Shown here piece by piece: positions 1-64,000 of a stretch of 64,000 nt of DNA. The DNA is from a virus. The translations under genes and the position numbers were made by a program. The DNA lies in IMG/VR virus record IMGVR_UViG_3300021960_000030, positions 47,865 through 111,864 of that record; one strand, given 5' to 3'. Below the pieces are notes generated by a model that was not told where the DNA came from, made no database searches, and saw only the letters and a list, made by a program, of their open reading frames with translations. The first letter of the stretch is position 1, and every line of letters starts with the position of its first letter.

Positions 1-998
1 AGATATCTGGGAACAGCACCCTTGATTGCGCCGTTTAGACCATACGCCCACTCAAAGTTTGCATCTGTAGAGGCAACTTCAACGTAATCTGCGTCTCCCC
101 ACCCGTTCATATTGGGTGGACCTTCAAATCTGGAGTCAGTATCGCCGCGTCTACCCCATCTATACTTGAAATATGACCATGGCTCTGCCCATTGATACCA
201 ACCAGACTTGTCTACACACTGTCCAGTGGGTCCAATCAGACCCACATCAACAACTTGTTTTGCTTTCTGTGACCCAAAACCACCCGTATATACATAACCG
301 ATGATGCCTTGGTATGCATATTCCCCTCTCATGGGGTCCTTGGGGGGTATAGGACCGCCTGAGAGGTTTACTTCACCTGCAGGAGTGGTGGTATAGAAGT
401 CATCATACTTCGGTGCACCTGCATAATAATGATACAGAGGGGTATAATCTGCCCCATGAGCAGCAGCACCCGCCTCTGTGGTGTGAATATAACCTAATGT
501 ACCAGTATTCTCGAATCCACTCTCACTTTGATTGGACGAGATTTTTGTATTATTGAGGTCGTGGTTGTAATGCCGATAGAACTGTGTTCCACCTGACGAT
601 GCAGATTCCAGAACATAGAACACAGGACGATTAGAACGCGGTTCTGCGTTATATTTTTTTGCTACCTTTCCTTTACGACGTTCACCGACCATATCATCTT
701 TGCGGATACGGTTCTCAATCGTATAGGTATGATCGAATCCACTGCCACCTGTACCACGATAGTGTCGATAAACTTCTCTTCTATCACTATCGCAGTTGGT
801 GCAAACTTCTTCCTCGTCCCCAATATAATGCACATTATCTTTGCCTAAGGGTAACGACCCAGGTCCCGCTCCGAGGAACTTGATCTGATACCCATCAGGC
901 ACGCCTTCATACTCATCACTATTCCAACGCTTCTCAAAATCTTTCGTTTCGATTGGATTGCGATAAGATCTTCCCGTCTCTATAATATAGGCAGGCAT
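1..998 (-). CDS. Probable virion structural protein, runs off the window edge; DUF5648-like repeats
   Basis: Own translation from ATG at 998 (overlaps upstream TAA): MPAYIIETGRSYRNPIETKDF...PLYHYYAGAPKYDDFYTTT...EYAYQGIIGYVY; open to position 1; not in ORF track. Confidence 0.7.
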   Translation of the reverse strand, partial: MPAYIIETGRSYRNPIETKDFEKRWNSDEYEGVPDGYQIKFLGAGPGSLPLGKDNVHYIGDEEEVCTNCDSDRREVYRHYRGTGGSGFDHTYTIENRIRKDDMVGERRKGKVAKKYNAEPRSNRPVFYVLESASSGGTQFYRHYNHDLNNTKISSNQSESGFENTGTLGYIHTTEAGAAAHGADYTPLYHYYAGAPKYDDFYTTTPAGEVNLSGGPIPPKDPMRGEYAYQGIIGYVYTGGFGSQKAKQVVDVGLIGPTGQCVDKSGWYQWAEPWSYFKYRWGRRGDTDSRFEGPPNMNGWGDADYVEVASTDANFEWAYGLNGAIKGAVPRY

Positions 999-1219
999 TA
1001 AATACCAAGAACTGTTTCAATCGTATTTAGTCTCTCATAGAGGTCATCGAAAACCTGCTTTAGGTTTTTATACTCATCCGACCCTGGTGGTTTGTATTGA
1101 ATCATACTTGGACCTGGGGGCGGCATTTTTGAGACCGCTTCTTCTAGCAACTGTATACGGGCATTCAAGTGTAAGAATGCATCATTGATATTCTTAAAGT
1201 TCTCGTTCAGATTGTCCAT
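998..1219 (-). CDS. Hypothetical protein (coiled-coil)
   Basis: 73 aa ORF, translationally coupled to next gene (TAATG). Confidence 0.7.
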   Translation of the reverse strand: MDNLNENFKNINDAFLHLNARIQLLEEAVSKMPPPGPSMIQYKPPGSDEYKNLKQVFDDLYERLNTIETVLGI

Positions 1220-1263
1220 AATGTTGGGTCAAACGCGGTTTTTGGTTTCGCGGTTTTTGAGAG

Positions 1264-1449
1264 TTAATCTTCAGTATCGAGATCCTCGTCAGCAACCTTC
1301 TTAAGCATTATTGTACCATCGATGTCCTCAGAATATTCTAAGTAATCTCCTTCACACCATCCCGCCTCCTGTAGGAGTTCATCGGGGAACTGTACAAATA
1401 CTTCACCATCGTCCCCTTCCTGGACCTCTAAGACGTATCTCTTACTCAT
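1264..1449 (-). CDS. AbrB/MazE/SpoVT-like small DNA-binding protein
   Basis: Swapped-hairpin pattern GEVFVQFPDELLQEAGWCEGDYLEY..GTIMLKK. Confidence 0.7.
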   Translation of the reverse strand: MSKRYVLEVQEGDDGEVFVQFPDELLQEAGWCEGDYLEYSEDIDGTIMLKKVADEDLDTED

Positions 1450-1548
1450 TTAATACTCCGAGTAACACACAACAGTATATAGATTTTCTCAGTGTTTGTG
1501 ATACAACCAGACGTACACGTCAGCACGCACAGGTCTGAGAAACTTTTT

Positions 1549-1690
1549 ACCCCTGGAAAAAATATTTTGTAGAGAGATATTCGCAATCTCTTTTAGGGTG
1601 AGGAAGATATACGACCATTCCTCACGGGGGGTCGTAGCGAGGGTCTGGGGGGTCTCAGAACCCCTGGAAATATTTTTAGAGAGAGATAAC
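1549..1690. repeat. Imperfect direct repeat pair in a non-coding gap
   Basis: ACCCCTGGAAAAAATATTTTGTAGAGAGATA (~1549-1579) and ACCCCTGGAAATATTTTTAGAGAGAGATA (~1660-1688). Confidence 0.7.
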
Positions 1691-1781
1691 ACTAGGGCGA
1701 TCCTATACTTTTGTAGGTTAGGGAAGTGGGGCGTTTTAATATAGCGAAATGGGGGACACGATTGCATCCCCATTGTATACA

Positions 1782-1964
1782 CTAACTGTAACTCACATCA
1801 TAACAGAAACCCTCTGCAATCATGTAGTCTGTGAATCTTTGATACTGTTGGAGATCTTCACTCAAACCAGTATCAATAAGGAACTGTGCTAACTCTATCT
1901 GTTCGTCGGGTGGGAGTGATCCTGCGTCGTACAGATCTAGGAGAAGTTGATACTTTTCAGGCAT
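1782..1964 (-). CDS. Hypothetical protein
   Basis: MPEKYQLLLDLYDAG...; start overlaps upstream gene end. Confidence 0.65.
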   Translation of the reverse strand: MPEKYQLLLDLYDAGSLPPDEQIELAQFLIDTGLSEDLQQYQRFTDYMIAEGFCYDVSYS

Positions 1965-2130
1965 TGGGTTGTTTACTGTAATCGGATGCATCTTGCAATG
2001 CTAGTTGATAACTCTTGAATGGTCCAAACTTAGGACAACCTTCGTAATCATATCGCCAGAAGTGTTTACGATGGTTTTCCCAGATCTGTATATCAACTGG
2101 GGGATTCGTGTTGAGGGTGATAGTTTTCAA
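1957..2130 (-). CDS. Hypothetical protein (57 aa)
   Basis: Own translation, TTG start: MKTITLNTNPPVDIQIWENHRKHFWRYDYEGCPKFGPF...; tiles with neighbours. Confidence 0.55.
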   Translation of the reverse strand: MKTITLNTNPPVDIQIWENHRKHFWRYDYEGCPKFGPFKSYQLALQDASDYSKQPNA

Positions 2131-2258
2131 CTCCAATCACCTCGGCAATCATGAGCGAACTCGGGCAGCATAGCATCATCAATGTCGAGGTCTTCGCTCA
2201 GTTCGTCATCATCGGAGAGCATGTAATCAATCCAGTCCTGGGCATTGAAATCATCCAT
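2127..2258 (-). CDS. Small acidic hypothetical protein (43 aa)
   Basis: MDDFNAQDWIDYMLSDDDELSEDLDIDD...; coupled TGATG start. Confidence 0.55.
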   Translation of the reverse strand: MDDFNAQDWIDYMLSDDDELSEDLDIDDAMLPEFAHDCRGDWS

Positions 2259-2437
2259 CAATCTGCCTCCCAATGGTCATCAGTAGCAGTGAATGGTTTC
2301 TTATACTTTTCAACAAAAGTGTCTGTGGAATCTGTGGAAAACTCTCGACGATCTTTGTTTCCCCAGTTACGCTTCTCTCTGATAGATTTGGGACGACGTG
2401 AGTTGTGAATGTCGTTCTTCTTGTATGTGCGACCCAT
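2258..2437 (-). CDS. Small basic hypothetical protein (59 aa)
   Basis: MGRTYKKNDIHNSRRPKSIREKR...; follows a sigma70-like promoter. Confidence 0.6.
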   Translation of the reverse strand: MGRTYKKNDIHNSRRPKSIREKRNWGNKDRREFSTDSTDTFVEKYKKPFTATDDHWEAD

Positions 2438-2686
2438 GGGATTCTGAATGACAGTGTTAGTGAAGGACTCTGTTAGTATGTATCAATCAAGGGGGCATTG
2501 TCAAGGGGTTTGTGAGGGTTTCTGAAGTGTCCTGGGGGTGTTGCTAACTCGCTGTCGATGTGTTACAGTCCGAGGTAACAATAACCACACACATTAACAC
2601 GAACTATCGAACACTAATGTATGTTTATTAGACCATTTCTTAAATACACAGTTTTCCACAGACATTGTGGAAAAAGTTGTGGAAAA
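2307..2686. promoter_or_regulatory. Cluster of cyanobacterial-type DnaA-box matches (TTTTCCACA)
   Basis: Perfect copies at 2333-2341(-), 2652-2660(+), 2666-2674(-), 2678-2686(-); degenerate copies at 2307-2315 and 2324-2332. Confidence 0.5.
2475..2504 (-). promoter_or_regulatory. Sigma70-like promoter
   Basis: TTGACA-N18-CATACT upstream of the start at 2437. Confidence 0.55.
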
Positions 2687-2697
2687 CTGCGCGTTCA

Positions 2698-3342
2698 TTA
2701 AGTAATGCCTACAGGGACAACATTGAATGAGATAGTGATACGATTATCCCCTAGGTTTGATTCATATCCATGAGTCAGATTAGGAGGATAGATTAACACA
2801 GTTCCCTCGTTATGAGGTACATAGCACTCGGGTTGATTGAATGCGGTTTCTTTACTACATTCGATCTGCAATGCTGGGAAATGAGTAGAAACAACGTGTC
2901 GTCTAAACTTCAATGGAGAATGAACTTTCTTGTCTAGATTGAGAAAATACGTTCCCGAATACAGAGCATTAGAATGTTCATGTGGAGCATAGATTGCACC
3001 CTCTGATGCTATCTCTAGGTAGGACTCTTGTATGTCAAATCTTGATGCATAGCACCAGGCATTTTCGTTGTGTTTGGATACTAGATCAAGCAGGATTGTT
3101 TTCAGTTCAGGCAGATCATTTAGCAGTTCATTGTCATTCCCTACAGTGACAACATTGTGAGAAATCATTCTCCTACCATGATCAGGATTGAGATCCTTAG
3201 TTCTCATCCAGGAGAGGATTTGTTGTTTGACGTTGTTATGATCGGGAACGTCAAATGCAGAGATGGCAGAAGGGAAACATGCGAAGGTTTGATTCTTATG
3301 TAATACCTCTTCAGTGAGATTGTCAGAGAGTTGATCAGTCAT
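2698..3342 (-). CDS. 2OG-Fe(II) oxygenase (TIGR02466-like)
   Basis: PHEHSN.YSGTYFL ... EGTVLIYPPNLTHG ... RITISFN. Confidence 0.85.
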   Translation of the reverse strand: MTDQLSDNLTEEVLHKNQTFACFPSAISAFDVPDHNNVKQQILSWMRTKDLNPDHGRRMISHNVVTVGNDNELLNDLPELKTILLDLVSKHNENAWCYASRFDIQESYLEIASEGAIYAPHEHSNALYSGTYFLNLDKKVHSPLKFRRHVVSTHFPALQIECSKETAFNQPECYVPHNEGTVLIYPPNLTHGYESNLGDNRITISFNVVPVGIT

Positions 3343-3344
3343 GT

Positions 3345-3758
3345 TTAGCGAAGATAGAGATAATGACCTGCCCAATCTGCTTTACGATAACACTCTTCGC
3401 GAGAGTTCTTATCAAACAGATTGAAACGAATGCCTTTGGCAGGTTTAGAAATGGAGGCGGGTTTATATACGTCACCCGTCACCTTATCTATGAAACAATG
3501 AACAGAACGGGATCCGCTCTGATTCATCATCACTTTAGCATACTTGCGTCCTTCTTCTACATCAAAGGAAATGCGCCAATCAAAACGATCTTCGCGGATT
3601 GCATCCAGTTGTGATTGGAAATAACCCGTATCATCAGCACCTTTACTAACCTGATGACGATAGGACTTTACAGTGTAGAGTCGATAATCTTGCTCCAGTG
3701 ATTCACACAAACAGGCGATCAAAGTGTTGAGCGGAGTGTTGTTCAGAGTTTCGAGCAT
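3345..3758 (-). CDS. Conserved T4-like phage early protein
   Basis: GRKYAKV...SVHCFIDKVTGDVYKPAS..KPAKGIRFNL motif. Confidence 0.8.
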   Translation of the reverse strand: MLETLNNTPLNTLIACLCESLEQDYRLYTVKSYRHQVSKGADDTGYFQSQLDAIREDRFDWRISFDVEEGRKYAKVMMNQSGSRSVHCFIDKVTGDVYKPASISKPAKGIRFNLFDKNSREECYRKADWAGHYLYLR

Positions 3759-3763
3759 TTGAT

Positions 3764-3928
3764 TCAGTTAGCGGTGCGTTGAATGAGATTGCCAGTCAGG
3801 TGAAATGCTTCGCCAGTGTGGTAACGAACGCCAGGAAAAAGAATAAACGAAACGACGAAGATGATGCCAATGAGTTTCACTTTTCTGGGGTCAAGTGGTT
3901 TGCAAGTGAGGCGCTTACGGCGTGCCAT
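3764..3928 (-). CDS. Small membrane protein (54 aa)
   Basis: Own translation MARRKRLTCKPLDPRKVKLIGIIFVVSFILFPGVR...; one hydrophobic segment. Confidence 0.5.
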   Translation of the reverse strand: MARRKRLTCKPLDPRKVKLIGIIFVVSFILFPGVRYHTGEAFHLTGNLIQRTAN

Positions 3929-3932
3929 TGTA

Positions 3933-4265
3933 TCAACCGAGGCGCATGGAAGAGAAGAAAGGAACGATGGAAATACCTTGGGCAGTGTTCATCGAAACGA
4001 ACCAATCGAAGTTCTTTTGAAACACACCATCACCCGATTCGCCGTGCTCTTTGAGAATAGCATTCAGGCGGGATTTGGTGGTGTTGGATTGCCAACCACC
4101 ATCGAAAAGACGGATGTAAGTCTCACCCACGTCTGCAATGTGATTGCCGTGCAGATACACTTTAGACTCACCAGTGTCGGCGTCAAAGGTAACAGAAGTG
4201 TTACCAGATTGCCAGTTCACGTTGTTGGTGATGGCGGCGTTCATTTGGGTTTCGATCTTACGCAT
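3933..4265 (-). CDS. Cyanophage early hypothetical protein
   Basis: MRKIETQMNAAI...VYLHGNHIA...GGWQSNTTKSRLNA; directly after an early promoter. Confidence 0.8.
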   Translation of the reverse strand: MRKIETQMNAAITNNVNWQSGNTSVTFDADTGESKVYLHGNHIADVGETYIRLFDGGWQSNTTKSRLNAILKEHGESGDGVFQKNFDWFVSMNTAQGISIVPFFSSMRLG

Positions 4266-4321
4266 GATTGAGAAGAGAGTGGTTTGCGGGGGGCGGTGCT
4301 CTGTGCCCCTCCGATGAAACT

Positions 4322-4380
4322 AATATAGGGCATTTGGGGGGTCTGTGCCAGAATGGTGGACACTCTGCCGACTGGCACAG
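4322..4380 (-). promoter_or_regulatory. Early promoter (bipartite palindromic motif + -10)
   Basis: GTGCCAGTCGGCAGAGTGTCCAC ... TATATT. Confidence 0.75.
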
Positions 4381-4387
4381 GAGTTCT

Positions 4388-4561
4388 TTACTCTTCTAGC
4401 AACTCGGGATAGTATTCTCCAACCTCATCAATCAGTTCCTTTTCACTATATCCATCCAGGTTTTCATCCAGTTGATCATATACCAATGCGATGAGATCTT
4501 TGAGGTCCATGCCATCAATGATTTGATTGATGTATGCTGCTTGGAGTTCTTCGCGGTTCAT
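4388..4561 (-). CDS. Small acidic early protein (57 aa)
   Basis: Own translation MNREELQAAYINQIIDGMDLKDL...EYYPELLEE. Confidence 0.65.
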   Translation of the reverse strand: MNREELQAAYINQIIDGMDLKDLIALVYDQLDENLDGYSEKELIDEVGEYYPELLEE

Positions 4562-4600
4562 GATTGTTGAGGTGATTGTGTTAGTCAGCGTTGCGCGTTC

Positions 4601-4762
4601 TTATCGGTAATCAGCGCAAACTTCATCATAGGATGCGCCAACTGGGATTTGTTTGCAGAATCGTTCTAACTTAGCGTCCTGCAGTTGTGAGACTGCCTCT
4701 ATAGCACGGAGACCCATGATTCCACCACAAAGTAGAACGATTGCAACGAGAATAAGACGCAT
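4601..4762 (-). CDS. Small signal-anchored protein (53 aa)
   Basis: MRLILVAIVLLCGGIMGLRAIEAV... Confidence 0.55.
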   Translation of the reverse strand: MRLILVAIVLLCGGIMGLRAIEAVSQLQDAKLERFCKQIPVGASYDEVCADYR

Positions 4763-4770
4763 GATGTTAA

Positions 4771-4950
4771 TCAGAGACCGTTGATAAAGTCAGCGAGTGC
4801 CTCATCGTACTCTGCTTTAGTGTTAAAAACACGACCGTGAATCTCACGGGGATAGGTAGCATCAACACCGACACTTGCTACCATCTGGCAGTCAGCGACA
4901 TCGTAACCCATTTCAACGAGAGTAGCAACGTAGGGATTGGAGATTGTCAT
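4771..4950 (-). CDS. Small early protein (59 aa)
   Basis: MTISNPYVATLVEMGYD...YPREIHGRVFNTKAEYDEALADFINGL. Confidence 0.6.
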   Translation of the reverse strand: MTISNPYVATLVEMGYDVADCQMVASVGVDATYPREIHGRVFNTKAEYDEALADFINGL

Positions 4951-4982
4951 TTGTTTGTGTTAGTTAGTTGGAAAAGATTGAA

Positions 4983-5255
4983 TCAGTAACGAGAATCACC
5001 TGCGATGATTTCATCATCCAGTTCTGCATCAAAAGCAGCAGATTGCCAGTTAAAGTAGAACAAATCCCATGCAGCATTGTCACAAACAAAGGAGTGACAA
5101 TCTGCCTGATCACATACCCAATCGTATGCCATATCACAATCGGCGTTGTTATCGATGGTGAAAGATTGCAGACCTTCGATTGCACCCAGGAACGCAGGAT
5201 CCTCAACCAGGGAGACGTGCGCCTTGCCAGTTTCGGGGTCGTGGATGAGAGTCAT
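4983..5255 (-). CDS. Acidic early hypothetical protein
   Basis: MTLIHDPETG..., start placed downstream of the promoter at 5281. Confidence 0.7.
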   Translation of the reverse strand: MTLIHDPETGKAHVSLVEDPAFLGAIEGLQSFTIDNNADCDMAYDWVCDQADCHSFVCDNAAWDLFYFNWQSAAFDAELDDEIIAGDSRY

Positions 5256-5280
5256 GAGTCGTTTCGTTTGGTGTCCCCTT

Positions 5281-5340
5281 ATTATAGGCATGGGGTTGGG
5301 CGGTTTCGGGGGTGGAGTGGACAGTTAACACATTGTCCCC
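5281..5340 (-). promoter_or_regulatory. Early promoter
   Basis: GGGACAATGTGTTAACTGTCCAC ... TATAAT. Confidence 0.7.
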
Positions 5341-5361
5341 CATGTGTTAAGAATGTTGGAT

Positions 5362-5643
5362 TTATTTAACACATGCTGCGGAGAGGTTTGCTACCTTGAA
5401 GCGTGCAATCTCATCGGGGGTGTTATCAACCAGCACAGGAGTGTCGTTGAAACTGATACGAACGATGGAAGGATTCATTTCCTGCCACTCACGCAAAGTG
5501 AGGCGACGAACATCACCCGAATCAGGAAAAGAGGTCAGTTTCTTGATAGTTTTGAACTCGCTGGCAGTGGTATCATCAGCGAAGAAATACTTCAGTTCCC
5601 GACGATACGTTGCAGTCGTGATTGCGTTGGGAAGGAGTTGCAT
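5362..5643 (-). CDS. Early hypothetical protein
   Basis: MQLLPNAITTATYRRELKYFF..., follows promoter. Confidence 0.65.
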   Translation of the reverse strand: MQLLPNAITTATYRRELKYFFADDTTASEFKTIKKLTSFPDSGDVRRLTLREWQEMNPSIVRISFNDTPVLVDNTPDEIARFKVANLSAACVK

Positions 5644-5668
5644 TTGATTGCGTTTCTTTGACTCTCTT

Positions 5669-5727
5669 AGAATACACGCTTTTGGGCGCTTGTGCGGGTT
5701 TGGTGGACAGTTTGTGGAACTGTCACA
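5669..5727 (-). promoter_or_regulatory. Early promoter
   Basis: GTGACAGTTCCACAAACTGTCCAC ... TATTCT. Confidence 0.7.
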
Positions 5728-5968
5728 CCACTCGCTCAGTGTAGACAGTTTCCTCCACACAATAGTAGAGGGATTCTGATTTTAAGTTGATAAACTGCAG
5801 CACTTTCATTGTCAACAATGCGATGCGTTCTTGTCCACCATTGCTATACCAGTTGCGTGCACTTTTTGCAGCGTAGGTAACAACACCAATCCAGAATGCA
5901 AGGATGGTAGCAATGTGGAACAGCATGTTGTGAATGAAAGTGAAGTAGTTGTCAGCGAAAGTTTTCAT
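5723..5968 (-). CDS. Membrane-associated hypothetical protein
   Basis: 81 aa with a hydrophobic stretch. Confidence 0.6.
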   Translation of the reverse strand: MKTFADNYFTFIHNMLFHIATILAFWIGVVTYAAKSARNWYSNGGQERIALLTMKVLQFINLKSESLYYCVEETVYTERVV

Positions 5969-6037
5969 CGGTTGATTGCTTTGAAGAAGAAGATTAGTCC
6001 ACCAAGAGTCAACAAACCAGTTGCAATCAGTGAAGCA

Positions 6038-6256
6038 TTAACTACATCCATAGTTCTCCATGTATTCGGTGAGAGTATAACCCTCGTCGTCAGTATTGGT
6101 TTCTGCGATTAACTGTTCGAGAGTGTAGTTGTTGAGATCCTCACGATACTCTTCTGTCGTTGGATCTACATCAGGATCGAAATCATCATGGCAGAGATAA
6201 TCCCACTCTGCACACAATGCATCGATGAGTTGTTCTCTGGTGTATTCAGTAGTCAT
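6038..6256 (-). CDS. Acidic early hypothetical protein
   Basis: YTREQLIDALCAEWDYLCHDDFDP. Confidence 0.75.
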   Translation of the reverse strand: MTTEYTREQLIDALCAEWDYLCHDDFDPDVDPTTEEYREDLNNYTLEQLIAETNTDDEGYTLTEYMENYGCS

Positions 6257-6458
6257 ACTGATGGAATGTGCAGTTTTGATCGAGTTTGTTCAGTTGTTCG
6301 TAGTATTTGAGGAAGATTGTATCAATCGTGCTGTAGTAGGGTTCGTTAGCACTTGGATACCCACATTCTCGTGCGTTCTCTATAAAATGCAGCAGGCAAC
6401 TAACTTCTTCATTATCGAACTGAATAGCATTGAAGACTTCAGAAACCGAAACTGTCAT
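6246..6458 (-). CDS. Hypothetical protein
   Basis: 70 aa, tiles operon. Confidence 0.6.
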   Translation of the reverse strand: MTVSVSEVFNAIQFDNEEVSCLLHFIENARECGYPSANEPYYSTIDTIFLKYYEQLNKLDQNCTFHQYDY

Positions 6459-6580
6459 TTGTTGTAAGGAGAGTTGAAGAAACGACGGAAAGCAGTAACA
6501 ACAATGATAAACGCCGAAACAACACCAACCAAACCAAGGTAGGTAACAGCATCGCCAGTGAAAGTGTAAGTGTCAGGCAT
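6455..6580 (-). CDS. Small membrane protein (41 aa)
   Basis: MPDTYTFTGDAVTYLGLVGVVSAFIIVVTAFRRFFNSPYNK. Confidence 0.6.
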   Translation of the reverse strand: MPDTYTFTGDAVTYLGLVGVVSAFIIVVTAFRRFFNSPYNK

Positions 6581-6846
6581 CAATCAAAAACAGGGAGTAC
6601 AGGTGGACGATTTCGGAAAAAGTCACGTCGAACTTCTTCCATAATCTTTGGAGGAGTGCCATAGTAACCAAGGTGCATCCAGTAACAGTCAATCAATCGA
6701 AGATCTTGCTCTCTTCGATTGTCTTCATCGTAGGGATCTAGTTGTGTGAAGTGAGCACAATAGACCACAATCTCATGAGGAATCTTATCAACAGCGAACC
6801 CCACAGATGGGGGTTGCTGGATATAAATGGGGACAGTCATCAGCAC
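6580..6846 (-). CDS. Hypothetical protein
   Basis: 88 aa, tiles operon. Confidence 0.6.
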   Translation of the reverse strand: MLMTVPIYIQQPPSVGFAVDKIPHEIVVYCAHFTQLDPYDEDNRREQDLRLIDCYWMHLGYYGTPPKIMEEVRRDFFRNRPPVLPVFD

Positions 6847-7079
6847 ATCACAGGAGAATAGTCAGAACCGTTGTATGCACGGAGGTTGAAGTCAACAACC
6901 TGAGCACCGTTAGCAATAAGATTGCGGATGTCGTAGAGTGCGTCAGTCTTAACAACAGTGGAGAAAGAGGTCATCTCAGACTCAGCACCAGGATGCCAGA
7001 TCACACGCTTAACAAAACGCTTTGCAGCAGGACTGCAAGGGTAGAAGTCAACTTGAGTGGCAGAGTTGGTCAGTTGCAT
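6840..7079 (-). CDS. Early hypothetical protein
   Basis: MQLTNSATQVDFYP..., after promoter. Confidence 0.7.
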   Translation of the reverse strand: MQLTNSATQVDFYPCSPAAKRFVKRVIWHPGAESEMTSFSTVVKTDALYDIRNLIANGAQVVDFNLRAYNGSDYSPVMC

Positions 7080-7105
7080 GTGGTGGGTGTTCCTTTGACT
7101 CTTTT

Positions 7106-7164
7106 AATATACAGGAGATTGGGGGTCTGTGCTGGTCTAGTGGACGCTTTGACCAAGTGGCACA
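7106..7164 (-). promoter_or_regulatory. Early promoter
   Basis: GTGCCACTTGGTCAAAGCGTCCAC ... TATATT. Confidence 0.7.
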
Positions 7165-7368
7165 TCAGTCACCTGAGAGGTGCCCCGACTGCTGCAGCAT
7201 GGCGACCTCACGATCCCAGGCAGCATTGTTCTCTTTACATTGGCGAATAAACTCAGGATCATTTGCCATTGCTTCGGCAGCAGATTCGAGATCTTGGATG
7301 TTACCATCCCACATGATATTTCTGGATTGATTGTACTGGTTGAACCAGTGAGAGTCATACTTAGGCAT
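7165..7368 (-). CDS. Hypothetical protein
   Basis: MPKYDSHWFNQ... Confidence 0.6.
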   Translation of the reverse strand: MPKYDSHWFNQYNQSRNIMWDGNIQDLESAAEAMANDPEFIRQCKENNAAWDREVAMLQQSGHLSGD

Positions 7369-7384
7369 TTCCCTCACCTCAGAT

Positions 7385-7443
7385 ACAATACACCCCTGAG
7401 ACCCTTCCACAAGCGCCTGTAGGACGGTTCAAAGACTGTCCTA
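7385..7443 (-). promoter_or_regulatory. Early promoter (divergent copy)
   Basis: AGGACAGTCTTTGAACCGTCCT ... TATTGT. Confidence 0.5.
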
Positions 7444-7478
7444 GGGGCATAGGGGGTCTAGGGGTCAAATAGACTATT

Positions 7479-7724
7479 CTAACCTGCTGCAATGTCATCT
7501 ACCTCAAAGAACCTAACTACTTCCTCATAAGGTATATCAATGTCACTGGTTTCAGTGATCGATTGATGCATCATCCACTCACGATAAGTGCCAATCCTAT
7601 CAATCGTGTCCCACACTTCCGTCGTGAGATCATCATTGGCGTAACTCTCAGTCTCCAGGTGATATGATGCGAGTGCATCCATGATGATGTTGAGTTGACG
7701 GATTGTGAGACGTTTGGGTGTCAT
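7479..7724 (-). CDS. Hypothetical protein
   Basis: 81 aa ORF. Confidence 0.6.
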   Translation of the reverse strand: MTPKRLTIRQLNIIMDALASYHLETESYANDDLTTEVWDTIDRIGTYREWMMHQSITETSDIDIPYEEVVRFFEVDDIAAG

Positions 7725-7936
7725 AGTGATTGATTCTGATAGTGCAAATGTGAGTCATTCACTGAGAGATTAGGATCATGATCACTGAAGATGCAAATGA
7801 TTGCATCATCATTCTCTACTGTGACACGCTCACGTTTTTCATGATAGAGATTATATGCGAACTCTCTCGCATAGTCAATATCATCGAAGTCCCATGTTTG
7901 TTCTACTGGGCGCTTCTGTCGTACTGTTATTGCCAT
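7721..7936 (-). CDS. Hypothetical protein
   Basis: 71 aa ORF, ATGA overlap. Confidence 0.6.
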   Translation of the reverse strand: MAITVRQKRPVEQTWDFDDIDYAREFAYNLYHEKRERVTVENDDAIICIFSDHDPNLSVNDSHLHYQNQSL

Positions 7937-8081
7937 GGATCTTTGATTACTAACTCGTGTGCTGCTTGTTGTCTAATCTTGGATGCAACGTAACGTTCAT
8001 CCTCTGAACCCCATTTCCATCCCATAAACACACCAACCTTAAATCCAATCGCAAATCCGAGTGCAAATGTGAGTGATGGAA

Positions 8082-8342
8082 TCACAGTTCATCTTCCTCA
8101 ATGATGTCAGAGTAATCTACACCATGTTCATCTAGAACTCTCTTGGCATGAGATGTAATCATGTCGATGAAGTCTTGCTCAGTGAAGTCATTGAAGATAG
8201 ACCAACGTTCATCATTAGGGTCCCACTCTATTTGTAGAGTGCCATCCTCATTTTCGCTTACCCTTAGACCGTCGTCCTCGGATGTTAGTGCTGGTGCTAA
8301 ATCCTCCTTCGGATTCTGGTCTGGGGTCAATGACTTCGACAT
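8082..8342 (-). CDS. Acidic hypothetical protein
   Basis: VSENEDGTLQIEWDPNDERWS. Confidence 0.65.
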   Translation of the reverse strand: MSKSLTPDQNPKEDLAPALTSEDDGLRVSENEDGTLQIEWDPNDERWSIFNDFTEQDFIDMITSHAKRVLDEHGVDYSDIIEEDEL

Positions 8343-8487
8343 GGCAAATGTACTGTGAAAAGTTCCAATAAACTGTCAGGACTTCATCGTATGAATGAAA
8401 CACTTTACAGGTGTCATCCTTGCACCATACTTTATACCAATGGCGATCATATGGTGCTTCAGATGTGACTGTAAAGTGTTGGGTCAT
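8248..8487 (-). CDS. Cyanophage hypothetical protein
   Basis: FTVTSEAPYDRHWYKV. Confidence 0.6.
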   Translation of the reverse strand: MTQHFTVTSEAPYDRHWYKVWCKDDTCKVFHSYDEVLTVYWNFSQYICHVEVIDPRPESEGGFSTSTNIRGRRSKGKRK

Positions 8488-8714
8488 TAGTCAAACATTT
8501 CGTTGCGTTTCTGACAGAGAAAGTCTAGCACAATCTCTCGCCATTCCATCAACTCATAGAAACACTCTTGATTGTGTGCACATTGACGGAGTTCATGGTC
8601 TGGTTTGAGAACTGACTCATAGAATAAACCCCACCCATCACGCATTTTCTGGGTTTTGATAGGATCCATCTCTTCATGCATTTCAAATGTTGCAAACTTG
8701 TAGTATTTAAGCAT
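8487..8714 (-). CDS. Cyanophage hypothetical protein
   Basis: FYESVLKPDHELRQCAHNQECFYELMEWR. Confidence 0.7.
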   Translation of the reverse strand: MLKYYKFATFEMHEEMDPIKTQKMRDGWGLFYESVLKPDHELRQCAHNQECFYELMEWREIVLDFLCQKRNEMFD

Positions 8715-8719
8715 AAAAG

Positions 8720-8753
8720 TGAGGAAATCCTTACGTCTTTAAGGATTTCCTCA
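8720..8753 (-). terminator. 14-bp perfect hairpin (terminator or translational control element)
   Basis: TGAGGAAATCCTTA-CGTCTT-TAAGGATTTCCTCA; followed by CTTTT then ATG on the minus strand. Confidence 0.55.
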
Positions 8754-8764
8754 TATTTACTTAA

Positions 8765-8947
8765 TCAAACTTCTTGAAACTTACCGTTCTTCCATTGTGC
8801 AAACTCGGGGTTGACTACATACCGTCCCTCTACAGGAGACCACAGAATCGGGTTGGGTTGAGCAACATTTTCGGCGTTGCGAATAGCATTACGGGATTGT
8901 GCAACCAGTTCCTCGATAGTGTAACGAGCGGGGCGAACTCCGTACAT
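8765..8947 (-). CDS. Early hypothetical protein
   Basis: MYGVRPARYTIEEL..., after promoter. Confidence 0.6.
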   Translation of the reverse strand: MYGVRPARYTIEELVAQSRNAIRNAENVAQPNPILWSPVEGRYVVNPEFAQWKNGKFQEV

Positions 8948-8969
8948 TTGGTGTCTTTGTTTGGTACCC

Positions 8970-9539
8970 TCATAGTATAGGCACAGGATTGCGGAGATCC
9001 AGGGGATCGTGGACAGCAAGTGGACTGGCACACTTCCAGACGTACCCGAGACTGTATCGAATAGGTTCACTCACAGGAGGGCAACCTTGATGCCATATTG
9101 TACTGTCAAACAGCACTAATCGCCCTGGTTTGCACTCAACATGCATAGTTTCACCCTGTTCAGTATAAAACAGAGTGTCACCATCGCCTCTGATGTAATA
9201 CAGACCACTGATTCTGTCGCTTCCCTTTAGAACATCCCAATCCGTGTGACTTTGGGCGTTCTGCCCAGGCGTCTGCACGTTCAGCAGGCAGCGATCAAGT
9301 TTTTGGATTCTATAATCCAACAGGATGTCATTGCACACTACCATATGCAAATAGTCCACAAACCAATGAGGAGCAATGGGTGCAATCCATCGCTCCTCAT
9401 CGATAAGCAACTGACCAAAGAACCGACTCACTTCATACTGACCGTAGGGTGAGTTGGTATAGGTTACAGGTATAAGTTGAAACTCTTCTGCATTCTTATT
9501 CACCATCCATTGTGGGAAATAGTTATCAACTATCAACAT
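8970..9539 (-). CDS. 2OG-Fe(II) oxygenase (prolyl-hydroxylase-like)
   Basis: HTD ... KPGRLVLFDSTIWHQG ... RYSL. Confidence 0.8.
   Translation of the reverse strand: MLIVDNYFPQWMVNKNAEEFQLIPVTYTNSPYGQYEVSRFFGQLLIDEERWIAPIAPHWFVDYLHMVVCNDILLDYRIQKLDRCLLNVQTPGQNAQSHTDWDVLKGSDRISGLYYIRGDGDTLFYTEQGETMHVECKPGRLVLFDSTIWHQGCPPVSEPIRYSLGYVWKCASPLAVHDPLDLRNPVPIL
8974..9032 (-). promoter_or_regulatory. Early promoter
   Basis: GTGCCAGTCCACTTGCTGTCCAC ... TATACT. Confidence 0.75.
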
Positions 9540-10041
9540 GTTGAATACGTTCAGAAATAACCTTAATCATGATAGCACGGATCTCTTCAGGGGCAAAACC
9601 TTGAGTGTTAAAGAAGCACGAGTTGCTACCAGCATTATATGTATCAAACCCATCAAGGTGTGCAACGTTGAGTGCCTTACCGATCACACCATCAGAGTAT
9701 GCACCCTCACCGATTGCAAAGGTGACGTATGACACATCAGGGTTAATCTTGCGGCAGATGTAGTTGTTCTTGAACCAGCGTTCGATAGCATTACCAGCAT
9801 CTTGCTGCTTCTTACCTTCAAACACTGCGATCAGTTTGCCCTTGTAGAACCATGCACCACCATCAGGTTCGCAGGCACCTTTACCACCAGGGATCTGATT
9901 CTTCTTCAACTTCTTCTGCAATGTCACACCAGTATATTGCAGAACGTCTGCAATCTCTTCCTTGATGACTTTACATTGGTTGTCAAGTTTGCGAGCATGT
10001 GCATCAGTAGCAACCATGCCTTTCTGAATGCCGCCTGCCAT
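9526..10041 (-). CDS. EcoRI-family PD-(D/E)XK restriction endonuclease, minimal (171 aa)
   Basis: EPDGG...FEGKKQ..AGNAIERWFKN...YVTF aligns with EcoRI KPDGG...AEAKHQ...AGNAIERSHKN...YVLF. Confidence 0.85.
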   Translation of the reverse strand: MAGGIQKGMVATDAHARKLDNQCKVIKEEIADVLQYTGVTLQKKLKKNQIPGGKGACEPDGGAWFYKGKLIAVFEGKKQQDAGNAIERWFKNNYICRKINPDVSYVTFAIGEGAYSDGVIGKALNVAHLDGFDTYNAGSNSCFFNTQGFAPEEIRAIMIKVISERIQHVDS

Positions 10042-10066
10042 TGTCTTGTGTCGTTTGGACTTCTTC

Positions 10067-10127
10067 ATTATACACACAGAAAAGGGGCGGTGGTGCCGCC
10101 CCATGTGGAGGTTGATGGACTGTCACA
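10067..10127 (-). promoter_or_regulatory. Early promoter of the endonuclease
   Basis: GTGACAGTCCATCAACCTCCAC ... TATAAT, 25 nt before ATG 10041. Confidence 0.7.
10080..10102 (-). terminator. Rho-independent terminator
   Basis: GGGGCGG-CACCA-CCGCCCC-TTTT. Confidence 0.7.
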
Positions 10128-10614
10128 TTGTATATTTCAGTTTCATCTTTCGATGGTATTGATATGCAAAGTGGGTTCGATTGCCATGGATACCCCAACC
10201 CAACCAGGGATAAGAATCACGCACATATTGTGGGATTGTTTTCCCTGGGGTTTTCATCCTAGGCAGAATGCCTTGGAACTGCTGCTCATTGTAGAGATAA
10301 CGGAGTTGTCCTTCCAACGAGTCAACATTGCAGGTATGCTTATAGCAAAACTTTGCTAGTCCGTTATACCTGTGTATTGTGGTCCATTGAATCAAACCAA
10401 ATCCACCAGACTTGCATCCATAATATCCTGTGAGTGCACCACCTTCGCAAACGAGATGATTAAAGTTGCTTTCTTGCTTGATGTTACCCATCAGTGCAGC
10501 GAGAGCATTCTTATCCTTGATCCCTTTTTCTTGAAAGAACGAGAGTGTTCTTTGTTCGGCAGGGGTACAAGTTTCACATTGATATATGGGTGCAGGAGGT
10601 TGATCGTAAAGCAT
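10123..10614 (-). CDS. Phage-tail-lysozyme-family peptidoglycan hydrolase
   Basis: AALMGNIKQESNF ... GGFGLIQWT ... GQLRYL. Confidence 0.8.
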   Translation of the reverse strand: MLYDQPPAPIYQCETCTPAEQRTLSFFQEKGIKDKNALAALMGNIKQESNFNHLVCEGGALTGYYGCKSGGFGLIQWTTIHRYNGLAKFCYKHTCNVDSLEGQLRYLYNEQQFQGILPRMKTPGKTIPQYVRDSYPWLGWGIHGNRTHFAYQYHRKMKLKYTM

Positions 10615-10619
10615 TAGAT

Positions 10620-11858
10620 TTAGACGAGGGACAGAGGAGGAATGCCTTTCACGAAGATAGCATCAACTACGTTCTGCAGTCGTTTGGTCACTTGCTTACC
10701 GTATGTGCGGTGCACAGGGACAGTTACATAACCGAAAGGTTTCCTGTAAAAGTCAAACTTACCAGGGGTAAGTTCACCGCTGCGAATGCGAGCGGCGTCA
10801 TCCTTATGTAGACGGATAACACGCCCGATGGTCTGTGCCATCTCAACAACGTTGAGATTGCGGAGCAGGATGCAGTGAGTCAGTCCAGGAACGTTGATAC
10901 CTTCAGACAGAATACTGTAGTGGAAGATAACAAACTTCTTGGTAGGATCGGCACCCCAAGATGTCAGGGTGTTGAAGAACTGCTCACGATTGACTTTCTT
11001 ATCGTCTACATAGGCACCGAACTTAGAGGTAACGTGGAGAACATTGTAACCACGATCCTTAAGTTGTTGGAGAAGATCGGTCTGACCGATCATGTTACCT
11101 AGCACACGACTAGACGGCACTGCAACAAGAACCTTGGCAGCATGAGTATCATCGAGATTGTCAATGATGTCCTGCACGGTGTTGCTGTCAACGACATGTG
11201 CGTTGACCTTGTTACGAGTATTGTCTGTGGTGAATGGCACAATCTGGGGAGGGATGATGCTACCGTTGTTGATCAGTTCCGAAGCAGGAACGTTCTCAAT
11301 GACGGCACCATAGACCTCACGATTGTGCATTCCACGCTCATGCTTGTGCGAGATGCGAGGAGTAGCAGTGAAGAAGTAGCAACGCTCTGCAACATCAGAG
11401 ATGGCAAAGGTGCTGGTGAAGAAAGACTTAGCAACACTATTGTGTGCCTCGTCAAAGTACACTGCACTGATATTGATGCCTGCATCAACTACACGACCCA
11501 GCGAATGATAGGTGGTGAAGATGATGCAGGACTCACCTGCTGCACGAGCGGTGTTGTTGAAGAGAGCAATCTTGCTGCTCTTGGTAGAGTGAAAGTAATG
11601 GGTTTCACCACTGTGAGCGTGACACACATGCACAGACTTGCTGTCAATGAACTGCATGAACTCATCACACAGTTGAGTAGCAAGCAGGATGCGAGGAGCA
11701 ACAACAACAATCGTAGAAGATTGCTGCAGTTGACACAGTGCATCCTGAATCATGATGAAAGTCTTGCCACCGCCAGTAGGGACAATGATTTGACCCTTAT
11801 CGTTGACTTGCATTGCTGCAAGGGCACGATCTTGGTGAGGACGAAGAACAACAGTCAT
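10620..11858 (-). CDS. SF2 DExH helicase (type III restriction Res-like)
   Basis: LRPHQ, PTGGGKT, DEAH, TATP, LSEGINVP, QTIGRVIR. Confidence 0.9.
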   Translation of the reverse strand: MTVVLRPHQDRALAAMQVNDKGQIIVPTGGGKTFIMIQDALCQLQQSSTIVVVAPRILLATQLCDEFMQFIDSKSVHVCHAHSGETHYFHSTKSSKIALFNNTARAAGESCIIFTTYHSLGRVVDAGINISAVYFDEAHNSVAKSFFTSTFAISDVAERCYFFTATPRISHKHERGMHNREVYGAVIENVPASELINNGSIIPPQIVPFTTDNTRNKVNAHVVDSNTVQDIIDNLDDTHAAKVLVAVPSSRVLGNMIGQTDLLQQLKDRGYNVLHVTSKFGAYVDDKKVNREQFFNTLTSWGADPTKKFVIFHYSILSEGINVPGLTHCILLRNLNVVEMAQTIGRVIRLHKDDAARIRSGELTPGKFDFYRKPFGYVTVPVHRTYGKQVTKRLQNVVDAIFVKGIPPLSLV

Positions 11859-11882
11859 GTATGTGGATCGCTCAACAGAAAT

Positions 11883-11941
11883 AATATACTACCACACCTC
11901 ACCAGTCGGTGAAAACAGGGTGCACTTCGCAAACTGTCACA
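11883..11941 (-). promoter_or_regulatory. Early promoter
   Basis: GTGACAGTTTGCGAAGTGCAC ... TATATT. Confidence 0.65.
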
Positions 11942-12075
11942 CCACCCCTCTTGAGGTGCTTTTCCCATTCAATCGCATCAACTAGCGTCAGAAACGTCGC
12001 TGTAACTTGCGAAGTATGCCCTTTCTTCTTCTGTCTCTTCCAAATAACGTTGTATTTCTTCGCGTTTGATGTCAT
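11899..12075 (-). CDS. Small basic hypothetical protein (58 aa)
   Basis: Own translation MTSNAKKYNVIWKRQKKKGHTSQVTATFLTLVDAIEWEKHL... Confidence 0.55.
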   Translation of the reverse strand: MTSNAKKYNVIWKRQKKKGHTSQVTATFLTLVDAIEWEKHLKRGGVTVCEVHPVFTDW

Positions 12076-12126
12076 AAACAGAGGGAAGTTGCTTAGCGTT
12101 TGAATGTTGCGGATCTTGTTGGGGAC

Positions 12127-12462
12127 TCATTGGGGGCGCTCTCCTTCAGGTAGCATATCGTTGCCAGGATGTTCAGGAATGTAACCATGGTATGCTTTGT
12201 GATTGTAGAAGTGTGAATCTTCTATTTCAATCTCATCCCAATCATGTTGATAGATTAGCAAACAACATTGTGTTGTTGGTTGTCTAGCAGATGGGTCACC
12301 GTGTTCATATTCATGAAAACACATTGAGATGTAATCATTACAGGTAAAGCAGATGTAACCCTCTAAACCTTTGTACCGAATGGGTGATCCGATCTCAAGT
12401 GATTTCAAGATGTTCCTGATCTCCAGGGCAACTGACTCTGAGATTAGCAGGGGTGTGGTCAT
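12127..12462 (-). CDS. Hypothetical protein
   Basis: 111 aa, ATGA overlap. Confidence 0.65.
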   Translation of the reverse strand: MTTPLLISESVALEIRNILKSLEIGSPIRYKGLEGYICFTCNDYISMCFHEYEHGDPSARQPTTQCCLLIYQHDWDEIEIEDSHFYNHKAYHGYIPEHPGNDMLPEGERPQ

Positions 12463-13091
12463 ATTGTCAACCTATTGGTACAGTCTCCGTACTGTCCATG
12501 CAACCAATAGTTGAACGCAACACTATACCGATCCGACAGACTTCGGTTAGGTTCAACACTATGCTCTACAGTTGATGGGAACAGCAATATCAATGCTTCC
12601 TCAGCAGGTATAGACCAGCACGATGAGTTGTAGACATTGTGCTCAACAATATCAGGTCTCATTGCTGGTGTTGTATATGTGTCACGATTGGAATCTGCGT
12701 GAAACAATATATCCCCACAGTTGGGTGGCGTCTTTATGTATATGACACCACTATACATTGAGTTGCAATGTGTATGTTTGTGTGCAGAATGACCTATTTT
12801 GTGTCTAGTTGCCCACGAACAATGATGCCGTGCTACATATCTCTTATCGAAGCACAGTATGTTATACAAATAGTGATTCAGATGTCTCTCAACCAGTGCC
12901 TTTAACTCTGGGCACCCATCTAATAGTCTTTGGTTGGAAGTATTCTCACCATTCTTCTCTTGTGGGTCAGAATAATACTCCTGATTAACAACATACTCCA
13001 CTATCTCTGTAGACAGTGGAGCATTGCGAGACACATATAATGGATTGTTGAACAGTGGAAAGACTGATCTATCGTAATCACCTAAGTTCAT
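12459..13091 (-). CDS. 2OG-Fe(II) oxygenase (TIGR02466-like)
   Basis: HTHCNSMYSGVIY ... LLFPSTVEHSV ... RYSVAFN. Confidence 0.9.
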   Translation of the reverse strand: MNLGDYDRSVFPLFNNPLYVSRNAPLSTEIVEYVVNQEYYSDPQEKNGENTSNQRLLDGCPELKALVERHLNHYLYNILCFDKRYVARHHCSWATRHKIGHSAHKHTHCNSMYSGVIYIKTPPNCGDILFHADSNRDTYTTPAMRPDIVEHNVYNSSCWSIPAEEALILLFPSTVEHSVEPNRSLSDRYSVAFNYWLHGQYGDCTNRLTI

Positions 13092-13696
13092 AGCACCAAA
13101 TCTCGTGTGGGTGCACTGAAGTCACCCTTCATGATTACATTAAATCCTAATGAATATCTATCTTGTATAGACTCATTGTATCCTGTGTAGTGGTCTACAT
13201 GTGCAGGGAAGCATACAATCATGCCACGCTCAGGTACAATCTGCCAGATGCGTGAGTTGAATATATTATTCTCCCATGTTCGTGGTTCCAATGTACCTGT
13301 GTTCCATGTGGCATGATTATATGATGCCTCAAAGATAATGTTGCCACTATCATCAGGCACGTCAAGATACAGGCAACCTGTGAACATACTATTGGTATGT
13401 CCATGCCTGTCTGCTCTTTCACCTGGGCGATGTTTATTCACCCATGAGCATACAATCTCACACGTCACTCGATCATCAATAGCGAGGACATTGTGAGCAT
13501 AGTGGGCAATATGTCCAAGACAAATGTGATGCAGTTGTGGATACCTTCGTAAAATCTGAGTATCAACAGTCTGCATCCCATCTGCCCGCTTGGGGTAATC
13601 CTTATATTCTTCCTGTTTGATTAAATCTATCTCATCTTGTGGAATGTCATAGGTGTCAACAAATACAGGTGTGGAGAATATAGGAAAGACAGTCAT
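13088..13696 (-). CDS. 2OG-Fe(II) oxygenase (TIGR02466-like)
   Basis: HGHTNSMFTGCLY ... FPAHVDHYT ... RYSLGFN. Confidence 0.9.
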   Translation of the reverse strand: MTVFPIFSTPVFVDTYDIPQDEIDLIKQEEYKDYPKRADGMQTVDTQILRRYPQLHHICLGHIAHYAHNVLAIDDRVTCEIVCSWVNKHRPGERADRHGHTNSMFTGCLYLDVPDDSGNIIFEASYNHATWNTGTLEPRTWENNIFNSRIWQIVPERGMIVCFPAHVDHYTGYNESIQDRYSLGFNVIMKGDFSAPTRDLVL

Positions 13697-13863
13697 TTTT
13701 CAGTGGGTTCAAGATGTAATGTAGTAACGATCTCATGAATCGTAGCACGTTGTTTAGGACTGATGTCTCCCTGCCTTTTATAGAGGTCAGAGAGTAATAG
13801 TAACATTGCCCTCTTAAGTAATCCTTTTGCCTCGTGACTAAGTTGTGCTGACTTGAGGAACAT
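13693..13863 (-). CDS. Hypothetical protein
   Basis: MFLKSAQLSHEAKGLL... Confidence 0.5.
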   Translation of the reverse strand: MFLKSAQLSHEAKGLLKRAMLLLLSDLYKRQGDISPKQRATIHEIVTTLHLEPTEK

Positions 13864-14347
13864 CGGTCTCGTTCTCCTTACGAGTTTCGTAGTATTGTCC
13901 GACGATAGTGACACGGTTGCCCTTGAAACCAATCGTCTGTCGTAATCTTACCGTGTCATTATGTAAAAGTCGAATCTCTTCACGAAATCTTTGTTTTCCA
14001 TATTCTGTATCAAAGAGGATAGTATCCTCATCAATCATAGTTACATCAGTCATGGTGGGACTGGAGGTCATATATCCCTGAGAGCGATACATCTTCCCAT
14101 CCTTACTATTGATTCCGACAAGCATCTCACCAGATGAAGCAGGTTCACCTGAACTATATTTAACAGTTTCCCATCCAAACTTTACATAATAGTCACTGTG
14201 GACATCTTCTGGGATGACTGCTTTCTCAGCATCATTTAGTTCACCAACGAGGAGTTCACTGGTCATGAGTTCTGCACTCTCACCATACAAATATCTACGG
14301 TGGGAATGCCATTCACCTTTCGATCTATCGAACCATTGTGTAATCAT
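13838..14347 (-). CDS. S-type (CpeS/CpcS/CpcV-like) phycobiliprotein lyase
   Basis: WFDRSKGEWHSHRRY ... RSQGY ... TEYGKQRFREEIRL..RLRQT. Confidence 0.75.
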   Translation of the reverse strand: MITQWFDRSKGEWHSHRRYLYGESAELMTSELLVGELNDAEKAVIPEDVHSDYYVKFGWETVKYSSGEPASSGEMLVGINSKDGKMYRSQGYMTSSPTMTDVTMIDEDTILFDTEYGKQRFREEIRLLHNDTVRLRQTIGFKGNRVTIVGQYYETRKENETDVPQVSTT

Positions 14348-14880
14348 ACTGACCTCTTCAGATTTACATTTAGAACGACACGAATGCCTTCCTTGGGTGG
14401 TGTTGATGCATGTAGAATATGTCCAGGGAAATGTACTACACGACCCTGCCTACAGTCTACACTATCAGTGAGTTCTAGTCTGTCATTGAAGAACAACGTG
14501 GGTGCTTTTTCGTTTTCAGTTATATACCACAACACCACGTCATGTTCCTCACTGAAGTCTACATGTGGTTTGTTATGTTTCTTCTTGGTAGGATACAACA
14601 AACCCAATCGTGCACGATATATATCCTCATGACTATATCCATACAGACTTGCAAACTGACACAACTCTAGATGAAATAGATCATAGTATGGTGATCGTAC
14701 CTCATAGTCCATCTTTAATAGATGCATGAATGCACCACCACCAGAGGGCACAAGGTCTGTGGCATCAGGTATATAATGCCATGGAAACTCAGGCGAGGTA
14801 ACTATACGTTCAATCTCTTTTGTTGCTACATCAGAGATTAAGTGCGTATTGATTTCTGTCTGGTTTGTTCTCAGGATCAT
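14344..14880 (-). CDS. 2OG-Fe(II) oxygenase-like protein
   Basis: FPWHY, PHVD, GRVVHFPGHILHAS, RVVLNVN. Confidence 0.75.
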   Translation of the reverse strand: MILRTNQTEINTHLISDVATKEIERIVTSPEFPWHYIPDATDLVPSGGGAFMHLLKMDYEVRSPYYDLFHLELCQFASLYGYSHEDIYRARLGLLYPTKKKHNKPHVDFSEEHDVVLWYITENEKAPTLFFNDRLELTDSVDCRQGRVVHFPGHILHASTPPKEGIRVVLNVNLKRSV

Positions 14881-15523
14881 GCCAACATGGAATACTTAGG
14901 GACAGTCGTTCTTGATCAGGACGAGCACAATGATAGCAGCGTGATGGTATATACAACATGTCTCCAGGTTGTAGTACCGTATCGATTGCAGGTGTTACTT
15001 CATCCTTACTAGGATTATAGGGGAATCCAGTATATTTGACAAGTGTACTCACTCTCTCATTATATACTGTCCAGTGTGTCTCACCATGTATTTGCATGAT
15101 GAAGTTTGCTGGTTGATCCCAATGAATCTTGAATGAACTTGCACCACCTAATGCACCATAAATGTGTGCATCACATGCTACATCGAATGTACCCTCAATC
15201 CTACGCAGCAATGCATTAACACGAGCATTGTGATGACCATACTTAGCGATCACAAATGTGTTGTTCCTATTGACAAGTTCAAAGATAACTTTCTTGTCTG
15301 GATGCCAGTTACCATGCCACGGGTGAGGCACAGTGGGCATAGGAACTTTGGTGTTGTTGTTATCTAAAATCTCAACATTATACACCCAGGGATTGTTTAG
15401 GCAATGCTCAACATCTGCCCAGTGCACATACTCTGTGGGTGTGTCACATACACCCTTGAATAACATCGGGGTGTCACCACATGTGTAGTGGTTAGGATTC
15501 AGAAATGGATACGAAATGGACAT
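14831..15523 (-). CDS. JmjC/cupin-4 hydroxylase (RoxA/YcfD-like)
   Basis: SFKIHWD..NFIMQIHGETHWTVY ... LQPGDMLYIPSRCYHCA. Confidence 0.85.
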   Translation of the reverse strand: MSISYPFLNPNHYTCGDTPMLFKGVCDTPTEYVHWADVEHCLNNPWVYNVEILDNNNTKVPMPTVPHPWHGNWHPDKKVIFELVNRNNTFVIAKYGHHNARVNALLRRIEGTFDVACDAHIYGALGGASSFKIHWDQPANFIMQIHGETHWTVYNERVSTLVKYTGFPYNPSKDEVTPAIDTVLQPGDMLYIPSRCYHCARPDQERLSLSIPCWHDPENKPDRNQYALNL

Positions 15524-16191
15524 TTAGATTCCCTCTTCATGATTAAATCCCAGGACTTATATGGTGCCCAGTGTTTGAGTTGCTGATCCTGTTTGATCCT
15601 TTCTAGTTTATCAGGAGATGGTGTCTTTCTACTCAGTTTGAATGTATCTTTACCACGCACAAACTTAGCATGAAAGATAGGTGTGCCACGTTTGATTACT
15701 ATATCGTCATCAATACGATGAGGAACAATACCAATGGGCAACGATCTCATCCATGATGAGACAGGAAATGTGCCAGGGACAACACTAAACCCATGTTGTG
15801 CAACTGTGGGGTGTCCAGTATATTCTACCCACACATTCTTGGCATCAGTCCAGAACAATGTATTGTATCTGATTTGTATCTCAGGCAGTTCATCATTCCA
15901 CCAGTTAGGACTAATCATGAACAGATCTTGGAGTTTATCTCCATGCGTATCAGATCCGATCATGCGATGCTCATTGCTACACCTGAAGTGTAGATCAAAT
16001 GGGAAATAGAATGTCCACCTATTCTTACACCACTCTTTGTGTGCTGGGCAATACATATGGTCGTGAGACTTTATCCCATCATTGTATGCAATGGTGGGTG
16101 TAATCTCCCAATCTTCAGCAAAGGTAGGAATCTGGTAGTCCTCATCAGGACCAGAAGGAATCACTGATGTGTGATATACATTTACTGCCAT
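15499..16191 (-). CDS. Hypothetical protein (DUF6065/dUTPase-fold-like)
   Basis: CPA, FPFD, VVPG, IKRGTPI; C-terminal SKCPF. Confidence 0.65.
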   Translation of the reverse strand: MAVNVYHTSVIPSGPDEDYQIPTFAEDWEITPTIAYNDGIKSHDHMYCPAHKEWCKNRWTFYFPFDLHFRCSNEHRMIGSDTHGDKLQDLFMISPNWWNDELPEIQIRYNTLFWTDAKNVWVEYTGHPTVAQHGFSVVPGTFPVSSWMRSLPIGIVPHRIDDDIVIKRGTPIFHAKFVRGKDTFKLSRKTPSPDKLERIKQDQQLKHWAPYKSWDLIMKRESKCPFRIHF

Positions 16192-16817
16192 GATCTTGTT
16201 GTGTCTGGATATACACCTTCCTTAACACGGAAGTTAAATGATACAGAGATACGATCCATGTCTGATCTATTCTCTGTCACAGAATGTGGTTGCCATGCAG
16301 GGAACAGAATCATCTTGTTCTCTACAGCACGATAAGTTACAGAGTCCCAGGTGATCTGATTGTCACCACGATTGCAGGAGGTATATGCACCCAAGGAATG
16401 ATACATGTGTGCGGTTGCTGCATCTCTACGGATACTAATAGCACCAGCATCAGCAGGCAATGGTGCCACCTGCAGATATACAACACCAGACAACACAGCA
16501 CCAGGATGTGTATGTAATGCCATACGATCTCCTGGTGGGACACTAATGAACCAGAAGCGATCCATCTCAGCATATGTATTCAAAGGTCCGAAGTCTTGGA
16601 ATGCTTCGTTTGCCTTTGCTTCTACTTGTCTGACAAAACTACCAACAACACACTTGCTATCACGATACTGTGATGCCAGGAGATTGCAGGATTCATAACT
16701 ACCCCCATTCATCTTGTTGGGGTTCATGTAGTCAACACTGAATGCCAGTAGGGCATCAGTATTCAGATCGACATCATCATGCCAGACTGGTGTGGGGAAA
16801 AGGAACTCAACATTCAT
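16182..16817 (-). CDS. 2OG-Fe(II) oxygenase (TIGR02466-like)
   Basis: LFPTPVW, HTHPGAVLSGVVY, FPAWQPHSV, RISVSFN. Confidence 0.9.
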   Translation of the reverse strand: MNVEFLFPTPVWHDDVDLNTDALLAFSVDYMNPNKMNGGSYESCNLLASQYRDSKCVVGSFVRQVEAKANEAFQDFGPLNTYAEMDRFWFISVPPGDRMALHTHPGAVLSGVVYLQVAPLPADAGAISIRRDAATAHMYHSLGAYTSCNRGDNQITWDSVTYRAVENKMILFPAWQPHSVTENRSDMDRISVSFNFRVKEGVYPDTTRSWQ

Positions 16818-17466
16818 TGATCTTCTTTACGATGCCGTACGATATTCTATCATGAGTTTGCACAGGAACAAGGTTGAAGGAGATCGAGATGCGTTCTTCT
16901 TGAGTCTCACTCCTCTCTACCTTGTGTGGCAACCATGCTGGGAACATTATACACCTATTCACCATCGGTGGGTAACTAAACTGATTCCATAACCAAGGTT
17001 CACCCTCACCCAATGCAAAGTCCTGCATTGTACCTACTGAAGAGAAGTTAAATGCACTTGAATGATCTCTACAAAATACAATCTTGCCTGCATCTTCGGG
17101 TGCAGTGACATAGTATGCACCAGAGATTACAGAACCAGGATGTGTATGCGTGACATTGTAATCACTGCCGTTGTTTATATTGATCCACAGATTTGCTAAC
17201 TCCACATGTGTACCCTGTGGTTCAAATCGTGCATAGATTTCTGATGCCATCTCTGTGAGACGATTGGCAAGTTTGCCCAACTCATCATCAACAGTTAATA
17301 GATGTGCACCATTAAAATCATTTGACTGATACCCACCAACATTTGATCTAATCTGACCACCATACTCATCACGAACATGGTGGCAGATAGTCGTCAGTTC
17401 ATTGGTATCGAGTTCAAAGTCCTGCCACCATACTGGTGTAGGAAATAACAACTCTTGCGTAATCAT
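16807..17466 (-). CDS. 2OG-Fe(II) oxygenase (TIGR02466-like)
   Basis: SNVGGYQS, WININ, HTHPGSVISGAYY, FPAWLPHKV, RISISFN. Confidence 0.9.
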   Translation of the reverse strand: MITQELLFPTPVWWQDFELDTNELTTICHHVRDEYGGQIRSNVGGYQSNDFNGAHLLTVDDELGKLANRLTEMASEIYARFEPQGTHVELANLWININNGSDYNVTHTHPGSVISGAYYVTAPEDAGKIVFCRDHSSAFNFSSVGTMQDFALGEGEPWLWNQFSYPPMVNRCIMFPAWLPHKVERSETQEERISISFNLVPVQTHDRISYGIVKKINEC

Positions 17467-17852
17467 TACAAACCGATATTAACTTTCGGTGCGTCGTAAT
17501 CGGGATGCCATTCTTCCAGTTCTTTATACTTCTCACCCGATTTACCCTTTGTTCTCACCTTAGGTGCGGGACGCTCAGGTTCAATAACGTATGTGCGTTC
17601 TTCTTTACCTTCGATCTGAGTGAAGATGATATTCAGAGCATCAAGTGCACCCTCAATCTTTACAAGTTCATCACGCTTTCCTTGGAGATCTCTAAGATCG
17701 AATGTGGTACCACTTGTTTGTGAGGTGGGATTATTCGCGACACCATCGACTTGACCTTTGAGCACAAGATATTCTTCCATCTTGACTGCATGTTGCAGTG
17801 CAAGATTATCCCACAGTTCATCGATGGACGATACTTTAAGTTCTTCAGACAT
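17466..17852 (-). CDS. Hypothetical protein
   Basis: 128 aa coiled-coil. Confidence 0.65.
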   Translation of the reverse strand: MSEELKVSSIDELWDNLALQHAVKMEEYLVLKGQVDGVANNPTSQTSGTTFDLRDLQGKRDELVKIEGALDALNIIFTQIEGKEERTYVIEPERPAPKVRTKGKSGEKYKELEEWHPDYDAPKVNIGL

Positions 17853-18567
17853 GACGGTTCTCAATAATCTTTTGGTTGTTTTTAAGGACGCTATGTGTAT
17901 CTATGTTAAACTTAGATGTCATATTATATGAGATCGCTGCTTCAAACATGCGATCAGATTCATTAGCATCCTCGACTACATAGTCCCACTGTCTAAGCGA
18001 TTTGCGAAGAATAGGTGTGACTTGAAATAGTGGCGTTCCTGCTTCAATGAGTGTCTCACCCTCTAACACATGCCAATAAAGTTGTGCATTGAGTTGTGGA
18101 ACTCTTGTGGGATCAAAGATACCACTTGCAGCAGTAAAACGCTTCTCACCATTATATAGCACTGGGGATTGGATAAGCACAATATCCTTCGGTGCCCACA
18201 CTCTCCAGGTTGTACCCACCTTGATCACAGAATCCATACTGTGAGGTGGTGCAGATTCCTTTGCTTGCTTATCATCATGGATCGTAATGAATCCATTGTC
18301 AGTATCAAGCAACGTAGGAGACTTCCAATCTACAGTAACCCCATCACCATTGGTGATGATGTAGAAGTCACACGGAGCAGGAATAATAAACCCCGTATTG
18401 CTCCATTGTTTCAGTGCAGGACACTTGCTGGCATGTTGTTGTATAGCAGCAAATGGGCACTTTGACATACTGCGTTCCAGTTTGTGTGCTGGATATACAG
18501 GATGGCAATCTTTTACACCTGGGACTGTAGACCAAAACCTGATAGGTTTTCTCTTACGAAACAGCAT
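17845..18567 (-). CDS. Hypothetical protein (DUF6065/dUTPase-fold-like)
   Basis: KCPAL..GFIIPAPCDF ... IEAGTPLFQV. Confidence 0.65.
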   Translation of the reverse strand: MLFRKRKPIRFWSTVPGVKDCHPVYPAHKLERSMSKCPFAAIQQHASKCPALKQWSNTGFIIPAPCDFYIITNGDGVTVDWKSPTLLDTDNGFITIHDDKQAKESAPPHSMDSVIKVGTTWRVWAPKDIVLIQSPVLYNGEKRFTAASGIFDPTRVPQLNAQLYWHVLEGETLIEAGTPLFQVTPILRKSLRQWDYVVEDANESDRMFEAAISYNMTSKFNIDTHSVLKNNQKIIENRHV

Positions 18568-20107
18568 AGATGGTGTCCCTCAAATACTCATAAGATGTAG
18601 GTAGTTGCTTGATATATTCTAGCGCACAGTACATATGACTGTCAACCTGAGCATCCCACTGTGCAACAGGTGGAGTGCCAAATCGTTTCTCAGTGATAAT
18701 CTGTCCCTGTCCTCTAAGTGTAGCGAAGTCATTACCAGCGAGAACATACAAATCACCAGTAAACTCCTCAGGAAACTCATGCTTGACATACTTACAATCT
18801 GTCAGCAGTCGGAATGGATTATCCTCAGGATGATTCATGGCAAAGTGATTCTTTGCGTAGTCAATCTCTTCGGTCACATACCTCCAGTATGCTGTATCTC
18901 TACGCATCGAGAAGGCATAATGCCATGCAATGAAATCAGCAAATCCATCAATCTCACGATCAGCAGCATTATTGAACATTGCCTTTTCAATACTACTAAC
19001 CACACCACCTCTAGTCTGTAGTGTTTCAATCAGACGACGAATCTGTTCATGTACCGTCAACAATCCAGTGGACTCTAGTGGTTCTAAGAATCCATAGGAA
19101 AGACCAACACCAACAACATTCTTCACCCATGCTTTCTCATGCTTGCCACTGCGAAGATCAATGACACGGAAATCATCAGGTACATTTGTATGATGTTTGG
19201 CAAGATGCTCTCTGAACTCTTGTTCTGCACCTGATTCATTCTGAAACTTATCACACCAGACATATCCTGTGCCTGATCTAGTCCACAGAGGTACCTTCCA
19301 TACCCATCCATTGCCTAGTGCAGTACAGTTTGTATAGTTGACAATCTGAGTTGATGCATCATGATGCGGAATACGACAGACCGTTGCCTTATTGTTGGGG
19401 AGAATGTCATTGAATGGGATATGCTTAGACCCCATCAATCCTTCCAGCAACACAGACTTAAATCCTGTGCAGTCAACAAATAGATCTGCCTTTAGGAATA
19501 CATTGGTGTCAAGGTGCAGACGTTCGATGTTACCTTGCTCATCAAAGTCTGCATCCATAACATGTCCTTGAACGTATTTCACGTTCTTGCACACATTATT
19601 CTTCAACCATTGACCAAACTTGACTGCATCCATGTGATAGGAATAGTCCGTCCCCATGTCACCCCACTTACCAGAATCATCGATTCTGTTTTCTTCCATC
19701 AACAATGTGTTCCCATTTATCATTCTGGCGAATGAGTTAGGGTGTGAGTATTTCTCAGGATAAGCATTACGAAGCGCCCAGAAAGATACAAGTCCCCCAG
19801 GCAAAGCAGCGTTAGAAGGATCCACAAAAGGATAATCCCAGTGCGTACCGTCTTTCTTGTAGAAGTCTGTGAATCTGATTCCAACTTTATGTGTTGCTTC
19901 ACAATCTGCCATCCACTCTTCATCTTTCAACCCGAGCAAACACATATACATGTTGATATGCCCTAAAGTAGATTCCCCGACGCCAGTAATAGGCACATCG
20001 GGGGACTCTACAAGGGTTACGTTATATTCAGGGAGGAGTCTTTCAAAGGCGGCAGCGGTCATCCAACCAGCAGATCCACCGCCTACAATAACAACATTAC
20101 GAATCAT
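18554..20107 (-). CDS. prnA: Flavin-dependent halogenase (tryptophan halogenase family)
   Basis: GGGSAG FAD motif, GVGEST, catalytic Lys in ATHKVGIRF, GWVWKVP, FLEPLESTG. Confidence 0.9.
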   Translation of the reverse strand: MIRNVVIVGGGSAGWMTAAAFERLLPEYNVTLVESPDVPITGVGESTLGHINMYMCLLGLKDEEWMADCEATHKVGIRFTDFYKKDGTHWDYPFVDPSNAALPGGLVSFWALRNAYPEKYSHPNSFARMINGNTLLMEENRIDDSGKWGDMGTDYSYHMDAVKFGQWLKNNVCKNVKYVQGHVMDADFDEQGNIERLHLDTNVFLKADLFVDCTGFKSVLLEGLMGSKHIPFNDILPNNKATVCRIPHHDASTQIVNYTNCTALGNGWVWKVPLWTRSGTGYVWCDKFQNESGAEQEFREHLAKHHTNVPDDFRVIDLRSGKHEKAWVKNVVGVGLSYGFLEPLESTGLLTVHEQIRRLIETLQTRGGVVSSIEKAMFNNAADREIDGFADFIAWHYAFSMRRDTAYWRYVTEEIDYAKNHFAMNHPEDNPFRLLTDCKYVKHEFPEEFTGDLYVLAGNDFATLRGQGQIITEKRFGTPPVAQWDAQVDSHMYCALEYIKQLPTSYEYLRDTIYAVS

Positions 20108-20110
20108 ACT

Positions 20111-20683
20111 TTAGTTCCACTCAGGCATTGCATCTCTAGGAAGTACGGGATCCTGATTAGGATCAAATGGGCAACCGTCACCCTCAACCATATGGGTGAC
20201 ATACAGTTTATAGTCGGGATCATTCACCAGATCGGGGAATGCTTCCTCTGCCTCTGCACGAGTCATCCATGCAGGGATGTCCTCATTATGAGACCATGGT
20301 TTATACTTATCGATCGGTTGTCCGTTCTCATCATACTCCAACTCACCGTACTTGGCAAGAGTTTCATCCTTGACAGATTGAACTGCCTTGAAAAACTTAC
20401 CTTCTTTTGCTGCTTCACCAAACACTCCTGCCTTGATGTCATCAAACAGTCTAGCAAACTGTGCACCAGATGCACCATAACCAACGATTCTTGCTGCGAA
20501 AGGATCAACATGACCATGATCAGGAATCCACTCGTTAAACTCAAGTTTCCAATCGAGTGTTATCTCATCGGGTGCATCTACCCAGCGAAGTTTAGCGCCA
20601 GGACCAGTGTAGATCTCAAACTCTGCGCCTGGGTCTACAATGTCGGTTGGAAATCCTGTTGCGGAAATAAGTGCTCTTTTCAT
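20111..20683 (-). CDS. Putative tail fibre chaperone/accessory protein
   Basis: Directly downstream of Gly-rich fibre gene; call rests on position. Confidence 0.5.
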   Translation of the reverse strand: MKRALISATGFPTDIVDPGAEFEIYTGPGAKLRWVDAPDEITLDWKLEFNEWIPDHGHVDPFAARIVGYGASGAQFARLFDDIKAGVFGEAAKEGKFFKAVQSVKDETLAKYGELEYDENGQPIDKYKPWSHNEDIPAWMTRAEAEEAFPDLVNDPDYKLYVTHMVEGDGCPFDPNQDPVLPRDAMPEWN

Positions 20684-20690
20684 TTGATTA

Positions 20691-21494
20691 TCAGTTGAAG
20701 TTGTAGACTACCACATAACCTTGGCGACCATCGCCACCACGCTCAGAGTTACGACCAGCGGTACCGCCAGCACCCCATGCAGCGTGTCCACGGTGGTTCT
20801 GAGACCATTGTTGTTGGTGGTGAGAAGTACCAGAGGCACCACCCCAGAAAGAGGATCCACCGAATCCAATGCCAGGTTGACCGTTTTCGTGACCGTTACC
20901 AGATCCACCATAGACCTGAATAGCACCCTGAGAAGGCGAACCACCAAGACCACCAACGTGTTGACGCTGACGGTTAGCACCCTGACCACCGCCAGAAGAA
21001 CAATAGTTACCAAAAGAAGAGGAACCACCGTTACCAGAACGACCCGAGTAACCGTCGCCACCACCACCACCGCCAACAGTCACGCCGATGGAGTTGATGT
21101 TAGCAACGTCAACGATCTGTTCTGTGTGTGCACCAGCACCACCAGATTCACCGTAACCAGATCCACCACCGCCACCAGCAGTACACTTCACCCAGATACG
21201 CTTAACACCGCTGGGTTTGTTCCAAGTGCTGTTGTTATTATATACGTTGATGGAAATCGGACCACCACCTGCCTCAATAGTGCCCCACGACAATGTACTG
21301 CCGTTAGTTGTCAGGTACTTACCAGATTGACCACTCTGAGAGGGGATAATCTGACCAGAAGAACCAGAGATAGTTCCGTTAATCTGGATGTTAGAAACAG
21401 TGAGAGTTCCGTTTGCAGTGATAGAACCACTGGAGAAGGAAAAACCACCTTGACCAGCGAGGTCTTTTACAGATGCAACTTTTAGGGTACTCAT
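20691..21494 (-). CDS. Glycine-rich tail fibre protein
   Basis: PSQSGQSGKYLTTNGSTLSW, WNKPSGVKRIWVKCTAGGGGG, VTVGGGG, GYVVVY. Confidence 0.8.
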   Translation of the reverse strand: MSTLKVASVKDLAGQGGFSFSSGSITANGTLTVSNIQINGTISGSSGQIIPSQSGQSGKYLTTNGSTLSWGTIEAGGGPISINVYNNNSTWNKPSGVKRIWVKCTAGGGGGSGYGESGGAGAHTEQIVDVANINSIGVTVGGGGGGDGYSGRSGNGGSSSFGNYCSSGGGQGANRQRQHVGGLGGSPSQGAIQVYGGSGNGHENGQPGIGFGGSSFWGGASGTSHHQQQWSQNHRGHAAWGAGGTAGRNSERGGDGRQGYVVVYNFN

Positions 21495-21517
21495 TCTTTT
21501 GAAACCTCTTTACAACT

Positions 21518-21525
21518 TATTTATA
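21518..21525 (-). promoter_or_regulatory. T4-type (gp55) late promoter
   Basis: TATAAATA ~24 nt before the start at 21494. Similar TAAATA sites on minus at ~26035, 29647, 36347, 37675, 37813, 45288, 49708, 56715, 57302, and on plus at 46881. Confidence 0.7.
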
Positions 21526-21529
21526 CAGA

Positions 21530-22405
21530 TCAATAACCAATACGGCGACCAATCATACGCCAACCTGCAGCGGATGCATCGTACCAAAGTTCACATTCGA
21601 TTCTATCATATGTAGATGGGTTACCATTGTTAGAAATACTCCACCAAGGAATACCGCTACCATTTACCCTAACACCTGTAATATATCCAGAGGGGGAACC
21701 GAAACCACCACGGATAATGAATACAAAGTGGAAGACAGATGTCATAATCGATTCACCAGATGTAGGTACATTGGTGAAATCAATAGTGTAGTTAGATCCG
21801 CTACCTGAGTCGGAATACCAATATGAAGATCTTCTAATATCGATGGGAACTACGCCACCACGATAGAAGTATTCTCTGTGACTTCTTCTTGCCGCTACTT
21901 CAAACCCTGCACCAGGGTCCATACGGAAGTGACCATCAGAGGAGATAGCGAGGTATCTCTTATACTCATAGGTATCAGTCTGCTTATCTGAGAACACAGT
22001 CCATGATGCACCGTTCTCAACAGTTACGGTGTATCCGTTCTGAATCTCAACCTCACCAAAGGTGAAACCGTTGGTGTACTCATCTCCACCGTTAGCAACA
22101 GAACCAACAGTGATATTCTCTTGGATGACTGTACCATTCGTACGAATGATTGAACCTTCACCAAGACTAGGACCACCGCCACCTACTGATGCCCAACCAG
22201 GCAAACCTTGACGAGCATCTTGCTTATAGATCTGTGCCTCATCTTCAGTTGTGTTATACACAACAGTACCAAACGCAGGAGTGCCAAGGGCATCAACTTG
22301 CGTTTGGTTAAGATCAGGAAGATTGATTTGTTCAGTAACGTCCCACGATGTCACGATGCCTCGTGTCGTCGCGTTTATCTGGTTACCGATAATCTTTGTC
22401 GTCAT
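21530..22405 (-). CDS. Tail fibre / virion structural protein
   Basis: GTVVYNTT, WASVGGGGPSLGEGSIIRTN..IQENITV, VTVENGASWTV fibre motifs. Confidence 0.7.
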   Translation of the reverse strand: MTTKIIGNQINATTRGIVTSWDVTEQINLPDLNQTQVDALGTPAFGTVVYNTTEDEAQIYKQDARQGLPGWASVGGGGPSLGEGSIIRTNGTVIQENITVGSVANGGDEYTNGFTFGEVEIQNGYTVTVENGASWTVFSDKQTDTYEYKRYLAISSDGHFRMDPGAGFEVAARRSHREYFYRGGVVPIDIRRSSYWYSDSGSGSNYTIDFTNVPTSGESIMTSVFHFVFIIRGGFGSPSGYITGVRVNGSGIPWWSISNNGNPSTYDRIECELWYDASAAGWRMIGRRIGY

Positions 22406-22426
22406 GTTATCCCTTCGGAGTGGTTA

Positions 22427-25400
22427 TTAGATTACGAGTTCACGGATCTGCAGCGTGTCTCCTGTTGCAGGAGGAGTGCCAACACTAAAGTCAACAGCAT
22501 TACCAGTGACGGTGTAATCAACGCCAGGAACCTGGCAAACACCATTCAAGAATACAAGGACAGAATATGCATTGTGACCAGCAGTAATAGCGAAGGAAGT
22601 GGTAGTACCATCGCCTGCATATGTCACACCTGCGTTACCATTAGCAACACCAGTTGCTAAAGAGTATTTATCAGCACAACCATATGTACCTGTAACATCG
22701 AAGTTACCTGTAATCTTGGCGTTGCCATTTACTTTCAATCTCCAAGATGCATCTGCTGCTTCACCCAGACCGAAGTGAGTGTTACCATTGAATCTACCTG
22801 TGAAGATCTGACCAGAATCAGAAATGCCGAACTTATACCAGACAGCATTATCATAGATCCAACCCAGAGGTGTGCCAGGTGTCCAGTCAATGTTATAGCA
22901 GATGTCACCATTGTTGAATGCAGTACCAACAGCAACATCAGGTTCACCGTTGGGGAGTTCTTCAGCGAGGAAGAACTGCTTCAACACAGTACCATCATCG
23001 TTGGAGAATGTTTGCTTGAGAGTTTGAATGTTCTCTTGAGATGTAATCTTCTTCTGGAAGGTTACAGGACCAGAGAATACAGATTCCAACTGGTTAGATG
23101 CACCACCGATAACAGTCAGTTTGTCGGTAAGCACAATCTCAGAGAAGGTTTCAATCTCACCCTCTTCACCAACAACGTTCAGTTGTGCAATATCTTCGGA
23201 TGTAATCGCACCCGTAACTGGGTTGATAACTTGGTTACCAATGTAGAGTTCACCGTCAGAGTTAACACCAGTGAAGTATGCAACGCCTGCTTCTTCTTTC
23301 AACTGCTGAGACAATCTCACTTCATCTTCACTCAGAACTTGTACCTGAGTAGAGGGGAATGCAGTTGAGTAGTTACCAGGACCGAAACCAAGGTATTCAA
23401 ACGTGTGACCAGATGCACGGAGAATCGAATAACGACGCAGTTCAATCAGCAGAGGTGCGACTGACTGGTCAGCATTCAGTTTGAGTGCAATCTTACGATC
23501 TTCTTCGTCACCCAGACGTGCAGTAACAGAAACACTATTCAGTGTGTTAGATGTAGTGTTGTATCCCAGGTTGTTCTCACCTTCAAGCAAGAAGAACTGT
23601 GCTGCTTCTCTAGTAATAGAACGCAGAGTATCAACTTTGGGTGTAGGTGTTGCACCATCGGTGGTCTTAACCAGACCGATAGTTTCGTTATCAGCAACAG
23701 ACACAGCGGCAGCAGGGTCAGCAGAAGGGTTATCTCTGTCGAATGCAGGATAAACATCCTGTGTTCTCTGAGAGAATGCCATGTCGTTGAAGTTATCCGT
23801 GGAAGGAGTAACCGACGCAGACAGAAGTGTCAGATAGTAGATACCATCTGCTTCACCACGAACAAACTCTTGGAATGTTTCTACAGCATAGATGTAGTAC
23901 ACCTTGCTATATGAAGGTGAGTTAGTTTCAGACGATCTAGGTTGCAGAACGAAACCAGTGATGGGTTGACGAGGAACGGGGAATGCATCCTTGTCCAGTA
24001 CATAACGGAAGCGATATGTTCTGTCAACAAGGTTACGGGGGTCGGGAACACGACGGATGAAACTCGGCGGAGAGAATGCCAAGTTCTGATACAACGAGTT
24101 CGCCAGAAGTGTGGTATAGATCGTGTTGTTGTTAGGATCAACTTGGATATACCAGTTATTCTGTGCAGGGTCCCACTTGATCGGGTTCAGACCTTCAATA
24201 TCATTAGGTCTTGTGCCTGTTACTTGAGGACCAGCGGGATTGATATATGCATAGTGAGTTGTAGGATCCGCAGCACCCGATGCTTTCAGAAGCACAAATA
24301 CTTGGTCGGGAAGTGATGCCGAGTCTCTACGTGCACCGATTGTGTAACCCTGAACCTTAGACGGCGGGGGTGCTGTCTCTACACTATAACCATACAGATA
24401 CAGTCTAGAACTATTAGCAGCAGCACGAGTCTTTGCAATGTCCAGAGACACCCAGTTTACTGGGACCTCAATAACATCCGACAGAGATTTCGGTGGAATG
24501 ATGTGGGTGATTGCACCTGCTTTATCTTTAGTAAATGCGGCGCTTGAGAAACCCTTTGAACGCAGCGAAGTGTTTCCAAAGTTCGAGTTTGAGTTAGTAA
24601 TGGATAGGTCACCACCAGACTCACTAAAGAAATGGTCACCAAATCCCACAGCGAACACAGACACAACCTGAATGAAACTGCCGTTGGATGCGTGAATATG
24701 GCAGTGCCGCCATCCTTTACGGTATTTCGCCAGACCGTTAATGTGTGCGCCCGATCCTTGTGCTTGTGCTTCATATGCACCAGTTGACTGGTTATAGAGA
24801 ACAAATGCACGGTCATCTTTCTGCAGAGAGATACCCGTGAACTGTGCAACCACCATCGATTTGAAACCAGTTGCACGGGAACCATCTGCGTGCATTCCAT
24901 TGATGCCCCAGACAGATCTCAATGAACAGTTAAACACATATGGCGATGCAGAGTCAACTGTATCGATCTCAACTTTAACCAGAATGTTAGAACCAAGAGC
25001 ATTACCTGATGGTTCTGCTGCCATCTGATAAGTGAACTGGTTACCTTGTGCAGATGTAATCAGGAACGAACCATTGTAAAGCAGTTGATCCTGCTCAGTT
25101 GGTCCAGTAACACCTGAGATATTAACAGCAACGCCCACTGAGAATCCATGATTCTTAGGATTACCCTGTTCGTCAACTGTGAATGCAGTAGCAGTCTGAC
25201 CATTTCGTACAATCTGAGAAACAGCAAACTCGTCAGAAATCGGACCAACGATTCTGTTTTCTTCGACTCGTGCCTGAATCTGGTCCTGAGCAACAATACC
25301 AGAGGAATCGGGAATAGTTGCGTAACCTTTGGAGATCTTCTGGTAGTACAGATCAAGATCGGAAGACTTCGCAAACTCAAAACAAGTTATCTTGTGGTGG

Positions 25401-26005
25401 GAATAGTTAGGAGCGATAGTTGCAATATCGTCACCACGATAATAAACACCATTGTTGTCACCATCGAAGAATGACATCTGCCAGAAGTACGATGCACCTG
25501 TCAGCAAGAAGATAGCAGACTTAACAGGTTCGTTGGCAGCAGTGATACCTAGGGTACCTGATGTTGTTGGGTACGGAACATACTTAGGTACGATCTTAGT
25601 GCGACGGAGGTCACTACCAACAACAGAACAACCTCTCGGTACGATAACCCCACCATCAGTTGAGTTGTACCTATAAAGGACATTCGCAGAACTTGTAATA
25701 TCGAAGTTAGTGTTGGCATCAAAAGGTTGAATAGCGTTGAAATCTGATACACCAGGGCGGTTGTCAATGACGTATTCTGATGGATACAGATAGATCGAGA
25801 ATGCGTCGAACTCGTCATTACTTAGACCGACACGATACGAGAAACGTGCCACCTCAAGGAAGGCACGTTGCAACGTCTTAAACGGACGCAGTGCTGAGTT
25901 TCCTCTGTTATCATATGCATCCGATGCATCGAAGTCGTCGGGGTTGACGTAGATAATACGTCCCGTCCTCGACGTGATGATATTCTTAAGACGAGTAAGT
26001 GCCAT
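22427..26005 (-). CDS. Large virion structural protein (beta-helix fibre-like)
   Basis: MALTRL..GRIIYVNPDDFDASD..NRGNS..RPFKTLQRA; VGSDLRRTKI; C-terminal VLVFLNGVCQVPGVDYTV repeat. Confidence 0.8.
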   Translation of the reverse strand: MALTRLKNIITSRTGRIIYVNPDDFDASDAYDNRGNSALRPFKTLQRAFLEVARFSYRVGLSNDEFDAFSIYLYPSEYVIDNRPGVSDFNAIQPFDANTNFDITSSANVLYRYNSTDGGVIVPRGCSVVGSDLRRTKIVPKYVPYPTTSGTLGITAANEPVKSAIFLLTGASYFWQMSFFDGDNNGVYYRGDDIATIAPNYSHHKITCFEFAKSSDLDLYYQKISKGYATIPDSSGIVAQDQIQARVEENRIVGPISDEFAVSQIVRNGQTATAFTVDEQGNPKNHGFSVGVAVNISGVTGPTEQDQLLYNGSFLITSAQGNQFTYQMAAEPSGNALGSNILVKVEIDTVDSASPYVFNCSLRSVWGINGMHADGSRATGFKSMVVAQFTGISLQKDDRAFVLYNQSTGAYEAQAQGSGAHINGLAKYRKGWRHCHIHASNGSFIQVVSVFAVGFGDHFFSESGGDLSITNSNSNFGNTSLRSKGFSSAAFTKDKAGAITHIIPPKSLSDVIEVPVNWVSLDIAKTRAAANSSRLYLYGYSVETAPPPSKVQGYTIGARRDSASLPDQVFVLLKASGAADPTTHYAYINPAGPQVTGTRPNDIEGLNPIKWDPAQNNWYIQVDPNNNTIYTTLLANSLYQNLAFSPPSFIRRVPDPRNLVDRTYRFRYVLDKDAFPVPRQPITGFVLQPRSSETNSPSYSKVYYIYAVETFQEFVRGEADGIYYLTLLSASVTPSTDNFNDMAFSQRTQDVYPAFDRDNPSADPAAAVSVADNETIGLVKTTDGATPTPKVDTLRSITREAAQFFLLEGENNLGYNTTSNTLNSVSVTARLGDEEDRKIALKLNADQSVAPLLIELRRYSILRASGHTFEYLGFGPGNYSTAFPSTQVQVLSEDEVRLSQQLKEEAGVAYFTGVNSDGELYIGNQVINPVTGAITSEDIAQLNVVGEEGEIETFSEIVLTDKLTVIGGASNQLESVFSGPVTFQKKITSQENIQTLKQTFSNDDGTVLKQFFLAEELPNGEPDVAVGTAFNNGDICYNIDWTPGTPLGWIYDNAVWYKFGISDSGQIFTGRFNGNTHFGLGEAADASWRLKVNGNAKITGNFDVTGTYGCADKYSLATGVANGNAGVTYAGDGTTTSFAITAGHNAYSVLVFLNGVCQVPGVDYTVTGNAVDFSVGTPPATGDTLQIRELVI

Positions 26006-26040
26006 TTATTCGGATTCCAACGGTGCCGTTTGACTATTTA

Positions 26041-28278
26041 TTAGGGTACTACTGGAGCACCATCATCACCAGCATCCTTCGGAAGGTGAACAACTTCATA
26101 GTCCGAAGATGCAGTTTCAAATCCTTGCACTGCAACTGCAATCTGTGCAGAAGCATATGCAAGCAAGTTCTGACCAGGACCAACTACGATTGCAGTATCG
26201 CGTTGCTGATCGTTGTTAGCAATAGACTTATCATAGAGCAGATAATCTTGACTCTCTGCCTCGTCCACATCTACATGCACAGCATCAGAGACAGTTGCAA
26301 CAGTAAATGTTACGTTTGCTGCACCACCTGCACCCAATACAGAGTCATTGATTGTGACAGTATCGGCGGCAATGAAGTCTGAACCACCATCAACAATGGT
26401 GAGAGTCACACCACCACCAGCAGCAACAACTACATTGAAGACTGCACTTACACCAGCAGCACTTGTAGACCATGCAACTGCATTGTATGTGCCAGGAACG
26501 CGAGAAGCGTCAGCACCACTCAGACCAGAAATGGTCAGGATCTTACCATCAACTGCTTGAACAAGTGTTCTGTTTGCGTTGTTCTGTGTAGGTGTAGTGT
26601 AGAACTCGTCGTTGTCTGCAAATGCTGCAGATCCGATGTCCAGAGATACCTTCAGCAGTGCTGTATCTGCATCGTATGCATGAACATAACCATAAGCACC
26701 AGGAGTGATGCCACCCTGCTGAATGGTTTGAGTTGTAGTACCAACGGTGAATGTATCAGCAGCAGTGAAAGGTTCGCCTGCTACTTTGTAGACATAGATC
26801 TCTTCATAGAGAGGTGCAAGTACGGGTTCAAATGTGAAACCACCACCAGCATCGTTAGCGTTGCCATCACCATCAACACCAGCATCAGAGAATGCATACA
26901 GTGTGGTGGGAATGTTGTCATCAATGGTGATCTGAGAGTATGCACCACCAGATCCAGCAGTACCAACCTTGATAACACCTGCAGTGTATTCTGTACCCGT
27001 CGAAGAGTTTGAACCTTCTTCGTTATCACCCGAGAACTTCAATGGGTGACCAGCATTGGAAGCATCCGACTGATCGAAACGATAAACTCTTTCGTTGTTT
27101 GCTGTGATCGGTTCAATAATCTCATGATCAGTTGCAACAGCACTGGTCTGAGAGAGAATGAAACTAGGAGTGATTTCAACATCCTGAGCAACAGTGAATC
27201 CCAGAGTTGCAGTTGCATTACTTGTACCGAAGGTAACGTTCTCGTCCTCGGTGAAGTAGTTAAGGAGATATTGACCAGAGTCGGTCAGAGCGGTGACAGT
27301 AGAACCATCGTTATGGTCAACGTCAGCAGTGCCATATGCACCACGACTAACAGTCAAATCGTTACCATTAACGTCGGTGACTTCCATCACTTCGTTATCA
27401 ATGGTGATAAACTGACCAGTAAGGAAACCAGTGGAATCAGTCAGTGTGAGAGTTACGTCACCAGCAGCAAATGTTGCACCTTCGTTAACTGTGGTTTGAG
27501 TTGCAGACAGAGTGAATGCAGTTACATACTCACCAGACTTGATTGCACGAGCAACAGTGCCATATGCACCACGAGTGATAGTCAGTGTGTTGTTGGTCAG
27601 GTTAATACCACCAACGTCAATGGTGACCAGTTCAGTAGTCGATGCTCCACCACCAGGGGGGAAAGAAGGACCAATGGTCAAAATCTGACTATCAGCAAGA
27701 CCAGTATTTCTGGAAACTTTTACTTGATTGGTACCAGAAGCAACATCAGGAATGTTGACGTGAGCAAGGTTGTCTTGTGCCAGGAAACCACGGTTTGTAG
27801 CAACCAAACCAGAAGTTGCACCAGTGATTGTCTCACCACCAACAGGTTGACCGACAACAGTTTCAGGAGCAAAAGGAAGATCAGAGATCTCTTCAAACTT
27901 CACATAGTACAGAATAGTATCGATCGGTTTGTACACGTCCAGCAGTTTGGCAGTAGAACCAAGTGCACTGCTAATAGTTGTACCAGGGACCGCCTGGGCA
28001 TATGTAAAACCAGGAGCAACCTTGAGTTTATATCCAGTAACGGGATTACCCTTTACAAACTGGTGCGTCGATGCTGCACCACCATTTGCATTGATTTGAG
28101 GACCAGAAACCCTGAGGATTTGATCATAATCTCTAAGTGCCAAGCGGTATGCTGCTGCACCACCAGACCAGTTGGCGGCAGTCACCATCACACTTGCGGT
28201 GCTATCAATGTCTGCACCATACACTACAGTGTTTGTAGTTGCAGACAGATATTTTGCTGCGAGTCTTCCTGCTGTCAT
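26041..28278 (-). CDS. Virion structural protein
   Basis: MTAGRLAA...; LTITRGAYGT/LTVSRGAYGT repeats; YRFDQSDASNAGHPLKFS. Confidence 0.75.
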   Translation of the reverse strand: MTAGRLAAKYLSATTNTVVYGADIDSTASVMVTAANWSGGAAAYRLALRDYDQILRVSGPQINANGGAASTHQFVKGNPVTGYKLKVAPGFTYAQAVPGTTISSALGSTAKLLDVYKPIDTILYYVKFEEISDLPFAPETVVGQPVGGETITGATSGLVATNRGFLAQDNLAHVNIPDVASGTNQVKVSRNTGLADSQILTIGPSFPPGGGASTTELVTIDVGGINLTNNTLTITRGAYGTVARAIKSGEYVTAFTLSATQTTVNEGATFAAGDVTLTLTDSTGFLTGQFITIDNEVMEVTDVNGNDLTVSRGAYGTADVDHNDGSTVTALTDSGQYLLNYFTEDENVTFGTSNATATLGFTVAQDVEITPSFILSQTSAVATDHEIIEPITANNERVYRFDQSDASNAGHPLKFSGDNEEGSNSSTGTEYTAGVIKVGTAGSGGAYSQITIDDNIPTTLYAFSDAGVDGDGNANDAGGGFTFEPVLAPLYEEIYVYKVAGEPFTAADTFTVGTTTQTIQQGGITPGAYGYVHAYDADTALLKVSLDIGSAAFADNDEFYTTPTQNNANRTLVQAVDGKILTISGLSGADASRVPGTYNAVAWSTSAAGVSAVFNVVVAAGGGVTLTIVDGGSDFIAADTVTINDSVLGAGGAANVTFTVATVSDAVHVDVDEAESQDYLLYDKSIANNDQQRDTAIVVGPGQNLLAYASAQIAVAVQGFETASSDYEVVHLPKDAGDDGAPVVP

Positions 28279-28284
28279 GTTTGA

Positions 28285-29619
28285 TTACCAACCTGCTTGG
28301 AAATAAGATTGAAGTCTAATAGAACCACCTAATGTCGGTGCCGAGAGAGGACCACCGAAGGTAATAGCAACATCACTAATGTTGTTTGTGGACAGCAATG
28401 TAGCGTTCGCGTTAGGGAACTGAATGGTCACTGTCTCTGTGATGTTAGAGGCATCGATAATAACTCTACCGTTCAGTTCTACAGGGTTATCGAAACTTGC
28501 GTTCTGAAAGATTTTGTTATTAACGATCTGAGTTGCTTGCTCAGCAACCAGTACATTACTGTTACCGCCATTATTTAGCGGGAATGCAATACTGCCCTCT
28601 GGGAAGGTGAAGTCCAGAGTGCTGTTTGAGTTGAGGTTTGTGAGGTTGAAGAAGACCTTCTTCGTTTCATCAGCGATGTCCTCAAGCACCGCACCTTTGT
28701 ATGATTTGTTGCTCAGTGTTTGGGATGCTGCTTCACCAACAACGATGACGTTCAAGTCAGGGAACGTAACTGTTCTATCTTGTGTCAGTCTAGACTGATC
28801 GAAGATGACGAAACGTGTGGGGTTGTTAGGATCGGTGGAAGGTGTGTTGGAGAACGTGGGGTTAACCATGTTCTTGTTATACACATCCTGATCAGTTACA
28901 TCATCAAGAAGTGTAGATGTAACAACAGCAGCACCAAAGTCAGGCAGTTTGTATGTGTGAGTACCAGGAGATTCCCAGGTGTCAACTTCAAACTTGGCAA
29001 CCTTTGATGCATTGGAAGAACCAATGACGCTGAGTTCAGAGTCCTTGATAATGATTGTCTTGTTAGAGACAGTCTGGACAGTGTTATCAGCAAGAAGAAC
29101 TGAAGATGTCAGTGTACCCAAGTCGGGCATATCCAGGCGGCGAGTACCAGTCTGGAGAGACACAGTATCGACGTTGAAATATACTTTCTTGCCAGGGTTT
29201 TGTGCACCGATGAAGATCGTATTTTGGTCAGTAAACTGCGAAATACCATTAACAGTAAAATAACCAGAACCCTGGGGAGAGATCTGGTAGTTAGAGTTAG
29301 ACGCCGCAGTGTCAATGACTCTGGTATTTACTGTGCTAGAACCATCAGTGTTGGCGATTCTAGAATGATATACAGAGGAGGTACCAAACGTTAGACCCAG
29401 TTCGTTAACCGCTGATTGATACAGACCTGTATCTCGGTCAAGGTCAAACGCCAGACCAGGCGCAGACTGTGATCCCGCAGCAACACCACGGAAGAGTTGG
29501 TTAACTTTTGCTTTCCTGTTAGGAATAAGAGGGTCGGAGATAACGATGGGCAGGACTGCCTCACCCGTCACCAATCCGTCCGCAATCGTATCTAACTGGG
29601 ATATTCTTTTGGTTGCCAC
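28285..29619 (-). CDS. Virion structural protein (fibre shaft repeats)
   Basis: GSQSAPGLAFDLDRDTGLY; repeated QTLSNK-like units. Confidence 0.75.
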   Translation of the reverse strand: MATKRISQLDTIADGLVTGEAVLPIVISDPLIPNRKAKVNQLFRGVAAGSQSAPGLAFDLDRDTGLYQSAVNELGLTFGTSSVYHSRIANTDGSSTVNTRVIDTAASNSNYQISPQGSGYFTVNGISQFTDQNTIFIGAQNPGKKVYFNVDTVSLQTGTRRLDMPDLGTLTSSVLLADNTVQTVSNKTIIIKDSELSVIGSSNASKVAKFEVDTWESPGTHTYKLPDFGAAVVTSTLLDDVTDQDVYNKNMVNPTFSNTPSTDPNNPTRFVIFDQSRLTQDRTVTFPDLNVIVVGEAASQTLSNKSYKGAVLEDIADETKKVFFNLTNLNSNSTLDFTFPEGSIAFPLNNGGNSNVLVAEQATQIVNNKIFQNASFDNPVELNGRVIIDASNITETVTIQFPNANATLLSTNNISDVAITFGGPLSAPTLGGSIRLQSYFQAGW

Positions 29620-29644
29620 TACGAAACAGTACGATTCTTCTGGT

Positions 29645-30223
29645 CTATTTATACAGACTTATTATAGGACTTTCCTGGGCATTTTTAGGCAACTTAGGCA
29701 ACTTGCTCGATCGAGTATTTGCCTTACGAAGATGGTGGTTGTCTGTGTAGTTAGATTCCTCTAGATTTCCGCCAGAGTTATTCATCTTGTTGTCGTCTTT
29801 GTGATCAACAACAGGTGTTCTTGGCCAACGTTTATTATAGAGGAAGAATGCAAGTGTGTGGTATTGAAACTTGAATGATTGCAACTCACCATGAATGTTC
29901 TTGCATGTCACTGCAACAACACGATAGTTTTTGTAACCATCCCATCCACCTAGGATTAGTTTACCATTACTCTTGCGGTAGATGTTACCTCTACACTGAA
30001 CCAGTGTTCTTCTCTCTGGATCTGTCTTCCACTTATAGTGGTCGATTACAGTATCCTTGAGTTCATACTTGTTTAGCAAATCTTGATCATCGATCTGCCA
30101 CCTGACGTTGTTTGGTGTGATAACACCCCTACGCTCCAGTAGATCGCGGATGTCAACATCATGTTTGTCTTTCAGCAGTTGTGCTGCCTCGACAAACTTA
30201 TCAAGCATCAAGTCCAAACTCAT
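29645..30223 (-). mobile_element. Free-standing HNH (homing) endonuclease
   Basis: HTLAFFLY...VVDHKDDNKMNNSGGNLE..NYTDN. Confidence 0.75.
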
Positions 30224-30605
30224 AACTATTCTCCAGGGTCATTGCAGAAATCTCATCATCCGTGTAGTTGGGAGCGTCAGGATTCAATACCCGAGAAAGT
30301 TTTGCTTTGAGATCAGCATTCTCGTACTTAAGATCAACGTAGTCCTCATTCTTGCAGAGTTCATACTCAGTCAATACTTTCTGCACAAGACAATCATCGT
30401 TGTCTTCAAAGAGAGCAATGTGCATACCCGCATCCATAATCTCATAATCAGAGAATCCCATGCTCCTCATGAAAGAAGCAAACAACCGAATCATTTGGTA
30501 TGGAAGGAGTTCTTCTGAAGGCACCTCCATCGTGATGGTTTGTTCAGGCAGCGTCATGTTGTCGAAATAGTTATCCTGACGATGATACTTCAGCGTGATC
30601 GACAT
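30201..30605 (-). CDS. Hypothetical protein
   Basis: 134 aa. Confidence 0.65.
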   Translation of the reverse strand: MSITLKYHRQDNYFDNMTLPEQTITMEVPSEELLPYQMIRLFASFMRSMGFSDYEIMDAGMHIALFEDNDDCLVQKVLTEYELCKNEDYVDLKYENADLKAKLSRVLNPDAPNYTDDEISAMTLENSYEFGLDA

Positions 30606-30961
30606 GTGATGTTCGTAACTGAGACTATCTTACCAGCACAGAAGGTCATTTGGCAAGTGGGCCAGTCTTCCCACTGTCCCTTCCAGTTGGCAGGATATGC
30701 TTCAATAACACCGTAGTATTCTGAGGCACGAACCTTACCGTGATTTCCATTGGGAACCCATGTTATACCCTTCCAGAAGGGGGTATCATCCTGCTCGTTC
30801 ACAGCAAAATCTTGGGTACCACTGTAATCAATCTCATAGAGTTGACCTGCAGGAGAAATCCAATACTCTGCCATCAAACAATCCAACGATTTAGTTTGAA
30901 GTTCTCCGTCCATACCTTTGCCTAGGTTATAGGAAGATCGGATAGTGTCGAACATGCCCAT
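30590..30961 (-). CDS. Phage hypothetical protein
   Basis: MGMFDTIR..LQTKSLDC.M..YWISPAGQLY. Confidence 0.7.
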   Translation of the reverse strand: MGMFDTIRSSYNLGKGMDGELQTKSLDCLMAEYWISPAGQLYEIDYSGTQDFAVNEQDDTPFWKGITWVPNGNHGKVRASEYYGVIEAYPANWKGQWEDWPTCQMTFCAGKIVSVTNITCRSR

Positions 30962-30973
30962 GTGAAATACCCA

Positions 30974-31486
30974 TTAAAAATAGTTTAGGTTAAGAACAAA
31001 ACGGCGGGTGTATCCAGTTGCGGATGCTGCTGTGTGTTCGTATTTTCCATCAAACACTAGCATCCTGTTACGGACACTTTTAATGATACCAATACTTTCA
31101 TCGGATGGTTCTAGGATTCTAGTATATCCGTTGTTAGTGTTCATGTAAAAGATGGCAGTCTTAGACTGCCAGTCTTTAGGAACATCAGTATGACTTCCCC
31201 ACTCTATACAGGATGGGGTTGAATGCGTCATATTTAGTTTGATTCTGATCCAACTCTTAACATTCAGACGTTCGGCAAAGGTTTCTTCAATCACATTATA
31301 GTATGGTGATTGAGGTTGGTCCTTGTCGTAAAACTTATGAACGTACTGATAGTTATATGTTGGATCAACCGAAGAAGTTTCCAGTTTTACATCGTAGAAC
31401 CATGGAAACTCTCGGTTGTACACAGTGGCATTGCATAATGAAGTGAAAACATCCTCTGGGAGGAAATCATCGATCACACTGCACAT
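30974..31486 (-). CDS. 2OG-Fe(II) oxygenase-like protein
   Basis: FPWFY, HTD, TAIFYMNTNNGYT, NRMLVFDG..EH, RFVLNLNYF. Confidence 0.8.
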   Translation of the reverse strand: MCSVIDDFLPEDVFTSLCNATVYNREFPWFYDVKLETSSVDPTYNYQYVHKFYDKDQPQSPYYNVIEETFAERLNVKSWIRIKLNMTHSTPSCIEWGSHTDVPKDWQSKTAIFYMNTNNGYTRILEPSDESIGIIKSVRNRMLVFDGKYEHTAASATGYTRRFVLNLNYF

Positions 31487-31504
31487 ACACTTCCTTCACA
31501 CGGA

Positions 31505-31577
31505 CTCCTCCACCTGGGCTCGAACCAGGGACATTTTGATTAACAGTCAAACGCTCTACCGACTGAGCTATAGAGGA
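31505..31577 (-). tRNA. tRNA-Asn (GTT)
   Basis: Cloverleaf; anticodon arm TTTGA-CTGTTAA-TCAAA; T loop TTCGAGC. Confidence 0.95.
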
Positions 31578-31602
31578 ATATTCGCTATTCGCAAATAGCG
31601 AA

Positions 31603-31675
31603 TGGAGAATAGCGGACTCGAACCGCTGACATCCTGCTTGCAAAGCAGGCGCTCTACCAACTGAGCTAATCCCCC
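31603..31675 (-). tRNA. tRNA-Ala (TGC)
   Basis: GGGGGATTAGCTCAGTTGGTAGAGC...CCTGC-TTTGCAA-GCAGG; G3:U70 pair. Confidence 0.95.
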
Positions 31676-31920
31676 TGGCGACCCTTTTATTGACGAGGTA
31701 GAGTCGAACCCCGTGGTGAATATAAGGTATGGACCCCCATATTCTTTTTCACTATGAAGAATGAAACATCATAGCGCCAGATGAGGGCAAGGGTATCTGC
31801 CTACGATAATCTACGATGCAGTATAGGGGACCCTTTATTTAATACAACGTTCCTTGTTGTACCCAAAGATGGAGTAAGCGTAATATACCTCATAAGGATA
31901 TAACAGAGGCTTACCCTCTA
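31676..31920 (-). ncRNA. Putative structured non-coding RNA(s) within the tRNA cluster
   Basis: No ORF; at least 6 stems, a T-loop-like GGTTCGACTC and a 3' CGCCA abutting tRNA-Ala. Confidence 0.5.
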
Positions 31921-32065
31921 TGTTGCCGTGTGTTTGTGAGACTAAATCAGACTGATTTGATAGACGCCCCACAGGATTCTATCATAAAATCTGAACCACG
32001 GTATCATATTTATGTGCAATCATCAACGAATATTAACGTTTTTGAGCACAAAAACATGTTTTTTG

Positions 32066-32137
32066 TCATCTGTCTGGGAATCGAACCCAGTTTCCAACTC
32101 CCTTGTCGGGGTGTCCTTACCAATAGACTACCAGATA
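32066..32137 (-). ncRNA. tRNA-like RNA with non-canonical anticodon arm
   Basis: Acceptor TATCTG/CAGATG, D arm GTCT-ATTGGTAA-GGAC, T arm CTGGG-TTCGATT-CCCAG; anticodon arm CCCC-GACAA-GGGA. Confidence 0.65.
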
Positions 32138-32141
32138 CCAA

Positions 32142-32215
32142 AGCCCACGGTCGGACTTGAACCGACGACCTACGGTTTACAAAACCGTTGCTCTATCCAG
32201 CTGAGCTACACAGGC
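32142..32215 (-). tRNA. tRNA-Thr (TGT)
   Basis: ACGGT-TTTGTAA-ACCGT anticodon arm. Confidence 0.92.
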
Positions 32216-32218
32216 ATA

Positions 32219-32305
32219 CGGAGAGTTAGGGATTTGAACCCTAGAAGAGGTAACCCCCTTACAGCATTTCCAGTGCTGCTCCTTCAACCACTCGGACAAC
32301 TCTCC
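32219..32305 (-). tRNA. tRNA-Ser (GGA)
   Basis: CAGCA-CTGGAAA-TGCTG, long variable arm, G73. Confidence 0.95.
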
Positions 32306-32505
32306 TCTTCTTTTTTGAGTTTGAAGTAGAGTTTGTAATACCTCTTCTTCATCTCGTCAAGGGTATCCATGTCTTCTTGGAAACCCATGTACTTAAGGAG
32401 CGAATATGACCCCTCAAGTTCACTTAGCAATCTTAGTATATTGACTGCTGATTTGTCAAACCCCCCAAATCGATATGCGTAGAAGTCGTCAGCCTGCTTC
32501 TTCAC
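32284..32505 (-). CDS. Cyanophage hypothetical protein
   Basis: 73 aa; 3' end overlaps tRNA-Ser. Confidence 0.7.
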   Translation of the reverse strand: MKKQADDFYAYRFGGFDKSAVNILRLLSELEGSYSLLKYMGFQEDMDTLDEMKKRYYKLYFKLKKEEESCPSG

Positions 32506-32774
32506 AATGGGATGTCCTGATAGTTCTCGATCATATCATCGATACAGAACAGAATAGGATGGCAACCTTCCTCAATAAGGTATGAGGAATGCCTATACAT
32601 GTCATCCATGTTATAGGTTATGTTTGCTTGCTGCTCCTCTGGGATGTCATCCACGGTGAGATTGATATCTTCCAGTTCATCAAAGGTGAATGGTACTCCA
32701 TTGATGAACCAAAACTTGACGATACCAACGTTCTCTAAAAGACCGAACCCACTATGGATCTTGTATTTTACCAT
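32502..32774 (-). CDS. Cyanophage hypothetical protein
   Basis: IVKFWFINGVPFTFDEL ... YLIEEGCHPI. Confidence 0.75.
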   Translation of the reverse strand: MVKYKIHSGFGLLENVGIVKFWFINGVPFTFDELEDINLTVDDIPEEQQANITYNMDDMYRHSSYLIEEGCHPILFCIDDMIENYQDIPL

Positions 32775-32966
32775 AGTCCTGCACCTGTACAGTATTATTT
32801 ATTACTGACACGCACAGTTTCCTCATGCATGATAATGTCAGTCTTCAGTTCAATGTCGTATAAACATTGAGCAACAGTGGAACATTTGCCCACATAAAAG
32901 TGCTGTTCATGTGTGATTAGTGTCCAATGGAATAGACAATCAATCTCACTATACCAGATCTTGATA

Positions 32967-33248
32967 TCAAGATTCAAGTTCTGTCTGCATTTCTTGGAGT
33001 TGTTCGCGTACATAATCACGGGTTCCAATCGGATCAACAAATGATTCAGGATCAATAGGCAATCCCAAATCTCCCCCAATGGGAGGATTGAAGGAGGTTG
33101 CTTCTTTGTAAGTTGGTAGAGGTACCATCATCACCCGTGTGCCGTCTTCTCGGATGATCTTGACGGAACTACCACGACAGACGAGGTTAAACAGGAAATC
33201 AAAGTTGTCTTGTGCTTCCTGTTCGGTTACTTCGATAATGTTGTTCAT
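32967..33248 (-). CDS. Hypothetical protein (Phd/YefM-like N-terminus possible)
   Basis: EVTEQEAQDNFDFLFNLVCRGSSVKIIREDG. Confidence 0.6.
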   Translation of the reverse strand: MNNIIEVTEQEAQDNFDFLFNLVCRGSSVKIIREDGTRVMMVPLPTYKEATSFNPPIGGDLGLPIDPESFVDPIGTRDYVREQLQEMQTELES

Positions 33249-33433
33249 AGGACAAAACAGAAATCTTCTTCAGGAACCATTGCCCTGATGTGTTGAATAG
33301 TGTCGGAGAATCCTTCGGTACCGTCCTCATCAAACTTCCACTGGATCTCCTCTTGATACCCTTCGGAATCAAGCATGACGACCTTGCGGGAAGAGATGTG
33401 AACCCAGCAGTGCTCAAGAGTGGTGTCAGACAT
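33245..33433 (-). CDS. Hypothetical protein
   Basis: 62 aa after a TTGCGG...TATGAT promoter. Confidence 0.65.
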   Translation of the reverse strand: MSDTTLEHCWVHISSRKVVMLDSEGYQEEIQWKFDEDGTEGFSDTIQHIRAMVPEEDFCFVL

Positions 33434-33501
33434 AGGGGGGTGTGTCGCTTACCCCCGTATCATAGCAAGTCTGTGTGGGTCCCGCAACCCCCCTGTGACA
33501 C

Positions 33502-36324
33502 TTAGTTAAGTAGCAGGGGCAGACCGTAGACCTGATGGGGTCCGACTGCACAACCAGTTGCCATGAAACCAGTGCCCACACCGTAGGATGCCAGACCCGT
33601 GGTCACTTGGTTCACGATAGCACCATTGCTGGATGCCACGATCTCACCGATGCCACCAGTGGGAGATGCCACGAAGGTGAAGTGAATCGCAGGTTGAGAA
33701 CCAGTGATAATGTCTGCCATGGTAGTGGGCATTGATTGTGCCACCGACATACGGACATGTGCAGGAGGTGTAGCACCAGGGAAGGGAAGGTCAGTCGTCA
33801 AATCGATAATAGCACCCTTAACGATATTGAACTGACCAGAGATAGCAGCAAGAGGGTTAAACAGTGCCACAAACTCAAATCGTCCACAGTTCAGGAACGA
33901 TGTAATCCAGTTTGCTTCCTGTGTAATCTCACCATCTGCACTGATGCCGATGTTGTTGCCTTCAATCTTGATCTGGTTACCGTTGAGTTTCAGGTTAGAG
34001 ATAGCGTTGATGCTAACTTGGTTACCCTGAATACGAACGTCACCAGAGTATGCAATGTTGTGGTCACCAGACTTACGCTCTGCAGACTTCTGCTCGTTGT
34101 CATCGTCAACAGATGTTGCAAGATTGGTGTACTTCATCGGAGGTGTAACTACACCAACACCACTGGGAGGATTGATAGGTTTCAGATTAGAGTAGAACTC
34201 CTCATCTTCCCTGCGGAGACGTTCTTCCAGAGACTCAACCCGATCTCTCAGAGTGATCATCTCACCAAAAGAGATTGTGTTCTTAGAAACAACATCGGTT
34301 TGTAAGTCCTTAGAAAGGAATGCCGTATTGTTCCTACGCTGAAGGTTTGTTGCTCCAGATGAAGTCTGGACAGTGGTAGTGGTGGTAGTGCCACCAGATG
34401 TGGAAGCACCAGAGTCACCAACCTTTGCTGTTGGTTTGCTGCTACCAGAGGCAGATGCCTGGGGACCGTTACCTTGAGAGTTGTTGATCGCACCTTCAAC
34501 TTCAATGTGCCAGTTACCATGCACCTTCAGATAGTAGTCACCTTCAATAGTGTCAATGCGGTTTGCTTTGACTGTGGTGCACTTGTCCCTTGCAATGATC
34601 TTAGTCTCGTTGTTAGGAACATTGGTGTGCTGGTTGCCTTGGTTATCTTGGAAGTTAGATACACCACCAGGACCCTGAGTTGCTGCCCACTCCTTACCCT
34701 TGGTTGCGTTGTGAATGACACGAGAACCATCAAGGAATGACTGAACTTCCATCACACGAATGTTGATTCCCTTGAATAGGTTATCAACGTATCCAGCAGA
34801 TGATGTGGCATCCGTCCACTCTTTCAGAGATGTTGGCAAACTGGTTGAACCAAACCCAGACATGCCAGTGACAAACTCCGACACGTCATTACAAGTGGTA
34901 CTACCTAATAGTGGGAACCATTGTTTAGTCTTTGGTTTCTTGATCTTTCGTCCGCAGTCCTTCTGGAATAGCAGACCGAGAAGTGCTTTCAGGATAGCAA
35001 TCAGAGAACCCCAGTTCAGTTTGGTGAAGTCCACTTTGAACAGCATGTCCAGAACAGACTTTGCTTGACCAATGAACTCAACACCAGACTTCAGAGCATT
35101 GACTGCAGACACCACAACTTTTGCAATGTCTCGTACCTTCTGAATCGTCTGGTTGATATTGGACAGGATTCTGTCGGTAATACCCTGTACCTTAGAAACG
35201 ATTGTAGATACAACATTGCTGACCTGAGATACCACCATGCCAACGATCTGGTCGGCAAATCCAGTTATGTCCGTTAGTGCTGACTGGACTATACTTAACC
35301 ACTGTGGGTGAGGCACACAGAATAGGTCAAGGATGAAACTGATTAGATCCAGGATCCCCAAGAAGATAGACAGAGGGATGAACGAGGAAATAATCTTAAC
35401 GATTGTGTTGATGATCTTGACCGTAATCTCTGCCAAGAACTCTTTGAGAGGTGCAAGGATTGCAGAGATACCAGAAGAGATATAGTTTGCTAGTTTACCT
35501 AGGTGCTCAAGAACTTTGTCACCGTTGATTCTCTTACCAGTGATCAGTGAAATGAACTGACCATCACTACCACTGGCGATTGATGCTGCCATTGTGCCCA
35601 ACTCAGTGAGCATACGGGTCAGACCTTTTTCAAAACCTTCACCAGCGGGACCGTTTGCACCGTCTGCCACTTCCTGAGACTCGGTAGGTGGTTTGAGTGG
35701 GTTAGTAACGGCGTTACCAGGGGTACATGCCTCAGCAGTGCTCAGACCGCCGCCTCGTGCCTCCTCAACCTGCCCTGCAGGTCCAGCAACCGCCTGCTGC
35801 TGGTCTTTTGCTAGTGGTGCACCACCATGGTTCTTCTCCCCTGCCAGCGTCGCCTGTTGGGGGGTGTTAGTTTCGTTCTCTTTAGCGACTGTAATGTCGG
35901 CAATAGTTGTTGCCTTGGTTGTCTCCTGTGCACCCTTACCTTTACCAGCAGCAGACTTCTGATCATCTGCTTGCTTGAAACCACGGAATGCACCCATGAC
36001 CACAGGCAGTTGTGCCTCATCTCCGTCAAGGAAGAATCCCATGACGAATGCACCAACCTGCAACTCAGTTGTGGTACCTGTACCCTTGATCTGAGGTTTA
36101 TCTGTAGGCAGAAGGACAGTTGCCCACGGAAGGTTTTCAGTAGGAAGTGTTTTGGTATAAGAATCAGCACCTTTGTTTGACTTGTTACCAGTGTACCAAC
36201 CAACAATACGGACCTTTACACGACCAAGTTGAGACGGGTCTTTGTTATCCTCAACTTCACCAACCCACCATACAAATCCGTCGCGACCTGCAAAATCTGT
36301 CTTGTAACCTTGAAGTCCTTCCAT
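33502..36324 (-). CDS. gp5: Baseplate hub/central spike protein (gp5-like)
   Basis: N-terminal OB fold WWVGEVEDNKDPSQLGRVKVRI..LPWA..VMGFFLDG; beta-helix repeats IEGDYYLKVHGNWHIEVEG. Confidence 0.9.
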   Translation of the reverse strand: MEGLQGYKTDFAGRDGFVWWVGEVEDNKDPSQLGRVKVRIVGWYTGNKSNKGADSYTKTLPTENLPWATVLLPTDKPQIKGTGTTTELQVGAFVMGFFLDGDEAQLPVVMGAFRGFKQADDQKSAAGKGKGAQETTKATTIADITVAKENETNTPQQATLAGEKNHGGAPLAKDQQQAVAGPAGQVEEARGGGLSTAEACTPGNAVTNPLKPPTESQEVADGANGPAGEGFEKGLTRMLTELGTMAASIASGSDGQFISLITGKRINGDKVLEHLGKLANYISSGISAILAPLKEFLAEITVKIINTIVKIISSFIPLSIFLGILDLISFILDLFCVPHPQWLSIVQSALTDITGFADQIVGMVVSQVSNVVSTIVSKVQGITDRILSNINQTIQKVRDIAKVVVSAVNALKSGVEFIGQAKSVLDMLFKVDFTKLNWGSLIAILKALLGLLFQKDCGRKIKKPKTKQWFPLLGSTTCNDVSEFVTGMSGFGSTSLPTSLKEWTDATSSAGYVDNLFKGINIRVMEVQSFLDGSRVIHNATKGKEWAATQGPGGVSNFQDNQGNQHTNVPNNETKIIARDKCTTVKANRIDTIEGDYYLKVHGNWHIEVEGAINNSQGNGPQASASGSSKPTAKVGDSGASTSGGTTTTTTVQTSSGATNLQRRNNTAFLSKDLQTDVVSKNTISFGEMITLRDRVESLEERLRREDEEFYSNLKPINPPSGVGVVTPPMKYTNLATSVDDDNEQKSAERKSGDHNIAYSGDVRIQGNQVSINAISNLKLNGNQIKIEGNNIGISADGEITQEANWITSFLNCGRFEFVALFNPLAAISGQFNIVKGAIIDLTTDLPFPGATPPAHVRMSVAQSMPTTMADIITGSQPAIHFTFVASPTGGIGEIVASSNGAIVNQVTTGLASYGVGTGFMATGCAVGPHQVYGLPLLLN

Positions 36325-36338
36325 GAACGAATGTCTTT

Positions 36339-36812
36339 TTACGGATTATTTATCTTGACAAATCTAAACTCTTTCATGGGATCATCGCTGATGTCCAAAC
36401 CCCAACGAAACTCTCCTGTCTTCGGATCTACACCCGTATCTCTAGATCTGTACTCTTCACCATTGAATCGTACATGAGAAATGACTTTCGTATCCCGTAG
36501 GATACAGTCTCCCTGTGGTTCACCCCACCACCAACCATCAAAGAATCCCCATTGAAAAGGACATGATGCTTCGTCAGTCTTTAGATTGACCGATGTAGTG
36601 AAACAGTTGAAATGCCTATCATATCTATACTCTACACGAAAGTGTCGATACGGTTCATTCTCACCCTGATACTTATACCAGGACTTAAAGTCTAACGTAC
36701 CGTCTTCGTTCTCAGTATATTTTACATGAATATGGGGCCATGCAGAGGGATTACTCTGCGCCTGGCGTTTGTTGCTGTAGTGTCCCAGCACCATCTTGTG
36801 CCACATAATCAT
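36339..36812 (-). CDS. cpeT: T-type phycobiliprotein lyase
   Basis: GHYSNKRQAQSNPSAWPHI ... PYR ... SRDTG.D..TGEFRWG. Confidence 0.8.
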   Translation of the reverse strand: MIMWHKMVLGHYSNKRQAQSNPSAWPHIHVKYTENEDGTLDFKSWYKYQGENEPYRHFRVEYRYDRHFNCFTTSVNLKTDEASCPFQWGFFDGWWWGEPQGDCILRDTKVISHVRFNGEEYRSRDTGVDPKTGEFRWGLDISDDPMKEFRFVKINNP

Positions 36813-37383
36813 ACCAACCAGTCACAATCATTTTCGTTTCATTTGGTGCAACCTTTCCCTGATGGAAATGTGTCCAATCAGCAGGCCATAGTAATGTCAA
36901 TCCCTTCACAGGTTTGATCATTGCTTCCTGCAGTGGGAAATATGTATGCCCACCTTCTTCAACGGTATTTAGATAGGTCATCCATGCCATAACACGATGC
37001 TGAGATGGAGTCTCGTTAGTCATCTTCTCAGTATGCATGGCAAAGTAACCCCCACCAGGAGGATACTGTTGAATGTTGAACGCTGAAACAAGGTCCCAAG
37101 AGATCTTACCGAATCCTGGGTATCTTGCGATGTATGTAATCGTTGCCTGTGCTAACTCTTCAATATATGCCTCTATTCTTGGGTCCTTAAGATGTACTGG
37201 GACCGTCATGTCAATGGAATCTTTGACGCTTGGGTTAACTCCGCTACCCGTATGTCCAGGTTCCTTAGACAGGTATTCGCATTCATTGAAGAACTCTATA
37301 ACTCCATCACACACAAGAGGATCAATCTTCGCTCCAGCGATGAAACTCTTAGGGTGGTTAATCTCAATAAGCTCTAAAGCCAT
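36751..37383 (-). CDS. 2OG-Fe(II) prolyl-4-hydroxylase-like oxygenase
   Basis: IQQYPPGGGYFAMHTE..RVMAWMTYLN..EGG.T.F..WTHFHQG..KMIVTGW. Confidence 0.9.
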   Translation of the reverse strand: MALELIEINHPKSFIAGAKIDPLVCDGVIEFFNECEYLSKEPGHTGSGVNPSVKDSIDMTVPVHLKDPRIEAYIEELAQATITYIARYPGFGKISWDLVSAFNIQQYPPGGGYFAMHTEKMTNETPSQHRVMAWMTYLNTVEEGGHTYFPLQEAMIKPVKGLTLLWPADWTHFHQGKVAPNETKMIVTGWYDYVAQDGAGTLQQQTPGAE

Positions 37384-37436
37384 TCCTTTGAACCCTCACA
37401 GTGTTAATCATAATCATTTATTGGAGTCTTGTCAAG

Positions 37437-37649
37437 TCAGTCGTCGTAAACTCTACACTCAAGAGCACTCGGGTTGTTGTCGCAATACAGTTCAAGAGAT
37501 GTAGGATCGTGATGATCTTCGGGATGACGCTCAGCGTATGCCTCCAGTTCCTTAAGTTCGCCTTCAATGTGACGACGACGTTGAGCAGAGATCTGAGGAT
37601 CCATCAACTCAGCACGATCTACTTCGATGTGCTTTTCGATGTTTTCCAT
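37437..37649 (-). CDS. cp12: CP12 Calvin-cycle inhibitor
   Basis: C-terminal LELYCDNNPSALECRVYDD. Confidence 0.95.
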   Translation of the reverse strand: MENIEKHIEVDRAELMDPQISAQRRRHIEGELKELEAYAERHPEDHHDPTSLELYCDNNPSALECRVYDD

Positions 37650-37676
37650 GGTCAAATGCGTATTAGTACGTACTAT

Positions 37677-37793
37677 TTAGTTGTTGTCCGTAAATACGTT
37701 TGTGATTGCGGTGAAGATTGAATGAAAAAACACATACAGGAAGAAAGTCTCGGTCGCCTCTTTCTTTGCCTGCTTCTTATAAGATTGAGCCAT
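37677..37793 (-). CDS. Small protein (38 aa)
   Basis: MAQSYKKQAKKEATETFFLYVFFHSIFTAITNVFTDNN, after a late promoter. Confidence 0.5.
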   Translation of the reverse strand: MAQSYKKQAKKEATETFFLYVFFHSIFTAITNVFTDNN

Positions 37794-37818
37794 AAATCAC
37801 TTGTCGCTGCCCTATTTA

Positions 37819-39216
37819 TCATTTAACACTGTCTCTGATGAGTTCTAGCGTTGTTGAGACACCTTCTTTGGTCCAAACGTGGGCAATGCCAGCAATCAAA
37901 TACTTACCAGAATAGACCTTATCTTCCTCAACTTTGTTAGCAGAAGAACGACCGAGAGGAATCAACACCTTGATCACGTCACCCGCTGCCAGAGCAGTGT
38001 TTCCAGGTACCTCAACCCTCAAACAGATCGCCCTGATTGCCTCGTAACGTGCCATAGCATAGGTTCCAACCTCCAGAGTATCCCCGTCAGCGGTGGGTGC
38101 ACCTGCTGTTGGATCACCTGCAGGTCTACCTTGCTGCTCCTTCTGATCCTTCAATCCAGGGAGGATTCTTAACTTGGCACGAGAAGGGAAATACTCTTCG
38201 TATTCCTTCATAAATGCCATCGGATTACCCTTTTCTAGGGTTGACATCTTGCCAAACATGGCACTATACTTGGATTCTCTAGGTCCAGTGATAGTTCCAC
38301 CACCACCGCCAGATGTATCTTGAGCGACAGCAGAACGAGTCATCACAGGCAACATAATACCCGATGTGACGTTGTAGATTGTTCCCGTTCTTAACTTCTC
38401 CAGGATGTGTGTGCGGTCAGGGAAAGCGATGTTGTTGATGAGATAGTAGTTACGTTCGGTGTCACTTTCCTGCACGTTGCTTTGCTCATACACATACTCA
38501 AAGTCGAGCGGTGGTTGCTCACACATGTAGTCGATGCTTTGGAAGTTGAAACCTCTACGATTCTCATAGAACAGAAATCCTGATTGTGTTTCGCTACCCT
38601 TTCCTTTGTTGGATCGAGTAACCTTATCACACATATAGTTGAGAAGGTCTACGGGTCTCCAGTTAGGAGACACGAAGTTAATCTTGGAGTGTGGTTCAAT
38701 AGCACCAGCATGTTTGAGTTTCTTTTGACCCTGCAGGTGTTCCTTAACGATATATTGAACGATGTCTTGCTTTCCTGAACCTGCCTTAGTTGCAGGTCCA
38801 AAAGAACCGAAGACGCGGTTCACCTCATTGTTCAGTGCTTCTGTGCTGACACAGTGAAGAATATAAGAACATGTTCTTTCAGTCTTGATCACACTTGCAA
38901 TCTTGAAGATCTGCCCTTCCCACTTCAAACTCTTTCCTTTAGAAGCATCAGTCACGATCTCCAAGTGCACAACCTCACCACCCCTCAATAGGTTGATGAA
39001 GTCAACAGATTCAATAATGGCGATATCTAGTCTGCAGAATGGCGAATCGATCGATTCATACCATGTAAACTCAGCAGCGACTGACTTCAGATCAAAAGAG
39101 TTCTTAGAGTCCTTCTTGAATCTAGATGCGAGATCCTTACTAACCTGTCGGTTGCCACCCGTTTTAGGAATCGTAATGGTTAGATCTTTAAGTTCGTAAC
39201 CTCTTGCTTCTGCCAT
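37819..39216 (-). CDS. Baseplate hub protein (gp27-like)
   Basis: YESIDSPF, FLFYENRRGFNFQSID, VPGNTALAAGDVI..YSGKYLIAGIAH. Confidence 0.7.
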   Translation of the reverse strand: MAEARGYELKDLTITIPKTGGNRQVSKDLASRFKKDSKNSFDLKSVAAEFTWYESIDSPFCRLDIAIIESVDFINLLRGGEVVHLEIVTDASKGKSLKWEGQIFKIASVIKTERTCSYILHCVSTEALNNEVNRVFGSFGPATKAGSGKQDIVQYIVKEHLQGQKKLKHAGAIEPHSKINFVSPNWRPVDLLNYMCDKVTRSNKGKGSETQSGFLFYENRRGFNFQSIDYMCEQPPLDFEYVYEQSNVQESDTERNYYLINNIAFPDRTHILEKLRTGTIYNVTSGIMLPVMTRSAVAQDTSGGGGGTITGPRESKYSAMFGKMSTLEKGNPMAFMKEYEEYFPSRAKLRILPGLKDQKEQQGRPAGDPTAGAPTADGDTLEVGTYAMARYEAIRAICLRVEVPGNTALAAGDVIKVLIPLGRSSANKVEEDKVYSGKYLIAGIAHVWTKEGVSTTLELIRDSVK

Positions 39217-39217
39217 A

Positions 39218-41770
39218 TTACGTTAACATCGTGGGTGGTGTGTTGATCTCGTTCATCAGACCAAACCTAGGTATCATGTATTTAGCGGCAGCCTGGGCAC
39301 GTTGAGGCAGACCAACGATTGCAGGTCTACTGGTAGACTGACCACCGCTACTTCCCTGACCCTTCTGGGTGACTGTAGGTGCCTGTGCAACTTTTGTTTG
39401 ACTTCTTTCTGATGCAGCAGACTCAATACGTTGTTCTTGTCCCTGTTGCAGAGACGACAGTTGATCACCACCTGTACCAGTGTTGGTGGGTGGTTTCAGA
39501 CTCCTGAGGTAAGAAGCACCACCAGTGCCCTTACCCTTGATCAGACTGATGATCGGCTCTGCTCTGCGTCCTACCTCAGAGTACCATGCACTATCCCTGA
39601 GTTCTTCACCTGCCTTATTATAGTTACCTGCTTTCAATGCTGCAGTGAACTTAGGGAAACCCTTCCAGAATGAACCACCCATGTTGAAGGTGAGGTCAAT
39701 CAGTGCTGCCTTTGCCTGTGGGTGTGCTTTCTTGTATCCAGGGATCTTCTGTGCCATCGCAAGGTGATGGTTGAAGTCCTTATTAAACAGTTTATCTGCC
39801 TCAGACTGAGAGATGACAGATCCCATGCCGTATCCGTCGCCTGGTTTGATCAGGTGACCATAACCAATCGTCGGGTATCCCTTGCTATCCTTATATGCTC
39901 TGTGTCTACCGCCAACGATGTTAGATCCCTCGTGGATCTTGATCATCTTCTTGGCAAAGTCAAACACACCACCTTCGGCAAAACCAGGCAACTGGTAACC
40001 ACCACGCATTGCCTCACCCCAACGTTGGTTGGTGAGACCTGGGTTTGCTTTGGTTGCAGGGGTGTCGAATGGAACAACAAACGCAGATCCACCGCTGGCA
40101 TATCCCTTCATGCCAACCCATTCGGTACCGTGACCGATGAAGTCTACACCTTGACCAGTAAGAGAGACAGGATATCCCGATTGTGGACCGCTGATCCATC
40201 CACCCTTTGCTTTCTGTGGCAGAGGACCACCTCTTGCCATCTCTTTCTTCTTATCTTCGTCTTCTTTCTTCTTGAAGATATCCAGAACTTTCTGGACTGC
40301 CGTGAACATAGTAACATAAGGCAGCAGCAAGTTCTTAAGAAGACCGCCACCTAATCTCTTGAGTTTATCAACATACGGAGAGATGAACTCTTTGACTGTA
40401 CCAAATAGTTCACCGAAGAATCCAATGGTGTCATCGAGTTCCGACTTGAAGAACCCAACAACCTTCACAAACATATCCTTCACACCATTGAACAAGTCAA
40501 TGATGGGTTGGAAGATGGGTTTCAGTGCACTCCAGAAGTTGCCACCTTTCTTCTTCTGAGATTCGGCAGACTTCTTAGAATCCTCTTCTGTTTGTGCCTT
40601 GATCTCATCTGCAGAGTACATCAACTTCTCTGCAACTTGCTGCTTAGCAAGTTCTTCGAGCGCCTTCGGATCCATACCCTCCGTAAGGTCGGGCATTTCG
40701 ATGTCCTCGAAGTTTACGTCTGGCATTGCCAGCATAGACATCGGGTCACCAGTCATGCCACCATAGGCATTCGTCTCTTCTGCTTGAGACTTACCGCCCT
40801 CTACCCCAGTGTTAGGTTGATTGGCGTCGTACGCCATCTTACCAAGTGCTGCAACACCTGCAACGGCGGCAACACCTAGGGCAACTTTAGGATTCTTGAC
40901 TAAAAACTTACCTGCTTTGAAGATGCCTTTGGCGGCAACCTTCGTCATGTTGAATAGTAGTTTTCCAACCCCTTTCAACAGTGAGAACAGGGGTTTCAGA
41001 ATGAGTTTGTAACCACCCTTCAAGAGTAGTTTCAGACCCAGTTTAGCAAGTGTTGGTCCTGCAAAGATAGCTGCAAGAACCAAGAAGAACTTACCAATAC
41101 CCAACAATCCCTTGAGGGAGATTGGGTTCTCCATAAAGTCGGTGATGCCGTCTAAAGCAACACCCGTTAACCAAGAGGCAACTTGATATACAAACTTTCC
41201 AGCAGTGACCATGAAGTCCACGATCTTCTGCACCTTCTCTGGATTCCTTGATATCCAGTCAAGTGAAGCAAAACCAACCAGACTCATGAAGAATGAACCT
41301 AGGTTTGCCAGCAGATTCATCATACCGTTGGCTACCTTACCAGCAACCATGCCTGCAGCAAAACCTACTTTGCCTGCAAACTTACTGAATCTACCCTCTT
41401 GCTTTGCTTCAGCAAGATCATCTGCTGCTCTACCCTCTTCCTTTCTCTTTGCTCTAATATCTTTCTCTTCACGGACTGCTGTATCCTTAGCAGCATCATC
41501 CTGAGCGTCAGCAATCTTCTCTTGAGAGCGAATCTGTGCTTGCACAGAGTCCCTGAAAGACGCATTCATGTTCTCCAACATGATTGCGATGCTATTAACA
41601 GACGCACCAATACTATTGAGTGCCTTACCCATCTGGCGGAAACCAGTGTCCTGCACAGTGATCATTGTACCGAAATCGGTATTAGTCACCGACCTCTTAG
41701 AGATCCCCTTGGTAGAGATCATCTTAAAGAGTTTGGCTCTTGGTACTCCTGAAGGTGCGTTAGCTGCCAT
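39218..41770 (-). CDS. Tape-measure/hub-associated protein with GH24 lysozyme domain
   Basis: IHEG..AYKDSKGYPTIGYGHLI..ALIDLTFNMG..SAWYSEVGRRA; long amphipathic helices. Confidence 0.8.
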   Translation of the reverse strand: MAANAPSGVPRAKLFKMISTKGISKRSVTNTDFGTMITVQDTGFRQMGKALNSIGASVNSIAIMLENMNASFRDSVQAQIRSQEKIADAQDDAAKDTAVREEKDIRAKRKEEGRAADDLAEAKQEGRFSKFAGKVGFAAGMVAGKVANGMMNLLANLGSFFMSLVGFASLDWISRNPEKVQKIVDFMVTAGKFVYQVASWLTGVALDGITDFMENPISLKGLLGIGKFFLVLAAIFAGPTLAKLGLKLLLKGGYKLILKPLFSLLKGVGKLLFNMTKVAAKGIFKAGKFLVKNPKVALGVAAVAGVAALGKMAYDANQPNTGVEGGKSQAEETNAYGGMTGDPMSMLAMPDVNFEDIEMPDLTEGMDPKALEELAKQQVAEKLMYSADEIKAQTEEDSKKSAESQKKKGGNFWSALKPIFQPIIDLFNGVKDMFVKVVGFFKSELDDTIGFFGELFGTVKEFISPYVDKLKRLGGGLLKNLLLPYVTMFTAVQKVLDIFKKKEDEDKKKEMARGGPLPQKAKGGWISGPQSGYPVSLTGQGVDFIGHGTEWVGMKGYASGGSAFVVPFDTPATKANPGLTNQRWGEAMRGGYQLPGFAEGGVFDFAKKMIKIHEGSNIVGGRHRAYKDSKGYPTIGYGHLIKPGDGYGMGSVISQSEADKLFNKDFNHHLAMAQKIPGYKKAHPQAKAALIDLTFNMGGSFWKGFPKFTAALKAGNYNKAGEELRDSAWYSEVGRRAEPIISLIKGKGTGGASYLRSLKPPTNTGTGGDQLSSLQQGQEQRIESAASERSQTKVAQAPTVTQKGQGSSGGQSTSRPAIVGLPQRAQAAAKYMIPRFGLMNEINTPPTMLT

Positions 41771-41773
41771 TTA

Positions 41774-44368
41774 TTAACACTTATTGATGAGCGGTGATGG
41801 GTTCGGTTGTGATACAATCACGGATTGCGTCTCACCGTTTGCAGCAGAACGGATCTGCTGAATCATAATAGTGCTTCCACCAGGGGCAAGTGCCCTATTC
41901 ATTGCTTGCTGACTGCTGAATGCAGAGAGCGACCCAACTTTATTTATGGACTGATTATCAGTGCCCTTGATTGCACCAACTGCTGCTTGCAGACTACCAA
42001 AGTATTCTTCCTCAGCACCAGCAGACATCGGATCATTGCCGATGATTCCACCTTGGAAGATATCGCTGAGGGAGTATTGAGGTGCCGCTGCAACTTCCGC
42101 TCCATCTACACTCTGGGATTCTGATCCATCCTCTTCCTGGGAAGGAGTATTGCCAGTGCTACCACTGACAGGTTTACCCATAGAGACATAGTTTGAGAAT
42201 ACCTCATGCAATCTCTTAGGTGCGTTCATGTGCAGGTGCCAAGATCCAGGTGTGCCTGTGTCACCCTGACCACCAACAATCGTACCCGCTGGGATTTTAC
42301 TTCCAGGTCTAAAGTTACCAAAAGAATGCAGGTGAGAATACTGCATGAAACCCTGCTTCGTCTTGAGGACCACGGTGTTACCGTAACCACCAGAACGAGA
42401 TGTGGGGTCTTTGTAAACAACCTCAGCAGGCAATGGAGTTGGGATGCCTACGTCTCTACCAGAAGAGGGCCAAGGATCACCACTCTTCGTATTACTGAAG
42501 TTGTAGTCCTTGGGATAACCAATCTTGTGTGAACCGTACGATCTAAACGTCGTAGGTTGACTGTGGTGCTGATAAAGCATTCCATAGGTAATCTCTTTAC
42601 CCATGGGTAACTTCTTAGATGCACCACCAGAACCAGTGGTGTACCAAGCTTGAATCTTACCACCCGATGCCTTCTTGGGCATCTTCTTAGGTTCGGTTCT
42701 CTTTCTTTGGTGAACCTCTCTCTGTACTTGGTTCTTATTGCTAACAGGACCACCTTCGGCACGGAAGAGACCCGTAACAAAGTTCCAGACTGCTCCTGCC
42801 TTCTCTGCTAAGAACTCTGCACCATTGATGATGTTCCTGATGGTGTCAATCACACCGTCAAGAACTGAGTTTAGAATAAACTCGTTGAACTTGTTGATAC
42901 CATCAACAACATCTGCCAGGAGATCAATCCAAGTAAATGTAAAGTCCAGGAAGGGTTTAATAAACTTGAGTTGAATATTCAACACCTTCTTGATGGTGTC
43001 TTTGATAAACCTCTTCGCCTTCTTGAGGAACTCAAATACTTTCTTAAATGCCTTCTCTACCAGAGGTGCAAGTTTCTCACCTGCCCACTTACCCAACCAG
43101 TCACCGATCAAACCACCGATGATGGGAGCAAAGGGACCAAGAAAAGGACCCAGTAGAGCGGTACCAATAACGGCACCAAGCATACCACCTGCTGCAGCAC
43201 CAACACCGCGGCCAACTGCTTCGGTATTTGTCTTGCCTTCTGCGAGTGCATCCTGATAGGCATTCACACCGCTCAGGACTGCCATAGCAGGTCCAGCAAT
43301 CCTGGTCAGACCTTTAGTCAGACCTTTCATTCTACCGAGTTTGCCACTCAGTTTCTTAAGACCATTACTAAGGTTCTTGGCACCTCGATTGATTTTGTTT
43401 GCGGTTGCCCTGACCTTATTAAATGGTCCTCTACCCTTTACGTTCCCTTGGAATCTTCTACGAGCAGCATCACCACCATAGCGGCGAGCATATCTCTGTC
43501 TCGCTGCCTTAGATGAGTTGGCAGTTCTCTGTCTCCTGCTAGGACGTTGGTTGCCTCCTCTTTGTTGATCCTGTTGATCCTCACTTTCACCGTTGAAGAT
43601 GTCCCAGAGTTGCACAAAACGTCTGGTGTCGTTGATCAACTTCCAAGGCATGAACACCCTAGAAGCAACCCAGAGACCACCCAGACCTAAAACCAGTTGA
43701 CCGATTCCCTTGACGCCATCGAACACACGTTCCATGACGCTCTTATTTGGATCAGTGGTGCCAGTCAGTGTGGCAACACCATCCATGAACTTATCAATAC
43801 CGAATGATAAGATCTTATATCCGAACTTACCCCATCCTACAAGAAAGTCCAGTACGGTCTGGACCTTATCGGGGTTCTTTGATACCCAGTCAAGTGCTGC
43901 TAAAGCACCCAACTGAGCGATAAACGGTGCTAGAAGATTACCAATAGACTTAAAGAATCCGAGGATGCCTTTGAGTGCACCCCCCTTTTCCTTTTTGACC
44001 TTCTCCTTCAGTTTGGATTCATCAACGACATTTTCATCGTCAACATCCTTCTCTTGCAGATCTTCTGCTTCTTGATCTTGCTTCTTGTTCTTTAGTTTTT
44101 CATCTACCCGTCTACCTTCCAACCAACGCTTGTGTGATTGTTTGTTCTGGTGACGAATCTTTCTAGTACGGCGTTCTCCCGTACTATCCAACCACTCTTC
44201 CGAAAACTCATGCAGACCGTGGATTTGACCAATGCTCCTGCCGATGCCCGTGAGAGTGGTGCCAAGACGGTTAATCTGTCTAATGGAATCAGTAAAGCCC
44301 ACAGAAAGTCCAGTGCTATCCCTTGCAGGGCGCACTGGTACATATTCTCTGACTTTTATTTTTGCCAT
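41774..44368 (-). CDS. Tape-measure-like protein with peptidase M23 domain
   Basis: GGYGNTVV..YSHL..GGQGDTG..SWHLH; Gly-zipper helices. Confidence 0.75.
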   Translation of the reverse strand: MAKIKVREYVPVRPARDSTGLSVGFTDSIRQINRLGTTLTGIGRSIGQIHGLHEFSEEWLDSTGERRTRKIRHQNKQSHKRWLEGRRVDEKLKNKKQDQEAEDLQEKDVDDENVVDESKLKEKVKKEKGGALKGILGFFKSIGNLLAPFIAQLGALAALDWVSKNPDKVQTVLDFLVGWGKFGYKILSFGIDKFMDGVATLTGTTDPNKSVMERVFDGVKGIGQLVLGLGGLWVASRVFMPWKLINDTRRFVQLWDIFNGESEDQQDQQRGGNQRPSRRQRTANSSKAARQRYARRYGGDAARRRFQGNVKGRGPFNKVRATANKINRGAKNLSNGLKKLSGKLGRMKGLTKGLTRIAGPAMAVLSGVNAYQDALAEGKTNTEAVGRGVGAAAGGMLGAVIGTALLGPFLGPFAPIIGGLIGDWLGKWAGEKLAPLVEKAFKKVFEFLKKAKRFIKDTIKKVLNIQLKFIKPFLDFTFTWIDLLADVVDGINKFNEFILNSVLDGVIDTIRNIINGAEFLAEKAGAVWNFVTGLFRAEGGPVSNKNQVQREVHQRKRTEPKKMPKKASGGKIQAWYTTGSGGASKKLPMGKEITYGMLYQHHSQPTTFRSYGSHKIGYPKDYNFSNTKSGDPWPSSGRDVGIPTPLPAEVVYKDPTSRSGGYGNTVVLKTKQGFMQYSHLHSFGNFRPGSKIPAGTIVGGQGDTGTPGSWHLHMNAPKRLHEVFSNYVSMGKPVSGSTGNTPSQEEDGSESQSVDGAEVAAAPQYSLSDIFQGGIIGNDPMSAGAEEEYFGSLQAAVGAIKGTDNQSINKVGSLSAFSSQQAMNRALAPGGSTIMIQQIRSAANGETQSVIVSQPNPSPLINKC

Positions 44369-44550
44369 TAGAGTGACTGTCTATTTTGTGCCTTTTGCCT
44401 ACGCTCTTCCTCTTGGAGGTGGGCGATAAGTAAGTTCACATATACATCACGTTCCCACGGAATCATGTCTTCAAGTTCAGTTAGACTGTACTTGTGATGC
44501 TGCATCAGAGCAAAGTTAACCTTATACATGTTCATAAGGTTGTCATGCAT
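44368..44550 (-). CDS. gp51: Baseplate hub assembly catalyst
   Basis: NFALMQHHKYSLTELEDMIPWERDVYV. Confidence 0.9.
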   Translation of the reverse strand: MHDNLMNMYKVNFALMQHHKYSLTELEDMIPWERDVYVNLLIAHLQEEERRQKAQNRQSL

Positions 44551-44555
44551 GAGTG

Positions 44556-45260
44556 CTATCCGAAAAAAGCAGCAAGACCTTCTAATACAACTGTGCTCTT
44601 GACGCCAGTCTTGGGGTTTTCTACCGCAAGATCATGCTTCAGTTTGGGGATCGTATCAAAGAACTTCTGAACTTGTTGGAACTGCTCAGAGTTCAACTCT
44701 CCCAAGAAATCAAGTGCTTCTTTCTGAGTGAAAGACTCGTAGATTTCTTCAGCGTCATACACCTTATCGATACATGATGCTGCAAGTTTGAACATATCCT
44801 CGATGTCGGGATTGTCCTTCATATTCTGATCAATGAACACATCCAGGGACGGATACTTCATTTCCATTTTAATGTTCCCACCCAGATCAATCATGTTGGT
44901 ATGATCTGGATCAACAACAACATCAATCTGCTCCAGGGGAAGACGAACTTCCACAGTAGTCTCATTATCATCTGGGCAGGTGATGACAAACTCACTCACC
45001 TCACCAACTGCCTTTGCACGAATGCGAAGGAAGATGTATTCAATCTCGAATGTGGGGAGTTTGTCGATATCCTTCTTGATATCGGTACAGTTTTTAATAA
45101 TCGTCTTCACCGCATTCACCATCTCGGATTCCTTTTGGGATTCCATGGCAAGATACAGGAGTTTTTCTTCTTTGACTAGAAAAGGTCTATACTTAACCTT
45201 TCTACCTGATATAGGAAGTGTACATGTATACTCAGGTACAACAAGTTTAGGTAAGGGCAT
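44556..45260 (-). CDS. gp26: Baseplate hub subunit
   Basis: MPLPKL..KYRPFLVKEEKLL..FLRIRAKAVGE..LEGLAAFF. Confidence 0.9.
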   Translation of the reverse strand: MPLPKLVVPEYTCTLPISGRKVKYRPFLVKEEKLLYLAMESQKESEMVNAVKTIIKNCTDIKKDIDKLPTFEIEYIFLRIRAKAVGEVSEFVITCPDDNETTVEVRLPLEQIDVVVDPDHTNMIDLGGNIKMEMKYPSLDVFIDQNMKDNPDIEDMFKLAASCIDKVYDAEEIYESFTQKEALDFLGELNSEQFQQVQKFFDTIPKLKHDLAVENPKTGVKSTVVLEGLAAFFG

Positions 45261-45297
45261 AATGTGGCATTACGACTTCAGTATAGGTATTTAGCGG

Positions 45298-46047
45298 TTA
45301 AATACCATAGTCATTTACCTCTGTTTGCCCGTAGTCTCCGCTGATTCCAATATCGTTAAGAACGCCGAGACTGATACCTGCCTGAGTGAAAAGATCAATA
45401 TAGCGATCAGGCATATTTGCCCAACCAACGTTTTCAAGAACCTGATCGAACCTGTATCTTTCATATGCAAACTCAATATCCATTTTCATGAGTGTGGTGC
45501 TTTCGTTGTTCAGGTTCATCACACTGATGTTAGTCGGGAATGCACCAATCATTTGCCAGGCACCAGTGCAACGATTGAGTCTTTGTTTGATACGGGGATC
45601 TCTATGATCCTTATACACTACGTTACTGCCCAGTTCCCACTTCTGAATAATGATATTCGTGGTGTACTGGTCGTAGAATGCTGTGCGGTTCTCTTGATCG
45701 CCTGCAGCACTATTCATCCACAGTTCAAACACCTGTCTCATCAGCAGGTCTTTTGTGACTAAGAATGAGATAGTAATAGGACTGTTGACCTGACCCGTAG
45801 CGTAGTTACGCTGCATACCAAAGTCTTTGACCTGTGAGGTCGTGATTTGTCTGCTAGGTACGGTTACATCATCAGCAGCAAAGTTCACATACTCGGTCCA
45901 GGTACGAAACTCACTGAACCCAGCGGCACGAACACAAGGGGGCAGACCCACAAACACAGAATATAGGTTGGAACGGGCGGGTTCTGCTCCACCAGTACGA
46001 ATCCAATCTCTAAACTCTGTAAATGAGTTTGGTGCTGAGTATGGCAC
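45298..46047 (-). CDS. Tail tube protein paralogue (gp19/gp54-like)
   Basis: ARSNLYSV..VPSRQITT..FELWMN..AFPTNIS. Confidence 0.7.
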   Translation of the reverse strand: MPYSAPNSFTEFRDWIRTGGAEPARSNLYSVFVGLPPCVRAAGFSEFRTWTEYVNFAADDVTVPSRQITTSQVKDFGMQRNYATGQVNSPITISFLVTKDLLMRQVFELWMNSAAGDQENRTAFYDQYTTNIIIQKWELGSNVVYKDHRDPRIKQRLNRCTGAWQMIGAFPTNISVMNLNNESTTLMKMDIEFAYERYRFDQVLENVGWANMPDRYIDLFTQAGISLGVLNDIGISGDYGQTEVNDYGI

Positions 46048-46520
46048 TATAATCTACTCCAAACGTGAGAACTAGGTATGTCGATTTGCCGACCCATAAC
46101 AGTAGTTGTGAACTGTTCTAGTGGCAACTTGCCAATACTGTCCAGTTCTTCTTTGGGGACTAAATACATAGAACCCGCTGCACTTAAGAAGTATTTATGA
46201 TGGCAGCGGCGAGGATATGACATTCCTCCTGCCTTGATTGACGCTCCTACACTAATCTGTACTGTAGGTCTGAGGTAATGTAGGTTACCACCCTCAAACA
46301 TGTTCTCAGCAAGATTGACATCTGTAATAAGTGTCATTGGAAACTTATCCCAGAACTTTAGTTTTTCTGCTGTCTGTGCGCTGTAGTTGTAGAAAACAAC
46401 GTCGCCAATAGCAGGCAAACGGTCCAAAGGTGTAAGTAGAGAACGGACTTGATCGCGATACCAAGGGCGTGATTTTCTCCTGAATCCTGCTCCATCCATT
46501 ACATCCGAGTAAATGCTCAT
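46047..46520 (-). CDS. gp2: DNA end protector
   Basis: FYNYSAQT...FWDKFP..GGNLHYL..HKY; next to gp4. Confidence 0.75.
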   Translation of the reverse strand: MSIYSDVMDGAGFRRKSRPWYRDQVRSLLTPLDRLPAIGDVVFYNYSAQTAEKLKFWDKFPMTLITDVNLAENMFEGGNLHYLRPTVQISVGASIKAGGMSYPRRCHHKYFLSAAGSMYLVPKEELDSIGKLPLEQFTTTVMGRQIDIPSSHVWSRL

Positions 46521-46951
46521 ACCTTGAGTTCCTTTTCGGTGAGTATCAGAAAACTCATTTTACGGTCAGCACAATAATCTCTTGCTGCCTTCCACTTCGC
46601 CTCATTGACAGCATATGTTTTGACCTCAGTCAAATATTTTTTGGTCTTCCTTGTCTGCTTCTTGGGGGGAGCAGTCTGCGACTTTGGTTTAACTTCAATA
46701 ATGAACTTCTCAATCCCTCCACCCCTGGTCCTTGCTCGGACATAGAAGTCTGGATAATAGCGATGAACCCTACCGTCAACAGGAGAGATGTAAGGAATAA
46801 CGATTTCTTCACTGCCCCACTCTAAAACGTTATCGTTTTTATCGCACCACACCATGAACTTTCTTTCCCACAAACTGCGATAAATAATGTTTGTAGGATC
46901 CCCCTTATATTTTTGAGTATGTGATGGTCTAAACCTTCCAGAGTAACTCAT
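46517..46951 (-). CDS. gp4: Head completion nuclease
   Basis: YSGRFRP..KYKGDPTNIIYRSLWE..WGSEE..HRYYPDF..IEVKP. Confidence 0.95.
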   Translation of the reverse strand: MSYSGRFRPSHTQKYKGDPTNIIYRSLWERKFMVWCDKNDNVLEWGSEEIVIPYISPVDGRVHRYYPDFYVRARTRGGGIEKFIIEVKPKSQTAPPKKQTRKTKKYLTEVKTYAVNEAKWKAARDYCADRKMSFLILTEKELKV

Positions 46952-47927
46952 GGCATTAGTATTTCCGAGAGTAAAACCGCTCGGTACAAGTTCGGTTAGT
47001 AGCAGAAAAGCGATTGGAAACACCGCATCGTTTCCAACTGAGGCAATGGACTACCTGAAAATCGATATCTTCGATTCCAGGAAAACTAGCCCGTATAACT
47101 ATGTAGGCAGCGGTCAGGGAACTGGCAGATCTAAAGGACGATCTAAAGAATCGATCTTCTTGTACCTTCCAGCCAACTTATCCGAACAGTATACCACAAA
47201 GTATAACCAAGTGGGTCTAGGGGCGTTTGGTAAGGCTGGAATGGATGCAATGTCCCAAGGTAACGTCCAAGGTATTGGGCAAACGATCTCTCAGGGGGCA
47301 GAACAAGGAAAATCCCAACTTTCGGGTCAAATGGCGGCGAGTGCCATGAACATCGCGAACATGGGTAATACTAATATCACAGTTAATGATCTTGCTGCTC
47401 TTTCAAAGAGAGCGATTCTCAACCCATACGAAGAAACCACATTCCAAGGGGTTGACTATAGAACTCATTCATTCCAGTTCAAACTGGTCCCCAGAGGTCC
47501 ACAAGACGTTGTAGCAATCACCAAGATTATCCAATCTTTGCGTGTGTCTATGCTGCCTGGCACATCAGGTGGTGGTGATAATGCTGGATCAACAGATGTC
47601 TTCTCTCAGATTGACTCTGGTACAGGTAGAGGAGATCGTTGGTTGACTATTCCCGACTTCTTCCAGTTAAGCATCGTAAGATACAAAGGTGCGAATGAAA
47701 CTCTGGATGACGACATGTCTCCCCCAGAAACGCTCTCGTTCCTGATGCAGTTCCCAACAAAGTGTGTTCTGACCAACATGACAGTGAATATCACTCCAGA
47801 TGGTCACCTGAATACCCTCAAGAATGGGGATAATAAGAACGATACCTATGATTATGGTCCGACCGCATATGAACTGGGTCTTCAGTTCAGCGAAACTGCA
47901 TTCATTACACGAGAAATGTTAAGATGA
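46950..47927 (+). CDS. gp48: Baseplate tail tube cap
   Basis: LYLPANL, ILNPYEETTFQGVDYRTHSFQFKLVP, LQFSE. Confidence 0.85.
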   Translation: MALVFPRVKPLGTSSVSSRKAIGNTASFPTEAMDYLKIDIFDSRKTSPYNYVGSGQGTGRSKGRSKESIFLYLPANLSEQYTTKYNQVGLGAFGKAGMDAMSQGNVQGIGQTISQGAEQGKSQLSGQMAASAMNIANMGNTNITVNDLAALSKRAILNPYEETTFQGVDYRTHSFQFKLVPRGPQDVVAITKIIQSLRVSMLPGTSGGGDNAGSTDVFSQIDSGTGRGDRWLTIPDFFQLSIVRYKGANETLDDDMSPPETLSFLMQFPTKCVLTNMTVNITPDGHLNTLKNGDNKNDTYDYGPTAYELGLQFSETAFITREMLR

Positions 47928-48823
47928 GTACATATTTTTCATACCTTCCTAACGTATACGTTCGCCTTGATAGTTTTTACAAGCAAGGCGTAGATCCGTA
48001 TATCCAAGCAAAGAACATTTTTCGTCGTATTAAGATACGAGACGATATTACTGGTGCAGTTCTTGGTTTCCAGCAGTATTCTATTGGTTCTAACGAAAGA
48101 CCTGATGAAACTGCTAACAAGGCATACGGTGACCCTCAGTTAGATTGGGTTGTTCTTCTTGCCAACAATATCATCAATATCTACAACGAATGGCCTATGC
48201 ATGAAGACGAACTCATGCGTTATGTGGATAGAAAGTACGGTACTGATGCAGGTGGCATTCACCACTACGAAACCCTCGAAATCACCGACTCTAAAGGTAA
48301 CGTTTTGGTGCCTGAGGGTGTAGAGGTTAACTTTAACTACCAGTATACTGACAGTCAGGGTGTTATCAGACCTATTTCTGAATGTGTCAGACCTGTGTCA
48401 AACTATGATCATGAGATTCAGCAGAATGACTACAAACGCAACATCTATCTTCTGAAACCACAATACCTCTCAAACTTCATTGCAGAGTTCACCGAACTGG
48501 TCGAATACCTGCCAAACGAAGAACTCAACGAAGAGACGATTAAGAAGACATTTGACGTTCTTGATGAAAACTATATCAAGAACAGAGACACCTACTCTAC
48601 CGACATTGGTCGTGTTGCTGTTACGAAGACTGTACCTCAGCAAGACTTCGCAGATAGGTCATTTACCAAAAGTGCAGGATCCTCTGCGGTCATCTTTGCG
48701 GTGCAAGAAGCGGCTTCCAACACAGTTAACGCATCAGGCGTTATTGCAGGAACACAGGACTCTTCGACAACTATCTCACAATCGACACAATCGTCCTCTT
48801 CGTCCTCTAGCAGCGGTTATTGA
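47924..48823 (+). CDS. gp53: Baseplate wedge subunit
   Basis: YFSYLPNV, KNIFRR, ERPD..AYGD..LDWVVLLANNI..EWP. Confidence 0.9.
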   Translation: MSTYFSYLPNVYVRLDSFYKQGVDPYIQAKNIFRRIKIRDDITGAVLGFQQYSIGSNERPDETANKAYGDPQLDWVVLLANNIINIYNEWPMHEDELMRYVDRKYGTDAGGIHHYETLEITDSKGNVLVPEGVEVNFNYQYTDSQGVIRPISECVRPVSNYDHEIQQNDYKRNIYLLKPQYLSNFIAEFTELVEYLPNEELNEETIKKTFDVLDENYIKNRDTYSTDIGRVAVTKTVPQQDFADRSFTKSAGSSAVIFAVQEAASNTVNASGVIAGTQDSSTTISQSTQSSSSSSSSGY

Positions 48824-49019
48824 GTTTTGCCTCTATTTCGTTGATATGGGTAAACTCTCCATATGCTCGCTCAGAGCGTTCATGGAGAATATCGCTAATA
48901 TCTTCCAAAACGACCTCAGGGGCAATATAGTCGTCTAGGTACTTGTCAATCGCTTCTTTAAGATAGCGATATCTGTGCCATTCTGGCGAATAGGGTCGAT
49001 ACTGCATAATGTGGGTCAT
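48807..49019 (-). CDS. Hypothetical protein
   Basis: YRPYSPEWHRYRYLKEAI. Confidence 0.7.
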   Translation of the reverse strand: MTHIMQYRPYSPEWHRYRYLKEAIDKYLDDYIAPEVVLEDISDILHERSERAYGEFTHINEIEAKLNNRC

Positions 49020-49038
49020 TCTCTAAGTAGTATATACC

Positions 49039-49185
49039 CTATGGATTCTGTTTGTCAAGTCCTAGGGAAATAAGGTAGTCTGTCCACCACTGTGGGTCTT
49101 TTTGTGATTTCCACCGTGGCACTGGTTTGCCATGAAGCGAATAATACTCGCTAATCGCTTCATCGATAATCTGTGCGATCTCCAT
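49039..49185 (-). CDS. Hypothetical protein
   Basis: MEIAQIIDEAI..KDPQWWTDYL. Confidence 0.6.
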   Translation of the reverse strand: MEIAQIIDEAISEYYSLHGKPVPRWKSQKDPQWWTDYLISLGLDKQNP

Positions 49186-49387
49186 ATTCCTCTTCCTCTT
49201 CATCAACGTCCTCATATGGGTTTGCCACATAAGGTCCGTGTGGTTTTCTGGATTCTGATTTGACATACTTTGCCTCCCCGACGCTAGCAGACAACCATAG
49301 TGCAAGTTTCATTGTAATCCATATCACCGCGATCGGTGTGAAGCAGAGTGCAAGGATTAAGGAACTTTTCAATCTCTTTGCCTCCAA
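49160..49387 (-). CDS. Membrane hypothetical protein
   Basis: Transmembrane segment plus acidic tail. Confidence 0.6.
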   Translation of the reverse strand: MEAKRLKSSLILALCFTPIAVIWITMKLALWLSASVGEAKYVKSESRKPHGPYVANPYEDVDEEEEEYGDRTDYR

Positions 49388-49686
49388 TCATCTGGTTTGT
49401 CTTGTTTGAACCAATCGATGATATCGTCAGCAGACTGAAATCCTGTTCTATGGTTAGATGGGTCTGGATCACCTAATCCCATCTGATTCATAAAATCGTC
49501 CATGCTGCCTTCTACCATATCTGGGTTAGCAGCACGTCGGCGTGCTCTCTTTAACATTTCACGGGCGCTGGTATTTGCTTTACCAATCTTTTCTGCCCAA
49601 ATCATGTCTGGGAGATCCACCGACTCCCTTAAAGCAATCTTCTGACATATGCCTTCTAAACGAAGGCGATATTGAGTCGAAAGCAT
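49369..49686 (-). CDS. Cyanophage hypothetical protein
   Basis: MLSTQYRLRLEGIC..DKPDDWRQRD; late promoter upstream. Confidence 0.8.
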   Translation of the reverse strand: MLSTQYRLRLEGICQKIALRESVDLPDMIWAEKIGKANTSAREMLKRARRRAANPDMVEGSMDDFMNQMGLGDPDPSNHRTGFQSADDIIDWFKQDKPDDWRQRD

Positions 49687-49731
49687 TTGTACCTCGCGTA
49701 CTATTAGTATTTATTGAAAAACCCTAGGGAT

Positions 49732-49765
49732 AAAAAAATACCCCAAGTTTTTTTCGGGGGTATTT
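49732..49765 (-). terminator. Rho-independent terminator
   Basis: AAATACCCC...GGGGTATTT stem followed by a T run. Confidence 0.7.
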
Positions 49766-49788
49766 GTAAATCAAAGGTCGTTTTTGGT

Positions 49789-50052
49789 TCAGCAGCTCAC
49801 TCGGACTCTCTCCGTCCACCGACGAACCCACCCTGGTCTGTACCTTCCGCTCCTGCTGTAGTCACTTGGGATGTACTCCTCATGTTGAATAGTTTCGTAG
49901 CAGAAGGTACGACGCGGTGCGTAGTAATGGTGGGGTCGTTCGTAGTGGTGGTGATGCTGATTATCGGTGAAAGGTTCCCAGAACTCTCCCCAAGTTACAG
50001 CACTAGCGGGGGATGCTGTTAGCAGTAGCAGGGGGAGAGCAAGGAGTTTCAT
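49789..50052 (-). CDS. Secreted His-rich hypothetical protein
   Basis: Signal peptide MKLLALPLLLLTASPASA. Confidence 0.7.
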   Translation of the reverse strand: MKLLALPLLLLTASPASAVTWGEFWEPFTDNQHHHHYERPHHYYAPRRTFCYETIQHEEYIPSDYSRSGRYRPGWVRRWTERVRVSC

Positions 50053-50948
50053 CAGAGTTCAGCAGCGAGGTCTTCAAAGTAAGAGAGATCGGGTTCATCC
50101 GACTCTTGACTGAATGATTCTACAGCAGAACCGAACCCACTGGGGGCAGCAGATGTGACAGTTTCGCGAGCGAACAGTTCTTCATCTTGCTCATCCTCAA
50201 CCACAGCACGAGTCTGCTTCTTGTTCAGGACCATGCCAAGACGTGCTTCTAGTTCTTCATAGGACTTGAAGTTGGAGGGATCAACAAAGTCCTTGAGCGA
50301 GTGCTCTTGGTTGTAGATCTCTTCCAGTTCAGCATCCGAGAACCCACCGAGGGTACCAGGAGCACTGAACTCAGACTTATCATAGTTCCAGAACCCAGCA
50401 ACCTTCGTGATCTTGATCTTGAAGTCAGCACCCTTCCAGAAATCGAAGGGATTGATGGGGGTCTCATCTTCAAACTGAGGTTGAGCAGCGGTGACGATCT
50501 TATCGTGGATCTTCTTACCGTACTTGTAGAGGAACACCTTACCCTCGTTCTGAGGGTTCATGGGGTCCTTCACGACGTAGATATTGCTATAGTATGACAG
50601 TTTACGCTTCTGCTTACGAGCGACCTCCTTGTCGGCATCGATGCCAGAGTTCCAGAGTTGACGATTCAGTTCACCGACAGGATCCTTCTGACCGAGAGTG
50701 GTCAGGGAGTTCTCGATGTACCAACCACCAGGACCTTGGAAGGCATGGGACCAGACCTGTGCCCAGGGCAGATCAGTATCCTTCTCGGGCAGGAAACGGA
50801 TCACGGCATAACCGTTACCGCTCTTGTCCATTTCAGGTTTCCAGAAGCGTTCATCCACCTTAGAACCAGTGGTAGACAACTTCTCGATTGCCTTGTTCAG
50901 AGAGGCAAAGGAGGAACCGCTGGACTTTTTGAGGGATGCGAAAGACAT
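50052..50948 (-). CDS. gp32: Single-stranded DNA-binding protein
   Basis: DERFWKP..DKSGNGYAVIRFLP..KRKLSYYSNI..NYDKSEF; acidic tail. Confidence 0.97.
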   Translation of the reverse strand: MSFASLKKSSGSSFASLNKAIEKLSTTGSKVDERFWKPEMDKSGNGYAVIRFLPEKDTDLPWAQVWSHAFQGPGGWYIENSLTTLGQKDPVGELNRQLWNSGIDADKEVARKQKRKLSYYSNIYVVKDPMNPQNEGKVFLYKYGKKIHDKIVTAAQPQFEDETPINPFDFWKGADFKIKITKVAGFWNYDKSEFSAPGTLGGFSDAELEEIYNQEHSLKDFVDPSNFKSYEELEARLGMVLNKKQTRAVVEDEQDEELFARETVTSAAPSGFGSAVESFSQESDEPDLSYFEDLAAEL

Positions 50949-51023
50949 GTTTGTATTCTCCGTATTGAGTGTGTGGTGTCGTATTTGCCACGGGATTATC
51001 GTAGCATACTATTTAGGCGGTGG

Positions 51024-51404
51024 TCAACCCTCAGAGGTGTGACCCGACTCAAGGATTTGGGTTTTCCATTCCCTGAGTTTGCTCTCCATCTGATCGAGCA
51101 CCACCGTCAGATCGAGACCACCAGAGTACATCTGAGACATGGTGTCGATACGATCCTTCATCTCAGCCACGCTGCCATCCCGCTGAGATTCCTCAACGTG
51201 GTGCGATGCCAGAGCGAGACGGGCGTAGAACACCTTCTGCTTAGCGATTAACTCTAGTGTTTTATTGATGTGATCCAATCTCTCCTGTGGAGAAAAATCC
51301 TGAAGTTTGTTACTCATCTTCAGGAGATCTTCATAGGTCTTTTGGATGTCACCTATTTCTTCTCGGACTAAATCCGAACTAAAAAACTCATTTGCGTCTG
51401 TCAT
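51024..51404 (-). CDS. Conserved cyanophage protein
   Basis: FFSSDLVREE..KQKVFYARL. Confidence 0.75.
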   Translation of the reverse strand: MTDANEFFSSDLVREEIGDIQKTYEDLLKMSNKLQDFSPQERLDHINKTLELIAKQKVFYARLALASHHVEESQRDGSVAEMKDRIDTMSQMYSGGLDLTVVLDQMESKLREWKTQILESGHTSEG

Positions 51405-51646
51405 AAAGGTAAGACTCCTCTACTCGTACGTTTGATGTAGTTAAGTTGTTGTGCGTTGTATTTGATTTTATCTTTGAGTGGTTTGGAGATCAACTTGCTA
51501 GCGGTTTCAACTTCGATCTCATACTCATCACAAATAGATGTGACTGCTTCGATGTAGTTGACCAAACCGTTAGAGTCTTTCACCACCTTCTCAACGAGAG
51601 CAGAGAACTTTGCCTGGGTCATAAACTTTTCTTCAATCTCCTTCAC
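51401..51646 (-). CDS. gp33: Late transcription coactivator
   Basis: YIEAV..C....IEVE..SKLISKPLKDKIKYNAQQLNY. Confidence 0.9.
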   Translation of the reverse strand: MKEIEEKFMTQAKFSALVEKVVKDSNGLVNYIEAVTSICDEYEIEVETASKLISKPLKDKIKYNAQQLNYIKRTSRGVLPL

Positions 51647-52323
51647 TTGTTAATCCCCCGTGCATAATAGCGGTATTCCTTGATCCAGTCAATCAAAGTA
51701 TTCATATAGGGGATCTTGTCATAACGTTGTTCAACTTGAATCTGTCCGTCTTCAGCAACAGACAGTGTGACCAGTTTAGTAACCTCAACACCCGTCAGTT
51801 CATAATACATGTAGGCATATGCTGCCTCCTGTACGAAGAACTTCTCTAGGTGCTCACGTTTCTTCAGTCTTGTGGTTGTCTTGAAATCGATTACAGCAAG
51901 TTCGCCATCAAACTCAGCAATACAATCCACACGCCCAGCGATACCAAGACGAGCAGAATAAAGAGGGGTTTCAAGACAATGAATAGGACCAATACGATTA
52001 AGAGTCGTACGAGCAGCCCTAAAAAGGTAGACGGGAAGACCTTCGCCTTCCTTATCTTTGTCCAGTTCATTATTTAGATAGTGTTCAACGATGGAATGAT
52101 AACGAGAACCACGCCAGGAAGCGACGCGGCGGATCCTTTCTGCCTCAGTGAACCCTACACGCTTCTCCCAATCCAGGATGCCTGCTTTAGTGCTATGACT
52201 AACCACAGTGGTGACACTCGGCACCCACTGCCCTTGTGGTAGTTTATAAAACCTCCCATGAGGCAGTGTTTGAGAGTCCAGCTCAGATATCTCTGTTGCT
52301 GGACCGAGGTGCACAAATGTCAT
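51643..52323 (-). CDS. PD-(D/E)XK exonuclease
   Basis: PSVTTV..RGSRYH..AGRVDCIAEFDGELAVIDFKT..Q..AYA. Confidence 0.9.
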   Translation of the reverse strand: MTFVHLGPATEISELDSQTLPHGRFYKLPQGQWVPSVTTVVSHSTKAGILDWEKRVGFTEAERIRRVASWRGSRYHSIVEHYLNNELDKDKEGEGLPVYLFRAARTTLNRIGPIHCLETPLYSARLGIAGRVDCIAEFDGELAVIDFKTTTRLKKREHLEKFFVQEAAYAYMYYELTGVEVTKLVTLSVAEDGQIQVEQRYDKIPYMNTLIDWIKEYRYYARGINK

Positions 52324-52329
52324 AATAAA

Positions 52330-53070
52330 TCAGAAACCAAGATTGATCTTAGAGATGAGGTATTCTTTAACGAAACCTGAACGAACGATGTCTTCAATGC
52401 CGAACTCTACGACATCAACTGAAGGCATTGTCTGCATGATTTTCATGAAGTCTAACACACCATTCCTCTCATTGTGTTTAACGAGGTCAGACTGGGTGTA
52501 GTCTCCAGAGAAAATGATCTTACAGTTCTCACCAACACGGGTGATAATACTATCAAGTTCATGGAAGTTCAGGTTACTGAACTCGTCTACAATAATAACA
52601 CAGTCATCCATAGTAACACCACGGATGAAGGAGGTAGACCAGAAGGAAATGGTTTCCTGTCCCCTCAAGTTATCATACAGTGTTTCAAAGCTGTTGTCAT
52701 CAGGCATCTGGAACATGTACTTAACCATATTCTTGTAGGGAATCTGGTACAAGTTGCTCTTATCTTCATGGTCTCCAGGAAGGAAACCAATCTCTCTTGT
52801 AGGAACAAGAGAACGAACCATGTAAACCTTTTCGTAAGGGGATTCCTCGTCAAGAACATCCTGCAGTGCAAGATAAAGACTAATGAATGTCTTACCTGTA
52901 CCTGCAGCGCCATGGAGAACTAAGTTCTTTCCTTCGCTGTAAGAGTTGAACACTCGTTCCTGATTAGGAGTGAGTGGTTCAATGTTCTTAAGGTGTTCAA
53001 GGTTAATCGCCTTCTTTCGGAAGTGCTTCTTGGGAGGAGTCTTCCGAGGTGCTGTCTTTGCTCTAGGCAT
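52330..53070 (-). CDS. phoH: PhoH-family ATPase
   Basis: GAAGTGKT, IGFLPG, FIRG, DEFSN, GDYTQSD. Confidence 0.95.
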   Translation of the reverse strand: MPRAKTAPRKTPPKKHFRKKAINLEHLKNIEPLTPNQERVFNSYSEGKNLVLHGAAGTGKTFISLYLALQDVLDEESPYEKVYMVRSLVPTREIGFLPGDHEDKSNLYQIPYKNMVKYMFQMPDDNSFETLYDNLRGQETISFWSTSFIRGVTMDDCVIIVDEFSNLNFHELDSIITRVGENCKIIFSGDYTQSDLVKHNERNGVLDFMKIMQTMPSVDVVEFGIEDIVRSGFVKEYLISKINLGF

Positions 53071-53072
53071 AA

Positions 53073-53303
53073 TCAAGTGTAACGACTGAGGTTTGCACCA
53101 GGATGAGCAGACTGGATCTTCTGCATAACAGATTTGAATCCATCTGACTGCTTGGGATTAGGGTATACCGTGGCAACATGCTGGTTACCAAAGTATCGCT
53201 CTAGTTCTGGATGCTCTTCTTTGTATTTATCGAGATCATTGATCGACATAAAGTTGGTAATGATCTCTCCTGTTTCTTTGTTAATCCAATCGTAGGTTGG
53301 CAT
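53073..53303 (-). CDS. Conserved T4-like hypothetical protein
   Basis: MPTYDWINKETGE. Confidence 0.75.
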   Translation of the reverse strand: MPTYDWINKETGEIITNFMSINDLDKYKEEHPELERYFGNQHVATVYPNPKQSDGFKSVMQKIQSAHPGANLSRYT

Positions 53304-53304
53304 A

Positions 53305-53991
53305 TTAGTCTATCCGAATGCAAGGTTGGACATCATTACAATCACAGTCATCATCACACCAACCCAGTGCCTTGGAGACAGTGGGGAACTGACAGATGAA
53401 GTGCTTCTTGCACAGTTCTGCAATCTCCATGTGCTCCAGTTGTGTGCCGTTGGCAGCGCGAAGATTGATATAATGGATCCATGAACGCACAGATCCCGTC
53501 ATGTAGATACGAGTTGGAGTTGCCAAAGGCAATACAAAACGGGCACACTCTTTTGCCACGCCTGCTTCAAGCATTTCTTGATAGATATGTTGAGCATGGT
53601 AGAAGTGCTCTTCAATCTTTGCTTGGAAGCGAGCGACAAGGATAGGATCAAGGTCCGCAGTGGAGTTCTGACGGTTCTTGGTATCCTGACGGCGGAGATC
53701 TGGCACAGGGATCTCATCGCCCAGCAGAGAGGCATCAGCATACCGCTGGGAAAACTCTTGATATGTGAACGAACGGTGCCTCAGGATTTGAGCTGCGATA
53801 CCCCTGGTAGTGTTGATCTCAAGCGTCATATGCGCCTGCTCAAAGACGCTCCAATGCCCATGTGTAATACAATAGGACAGGAGACCTGCAACGTTGGGAT
53901 TATCCTGATTGTTGGGGTTGCTTACACGAGCAACATATCCCATGGTCTTCTCTGCATCAGGAGTAGCAGAGATCAAACATACTTTAGTCAT
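53305..53991 (-). CDS. thyX: Flavin-dependent thymidylate synthase
   Basis: HWSVFE, QILRHRSFTYQEFSQRY, ARFVLP. Confidence 0.97.
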   Translation of the reverse strand: MTKVCLISATPDAEKTMGYVARVSNPNNQDNPNVAGLLSYCITHGHWSVFEQAHMTLEINTTRGIAAQILRHRSFTYQEFSQRYADASLLGDEIPVPDLRRQDTKNRQNSTADLDPILVARFQAKIEEHFYHAQHIYQEMLEAGVAKECARFVLPLATPTRIYMTGSVRSWIHYINLRAANGTQLEHMEIAELCKKHFICQFPTVSKALGWCDDDCDCNDVQPCIRID

Positions 53992-54259
53992 CATGCTTAA
54001 AAATCAAACGGGCAAGGAGATGCAGACCGAATGCTTGGAAGTATCCAATGGTTTTCAAACCGAACAAGAGTGGCATCAACCAGTTCCATAATAGCATCAT
54101 GATGACAGGAGAAAGAATCAATGTGCCAAGCACCATGATTGCTTTTTGTCCTGCCTGAATGTTTGCCTTCTCTTCCTCACGTCGGTCAAGTTCTGCAAGG
54201 AGTTCACTCTTTACTTCTTCCGCCGCTTTGCGGGGATTAAAGTACACATTGTCAGTCAT
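53984..54259 (-). CDS. Membrane hypothetical protein
   Basis: MLLWNWLMPLLFGLKTIGYFQAFGL. Confidence 0.7.
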   Translation of the reverse strand: MTDNVYFNPRKAAEEVKSELLAELDRREEEKANIQAGQKAIMVLGTLILSPVIMMLLWNWLMPLLFGLKTIGYFQAFGLHLLARLIFKHDD

Positions 54260-54513
54260 TTTTTCTTCGTAGGATTATTCCAAAGTTTAGGGTTAACTCT
54301 ACCTTCTGTCTGGTTGAAGGTTATTAAATCTTCACGGTAACGGTCCCAGTAGTAATCAAAGACATCAACTTTTTTGTTGGCAACGACGAGATCGTACCGT
54401 ATTTCATCTCCGACTCTATATTGAACCAGAAATGATGTGTATGGTAGTGATCTGTCGTCTGCCAATGACGGATCACAGTTCTCTGCGATCTTCTTCAACC
54501 CCGATTCCCCCAC
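54256..54513 (-). CDS. Cyanophage hypothetical protein
   Basis: CDPSLADDRSLP..FDYYWD..GRVNPKLW. Confidence 0.75.
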   Translation of the reverse strand: MGESGLKKIAENCDPSLADDRSLPYTSFLVQYRVGDEIRYDLVVANKKVDVFDYYWDRYREDLITFNQTEGRVNPKLWNNPTKKK

Positions 54514-54929
54514 TCAATAGATGGAAATGCTTCTTTGATTACAGCAAGTGTAATCCTGTACTTTTTATGCAGACGATGGTTGAACACATCAACCAGCAGT
54601 TCTGCTTCATCTTCATGCAGACCTTCAAGCATCTGAATGAACATGGATTCGATCTTGAGAGTAGGAACGTTATCTGCACCACCCTTCACAAAGTAGTACA
54701 ACTTCTTACCTTCATGCTCAAGTATCGTGTGCTCTGTACCCTTGGGTGCTTCGTTCTTACGATAGGGAACTTCACCTTCAGGGATACGAGTCTGCACAGA
54801 CTCATCAAAGTTAATGATGAACAGAGACCTCAAGACCTGAGAGTTGTACTGCTGCAGCAGTTCAATCTTCTTCGCCTTGGTCTTTGCTCCGTGGACCTTC
54901 TGAATAACTTCAGACAACATCAGTTTCAT
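54495..54929 (-). CDS. Conserved T4-like hypothetical protein
   Basis: PEGEVPY..ESMFIQMLEGLH..EA. Confidence 0.8.
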   Translation of the reverse strand: MKLMLSEVIQKVHGAKTKAKKIELLQQYNSQVLRSLFIINFDESVQTRIPEGEVPYRKNEAPKGTEHTILEHEGKKLYYFVKGGADNVPTLKIESMFIQMLEGLHEDEAELLVDVFNHRLHKKYRITLAVIKEAFPSIEWGNRG

Positions 54930-54930
54930 T

Positions 54931-55809
54931 TCAAAACTCCGTGATATGGTTCATGAGTTCGTCCAGTTTGTTCTGGGCGAAATAAGTAAACATAGAACCA
55001 CGCGAGGGTGGTTGTGTAGTTTCAAACGTATTTAGCACATCCTCTTCAACCTCTTTTGGGATGCAGTCGAAGTTGATAAGCACTCGATTCCTTTCATAGT
55101 TCTTTGCAGTTTCAGGAGAACAGAAGTCCTCAGGTGAAAGAAGAGACCAGGATTGAATCTTACCCTTGCCAAGAGGACGCTGACGCTTCCCACTTACAAA
55201 GGTGTCATCATCAGATAGGAAGTTAGGAATACCATCAGAACGATCACCCTTGAGAATGTGCTCAGCAACAAACTGTTGGGGATCTTCTGAGATTACGAAC
55301 TTCTTCTGGATGGGGTTGTACTGACTAACAAACTTATACTTCTGCAGTTGCATGAAGTCTTTGTCCCCACTAAGGATCAACACCTTCTGGGGAGGTTGCA
55401 TGTTGTTCATCAGTCGGATGTTTCGATGTGCCTGATCCTTACACAGGATTGCAATGACATCATCTGCTTCAGCACCACTAACCTCTACAACTTTGTAGGG
55501 CATGTGTGTACGAATCTCATCCTTAATGCGATTGATCTGGTCAAAGATGGCAGTCCAGTCTAAGGCAGAACGCTCACGATCTTTCTTACGATTAGACTTG
55601 TAGTATTGGAAATACTTGCGCCGCCAATAGGTCTTACTGTCGTAGCAAAGAACCAACTCCCCGTACTCTTTGCCGAACTTGGATCGGTAGAGTCGCAGGG
55701 AGTTGAGAACCATGTGACGGATGAGACCGTCACTCACACGGCTAACCGTGCTTGTCAGAGAAACCATCAGGTTGCTGATGCAAACCTGATTCATGTCAAC
55801 AAGGATCAT
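54931..55809 (-). CDS. rnh: RNase H / 5'-3' flap exonuclease
   Basis: MILVDMNQ, YWRR..YK.NR, EADD, SGDKDF.QL, GDRSDGIPN. Confidence 0.95.
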   Translation of the reverse strand: MILVDMNQVCISNLMVSLTSTVSRVSDGLIRHMVLNSLRLYRSKFGKEYGELVLCYDSKTYWRRKYFQYYKSNRKKDRERSALDWTAIFDQINRIKDEIRTHMPYKVVEVSGAEADDVIAILCKDQAHRNIRLMNNMQPPQKVLILSGDKDFMQLQKYKFVSQYNPIQKKFVISEDPQQFVAEHILKGDRSDGIPNFLSDDDTFVSGKRQRPLGKGKIQSWSLLSPEDFCSPETAKNYERNRVLINFDCIPKEVEEDVLNTFETTQPPSRGSMFTYFAQNKLDELMNHITEF

Positions 55810-55815
55810 CAGACC

Positions 55816-56055
55816 TCAATCATCTTCATCATCCATCATATCATCCTCGTCACCGAAATGCAAGTAGAGAAGGTCAGATGGGTCAACGGGTTCACCATCT
55901 TGATACATTTCGGGGTGCATCACGACTGCTGCGTACTCAGCACGCTCCTTCCATTCATCCCAGGTCTTGCGAAGATTCCAAGACGCAAGGAATCCTAAGA
56001 GGAAGGATCCAATCGTGAGGAAAAAGGCAATGTACAAAAACGATGCATCTGCCAT
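55816..56055 (-). CDS. Small membrane protein (DUF2973-like)
   Basis: Transmembrane segment plus HPEMYQDG. Confidence 0.65.
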   Translation of the reverse strand: MADASFLYIAFFLTIGSFLLGFLASWNLRKTWDEWKERAEYAAVVMHPEMYQDGEPVDPSDLLYLHFGDEDDMMDDEDD

Positions 56056-56085
56056 GTGGCATACCTCCGATTGTTCCTATATGTA

Positions 56086-56442
56086 TTATTTAGGACGATT
56101 TCGTGAACCTTTCTTTCGTCCTGGTTTGCGTTCTGCATGGTATCTCCATGCATCATCAAGGATTTTATAGCAGTAGTCTCGGATCTTCCGTGCTTTTGGT
56201 TTGGGAAGATATCCATATGCTTCCTTGAGTGTCTTGTCTTTTCCCTTAATATACTCATCAAGTTCTAAGACTAGATTGTTAATCTGTGCCGCTGAATGAG
56301 ACTCAATGAACTCGTTGGTCTCCCGACGGGTCCACTTGTTCTGCTTCAGGTAGGTGTACATATTGAAAAGAAAACGACCATTGATTGTCGCCTCGTCAAT
56401 GGCGCGATCAATGATCGTATAGAGTTCTTGAGTGTCAGTCAT
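56086..56442 (-). CDS. Cyanophage hypothetical protein
   Basis: LKEAYGYLPKPKARKI. Confidence 0.75.
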   Translation of the reverse strand: MTDTQELYTIIDRAIDEATINGRFLFNMYTYLKQNKWTRRETNEFIESHSAAQINNLVLELDEYIKGKDKTLKEAYGYLPKPKARKIRDYCYKILDDAWRYHAERKPGRKKGSRNRPK

Positions 56443-56693
56443 TAAAGGAACTTGTTCTCACGTAAGTATTTTACAGTATCGGTGCAACCCCCCATACGTC
56501 TTCCGTTAAGAATGACTTGAGGGAACGTGGCACCAGGACCAAACTGTTTAGTGAACTGGTCACGAGTAAACTGTTCGTTCAGTTTATACTCTGTGAACGC
56601 CCAGCCCTTACTTCTAAACACTTCTACAATCTTACTGCAGTAGGGACACCCAGCACGGGAATAGATCAACGCGGATCCAGGATTAGCACTCAT
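56442..56693 (-). CDS. nrdC: Glutaredoxin
   Basis: CPYC, TFPQV, GGCTD. Confidence 0.92.
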   Translation of the reverse strand: MSANPGSALIYSRAGCPYCSKIVEVFRSKGWAFTEYKLNEQFTRDQFTKQFGPGATFPQVILNGRRMGGCTDTVKYLRENKFL

Positions 56694-56721
56694 AGTAAAG
56701 CATCAACTCAGTCTATTTATT

Positions 56722-56744
56722 AAAAAGGGGACCCGAAGGTCCCC
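56722..56744 (-). terminator. UUCG-tetraloop terminator
   Basis: GGGGACC-TTCG-GGTCCCC-TTTTT. Confidence 0.9.
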
Positions 56745-56772
56745 AACATATTACATGCTACTCAGCAGCAAA

Positions 56773-57144
56773 TCAGAAGGAATACTTCAGACCTGCTTTG
56801 GTGCCGTAGGAACGGTCAACACCAGCGATGCCGCTGCCCACGAAGGACACCTCAGCATAAGCACCCAGGCTGTCGGTCAGACCAACGCCCAGACCTGCCT
56901 TACCAGAAGGCACGGTGTCAGCAGAACCAGCGTCGGGCAGTTTGACGGTAGCGCCACCTTGGACGTAGTACGAAGCGTTCTCACCCAGAGCGCCTTCGTA
57001 ACCAACGTGGGTGTCAACAGCAGTACCACCGTAGTTGGAACCAGTCCAACCAGAGTTTGCTTCGACGTTCACGTAGGGACCTGCCATTGCAGCGCCAGCG
57101 AAAAGGGGAGCAGCAGCCAGTGCTGCGAATGCGGATTTGATCAT
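56773..57144 (-). CDS. Small outer-membrane beta-barrel protein
   Basis: Signal peptide, AGPYVNVEAN, amphipathic strands, C-terminal GLKYSF. Confidence 0.8.
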   Translation of the reverse strand: MIKSAFAALAAAPLFAGAAMAGPYVNVEANSGWTGSNYGGTAVDTHVGYEGALGENASYYVQGGATVKLPDAGSADTVPSGKAGLGVGLTDSLGAYAEVSFVGSGIAGVDRSYGTKAGLKYSF

Positions 57145-57231
57145 TGATTTTTACCTCGTTAGATTTACTTGTGGAATGGTTACCCACAGATGTAGGGTCG
57201 GATTCGACTTCCCGACCGCTTGTCTATTATA
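57145..57231 (-). promoter_or_regulatory. -10 box and structured 5' leader
   Basis: TATAAT, then hairpins GGTCGG/CCGACC and TGTGG/CCACA, then SD GAGG. Confidence 0.6.
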
Positions 57232-57312
57232 CAGTAGAACCGATCCGAGTAGTTGAGGGATCACTTTCTGTTGTAAAACGTAACAATGGGTGTTACGCCC
57301 GTATTTATACTA

Positions 57313-57486
57313 CTAAATGGAGTATGTTTTCGTCAAGTGTGCCAGTTGGGTGTTGGTTTCCTGACGTGGGGGATTGGGACGATGGAGTTGGTTATCATGC
57401 AACTTCCTTACTGCTGCTGCAACCTCGGGGGTTTCGTCCCATTCCCAAGTGTTGCCGTTCTTGTCAACGTGTGTTCTCTTCGCCAT
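57313..57486 (-). CDS. Hypothetical protein
   Basis: MAKRTHVDKNGNTWEWDETPE. Confidence 0.6.
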   Translation of the reverse strand: MAKRTHVDKNGNTWEWDETPEVAAAVRKLHDNQLHRPNPPRQETNTQLAHLTKTYSI

Positions 57487-57562
57487 AAGTCTCCGAGTAT
57501 GCGTAAGGGTAGATCTCGTCAAGGTTGGGACTCATTGGTTGACTCCTTTTGACGATGCCCAT

Positions 57563-57622
57563 ATTCTATCACAATACGGTGAGAGATGTGAGTGCGATCT
57601 GTGACAGTGTGGTGACTGACCC
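57563..57622 (-). promoter_or_regulatory. Early-type promoter (variant)
   Basis: GGGTCAGTCACCACACTGTCAC ... TAGAAT. Confidence 0.5.
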
Positions 57623-57676
57623 TTCCGCCTAGGTCTTCAGCAATCCGATGGATCCTGAACCAGGGGATGTCAAACC

Positions 57677-58003
57677 TCATTTCCTTTTCCTCAAAGCATC
57701 CAGCAACATCTGCTTATCTTCTTCGGACAGTGCTTCCTGATCGTCGTCGGGTTTGTCCTCAGCGACAACAGGTTCCGTCACTGGTTCAAAGTGATAGTCC
57801 TCTGCTGTCATGGGTTGGATCGAGATCCTTTCCAGTTCACCCAGAGGAGAACGCCAATACTTCTTGAGTTGCTTCAACATCTTCTTACGACCCTTGTGGT
57901 CGTTGGGGTACTTCTTTAGCACCTCTCGGATCTGTTTCAACTCTTTCATAGACTGAGAGAGGCGACGATCTGCCGCCCTCTCTCTACCAAAACCATTACT
58001 CAT
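57677..58003 (-). CDS. Hypothetical protein
   Basis: 108 aa, TAATG coupling. Confidence 0.7.
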   Translation of the reverse strand: MSNGFGRERAADRRLSQSMKELKQIREVLKKYPNDHKGRKKMLKQLKKYWRSPLGELERISIQPMTAEDYHFEPVTEPVVAEDKPDDDQEALSEEDKQMLLDALRKRK

Positions 58004-61000
58004 TAGAAGAATCCATTAAAATCATCGGGGATTTCTGCAACATCGGCTGAACCTGTAGCAGGATCAGTCTGACCTACTTTAACACGGAACTTGATTCTGT
58101 GATCGTCTTTGTTACTACACCAATACCAAACTTTAGAGTCCTTGTTGTGAGACTCCTGGTATATAGCCTCGTATGGAGTACGCTTCGGAATGGTGGTGCG
58201 ATCAATCCTTTTAGCATAATCGTCCGCGTAGTAGGACTTAGGACGTTTGATGTCCACGACCCCTTCCACTCTGGTGTGATACTTCCATTGCTGAGGAAGA
58301 ACAAATCCTGCTTCTTGATCAGGATAGAACGGTGCCTCAGCAGGGTTCTCAGTTGCTGCGTCTCTCTTCGGAGGATAGTGGAAGATAAACTCATCACCCG
58401 TACGATATCCACTGCCAGGATCAATGATCCTTACAACTTCCATCCAGACTGCCATCTTAGTTTGTTGACGGTCTCTGAATGCTTTTGCAGAAACGTTACC
58501 TGAGAGTGTGGTGACCTCTCCATTGAGGAAGGTACCAGACTCAGAACCAACATACTGTCTGCTGCTAGCAGAGTCGTTCATTGGAACAGGAATAAACATA
58601 ACACGAATCTTTGCATCACCCAGAGGATGACGTTCATCTCTCAAGTAATAGTCATGGAACCATGCATCTGGGTGCCAGTTTTTATATTGATTGGGGTTCG
58701 ATTCCACGTTCAACATACCACACTGCTCAACAGCAGAGTACAACTGACTGACGCTGGCACTACCAGACTGCTGACCAGGATCAATACCATCCTCAGCAGT
58801 CACTAGGTTGGGATGGTCTGCCCACCAACCAAAGAGACCACGGTCGAAATATCTGTACTCACCGAAGAAAGGCATCGGCAAACACTCAACCCTAGACACG
58901 GGCCAACTTGGGAATGACAATCTCTTTTCTTGAGCGGTTCCTCTGTGTGGTCCATACTGTCCATCGGAGACGAGGAACTGACCGAAACCAAATACAAACT
59001 TGGCACCCTTGCTACCGAATCCAATGTTGTCTTCGTTACCGTAGAACCATGTGTCATCGTTTGCAGCATCATCATAGTCTGGTTCGGTGATCCAGATACC
59101 ACCGTAGCGAACGTCTCCACGGGTGACAATGCGATCGTCTGCGTAGAACATAGCGTAGAGCGAGTCCTCGCCCCTTGAACCCGCTTCTGGACCCTTCGTA
59201 GAGACCGCTACAACGGTCCTACGAGACCCGTTCTCCCACACCTTAGGACAGGAGTACCCCTTGGTGTCGCTGTTGCCCCTTCCAGGGTGCCCAGACCTGC
59301 CTGAGAAGTGTGACCAGACGCGATCGTCATCCTTTCTCTGAGTGTACTGACAGTCCATACGGAGACCTTCAACACTACCACCAGAGGTATATCCAGAGTA
59401 GATGTTGGTAAGGTTTGGTTCCATGTCACTGCTGCTGCCCAGAGAGACAGGCCAAATCGAATCGTATTTCAGATCCACAGGGTCAAACAGACCCAACTTG
59501 ACTTGGTTATTAGATACCAAGTTTGCATTGGTAATGTCTGAGATCTCAAAGGTCAGGGTGTCTCCAGGTGCAGCATCAAATGTAGTGAGAACTGTACCAA
59601 TCTCTGGCCAATACTTCATGGTGAAGTCTTCGCTGTAGATAGTCGATCCGTTTCTCTTGAGACGGATACCAAACTGCATACACTCTGCTTCAGAACTAGA
59701 GATCATAGATCCAAATGCCTGTAGTTGGTATCCAACCATGGCATCCTGCACATAGACATCCTGTGTCTTGTTTAGTTCCACCATGTATGCACCCGAACAG
59801 GGTCCACACTCATAGTCTGCACGTTGTTCTGACTTAGTTACAGATCCACAGTCAGCACGAATCAGGTGCACCTCACGGAAAGGTTCTTTCAATATCCTAC
59901 CATCGCAAGGGGTTCTTGTTTGAATAGGAATCTCTACCCTAGGTGGTGCATTATCTCTGAAAACATATGCAGCAATACCTTCATACATGTAACTACTGAG
60001 ACCATACTGTACCCAATAGAACATCTTAACGTCATCATAATCATCATCCCCATCGAGAAGATCTTCCCACCACTGGTAGTTGTCACCTTCCCAACGGGTC
60101 ATCTCTTTCCTATTTCGGTTGAGTCTACGATCAGAGAAGAATGTGATGTTGTCCTGATTACTATTCAGACTACATCTCCACCCGTTACCAGTGTCAGAGA
60201 ACGTGACTGCCTGTCCGTTGCTAGCACCAAAGTTGTTGCCATCTGGTACCAGGAAGAAACCTACGTTGCCACCAGCATACTGTCTGAGGACGTTGAGACG
60301 TACCTTATACTCACCGAAACCCACACTGTTGGTTGCATCAGCAAGGATCACACGACCCCACACGGGGTTGCCATTGGGGTCTGCGATGTAGACACCCCAA
60401 GAGTTTTGGTAACCAGCAGCACCCTTGTGCACATCGTACAGGATGATCATAGGCACCTTCAGGTTGCCAGGGATCTCATACAACTGTTTTCCCCCACGTC
60501 TGACCGCCTGCAGAGACACACCATCGACGTTGATATCACATCTATGGTCATGGTCAATGAGGTTACCAAATCCTTGATAGTAACGATGCAGAGCAGCAAG
60601 ACTTTCCTTATCCCCAATGTAGGGAATGCCATCCTTGGGATCCTTGAATGCCCACCCAAGAACTTTACCGTTGGCCATGCCAGCGAGATTCATCGTCGCC
60701 CGTTCACCAGCACCAGGGGAGTCTGGTTCACCAGGGTTCACCGTCAACATAGAGTCGATGGTTGTACTTGAGTAGAACTGATACAACGGTACCGATCCCC
60801 TCTGCTCCTCCTTGAGAATCCAGAAGGAAGGACTATTACTTGTCAGCGTATATCCTGCAGGAGGATTGGGTGTCACTCCAGGATCAGCAGTGATATATGC
60901 ATGATCAGTTCCCTGACCGCCACGAATGACTTCGATCTCTACCTCAACGTTCCTCTTACCACCAGCAAAAGACCCACTGTATGTGTCACCGATTGTTGGG

Positions 61001-61923
61001 TTAGAGGGAGCAGAAGAGATCCACCATTCGGAGTCCCACTCACCACCATCATTGATGGGAGTTACGTTTACTGTGAACCCATTGAAACTTACGCTTCGTG
61101 TGGCACCACTATTAAAATACTTGTTACCACCGTCTAGTCTTTTTTTCTTTCCGTTCCAGGTGCCAGAAGGTGTAGTTGTAACCACTCTCTTGTTGTGTCT
61201 CTCATTAGAGAAGGGTTTCAACTGTGGGATACCAATGTCACTGCCTCTGACACATTCCCACACAGGAATACGCTCAGGGTAGCAGTTCTTGACACAGATT
61301 GTCTTCTTATTTCCACTCCAACCTCTTGGTTGGAAAGACTCACAGTCACCTTGGGGTGGTTTATATGTGCCTGTAGCATATGGTTTGAAGATACACTCCA
61401 GTGTTTTCTTCACACACTTTTCCCAATCATTGTTGGGGTCATGCTGCTGACAGAAATACTCTTTGCCAGATTCAGAATCCAACCAACGTCCACCACCCAG
61501 AGAGATTGCTCTGTCTTGATCTCTGAGTTCTGCAACGGCACCACAGTCACCAGTGACATCGATGTAGGGCCAGTTTGCTTGACGTGGATCGAATGCATTG
61601 AGATCTAACTTGGGGAATGCATTACCGCATATACCCAGGTCAGGGAAAAAATCACAGACCCATTTAATCTGATCTTCAATGTTCAGATTAACTTGGTTGT
61701 CTGGTTCTTCTCTTGGTTCATACAAATCACCAAGAGAGATCGGTGCCTGCGTAGGATAGCAACGCCCGATCAACTCTTGGATAACTTGATTAACCGTAAG
61801 TTCTTCAACTGGTGGATCAGGTTCAGACTTTGGCGTCGCCAAAGAACCATCATCACCAGTTGGTTGCAACTCTAGATTATCGTCTTCACCGTAACAATGC
61901 GGTCCACTACCACTATTGGTCAT
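58003..61923 (-). CDS. Large multidomain (probably virion) protein with DUF5648-like and DUF4114-like domains
   Basis: VPLYQFYS, ALHRYY repeats; AGYQNSWGVY..VGFFLVPDG..WEDLLDGDDDYDDV. Confidence 0.7.
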   Translation of the reverse strand: MTNSGSGPHCYGEDDNLELQPTGDDGSLATPKSEPDPPVEELTVNQVIQELIGRCYPTQAPISLGDLYEPREEPDNQVNLNIEDQIKWVCDFFPDLGICGNAFPKLDLNAFDPRQANWPYIDVTGDCGAVAELRDQDRAISLGGGRWLDSESGKEYFCQQHDPNNDWEKCVKKTLECIFKPYATGTYKPPQGDCESFQPRGWSGNKKTICVKNCYPERIPVWECVRGSDIGIPQLKPFSNERHNKRVVTTTPSGTWNGKKKRLDGGNKYFNSGATRSVSFNGFTVNVTPINDGGEWDSEWWISSAPSNPTIGDTYSGSFAGGKRNVEVEIEVIRGGQGTDHAYITADPGVTPNPPAGYTLTSNSPSFWILKEEQRGSVPLYQFYSSTTIDSMLTVNPGEPDSPGAGERATMNLAGMANGKVLGWAFKDPKDGIPYIGDKESLAALHRYYQGFGNLIDHDHRCDINVDGVSLQAVRRGGKQLYEIPGNLKVPMIILYDVHKGAAGYQNSWGVYIADPNGNPVWGRVILADATNSVGFGEYKVRLNVLRQYAGGNVGFFLVPDGNNFGASNGQAVTFSDTGNGWRCSLNSNQDNITFFSDRRLNRNRKEMTRWEGDNYQWWEDLLDGDDDYDDVKMFYWVQYGLSSYMYEGIAAYVFRDNAPPRVEIPIQTRTPCDGRILKEPFREVHLIRADCGSVTKSEQRADYECGPCSGAYMVELNKTQDVYVQDAMVGYQLQAFGSMISSSEAECMQFGIRLKRNGSTIYSEDFTMKYWPEIGTVLTTFDAAPGDTLTFEISDITNANLVSNNQVKLGLFDPVDLKYDSIWPVSLGSSSDMEPNLTNIYSGYTSGGSVEGLRMDCQYTQRKDDDRVWSHFSGRSGHPGRGNSDTKGYSCPKVWENGSRRTVVAVSTKGPEAGSRGEDSLYAMFYADDRIVTRGDVRYGGIWITEPDYDDAANDDTWFYGNEDNIGFGSKGAKFVFGFGQFLVSDGQYGPHRGTAQEKRLSFPSWPVSRVECLPMPFFGEYRYFDRGLFGWWADHPNLVTAEDGIDPGQQSGSASVSQLYSAVEQCGMLNVESNPNQYKNWHPDAWFHDYYLRDERHPLGDAKIRVMFIPVPMNDSASSRQYVGSESGTFLNGEVTTLSGNVSAKAFRDRQQTKMAVWMEVVRIIDPGSGYRTGDEFIFHYPPKRDAATENPAEAPFYPDQEAGFVLPQQWKYHTRVEGVVDIKRPKSYYADDYAKRIDRTTIPKRTPYEAIYQESHNKDSKVWYWCSNKDDHRIKFRVKVGQTDPATGSADVAEIPDDFNGFF

Positions 61924-62177
61924 TCATTTGATGTTGGTTCTTCCAAGTTATTTATTAGTGCTTGGGGATCATACGGGATGAGTTTGGAACCGAAATCATC
62001 AAATGCTTGATACCAGATTTCATTGGTAACTGTTCGGACAACTTCAGCACAAGGACCAGGAAGATTTTCCCAGTTACCGTTGCCTTTACCATACATCTCT
62101 TCACGAACATAGTTCAATGCATAGAGATAATCTACTGCACACGCCTCAAACTTTTTCCAGTCACGATCTTCAGTCAT
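61920..62177 (-). CDS. Hypothetical protein
   Basis: 85 aa. Confidence 0.6.
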   Translation of the reverse strand: MTEDRDWKKFEACAVDYLYALNYVREEMYGKGNGNWENLPGPCAEVVRTVTNEIWYQAFDDFGSKLIPYDPQALINNLEEPTSNE

Positions 62178-62395
62178 AAGGTCATTCCATCTTTGAGTTG
62201 TTCCTCGATCTCTTGTTCGAGTTGTTGGATTCTAAACTCAAGTAGAGTTTTTGTCAATCGGTTGACACCTGTTGCCATCTCCATGTATCCAGAATACACG
62301 AGAGATTGCCCAACGAATACCGTGGCAGTCATAGAACCCCAGAAGATGTAATACCAACGGGACTTGACTTGGTGCTGTTTGTTTTTCTTTTTCAT
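62174..62395 (-). CDS. Membrane hypothetical protein
   Basis: HQVKSRWYYIFWG. Confidence 0.65.
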   Translation of the reverse strand: MKKKNKQHQVKSRWYYIFWGSMTATVFVGQSLVYSGYMEMATGVNRLTKTLLEFRIQQLEQEIEEQLKDGMTL

Positions 62396-63054
62396 TTGAT
62401 GAATCCTTCTTCGCGTAACCATTGCTCAGTAAGTGGAGTTGGTTTATAGACCTCCCACATATTACCTGCGGCACACGCTTGCAGTGCTTTCATTGTCATA
62501 CCTTCAGTCCTACCTGCCCACATTGCTTCTGCTTCCCAGGGAACAGCAGATGCAGGATAAGACTTCTCTGTCATCTCACGCCAGAGTGCAGGGACATCTT
62601 CTTCTGGTTTGATGATAGCAATCATAGAGTTCTTGATGCTACCTGCCATGCAGTCTTGTGCTGCGTGCCATCCTTCATGACGCATAACACTCATGAGTGT
62701 GCTATAACGCTGGGTGAGTTCATCGTTTAGGTAGAAGTTGTTGGTCACAGTATGGTAGACACCACGATGGCCAGGAGGGAAGTATTTGCCAGGAGCAATG
62801 TACACCTTGACACCAATCTTATCGAGTGCTGCCATCATGTCATTGAACTCTGTGTAGAGGGGATTCAACATGCCTGCTTTCTTGTAGTATTTTGCTACAT
62901 CATCTGCAGACTTGATCTCTACTACGCCCTGAGTACATTCCTGTACGATCATACACCCCATGGAATCCATGGTGTAGTAACCCTTGATCTTCGATTCATT
63001 CGCACTCACTGGTGATGCAATCATCAAGGACAGTAATGCCAGTGCTCTCTTCAT
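62392..63054 (-). CDS. Secreted zincin-like (HExxH) protein
   Basis: Signal peptide; RHEGWHAAQDC ... WEAEA. Confidence 0.7.
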   Translation of the reverse strand: MKRALALLSLMIASPVSANESKIKGYYTMDSMGCMIVQECTQGVVEIKSADDVAKYYKKAGMLNPLYTEFNDMMAALDKIGVKVYIAPGKYFPPGHRGVYHTVTNNFYLNDELTQRYSTLMSVMRHEGWHAAQDCMAGSIKNSMIAIIKPEEDVPALWREMTEKSYPASAVPWEAEAMWAGRTEGMTMKALQACAAGNMWEVYKPTPLTEQWLREEGFIK

Positions 63055-63244
63055 GTAGTCTCCTGAGGTAGTCTTTTTCATTTTGATAGATTTTTTTGCT
63101 CCCAGACCATATCTCATACCCCTCTATAAGATCTGGTATCAACCACTGGTCAATCCTATAACAATACTTCCAGTTGGCGGGTTGAATGCAAGCCATTACA
63201 ACCACTTGGAAGAACGCTACAATATGTATCCAGAGACTGAGCAT
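62996..63244 (-). CDS. Hypothetical protein
   Basis: CIQPANWKYCYRIDQWLIP. Confidence 0.65.
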   Translation of the reverse strand: MLSLWIHIVAFFQVVVMACIQPANWKYCYRIDQWLIPDLIEGYEIWSGSKKIYQNEKDYLRRLHEESTGITVLDDCITSECE

Positions 63245-63245
63245 T

Positions 63246-63269
63246 AAAAAAGGGGGTCTTAGACCCCCT
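63246..63269 (-). terminator. psbA terminator
   Basis: AGGGGGTC-TAA-GACCCCCT-TTTTT. Confidence 0.85.
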
Positions 63270-63270
63270 C

Positions 63271-63299
63271 AGTATAGTTGTTTTTCTAATAAACGTCAA
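63271..63299 (-). promoter_or_regulatory. Sigma70-like promoter
   Basis: TTGACG-N17-TATACT. Confidence 0.65.
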
Positions 63300-63343
63300 G
63301 TATCAGGATTCCTGATAAAAAGCGTTTATCGAGATTCCGAGTA

Positions 63344-64000
<657 letters not shown>

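Follow-up and report, generated by a model that had tools for sequence, protein, structure and literature searches.

Restriction enzymes are textbook bacterial defences. MluCI and Tsp509I, both of which cut AATT, are bacterial enzymes with accompanying methylases; PacI is methylase-less, and the genome of its producer, a GC-rich bacterium, is free of the 8-bp, AT-only PacI site. The chlorovirus restriction-modification (R-M) systems have been proposed to serve in host-DNA degradation, the viral DNA being protected, and the T4 nucleases destroy host DNA, T4 DNA being exempt via hydroxymethylcytosine. According to a review, REase genes are rare on bacteriophages, EcoRI, MunI and MluCI are related by mosaicism, and the star activity of EcoRI is directed to N^AATTN (PMC4081073). 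No paper was found that deals with an AATT restriction system in cyanophages or with their avoidance of CCGG or AATT, and in the S-CREM2 paper a gene annotated as "restriction endonuclease EcoRI" was left undiscussed.

The gene described here is located in a 64-kb stretch (the window) of a 111,864-bp contig (G000) of a marine T4-like cyanophage with a GC content of 46%, the lineage of which is present in estuary or marine samples. Its predicted product resembles EcoRI (G^AATTC; PF02963; PDB 1eri, 1ckq, 2oxv) in the PD-(D/E)XK alpha-class fold and in the collinear catalytic and recognition motifs, but differs in size (171 aa versus 277 aa), in the site, which is probably 4 bp instead of 6 bp, and in partnership, the EcoRI methylase belonging to PF13651 and the partner in related phages to the Dam family (PF02086), whereas the lineage of the window has no partner. 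The AATT core of the probable target is common to the sites of MluCI and Tsp509I (^AATT) and of MunI (C^AATTG). As a virus-encoded type II endonuclease it is comparable to those of the Chlorella-virus R-M systems (e.g., CviAII), except that chloroviruses protect themselves by methylation, whereas this phage lineage lacks a methylase and the site is absent. With T4 endonucleases II and IV (denA, denB) the analogy is functional only, as the folds are unrelated, and exemption of the phage DNA here would stem from the missing target word. With PacI it would share self-protection through site absence, not modification; however, absence of the PacI site is nearly cost-free, whereas here a 4-bp word with about 340 expected occurrences per 112 kb is at zero. 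The features of the region are as follows.

8970..9539, minus strand: 2OG-Fe(II) oxygenase gene, the start codon of which overlaps the nuclease 3′ end by 14 nt
9526..10041, minus strand: predicted gene for a minimal EcoRI-family type II restriction endonuclease, 171 aa, with the stop codon at 9526-9528
10067..10072, minus strand: perfect -10 hexamer TATAAT, 25 nt 5′ of the ATG at 10041 and just past the terminator
10078..10102, minus strand: intrinsic terminator of the transcript of the upstream lysozyme-like gene, with a 7-bp all-G:C stem, a 5-nt loop and a T-run (hairpin 10102-10084)
10123..10614, minus strand: phage tail lysozyme-like gene between helicase and nuclease, with no methylase in the stretch beside the nuclease
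10620..11858, minus strand: ResIII/DEAD-type helicase, the conserved anchor gene
1..64000, no strand: genome-wide AATT exclusion (0 sites), in coding DNA via context-dependent synonymous codon choice

The minus-strand frame 9526..10104 is open for 192 aa, but the N-terminal extension beyond the ATG at 10041 is spurious, because the terminator hairpin sits within it and the homologues begin at MAGGIQ in the family alignment; translation therefore starts at ATG 10041, which yields the 171-aa ORF that an earlier, sequence-only reading of the window had proposed. The same reading had assigned the gene an early promoter of its own, of which the perfect TATAAT was found, whereas no -35 element was recognisable upstream of it. 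In relatives, promoters of the TTGACA-17-TATAAT type occupy the same position, with the -35 often inside the terminator-hairpin loop. Early expression of the nuclease may be supposed. The 14-nt overlap suggests that the oxygenase is probably co-transcribed with the nuclease. Metatranscriptome contigs X17-X20 spanned two genes of relatives, the helicase and the oxygenase, the nuclease gene lying outside their span. Comparison with the sister genome gave a dN/dS of 0.092 for the nuclease gene and 0.088 for the helicase; the solitary nuclease gene is under strong purifying selection.

The residues P59-D60, E75-G-K77 (catalytic), Q79 and A82-G-N-A-I-E-R88 (recognition) aligned with EcoRI P90-D91, E111-x-K113, Q115 and A139-R145, respectively. 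In the family alignment (A1), P59-D60, E75/K77, Q79 and G83-N84-A85-(I86)-E87-R88 were invariant; among 43 diverse members (A2), D60, E75 and K77 were conserved at 90% or above and G83, N84 and R88 were invariant; and the GNAIER segment and Q79 were invariant or nearly so in 275 cluster representatives. The A2 profile matched EcoRI with an E value of 8.7e-10, with PDGG, E-A-K-H-Q and AGNAIER aligned residue for residue. Foldseek with the AF2 model (pLDDT 80) returned EcoRI as all of the best five matches (prob 1.0), and VIA-align against EcoRI gave a Z score of 12.7 and an rmsd of 3.0 over 150 of the 171 residues, the next tier being at 8.8. The EcoRI-family membership and the collinear motifs claimed from the sequence are thereby upheld at the level of fold and motif, and the profile alignment also confirmed the reported spacing: two residues join the catalytic and recognition motifs, versus more than 20 in EcoRI, the EcoRI inner arm (~117-136) being deleted. 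Roughly 85 EcoRI residues have no counterpart, and the full-length 277-aa architecture is not retained. The window protein had no Pfam match at E ≤ 1 and did not reach the gathering threshold of PF02963, for which relatives gave sub-threshold matches only (5/24 and 3/43); searches of PDB sequences with the single sequence or the A1 profile returned nothing, EcoRI being reached only with the broader A2 profile. Residues ~111-130, a possible counterpart of the EcoRI R200/R203 segment, were of low confidence in the AF2 model. A homodimeric enzyme may be supposed; in a two-copy prediction from A2, the score was almost equalled by that of one unrelated control. Judged by profile and model, the protein is an EcoRI-family PD-(D/E)XK nuclease.

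Counting confirmed that AATT is absent from the window, where 306 ± 17 occurrences were expected from dinucleotide shuffles and 204 from a second-order Markov model, and extended the zero to the whole contig (339 expected) and to a 74-kb sister contig, G003 (233 expected). The phage thus avoids the candidate recognition word in its own genome, a feature of type II systems. All ten NAATTN contexts were missing from the window. In coding DNA, Asn AAT was never used before codons starting with T (0/266), Ile ATT never after codons ending in A (0/227), and NAA never before TT (0/265). The two contigs were 86.8% identical over 65.8 kb and differed by 8,693 substitutions, which, when placed at random in 300 runs, created 171 new AATT (at minimum 132); none was observed, indicating that the exclusion is actively maintained.

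AATT depletion was associated with the gene. Among 136 strand-collapsed 4-mers, AATT was the best separator of carrier from non-carrier loci, with a median observed/expected ratio (O/E) of 0.34 versus 0.84 (p = 1e-11, the loci being counted without regard to relatedness). In the helicase-anchored set, no locus without the nuclease gene fell below an O/E of 0.5, and the non-carriers closest by helicase identity had values of 0.63-0.92, so that the nearest gene-less relatives were not AATT-depleted, in keeping with the sequence-only reading. These comparisons, the missing NAATTN contexts and the changes in the partner methylases described below support AATT as the likely target of the nuclease.

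The description of the nuclease as an orphan was not borne out for its family. In ~90% of the contigs examined that carry it, the gene comes first in an R→M operon, a PF02086 methylase lying directly downstream in ~43 of 47 viral contigs and in most metagenome contigs; the solitary state here is therefore derived. One phage with the operon, S-RIM2, is in culture. Gene order in the other phages is nuclease, methylase and helicase, whereas here it is helicase, lysozyme-like gene and nuclease. All 62 nuclease-paired methylases caught by a motif screen had F[I/M]W..GGK and FNGI[W/Y]Q.N, and the orphan methylases occupying the same slot in non-carriers had FLKW and FNGLTRYN. In EcoDam, R124 reads the G at the fourth position and K9 reads the first pair (PMC4417163). 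Judged by these motifs, the partner methylases are changed at precisely those two positions with which Dam contacts the outer G:C pairs of GATC, and their specificity has probably shifted from GATC to AATT. This accessory module, widespread in marine cyanomyoviruses, appears to be an AATT-specific R-M pair; what is new here is the methylase-less, AATT-free state.

We consider it probable, on the whole, that the locus encodes a miniature type IIP AATT nuclease, that the methylase has been lost in this lineage, and that self-protection is by site absence. The nuclease would be an active, miniature EcoRI-family enzyme with the predicted 4-bp target AATT. In most carrier cyanomyoviruses its gene opens an R-M operon of two genes, the second encoding an N6-adenine methylase of the Dam family with altered residues at the positions reading the outer pairs, and in the lineage of the window and its sister it sits alone, across the helicase, without a methylase, in a genome without AATT. 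The phage most likely avoids self-cutting by never containing the word. A new AATT mutation would open the phage DNA to its own nuclease and the mutant would be removed, and we propose that the perfect, ongoing exclusion exists because AATT-creating mutants fall in this way. The targets would be unmethylated, AATT-bearing DNA in the infected cell, namely the host chromosome, co-infecting phages and plasmids; fragmentation of the host DNA, a supply of nutrients and the exclusion of competitors may follow. More tentatively, the phage may represent 1) a lytic phage with an offensive restriction endonuclease, 2) discrimination of self from non-self without DNA modification, 3) a frequent 4-bp word held at zero over ~170 kb, and 4) restriction without modification through self-restriction of mutants, with methylase-bearing, near-purged and solitary-R phages marking the steps by which an R-M pair evolved into R alone.

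It was also noticed that CCGG is absent from the window (75 expected) and from the contig (154 expected) and that RGCY words show a 5- to 10-fold depletion, which the sequence-only reading had overlooked. In nearly all of the 80 helicase-anchored loci, with or without the nuclease gene, CCGG was at zero and RGCY strongly depleted; the absence of CCGG is clade-wide and unrelated to the nuclease gene. A perfect purge can therefore have another cause, presumably host restriction, and absence of a 4-mer alone is not diagnostic. By analogy, AATT-specific restriction by the hosts may have removed AATT, after which the methylase became useless and was lost, and an AATT-specific phage nuclease was tolerated or acquired by an already site-free genome without being the enforcer. 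The clade-wide depletions, which have no evident matching self-encoded nuclease, and the position of the gene outside the canonical operon, which fits a separate acquisition, are in keeping with this possibility, but it is unlikely, as AATT depletion follows the gene across lineages and the purifying selection implies that the nuclease does something.

As to the claim that no DNA methyltransferase is present, searches for PF02086, PF01555, PF00145, PF02384, PF13651, PF05869 and PF05063 found none in the 112 kb of the contig or the 74 kb of its sister, but the contig represents only ~63% of the genome (CheckV), so that the remainder may still encode a methylase. A cognate methylase in this third or so of the genome, and perhaps likewise hidden in the clade of locus L027 described below, would make the AATT exclusion an extreme of ordinary carrier avoidance. 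Such a case is suggested by the complete carrier genome G004, which has a second D12 methylase 70 kb from the operon, and by methylase-bearing carriers that are nearly AATT-free (L036, 0/23; L035, 3/42; L108, 8/61). Nevertheless, we regard it as quite improbable, since a methylase in a genome free of its target word would have nothing to protect and would be expected to decay, since seven methylase families are absent from both contigs, and since the methylase adjoins the nuclease in ~90% of carriers.

A second methylase-less nuclease clade, consisting of L027, L033 and L145-L150, was separate in the tree from the lineage of the window. No methylase was found from -6.3 to +10 kb of the nuclease, which is under purifying selection (dN/dS ~0.1), yet AATT is retained at an O/E of ~0.7-1.0. 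The sequence-only reading had named normal AATT counts in carriers as evidence against it, and this clade comes close to that; at ~0.70, the clade is somewhat under GC-matched non-carriers (0.93). Either a distant methylase protects this DNA, or phage DNA with AATT sites can survive in the presence of the nuclease to some extent. A search for another avoided word, as a sign of shifted specificity, gave nothing convincing. Retention of the gene in this clade with near-normal AATT and no neighbouring methylase, together with the loss of roughly a hundred EcoRI residues including the inner arm, might point to an EcoRI-fold nuclease with another role (repair, recombination or nicking) or another word, the AATT exclusion being unrelated, but this deserves little credence in view of the near-invariance of GNAIER and Q79, the identity of the gene-linked k-mer as AATT and not another word, and the close operonic pairing with a methylase of changed specificity residues, the signature of an R-M pair.

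Under the preferred reading of a solitary AATT nuclease, the lineage of the window is a natural experiment, in which a strongly selected nuclease persists after loss of the methylase and the target word is perfectly and continuously excluded. If AATT cutting is true, the enzyme would be a candidate for the unknown nuclease of host-DNA breakdown, or of inter-phage exclusion, in some cyanophages; it would be among the smallest EcoRI-fold enzymes and help to explain 6-bp versus 4-bp specificity; and it would show clearly how a nuclease can mould the choice among synonymous codons over a whole viral genome. The CCGG result serves as a warning for such interpretation, as that word is missing clade-wide for a different reason.

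Residue 109 of the nuclease was Ala in both methylase-less clades and Cys in 99% of the other nucleases. The change from Cys109 to Ala was considered as a mark of methylase-less nucleases and rejected, because L029 has both Ala109 and an adjacent methylase.

A nuclease gene in an AATT-free genome is a real feature of the window. The lack of AATT in the 64 kb, first claimed by a sequence-only reading, was borne out on counting: the count was 0, where dinucleotide shuffles predict 306 ± 17 and a second-order Markov model 204, and it was 0 vs 339 expected in G000, the whole 111,864-bp contig containing the window. On the minus strand, the ORF 10104-9526 is open for 192 aa. Since its first 21 codons contain an intrinsic terminator (stem 10102-10084 and a following T-run), and M-A/x-G-G-I-Q is the N-terminus of all homologues in the family alignment, the nuclease start was placed at ATG 10041, giving the 171-aa protein that had been proposed. 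The features of this region are:

9526-10041, minus strand: nuclease gene, 171 aa, start set by homologue N-termini
10067-10102, minus strand: terminator hairpin and TATAAT, -35 lost, upstream of the nuclease gene
8970-9539: 2OG-Fe(II) oxygenase gene, start codon overlapping the nuclease 3' end by 14 nt

The gene had also been credited with its own early promoter, of which a perfect TATAAT is found after the terminator, 25 nt 5' of the ATG, but no recognisable -35. Several relatives possess a full sigma-70-type promoter (e.g. TTGACA-17-TATAAT) at the equivalent site, the -35 often lying in the terminator hairpin loop; early expression of the nuclease is plausible from these sequences. A compact layout recurs upstream of the gene in loci L001 (S-RIM2), L008, L016, L021, L029 and L045-L047, in which a G+C-rich terminator hairpin carries the TTGACA of the next promoter in its loop or 3' arm and is followed by a T-run and the -10; the version at 10067-10102 has kept hairpin and TATAAT and lost the -35. 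The 14-nt overlap, together with adjacency of the same two genes in the sister contig G003, suggests that nuclease and oxygenase may be co-transcribed.

Searched singly against Pfam, the nuclease gave no match, and it belongs to PHROG 2400 of 'unknown function'. A full-library profile search yielded, at E <= 1e-3, 275 cluster representatives, most of them 165-200 aa long, and residues invariant in the family alignment include P59, D60, E75, K77, Q79, G83, N84, A85, E87 and R88. Profile A2, built from 43 diverse members, matched EcoRI in the PDB at E 8.7e-10, with c-e-P-D-G-G aligned to I-K-P-D-G-G, E-a-K-k-Q to E111-A-K113-H-Q115, and A-G-N-A-I-E-R-w-f-K-N to A139...R145-S-H-K-N; EcoRI residues ~117-136 had no counterpart in the family. 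With an AlphaFold model (pLDDT 80, pTM 0.79), the five best Foldseek matches were EcoRI (E 5.5e-5 to 8e-4, prob 1.0), and VIA-align superimposed 150 of the 171 residues on EcoRI 33-268 (Z 12.7, rmsd 3.0 Å), generic PD-(D/E)XK nucleases forming a next tier clearly below (Z 8.8). The collinearity with EcoRI motifs noticed earlier is thus confirmed by profile and by structure comparison, and the protein is a pared-down EcoRI-family nuclease that has kept the catalytic residues and those reading the inner AATT, an assignment that is well supported. By two formal marks of EcoRI membership the protein falls outside: it stays below the Pfam threshold, and it is devoid of the inner arm that EcoRI possesses.

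The family normally belongs to a restriction-modification operon. The nuclease is annotated as 'hypothetical' in S-RIM2 and as 'restriction endonuclease EcoRI' in S-CREM2; in both, one or two genes 3' of it and just before the helicase, there is a D12-class adenine methylase gene. A PF02086 methylase is directly downstream in ~43 of 47 IMG/VR carrier contigs (gap often ~10 bp), a ParB/DUF6551-like gene sometimes intervening, and the nuclease-methylase arrangement recurs in most of 39 metagenome contigs. The optional gene inserted between nuclease and methylase, ~330-350 aa with a weak DUF6551/ParB-like match, is present in L001 (S-RIM2, 20614-21669), L013, L017-L019, L040-L043, L162, L163 and L173. 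All 62 operon methylases caught by a motif screen read F-[I/M]-W-x-G-G-K and F-N-G-I-[W/Y]-Q-x-N; orphan D12 methylases in the same slot of nuclease-less phages read F-L-K-W and F-N-G-L-T-R-Y-N. Residue R124 of E. coli Dam makes contact with the fourth-pair guanine (R124A no longer needs C:G there), K9 helps to read the first pair, and the inner A:T pairs fall to N120, L122 and Y119 (PMC4417163). The operon methylases of the relatives thus keep the inner-pair readers and have replaced exactly the two outer-pair readers, as expected for a switch of target from GATC to AATT; for the nuclease of the window this evidence is indirect. The slot upstream of the helicase is a hotspot that can be empty of both genes, contain the nuclease with its methylase, or contain just a methylase; nuclease-less phages often have an orphan Dam-like D12 methylase there, as in L109, L112, L121 (8439-9236), L128 and L135.

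To relate gene to word, 24 carrier loci (at least 8 kb, methylase present) were compared with 70 helicase-anchored loci without the gene for all 136 strand-collapsed 4-mers. AATT was the best discriminator (median observed/expected ratio, O/E, 0.34 vs 0.84; Mann-Whitney p 1e-11, a value that ignores shared ancestry), and the tree spreads the carriers over many clades. The next words, AATC, AATG and AATA, are compensating neighbours, and GATC differs slightly (0.75 vs 0.88). All ten NAATTN contexts were depleted in carriers and absent from window and contig, which argues for a 4-bp rather than a 6-bp target. The relaxed ('star') specificity of EcoRI is N^AATTN, and MluCI cuts AATT. EcoRI, MunI and MluCI have been grouped as related by mosaicism (PMC4081073). 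It is probable that the nuclease is specific for AATT.

Among the carriers, only G000 and its sister G003 (73,883 bp; AATT 0/233; 95% identity in the nuclease) are wholly free of AATT over long stretches. As had been claimed for the window, no DNA methyltransferase was found in G003 or in the ~63% complete G000 among families PF02086, PF01555, PF00145, PF02384, PF13651, PF05869 and PF05063. The gene order in this lineage is helicase, lysozyme-like, nuclease, 2OG oxygenase, unlike the nuclease, methylase, helicase order of other carriers. In the non-carrier loci that are closest when ranked by helicase identity, the order is helicase, oxygenase ... lysozyme-like with no nuclease, and their AATT is ordinary (O/E 0.63-0.92); relatives without the gene are thus not equally depleted, and the purge is specific to the solitary-nuclease lineage. 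The exclusion is being kept up: G000 and G003 share 86.8% identity across 65.8 kb, and random placement of their 8,693 substitutions gave a mean of 171 new AATT (at least 132 in each of 300 runs), vs 0 in either genome. In coding DNA, avoidance is a context-dependent synonymous choice:

Codon choice in AATT contexts (this genome; other places in the same genes)
Asn AAT before T-starting codon: 0/266; 41%
Ile ATT after A-ending codon: 0/227; 43%
Lys/Glu/Gln NAA before TT: 0/265; 47%

Purifying selection on the nuclease equals in strength that on the helicase (dN/dS 0.092 vs 0.088), so the gene is not a decaying relic.

Evidence against a simple self-restriction model comes from a second methylase-less clade (L027, 1797-3277; L033; L145-L150, e.g. 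L146:6284-7764; GC ~36-42%), the loss being independent of the G000 lineage in the tree. Here nuclease is followed by DUF6267, compared with nuclease, methylase, DUF6267 in others, indicating precise methylase loss; the nuclease is under purifying selection (dN/dS ~0.1), AATT is kept (O/E ~0.7-1.0), and no methylase was found from -6.3 to +10 kb around the gene. The choice is between protection by a distant methylase and an incomplete model. There is a hint of the former, in that their AATT O/E of ~0.70 is below the 0.93 of GC-matched non-carriers, and in the complete carrier genome G004 a second D12 methylase lies 70 kb from the operon. A methylase of the G000 lineage could likewise lie in the missing part of the genome, for which ~63% completeness leaves room.

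AATT could also have been purged by another pressure, presumably host restriction, as with CCGG, a word that the sequence-only reading had passed over. CCGG numbered 0 vs 75 expected in the window and 0 vs 154 in the contig, and was 0 in nearly all 80 related cyanomyovirus loci (L065-L144), nuclease gene present or not. AGCT, GGCC, AGCC and GGCT (RGCY) were depleted 5- to 10-fold or more in window and contig, and RGCY in almost every related locus regardless of the gene. From the G000/G003 divergence ~90 new CCGG were expected and none was created in either. These losses are presumably due to host restriction, or may come from another phage nuclease; a literature search found no paper on CCGG avoidance in cyanophages. 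Perfect exclusion of a 4-mer can thus have another cause and the absence of AATT alone proves nothing; the argument for an AATT nuclease rests on gene-word association and methylase loss.

Protection by site exclusion, free of methylase, is on balance the best explanation for this lineage, function included. An AATT-specific nuclease would stay active in a genome that neither needs nor has a protective methylase, and a mutant gaining AATT would be cut by its own enzyme, which would explain a perfect and continuing purge. Some methylase-bearing carriers are nearly AATT-free (L036, 0/23; L035, 3/42; L108, 8/61; L016, 6/57) and look like intermediates toward the methylase-less state. Cutting of host DNA would supply nucleotides and shut off the host; the other obvious targets would be co-infecting, unmethylated, AATT-bearing phages, with chlorovirus restriction-modification systems and T4 EndoII/IV as analogues. 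The gene is accessory: among the phage records searched, 65 have it (S-RIM2 isolates for the most part), as do 2 of 80 helicase-anchored loci (G003 and L108), and this distribution fits a conditional weapon better than a core function in host take-over.

Among viruses, the known exception in having type II endonucleases is the chlorella viruses. Genes for such enzymes 'rarely occur on bacteriophages' (PMC4081073), and a literature search found no paper describing the nuclease-methylase module of cyanophages. New in the window is a derived state in which the methylase has gone and AATT is totally and actively excluded. No other comparative evidence speaks as strongly for the AATT assignment, and the state is also a variant, new in kind, of carrying a restriction enzyme safely.

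The lysozyme-like gene (window 10123-10614; G003 9577-10068) was 73.6% identical between the two contigs, with dS 1.38, whereas its neighbours were ~92% identical, which looks like local recombinational replacement or a hypervariable gene. The substitution spectrum of G000 5-68041 against G003 was strand-asymmetric, G<->A (1649 + 1524) being nearly twice C<->T (897 + 912) on the plus strand.
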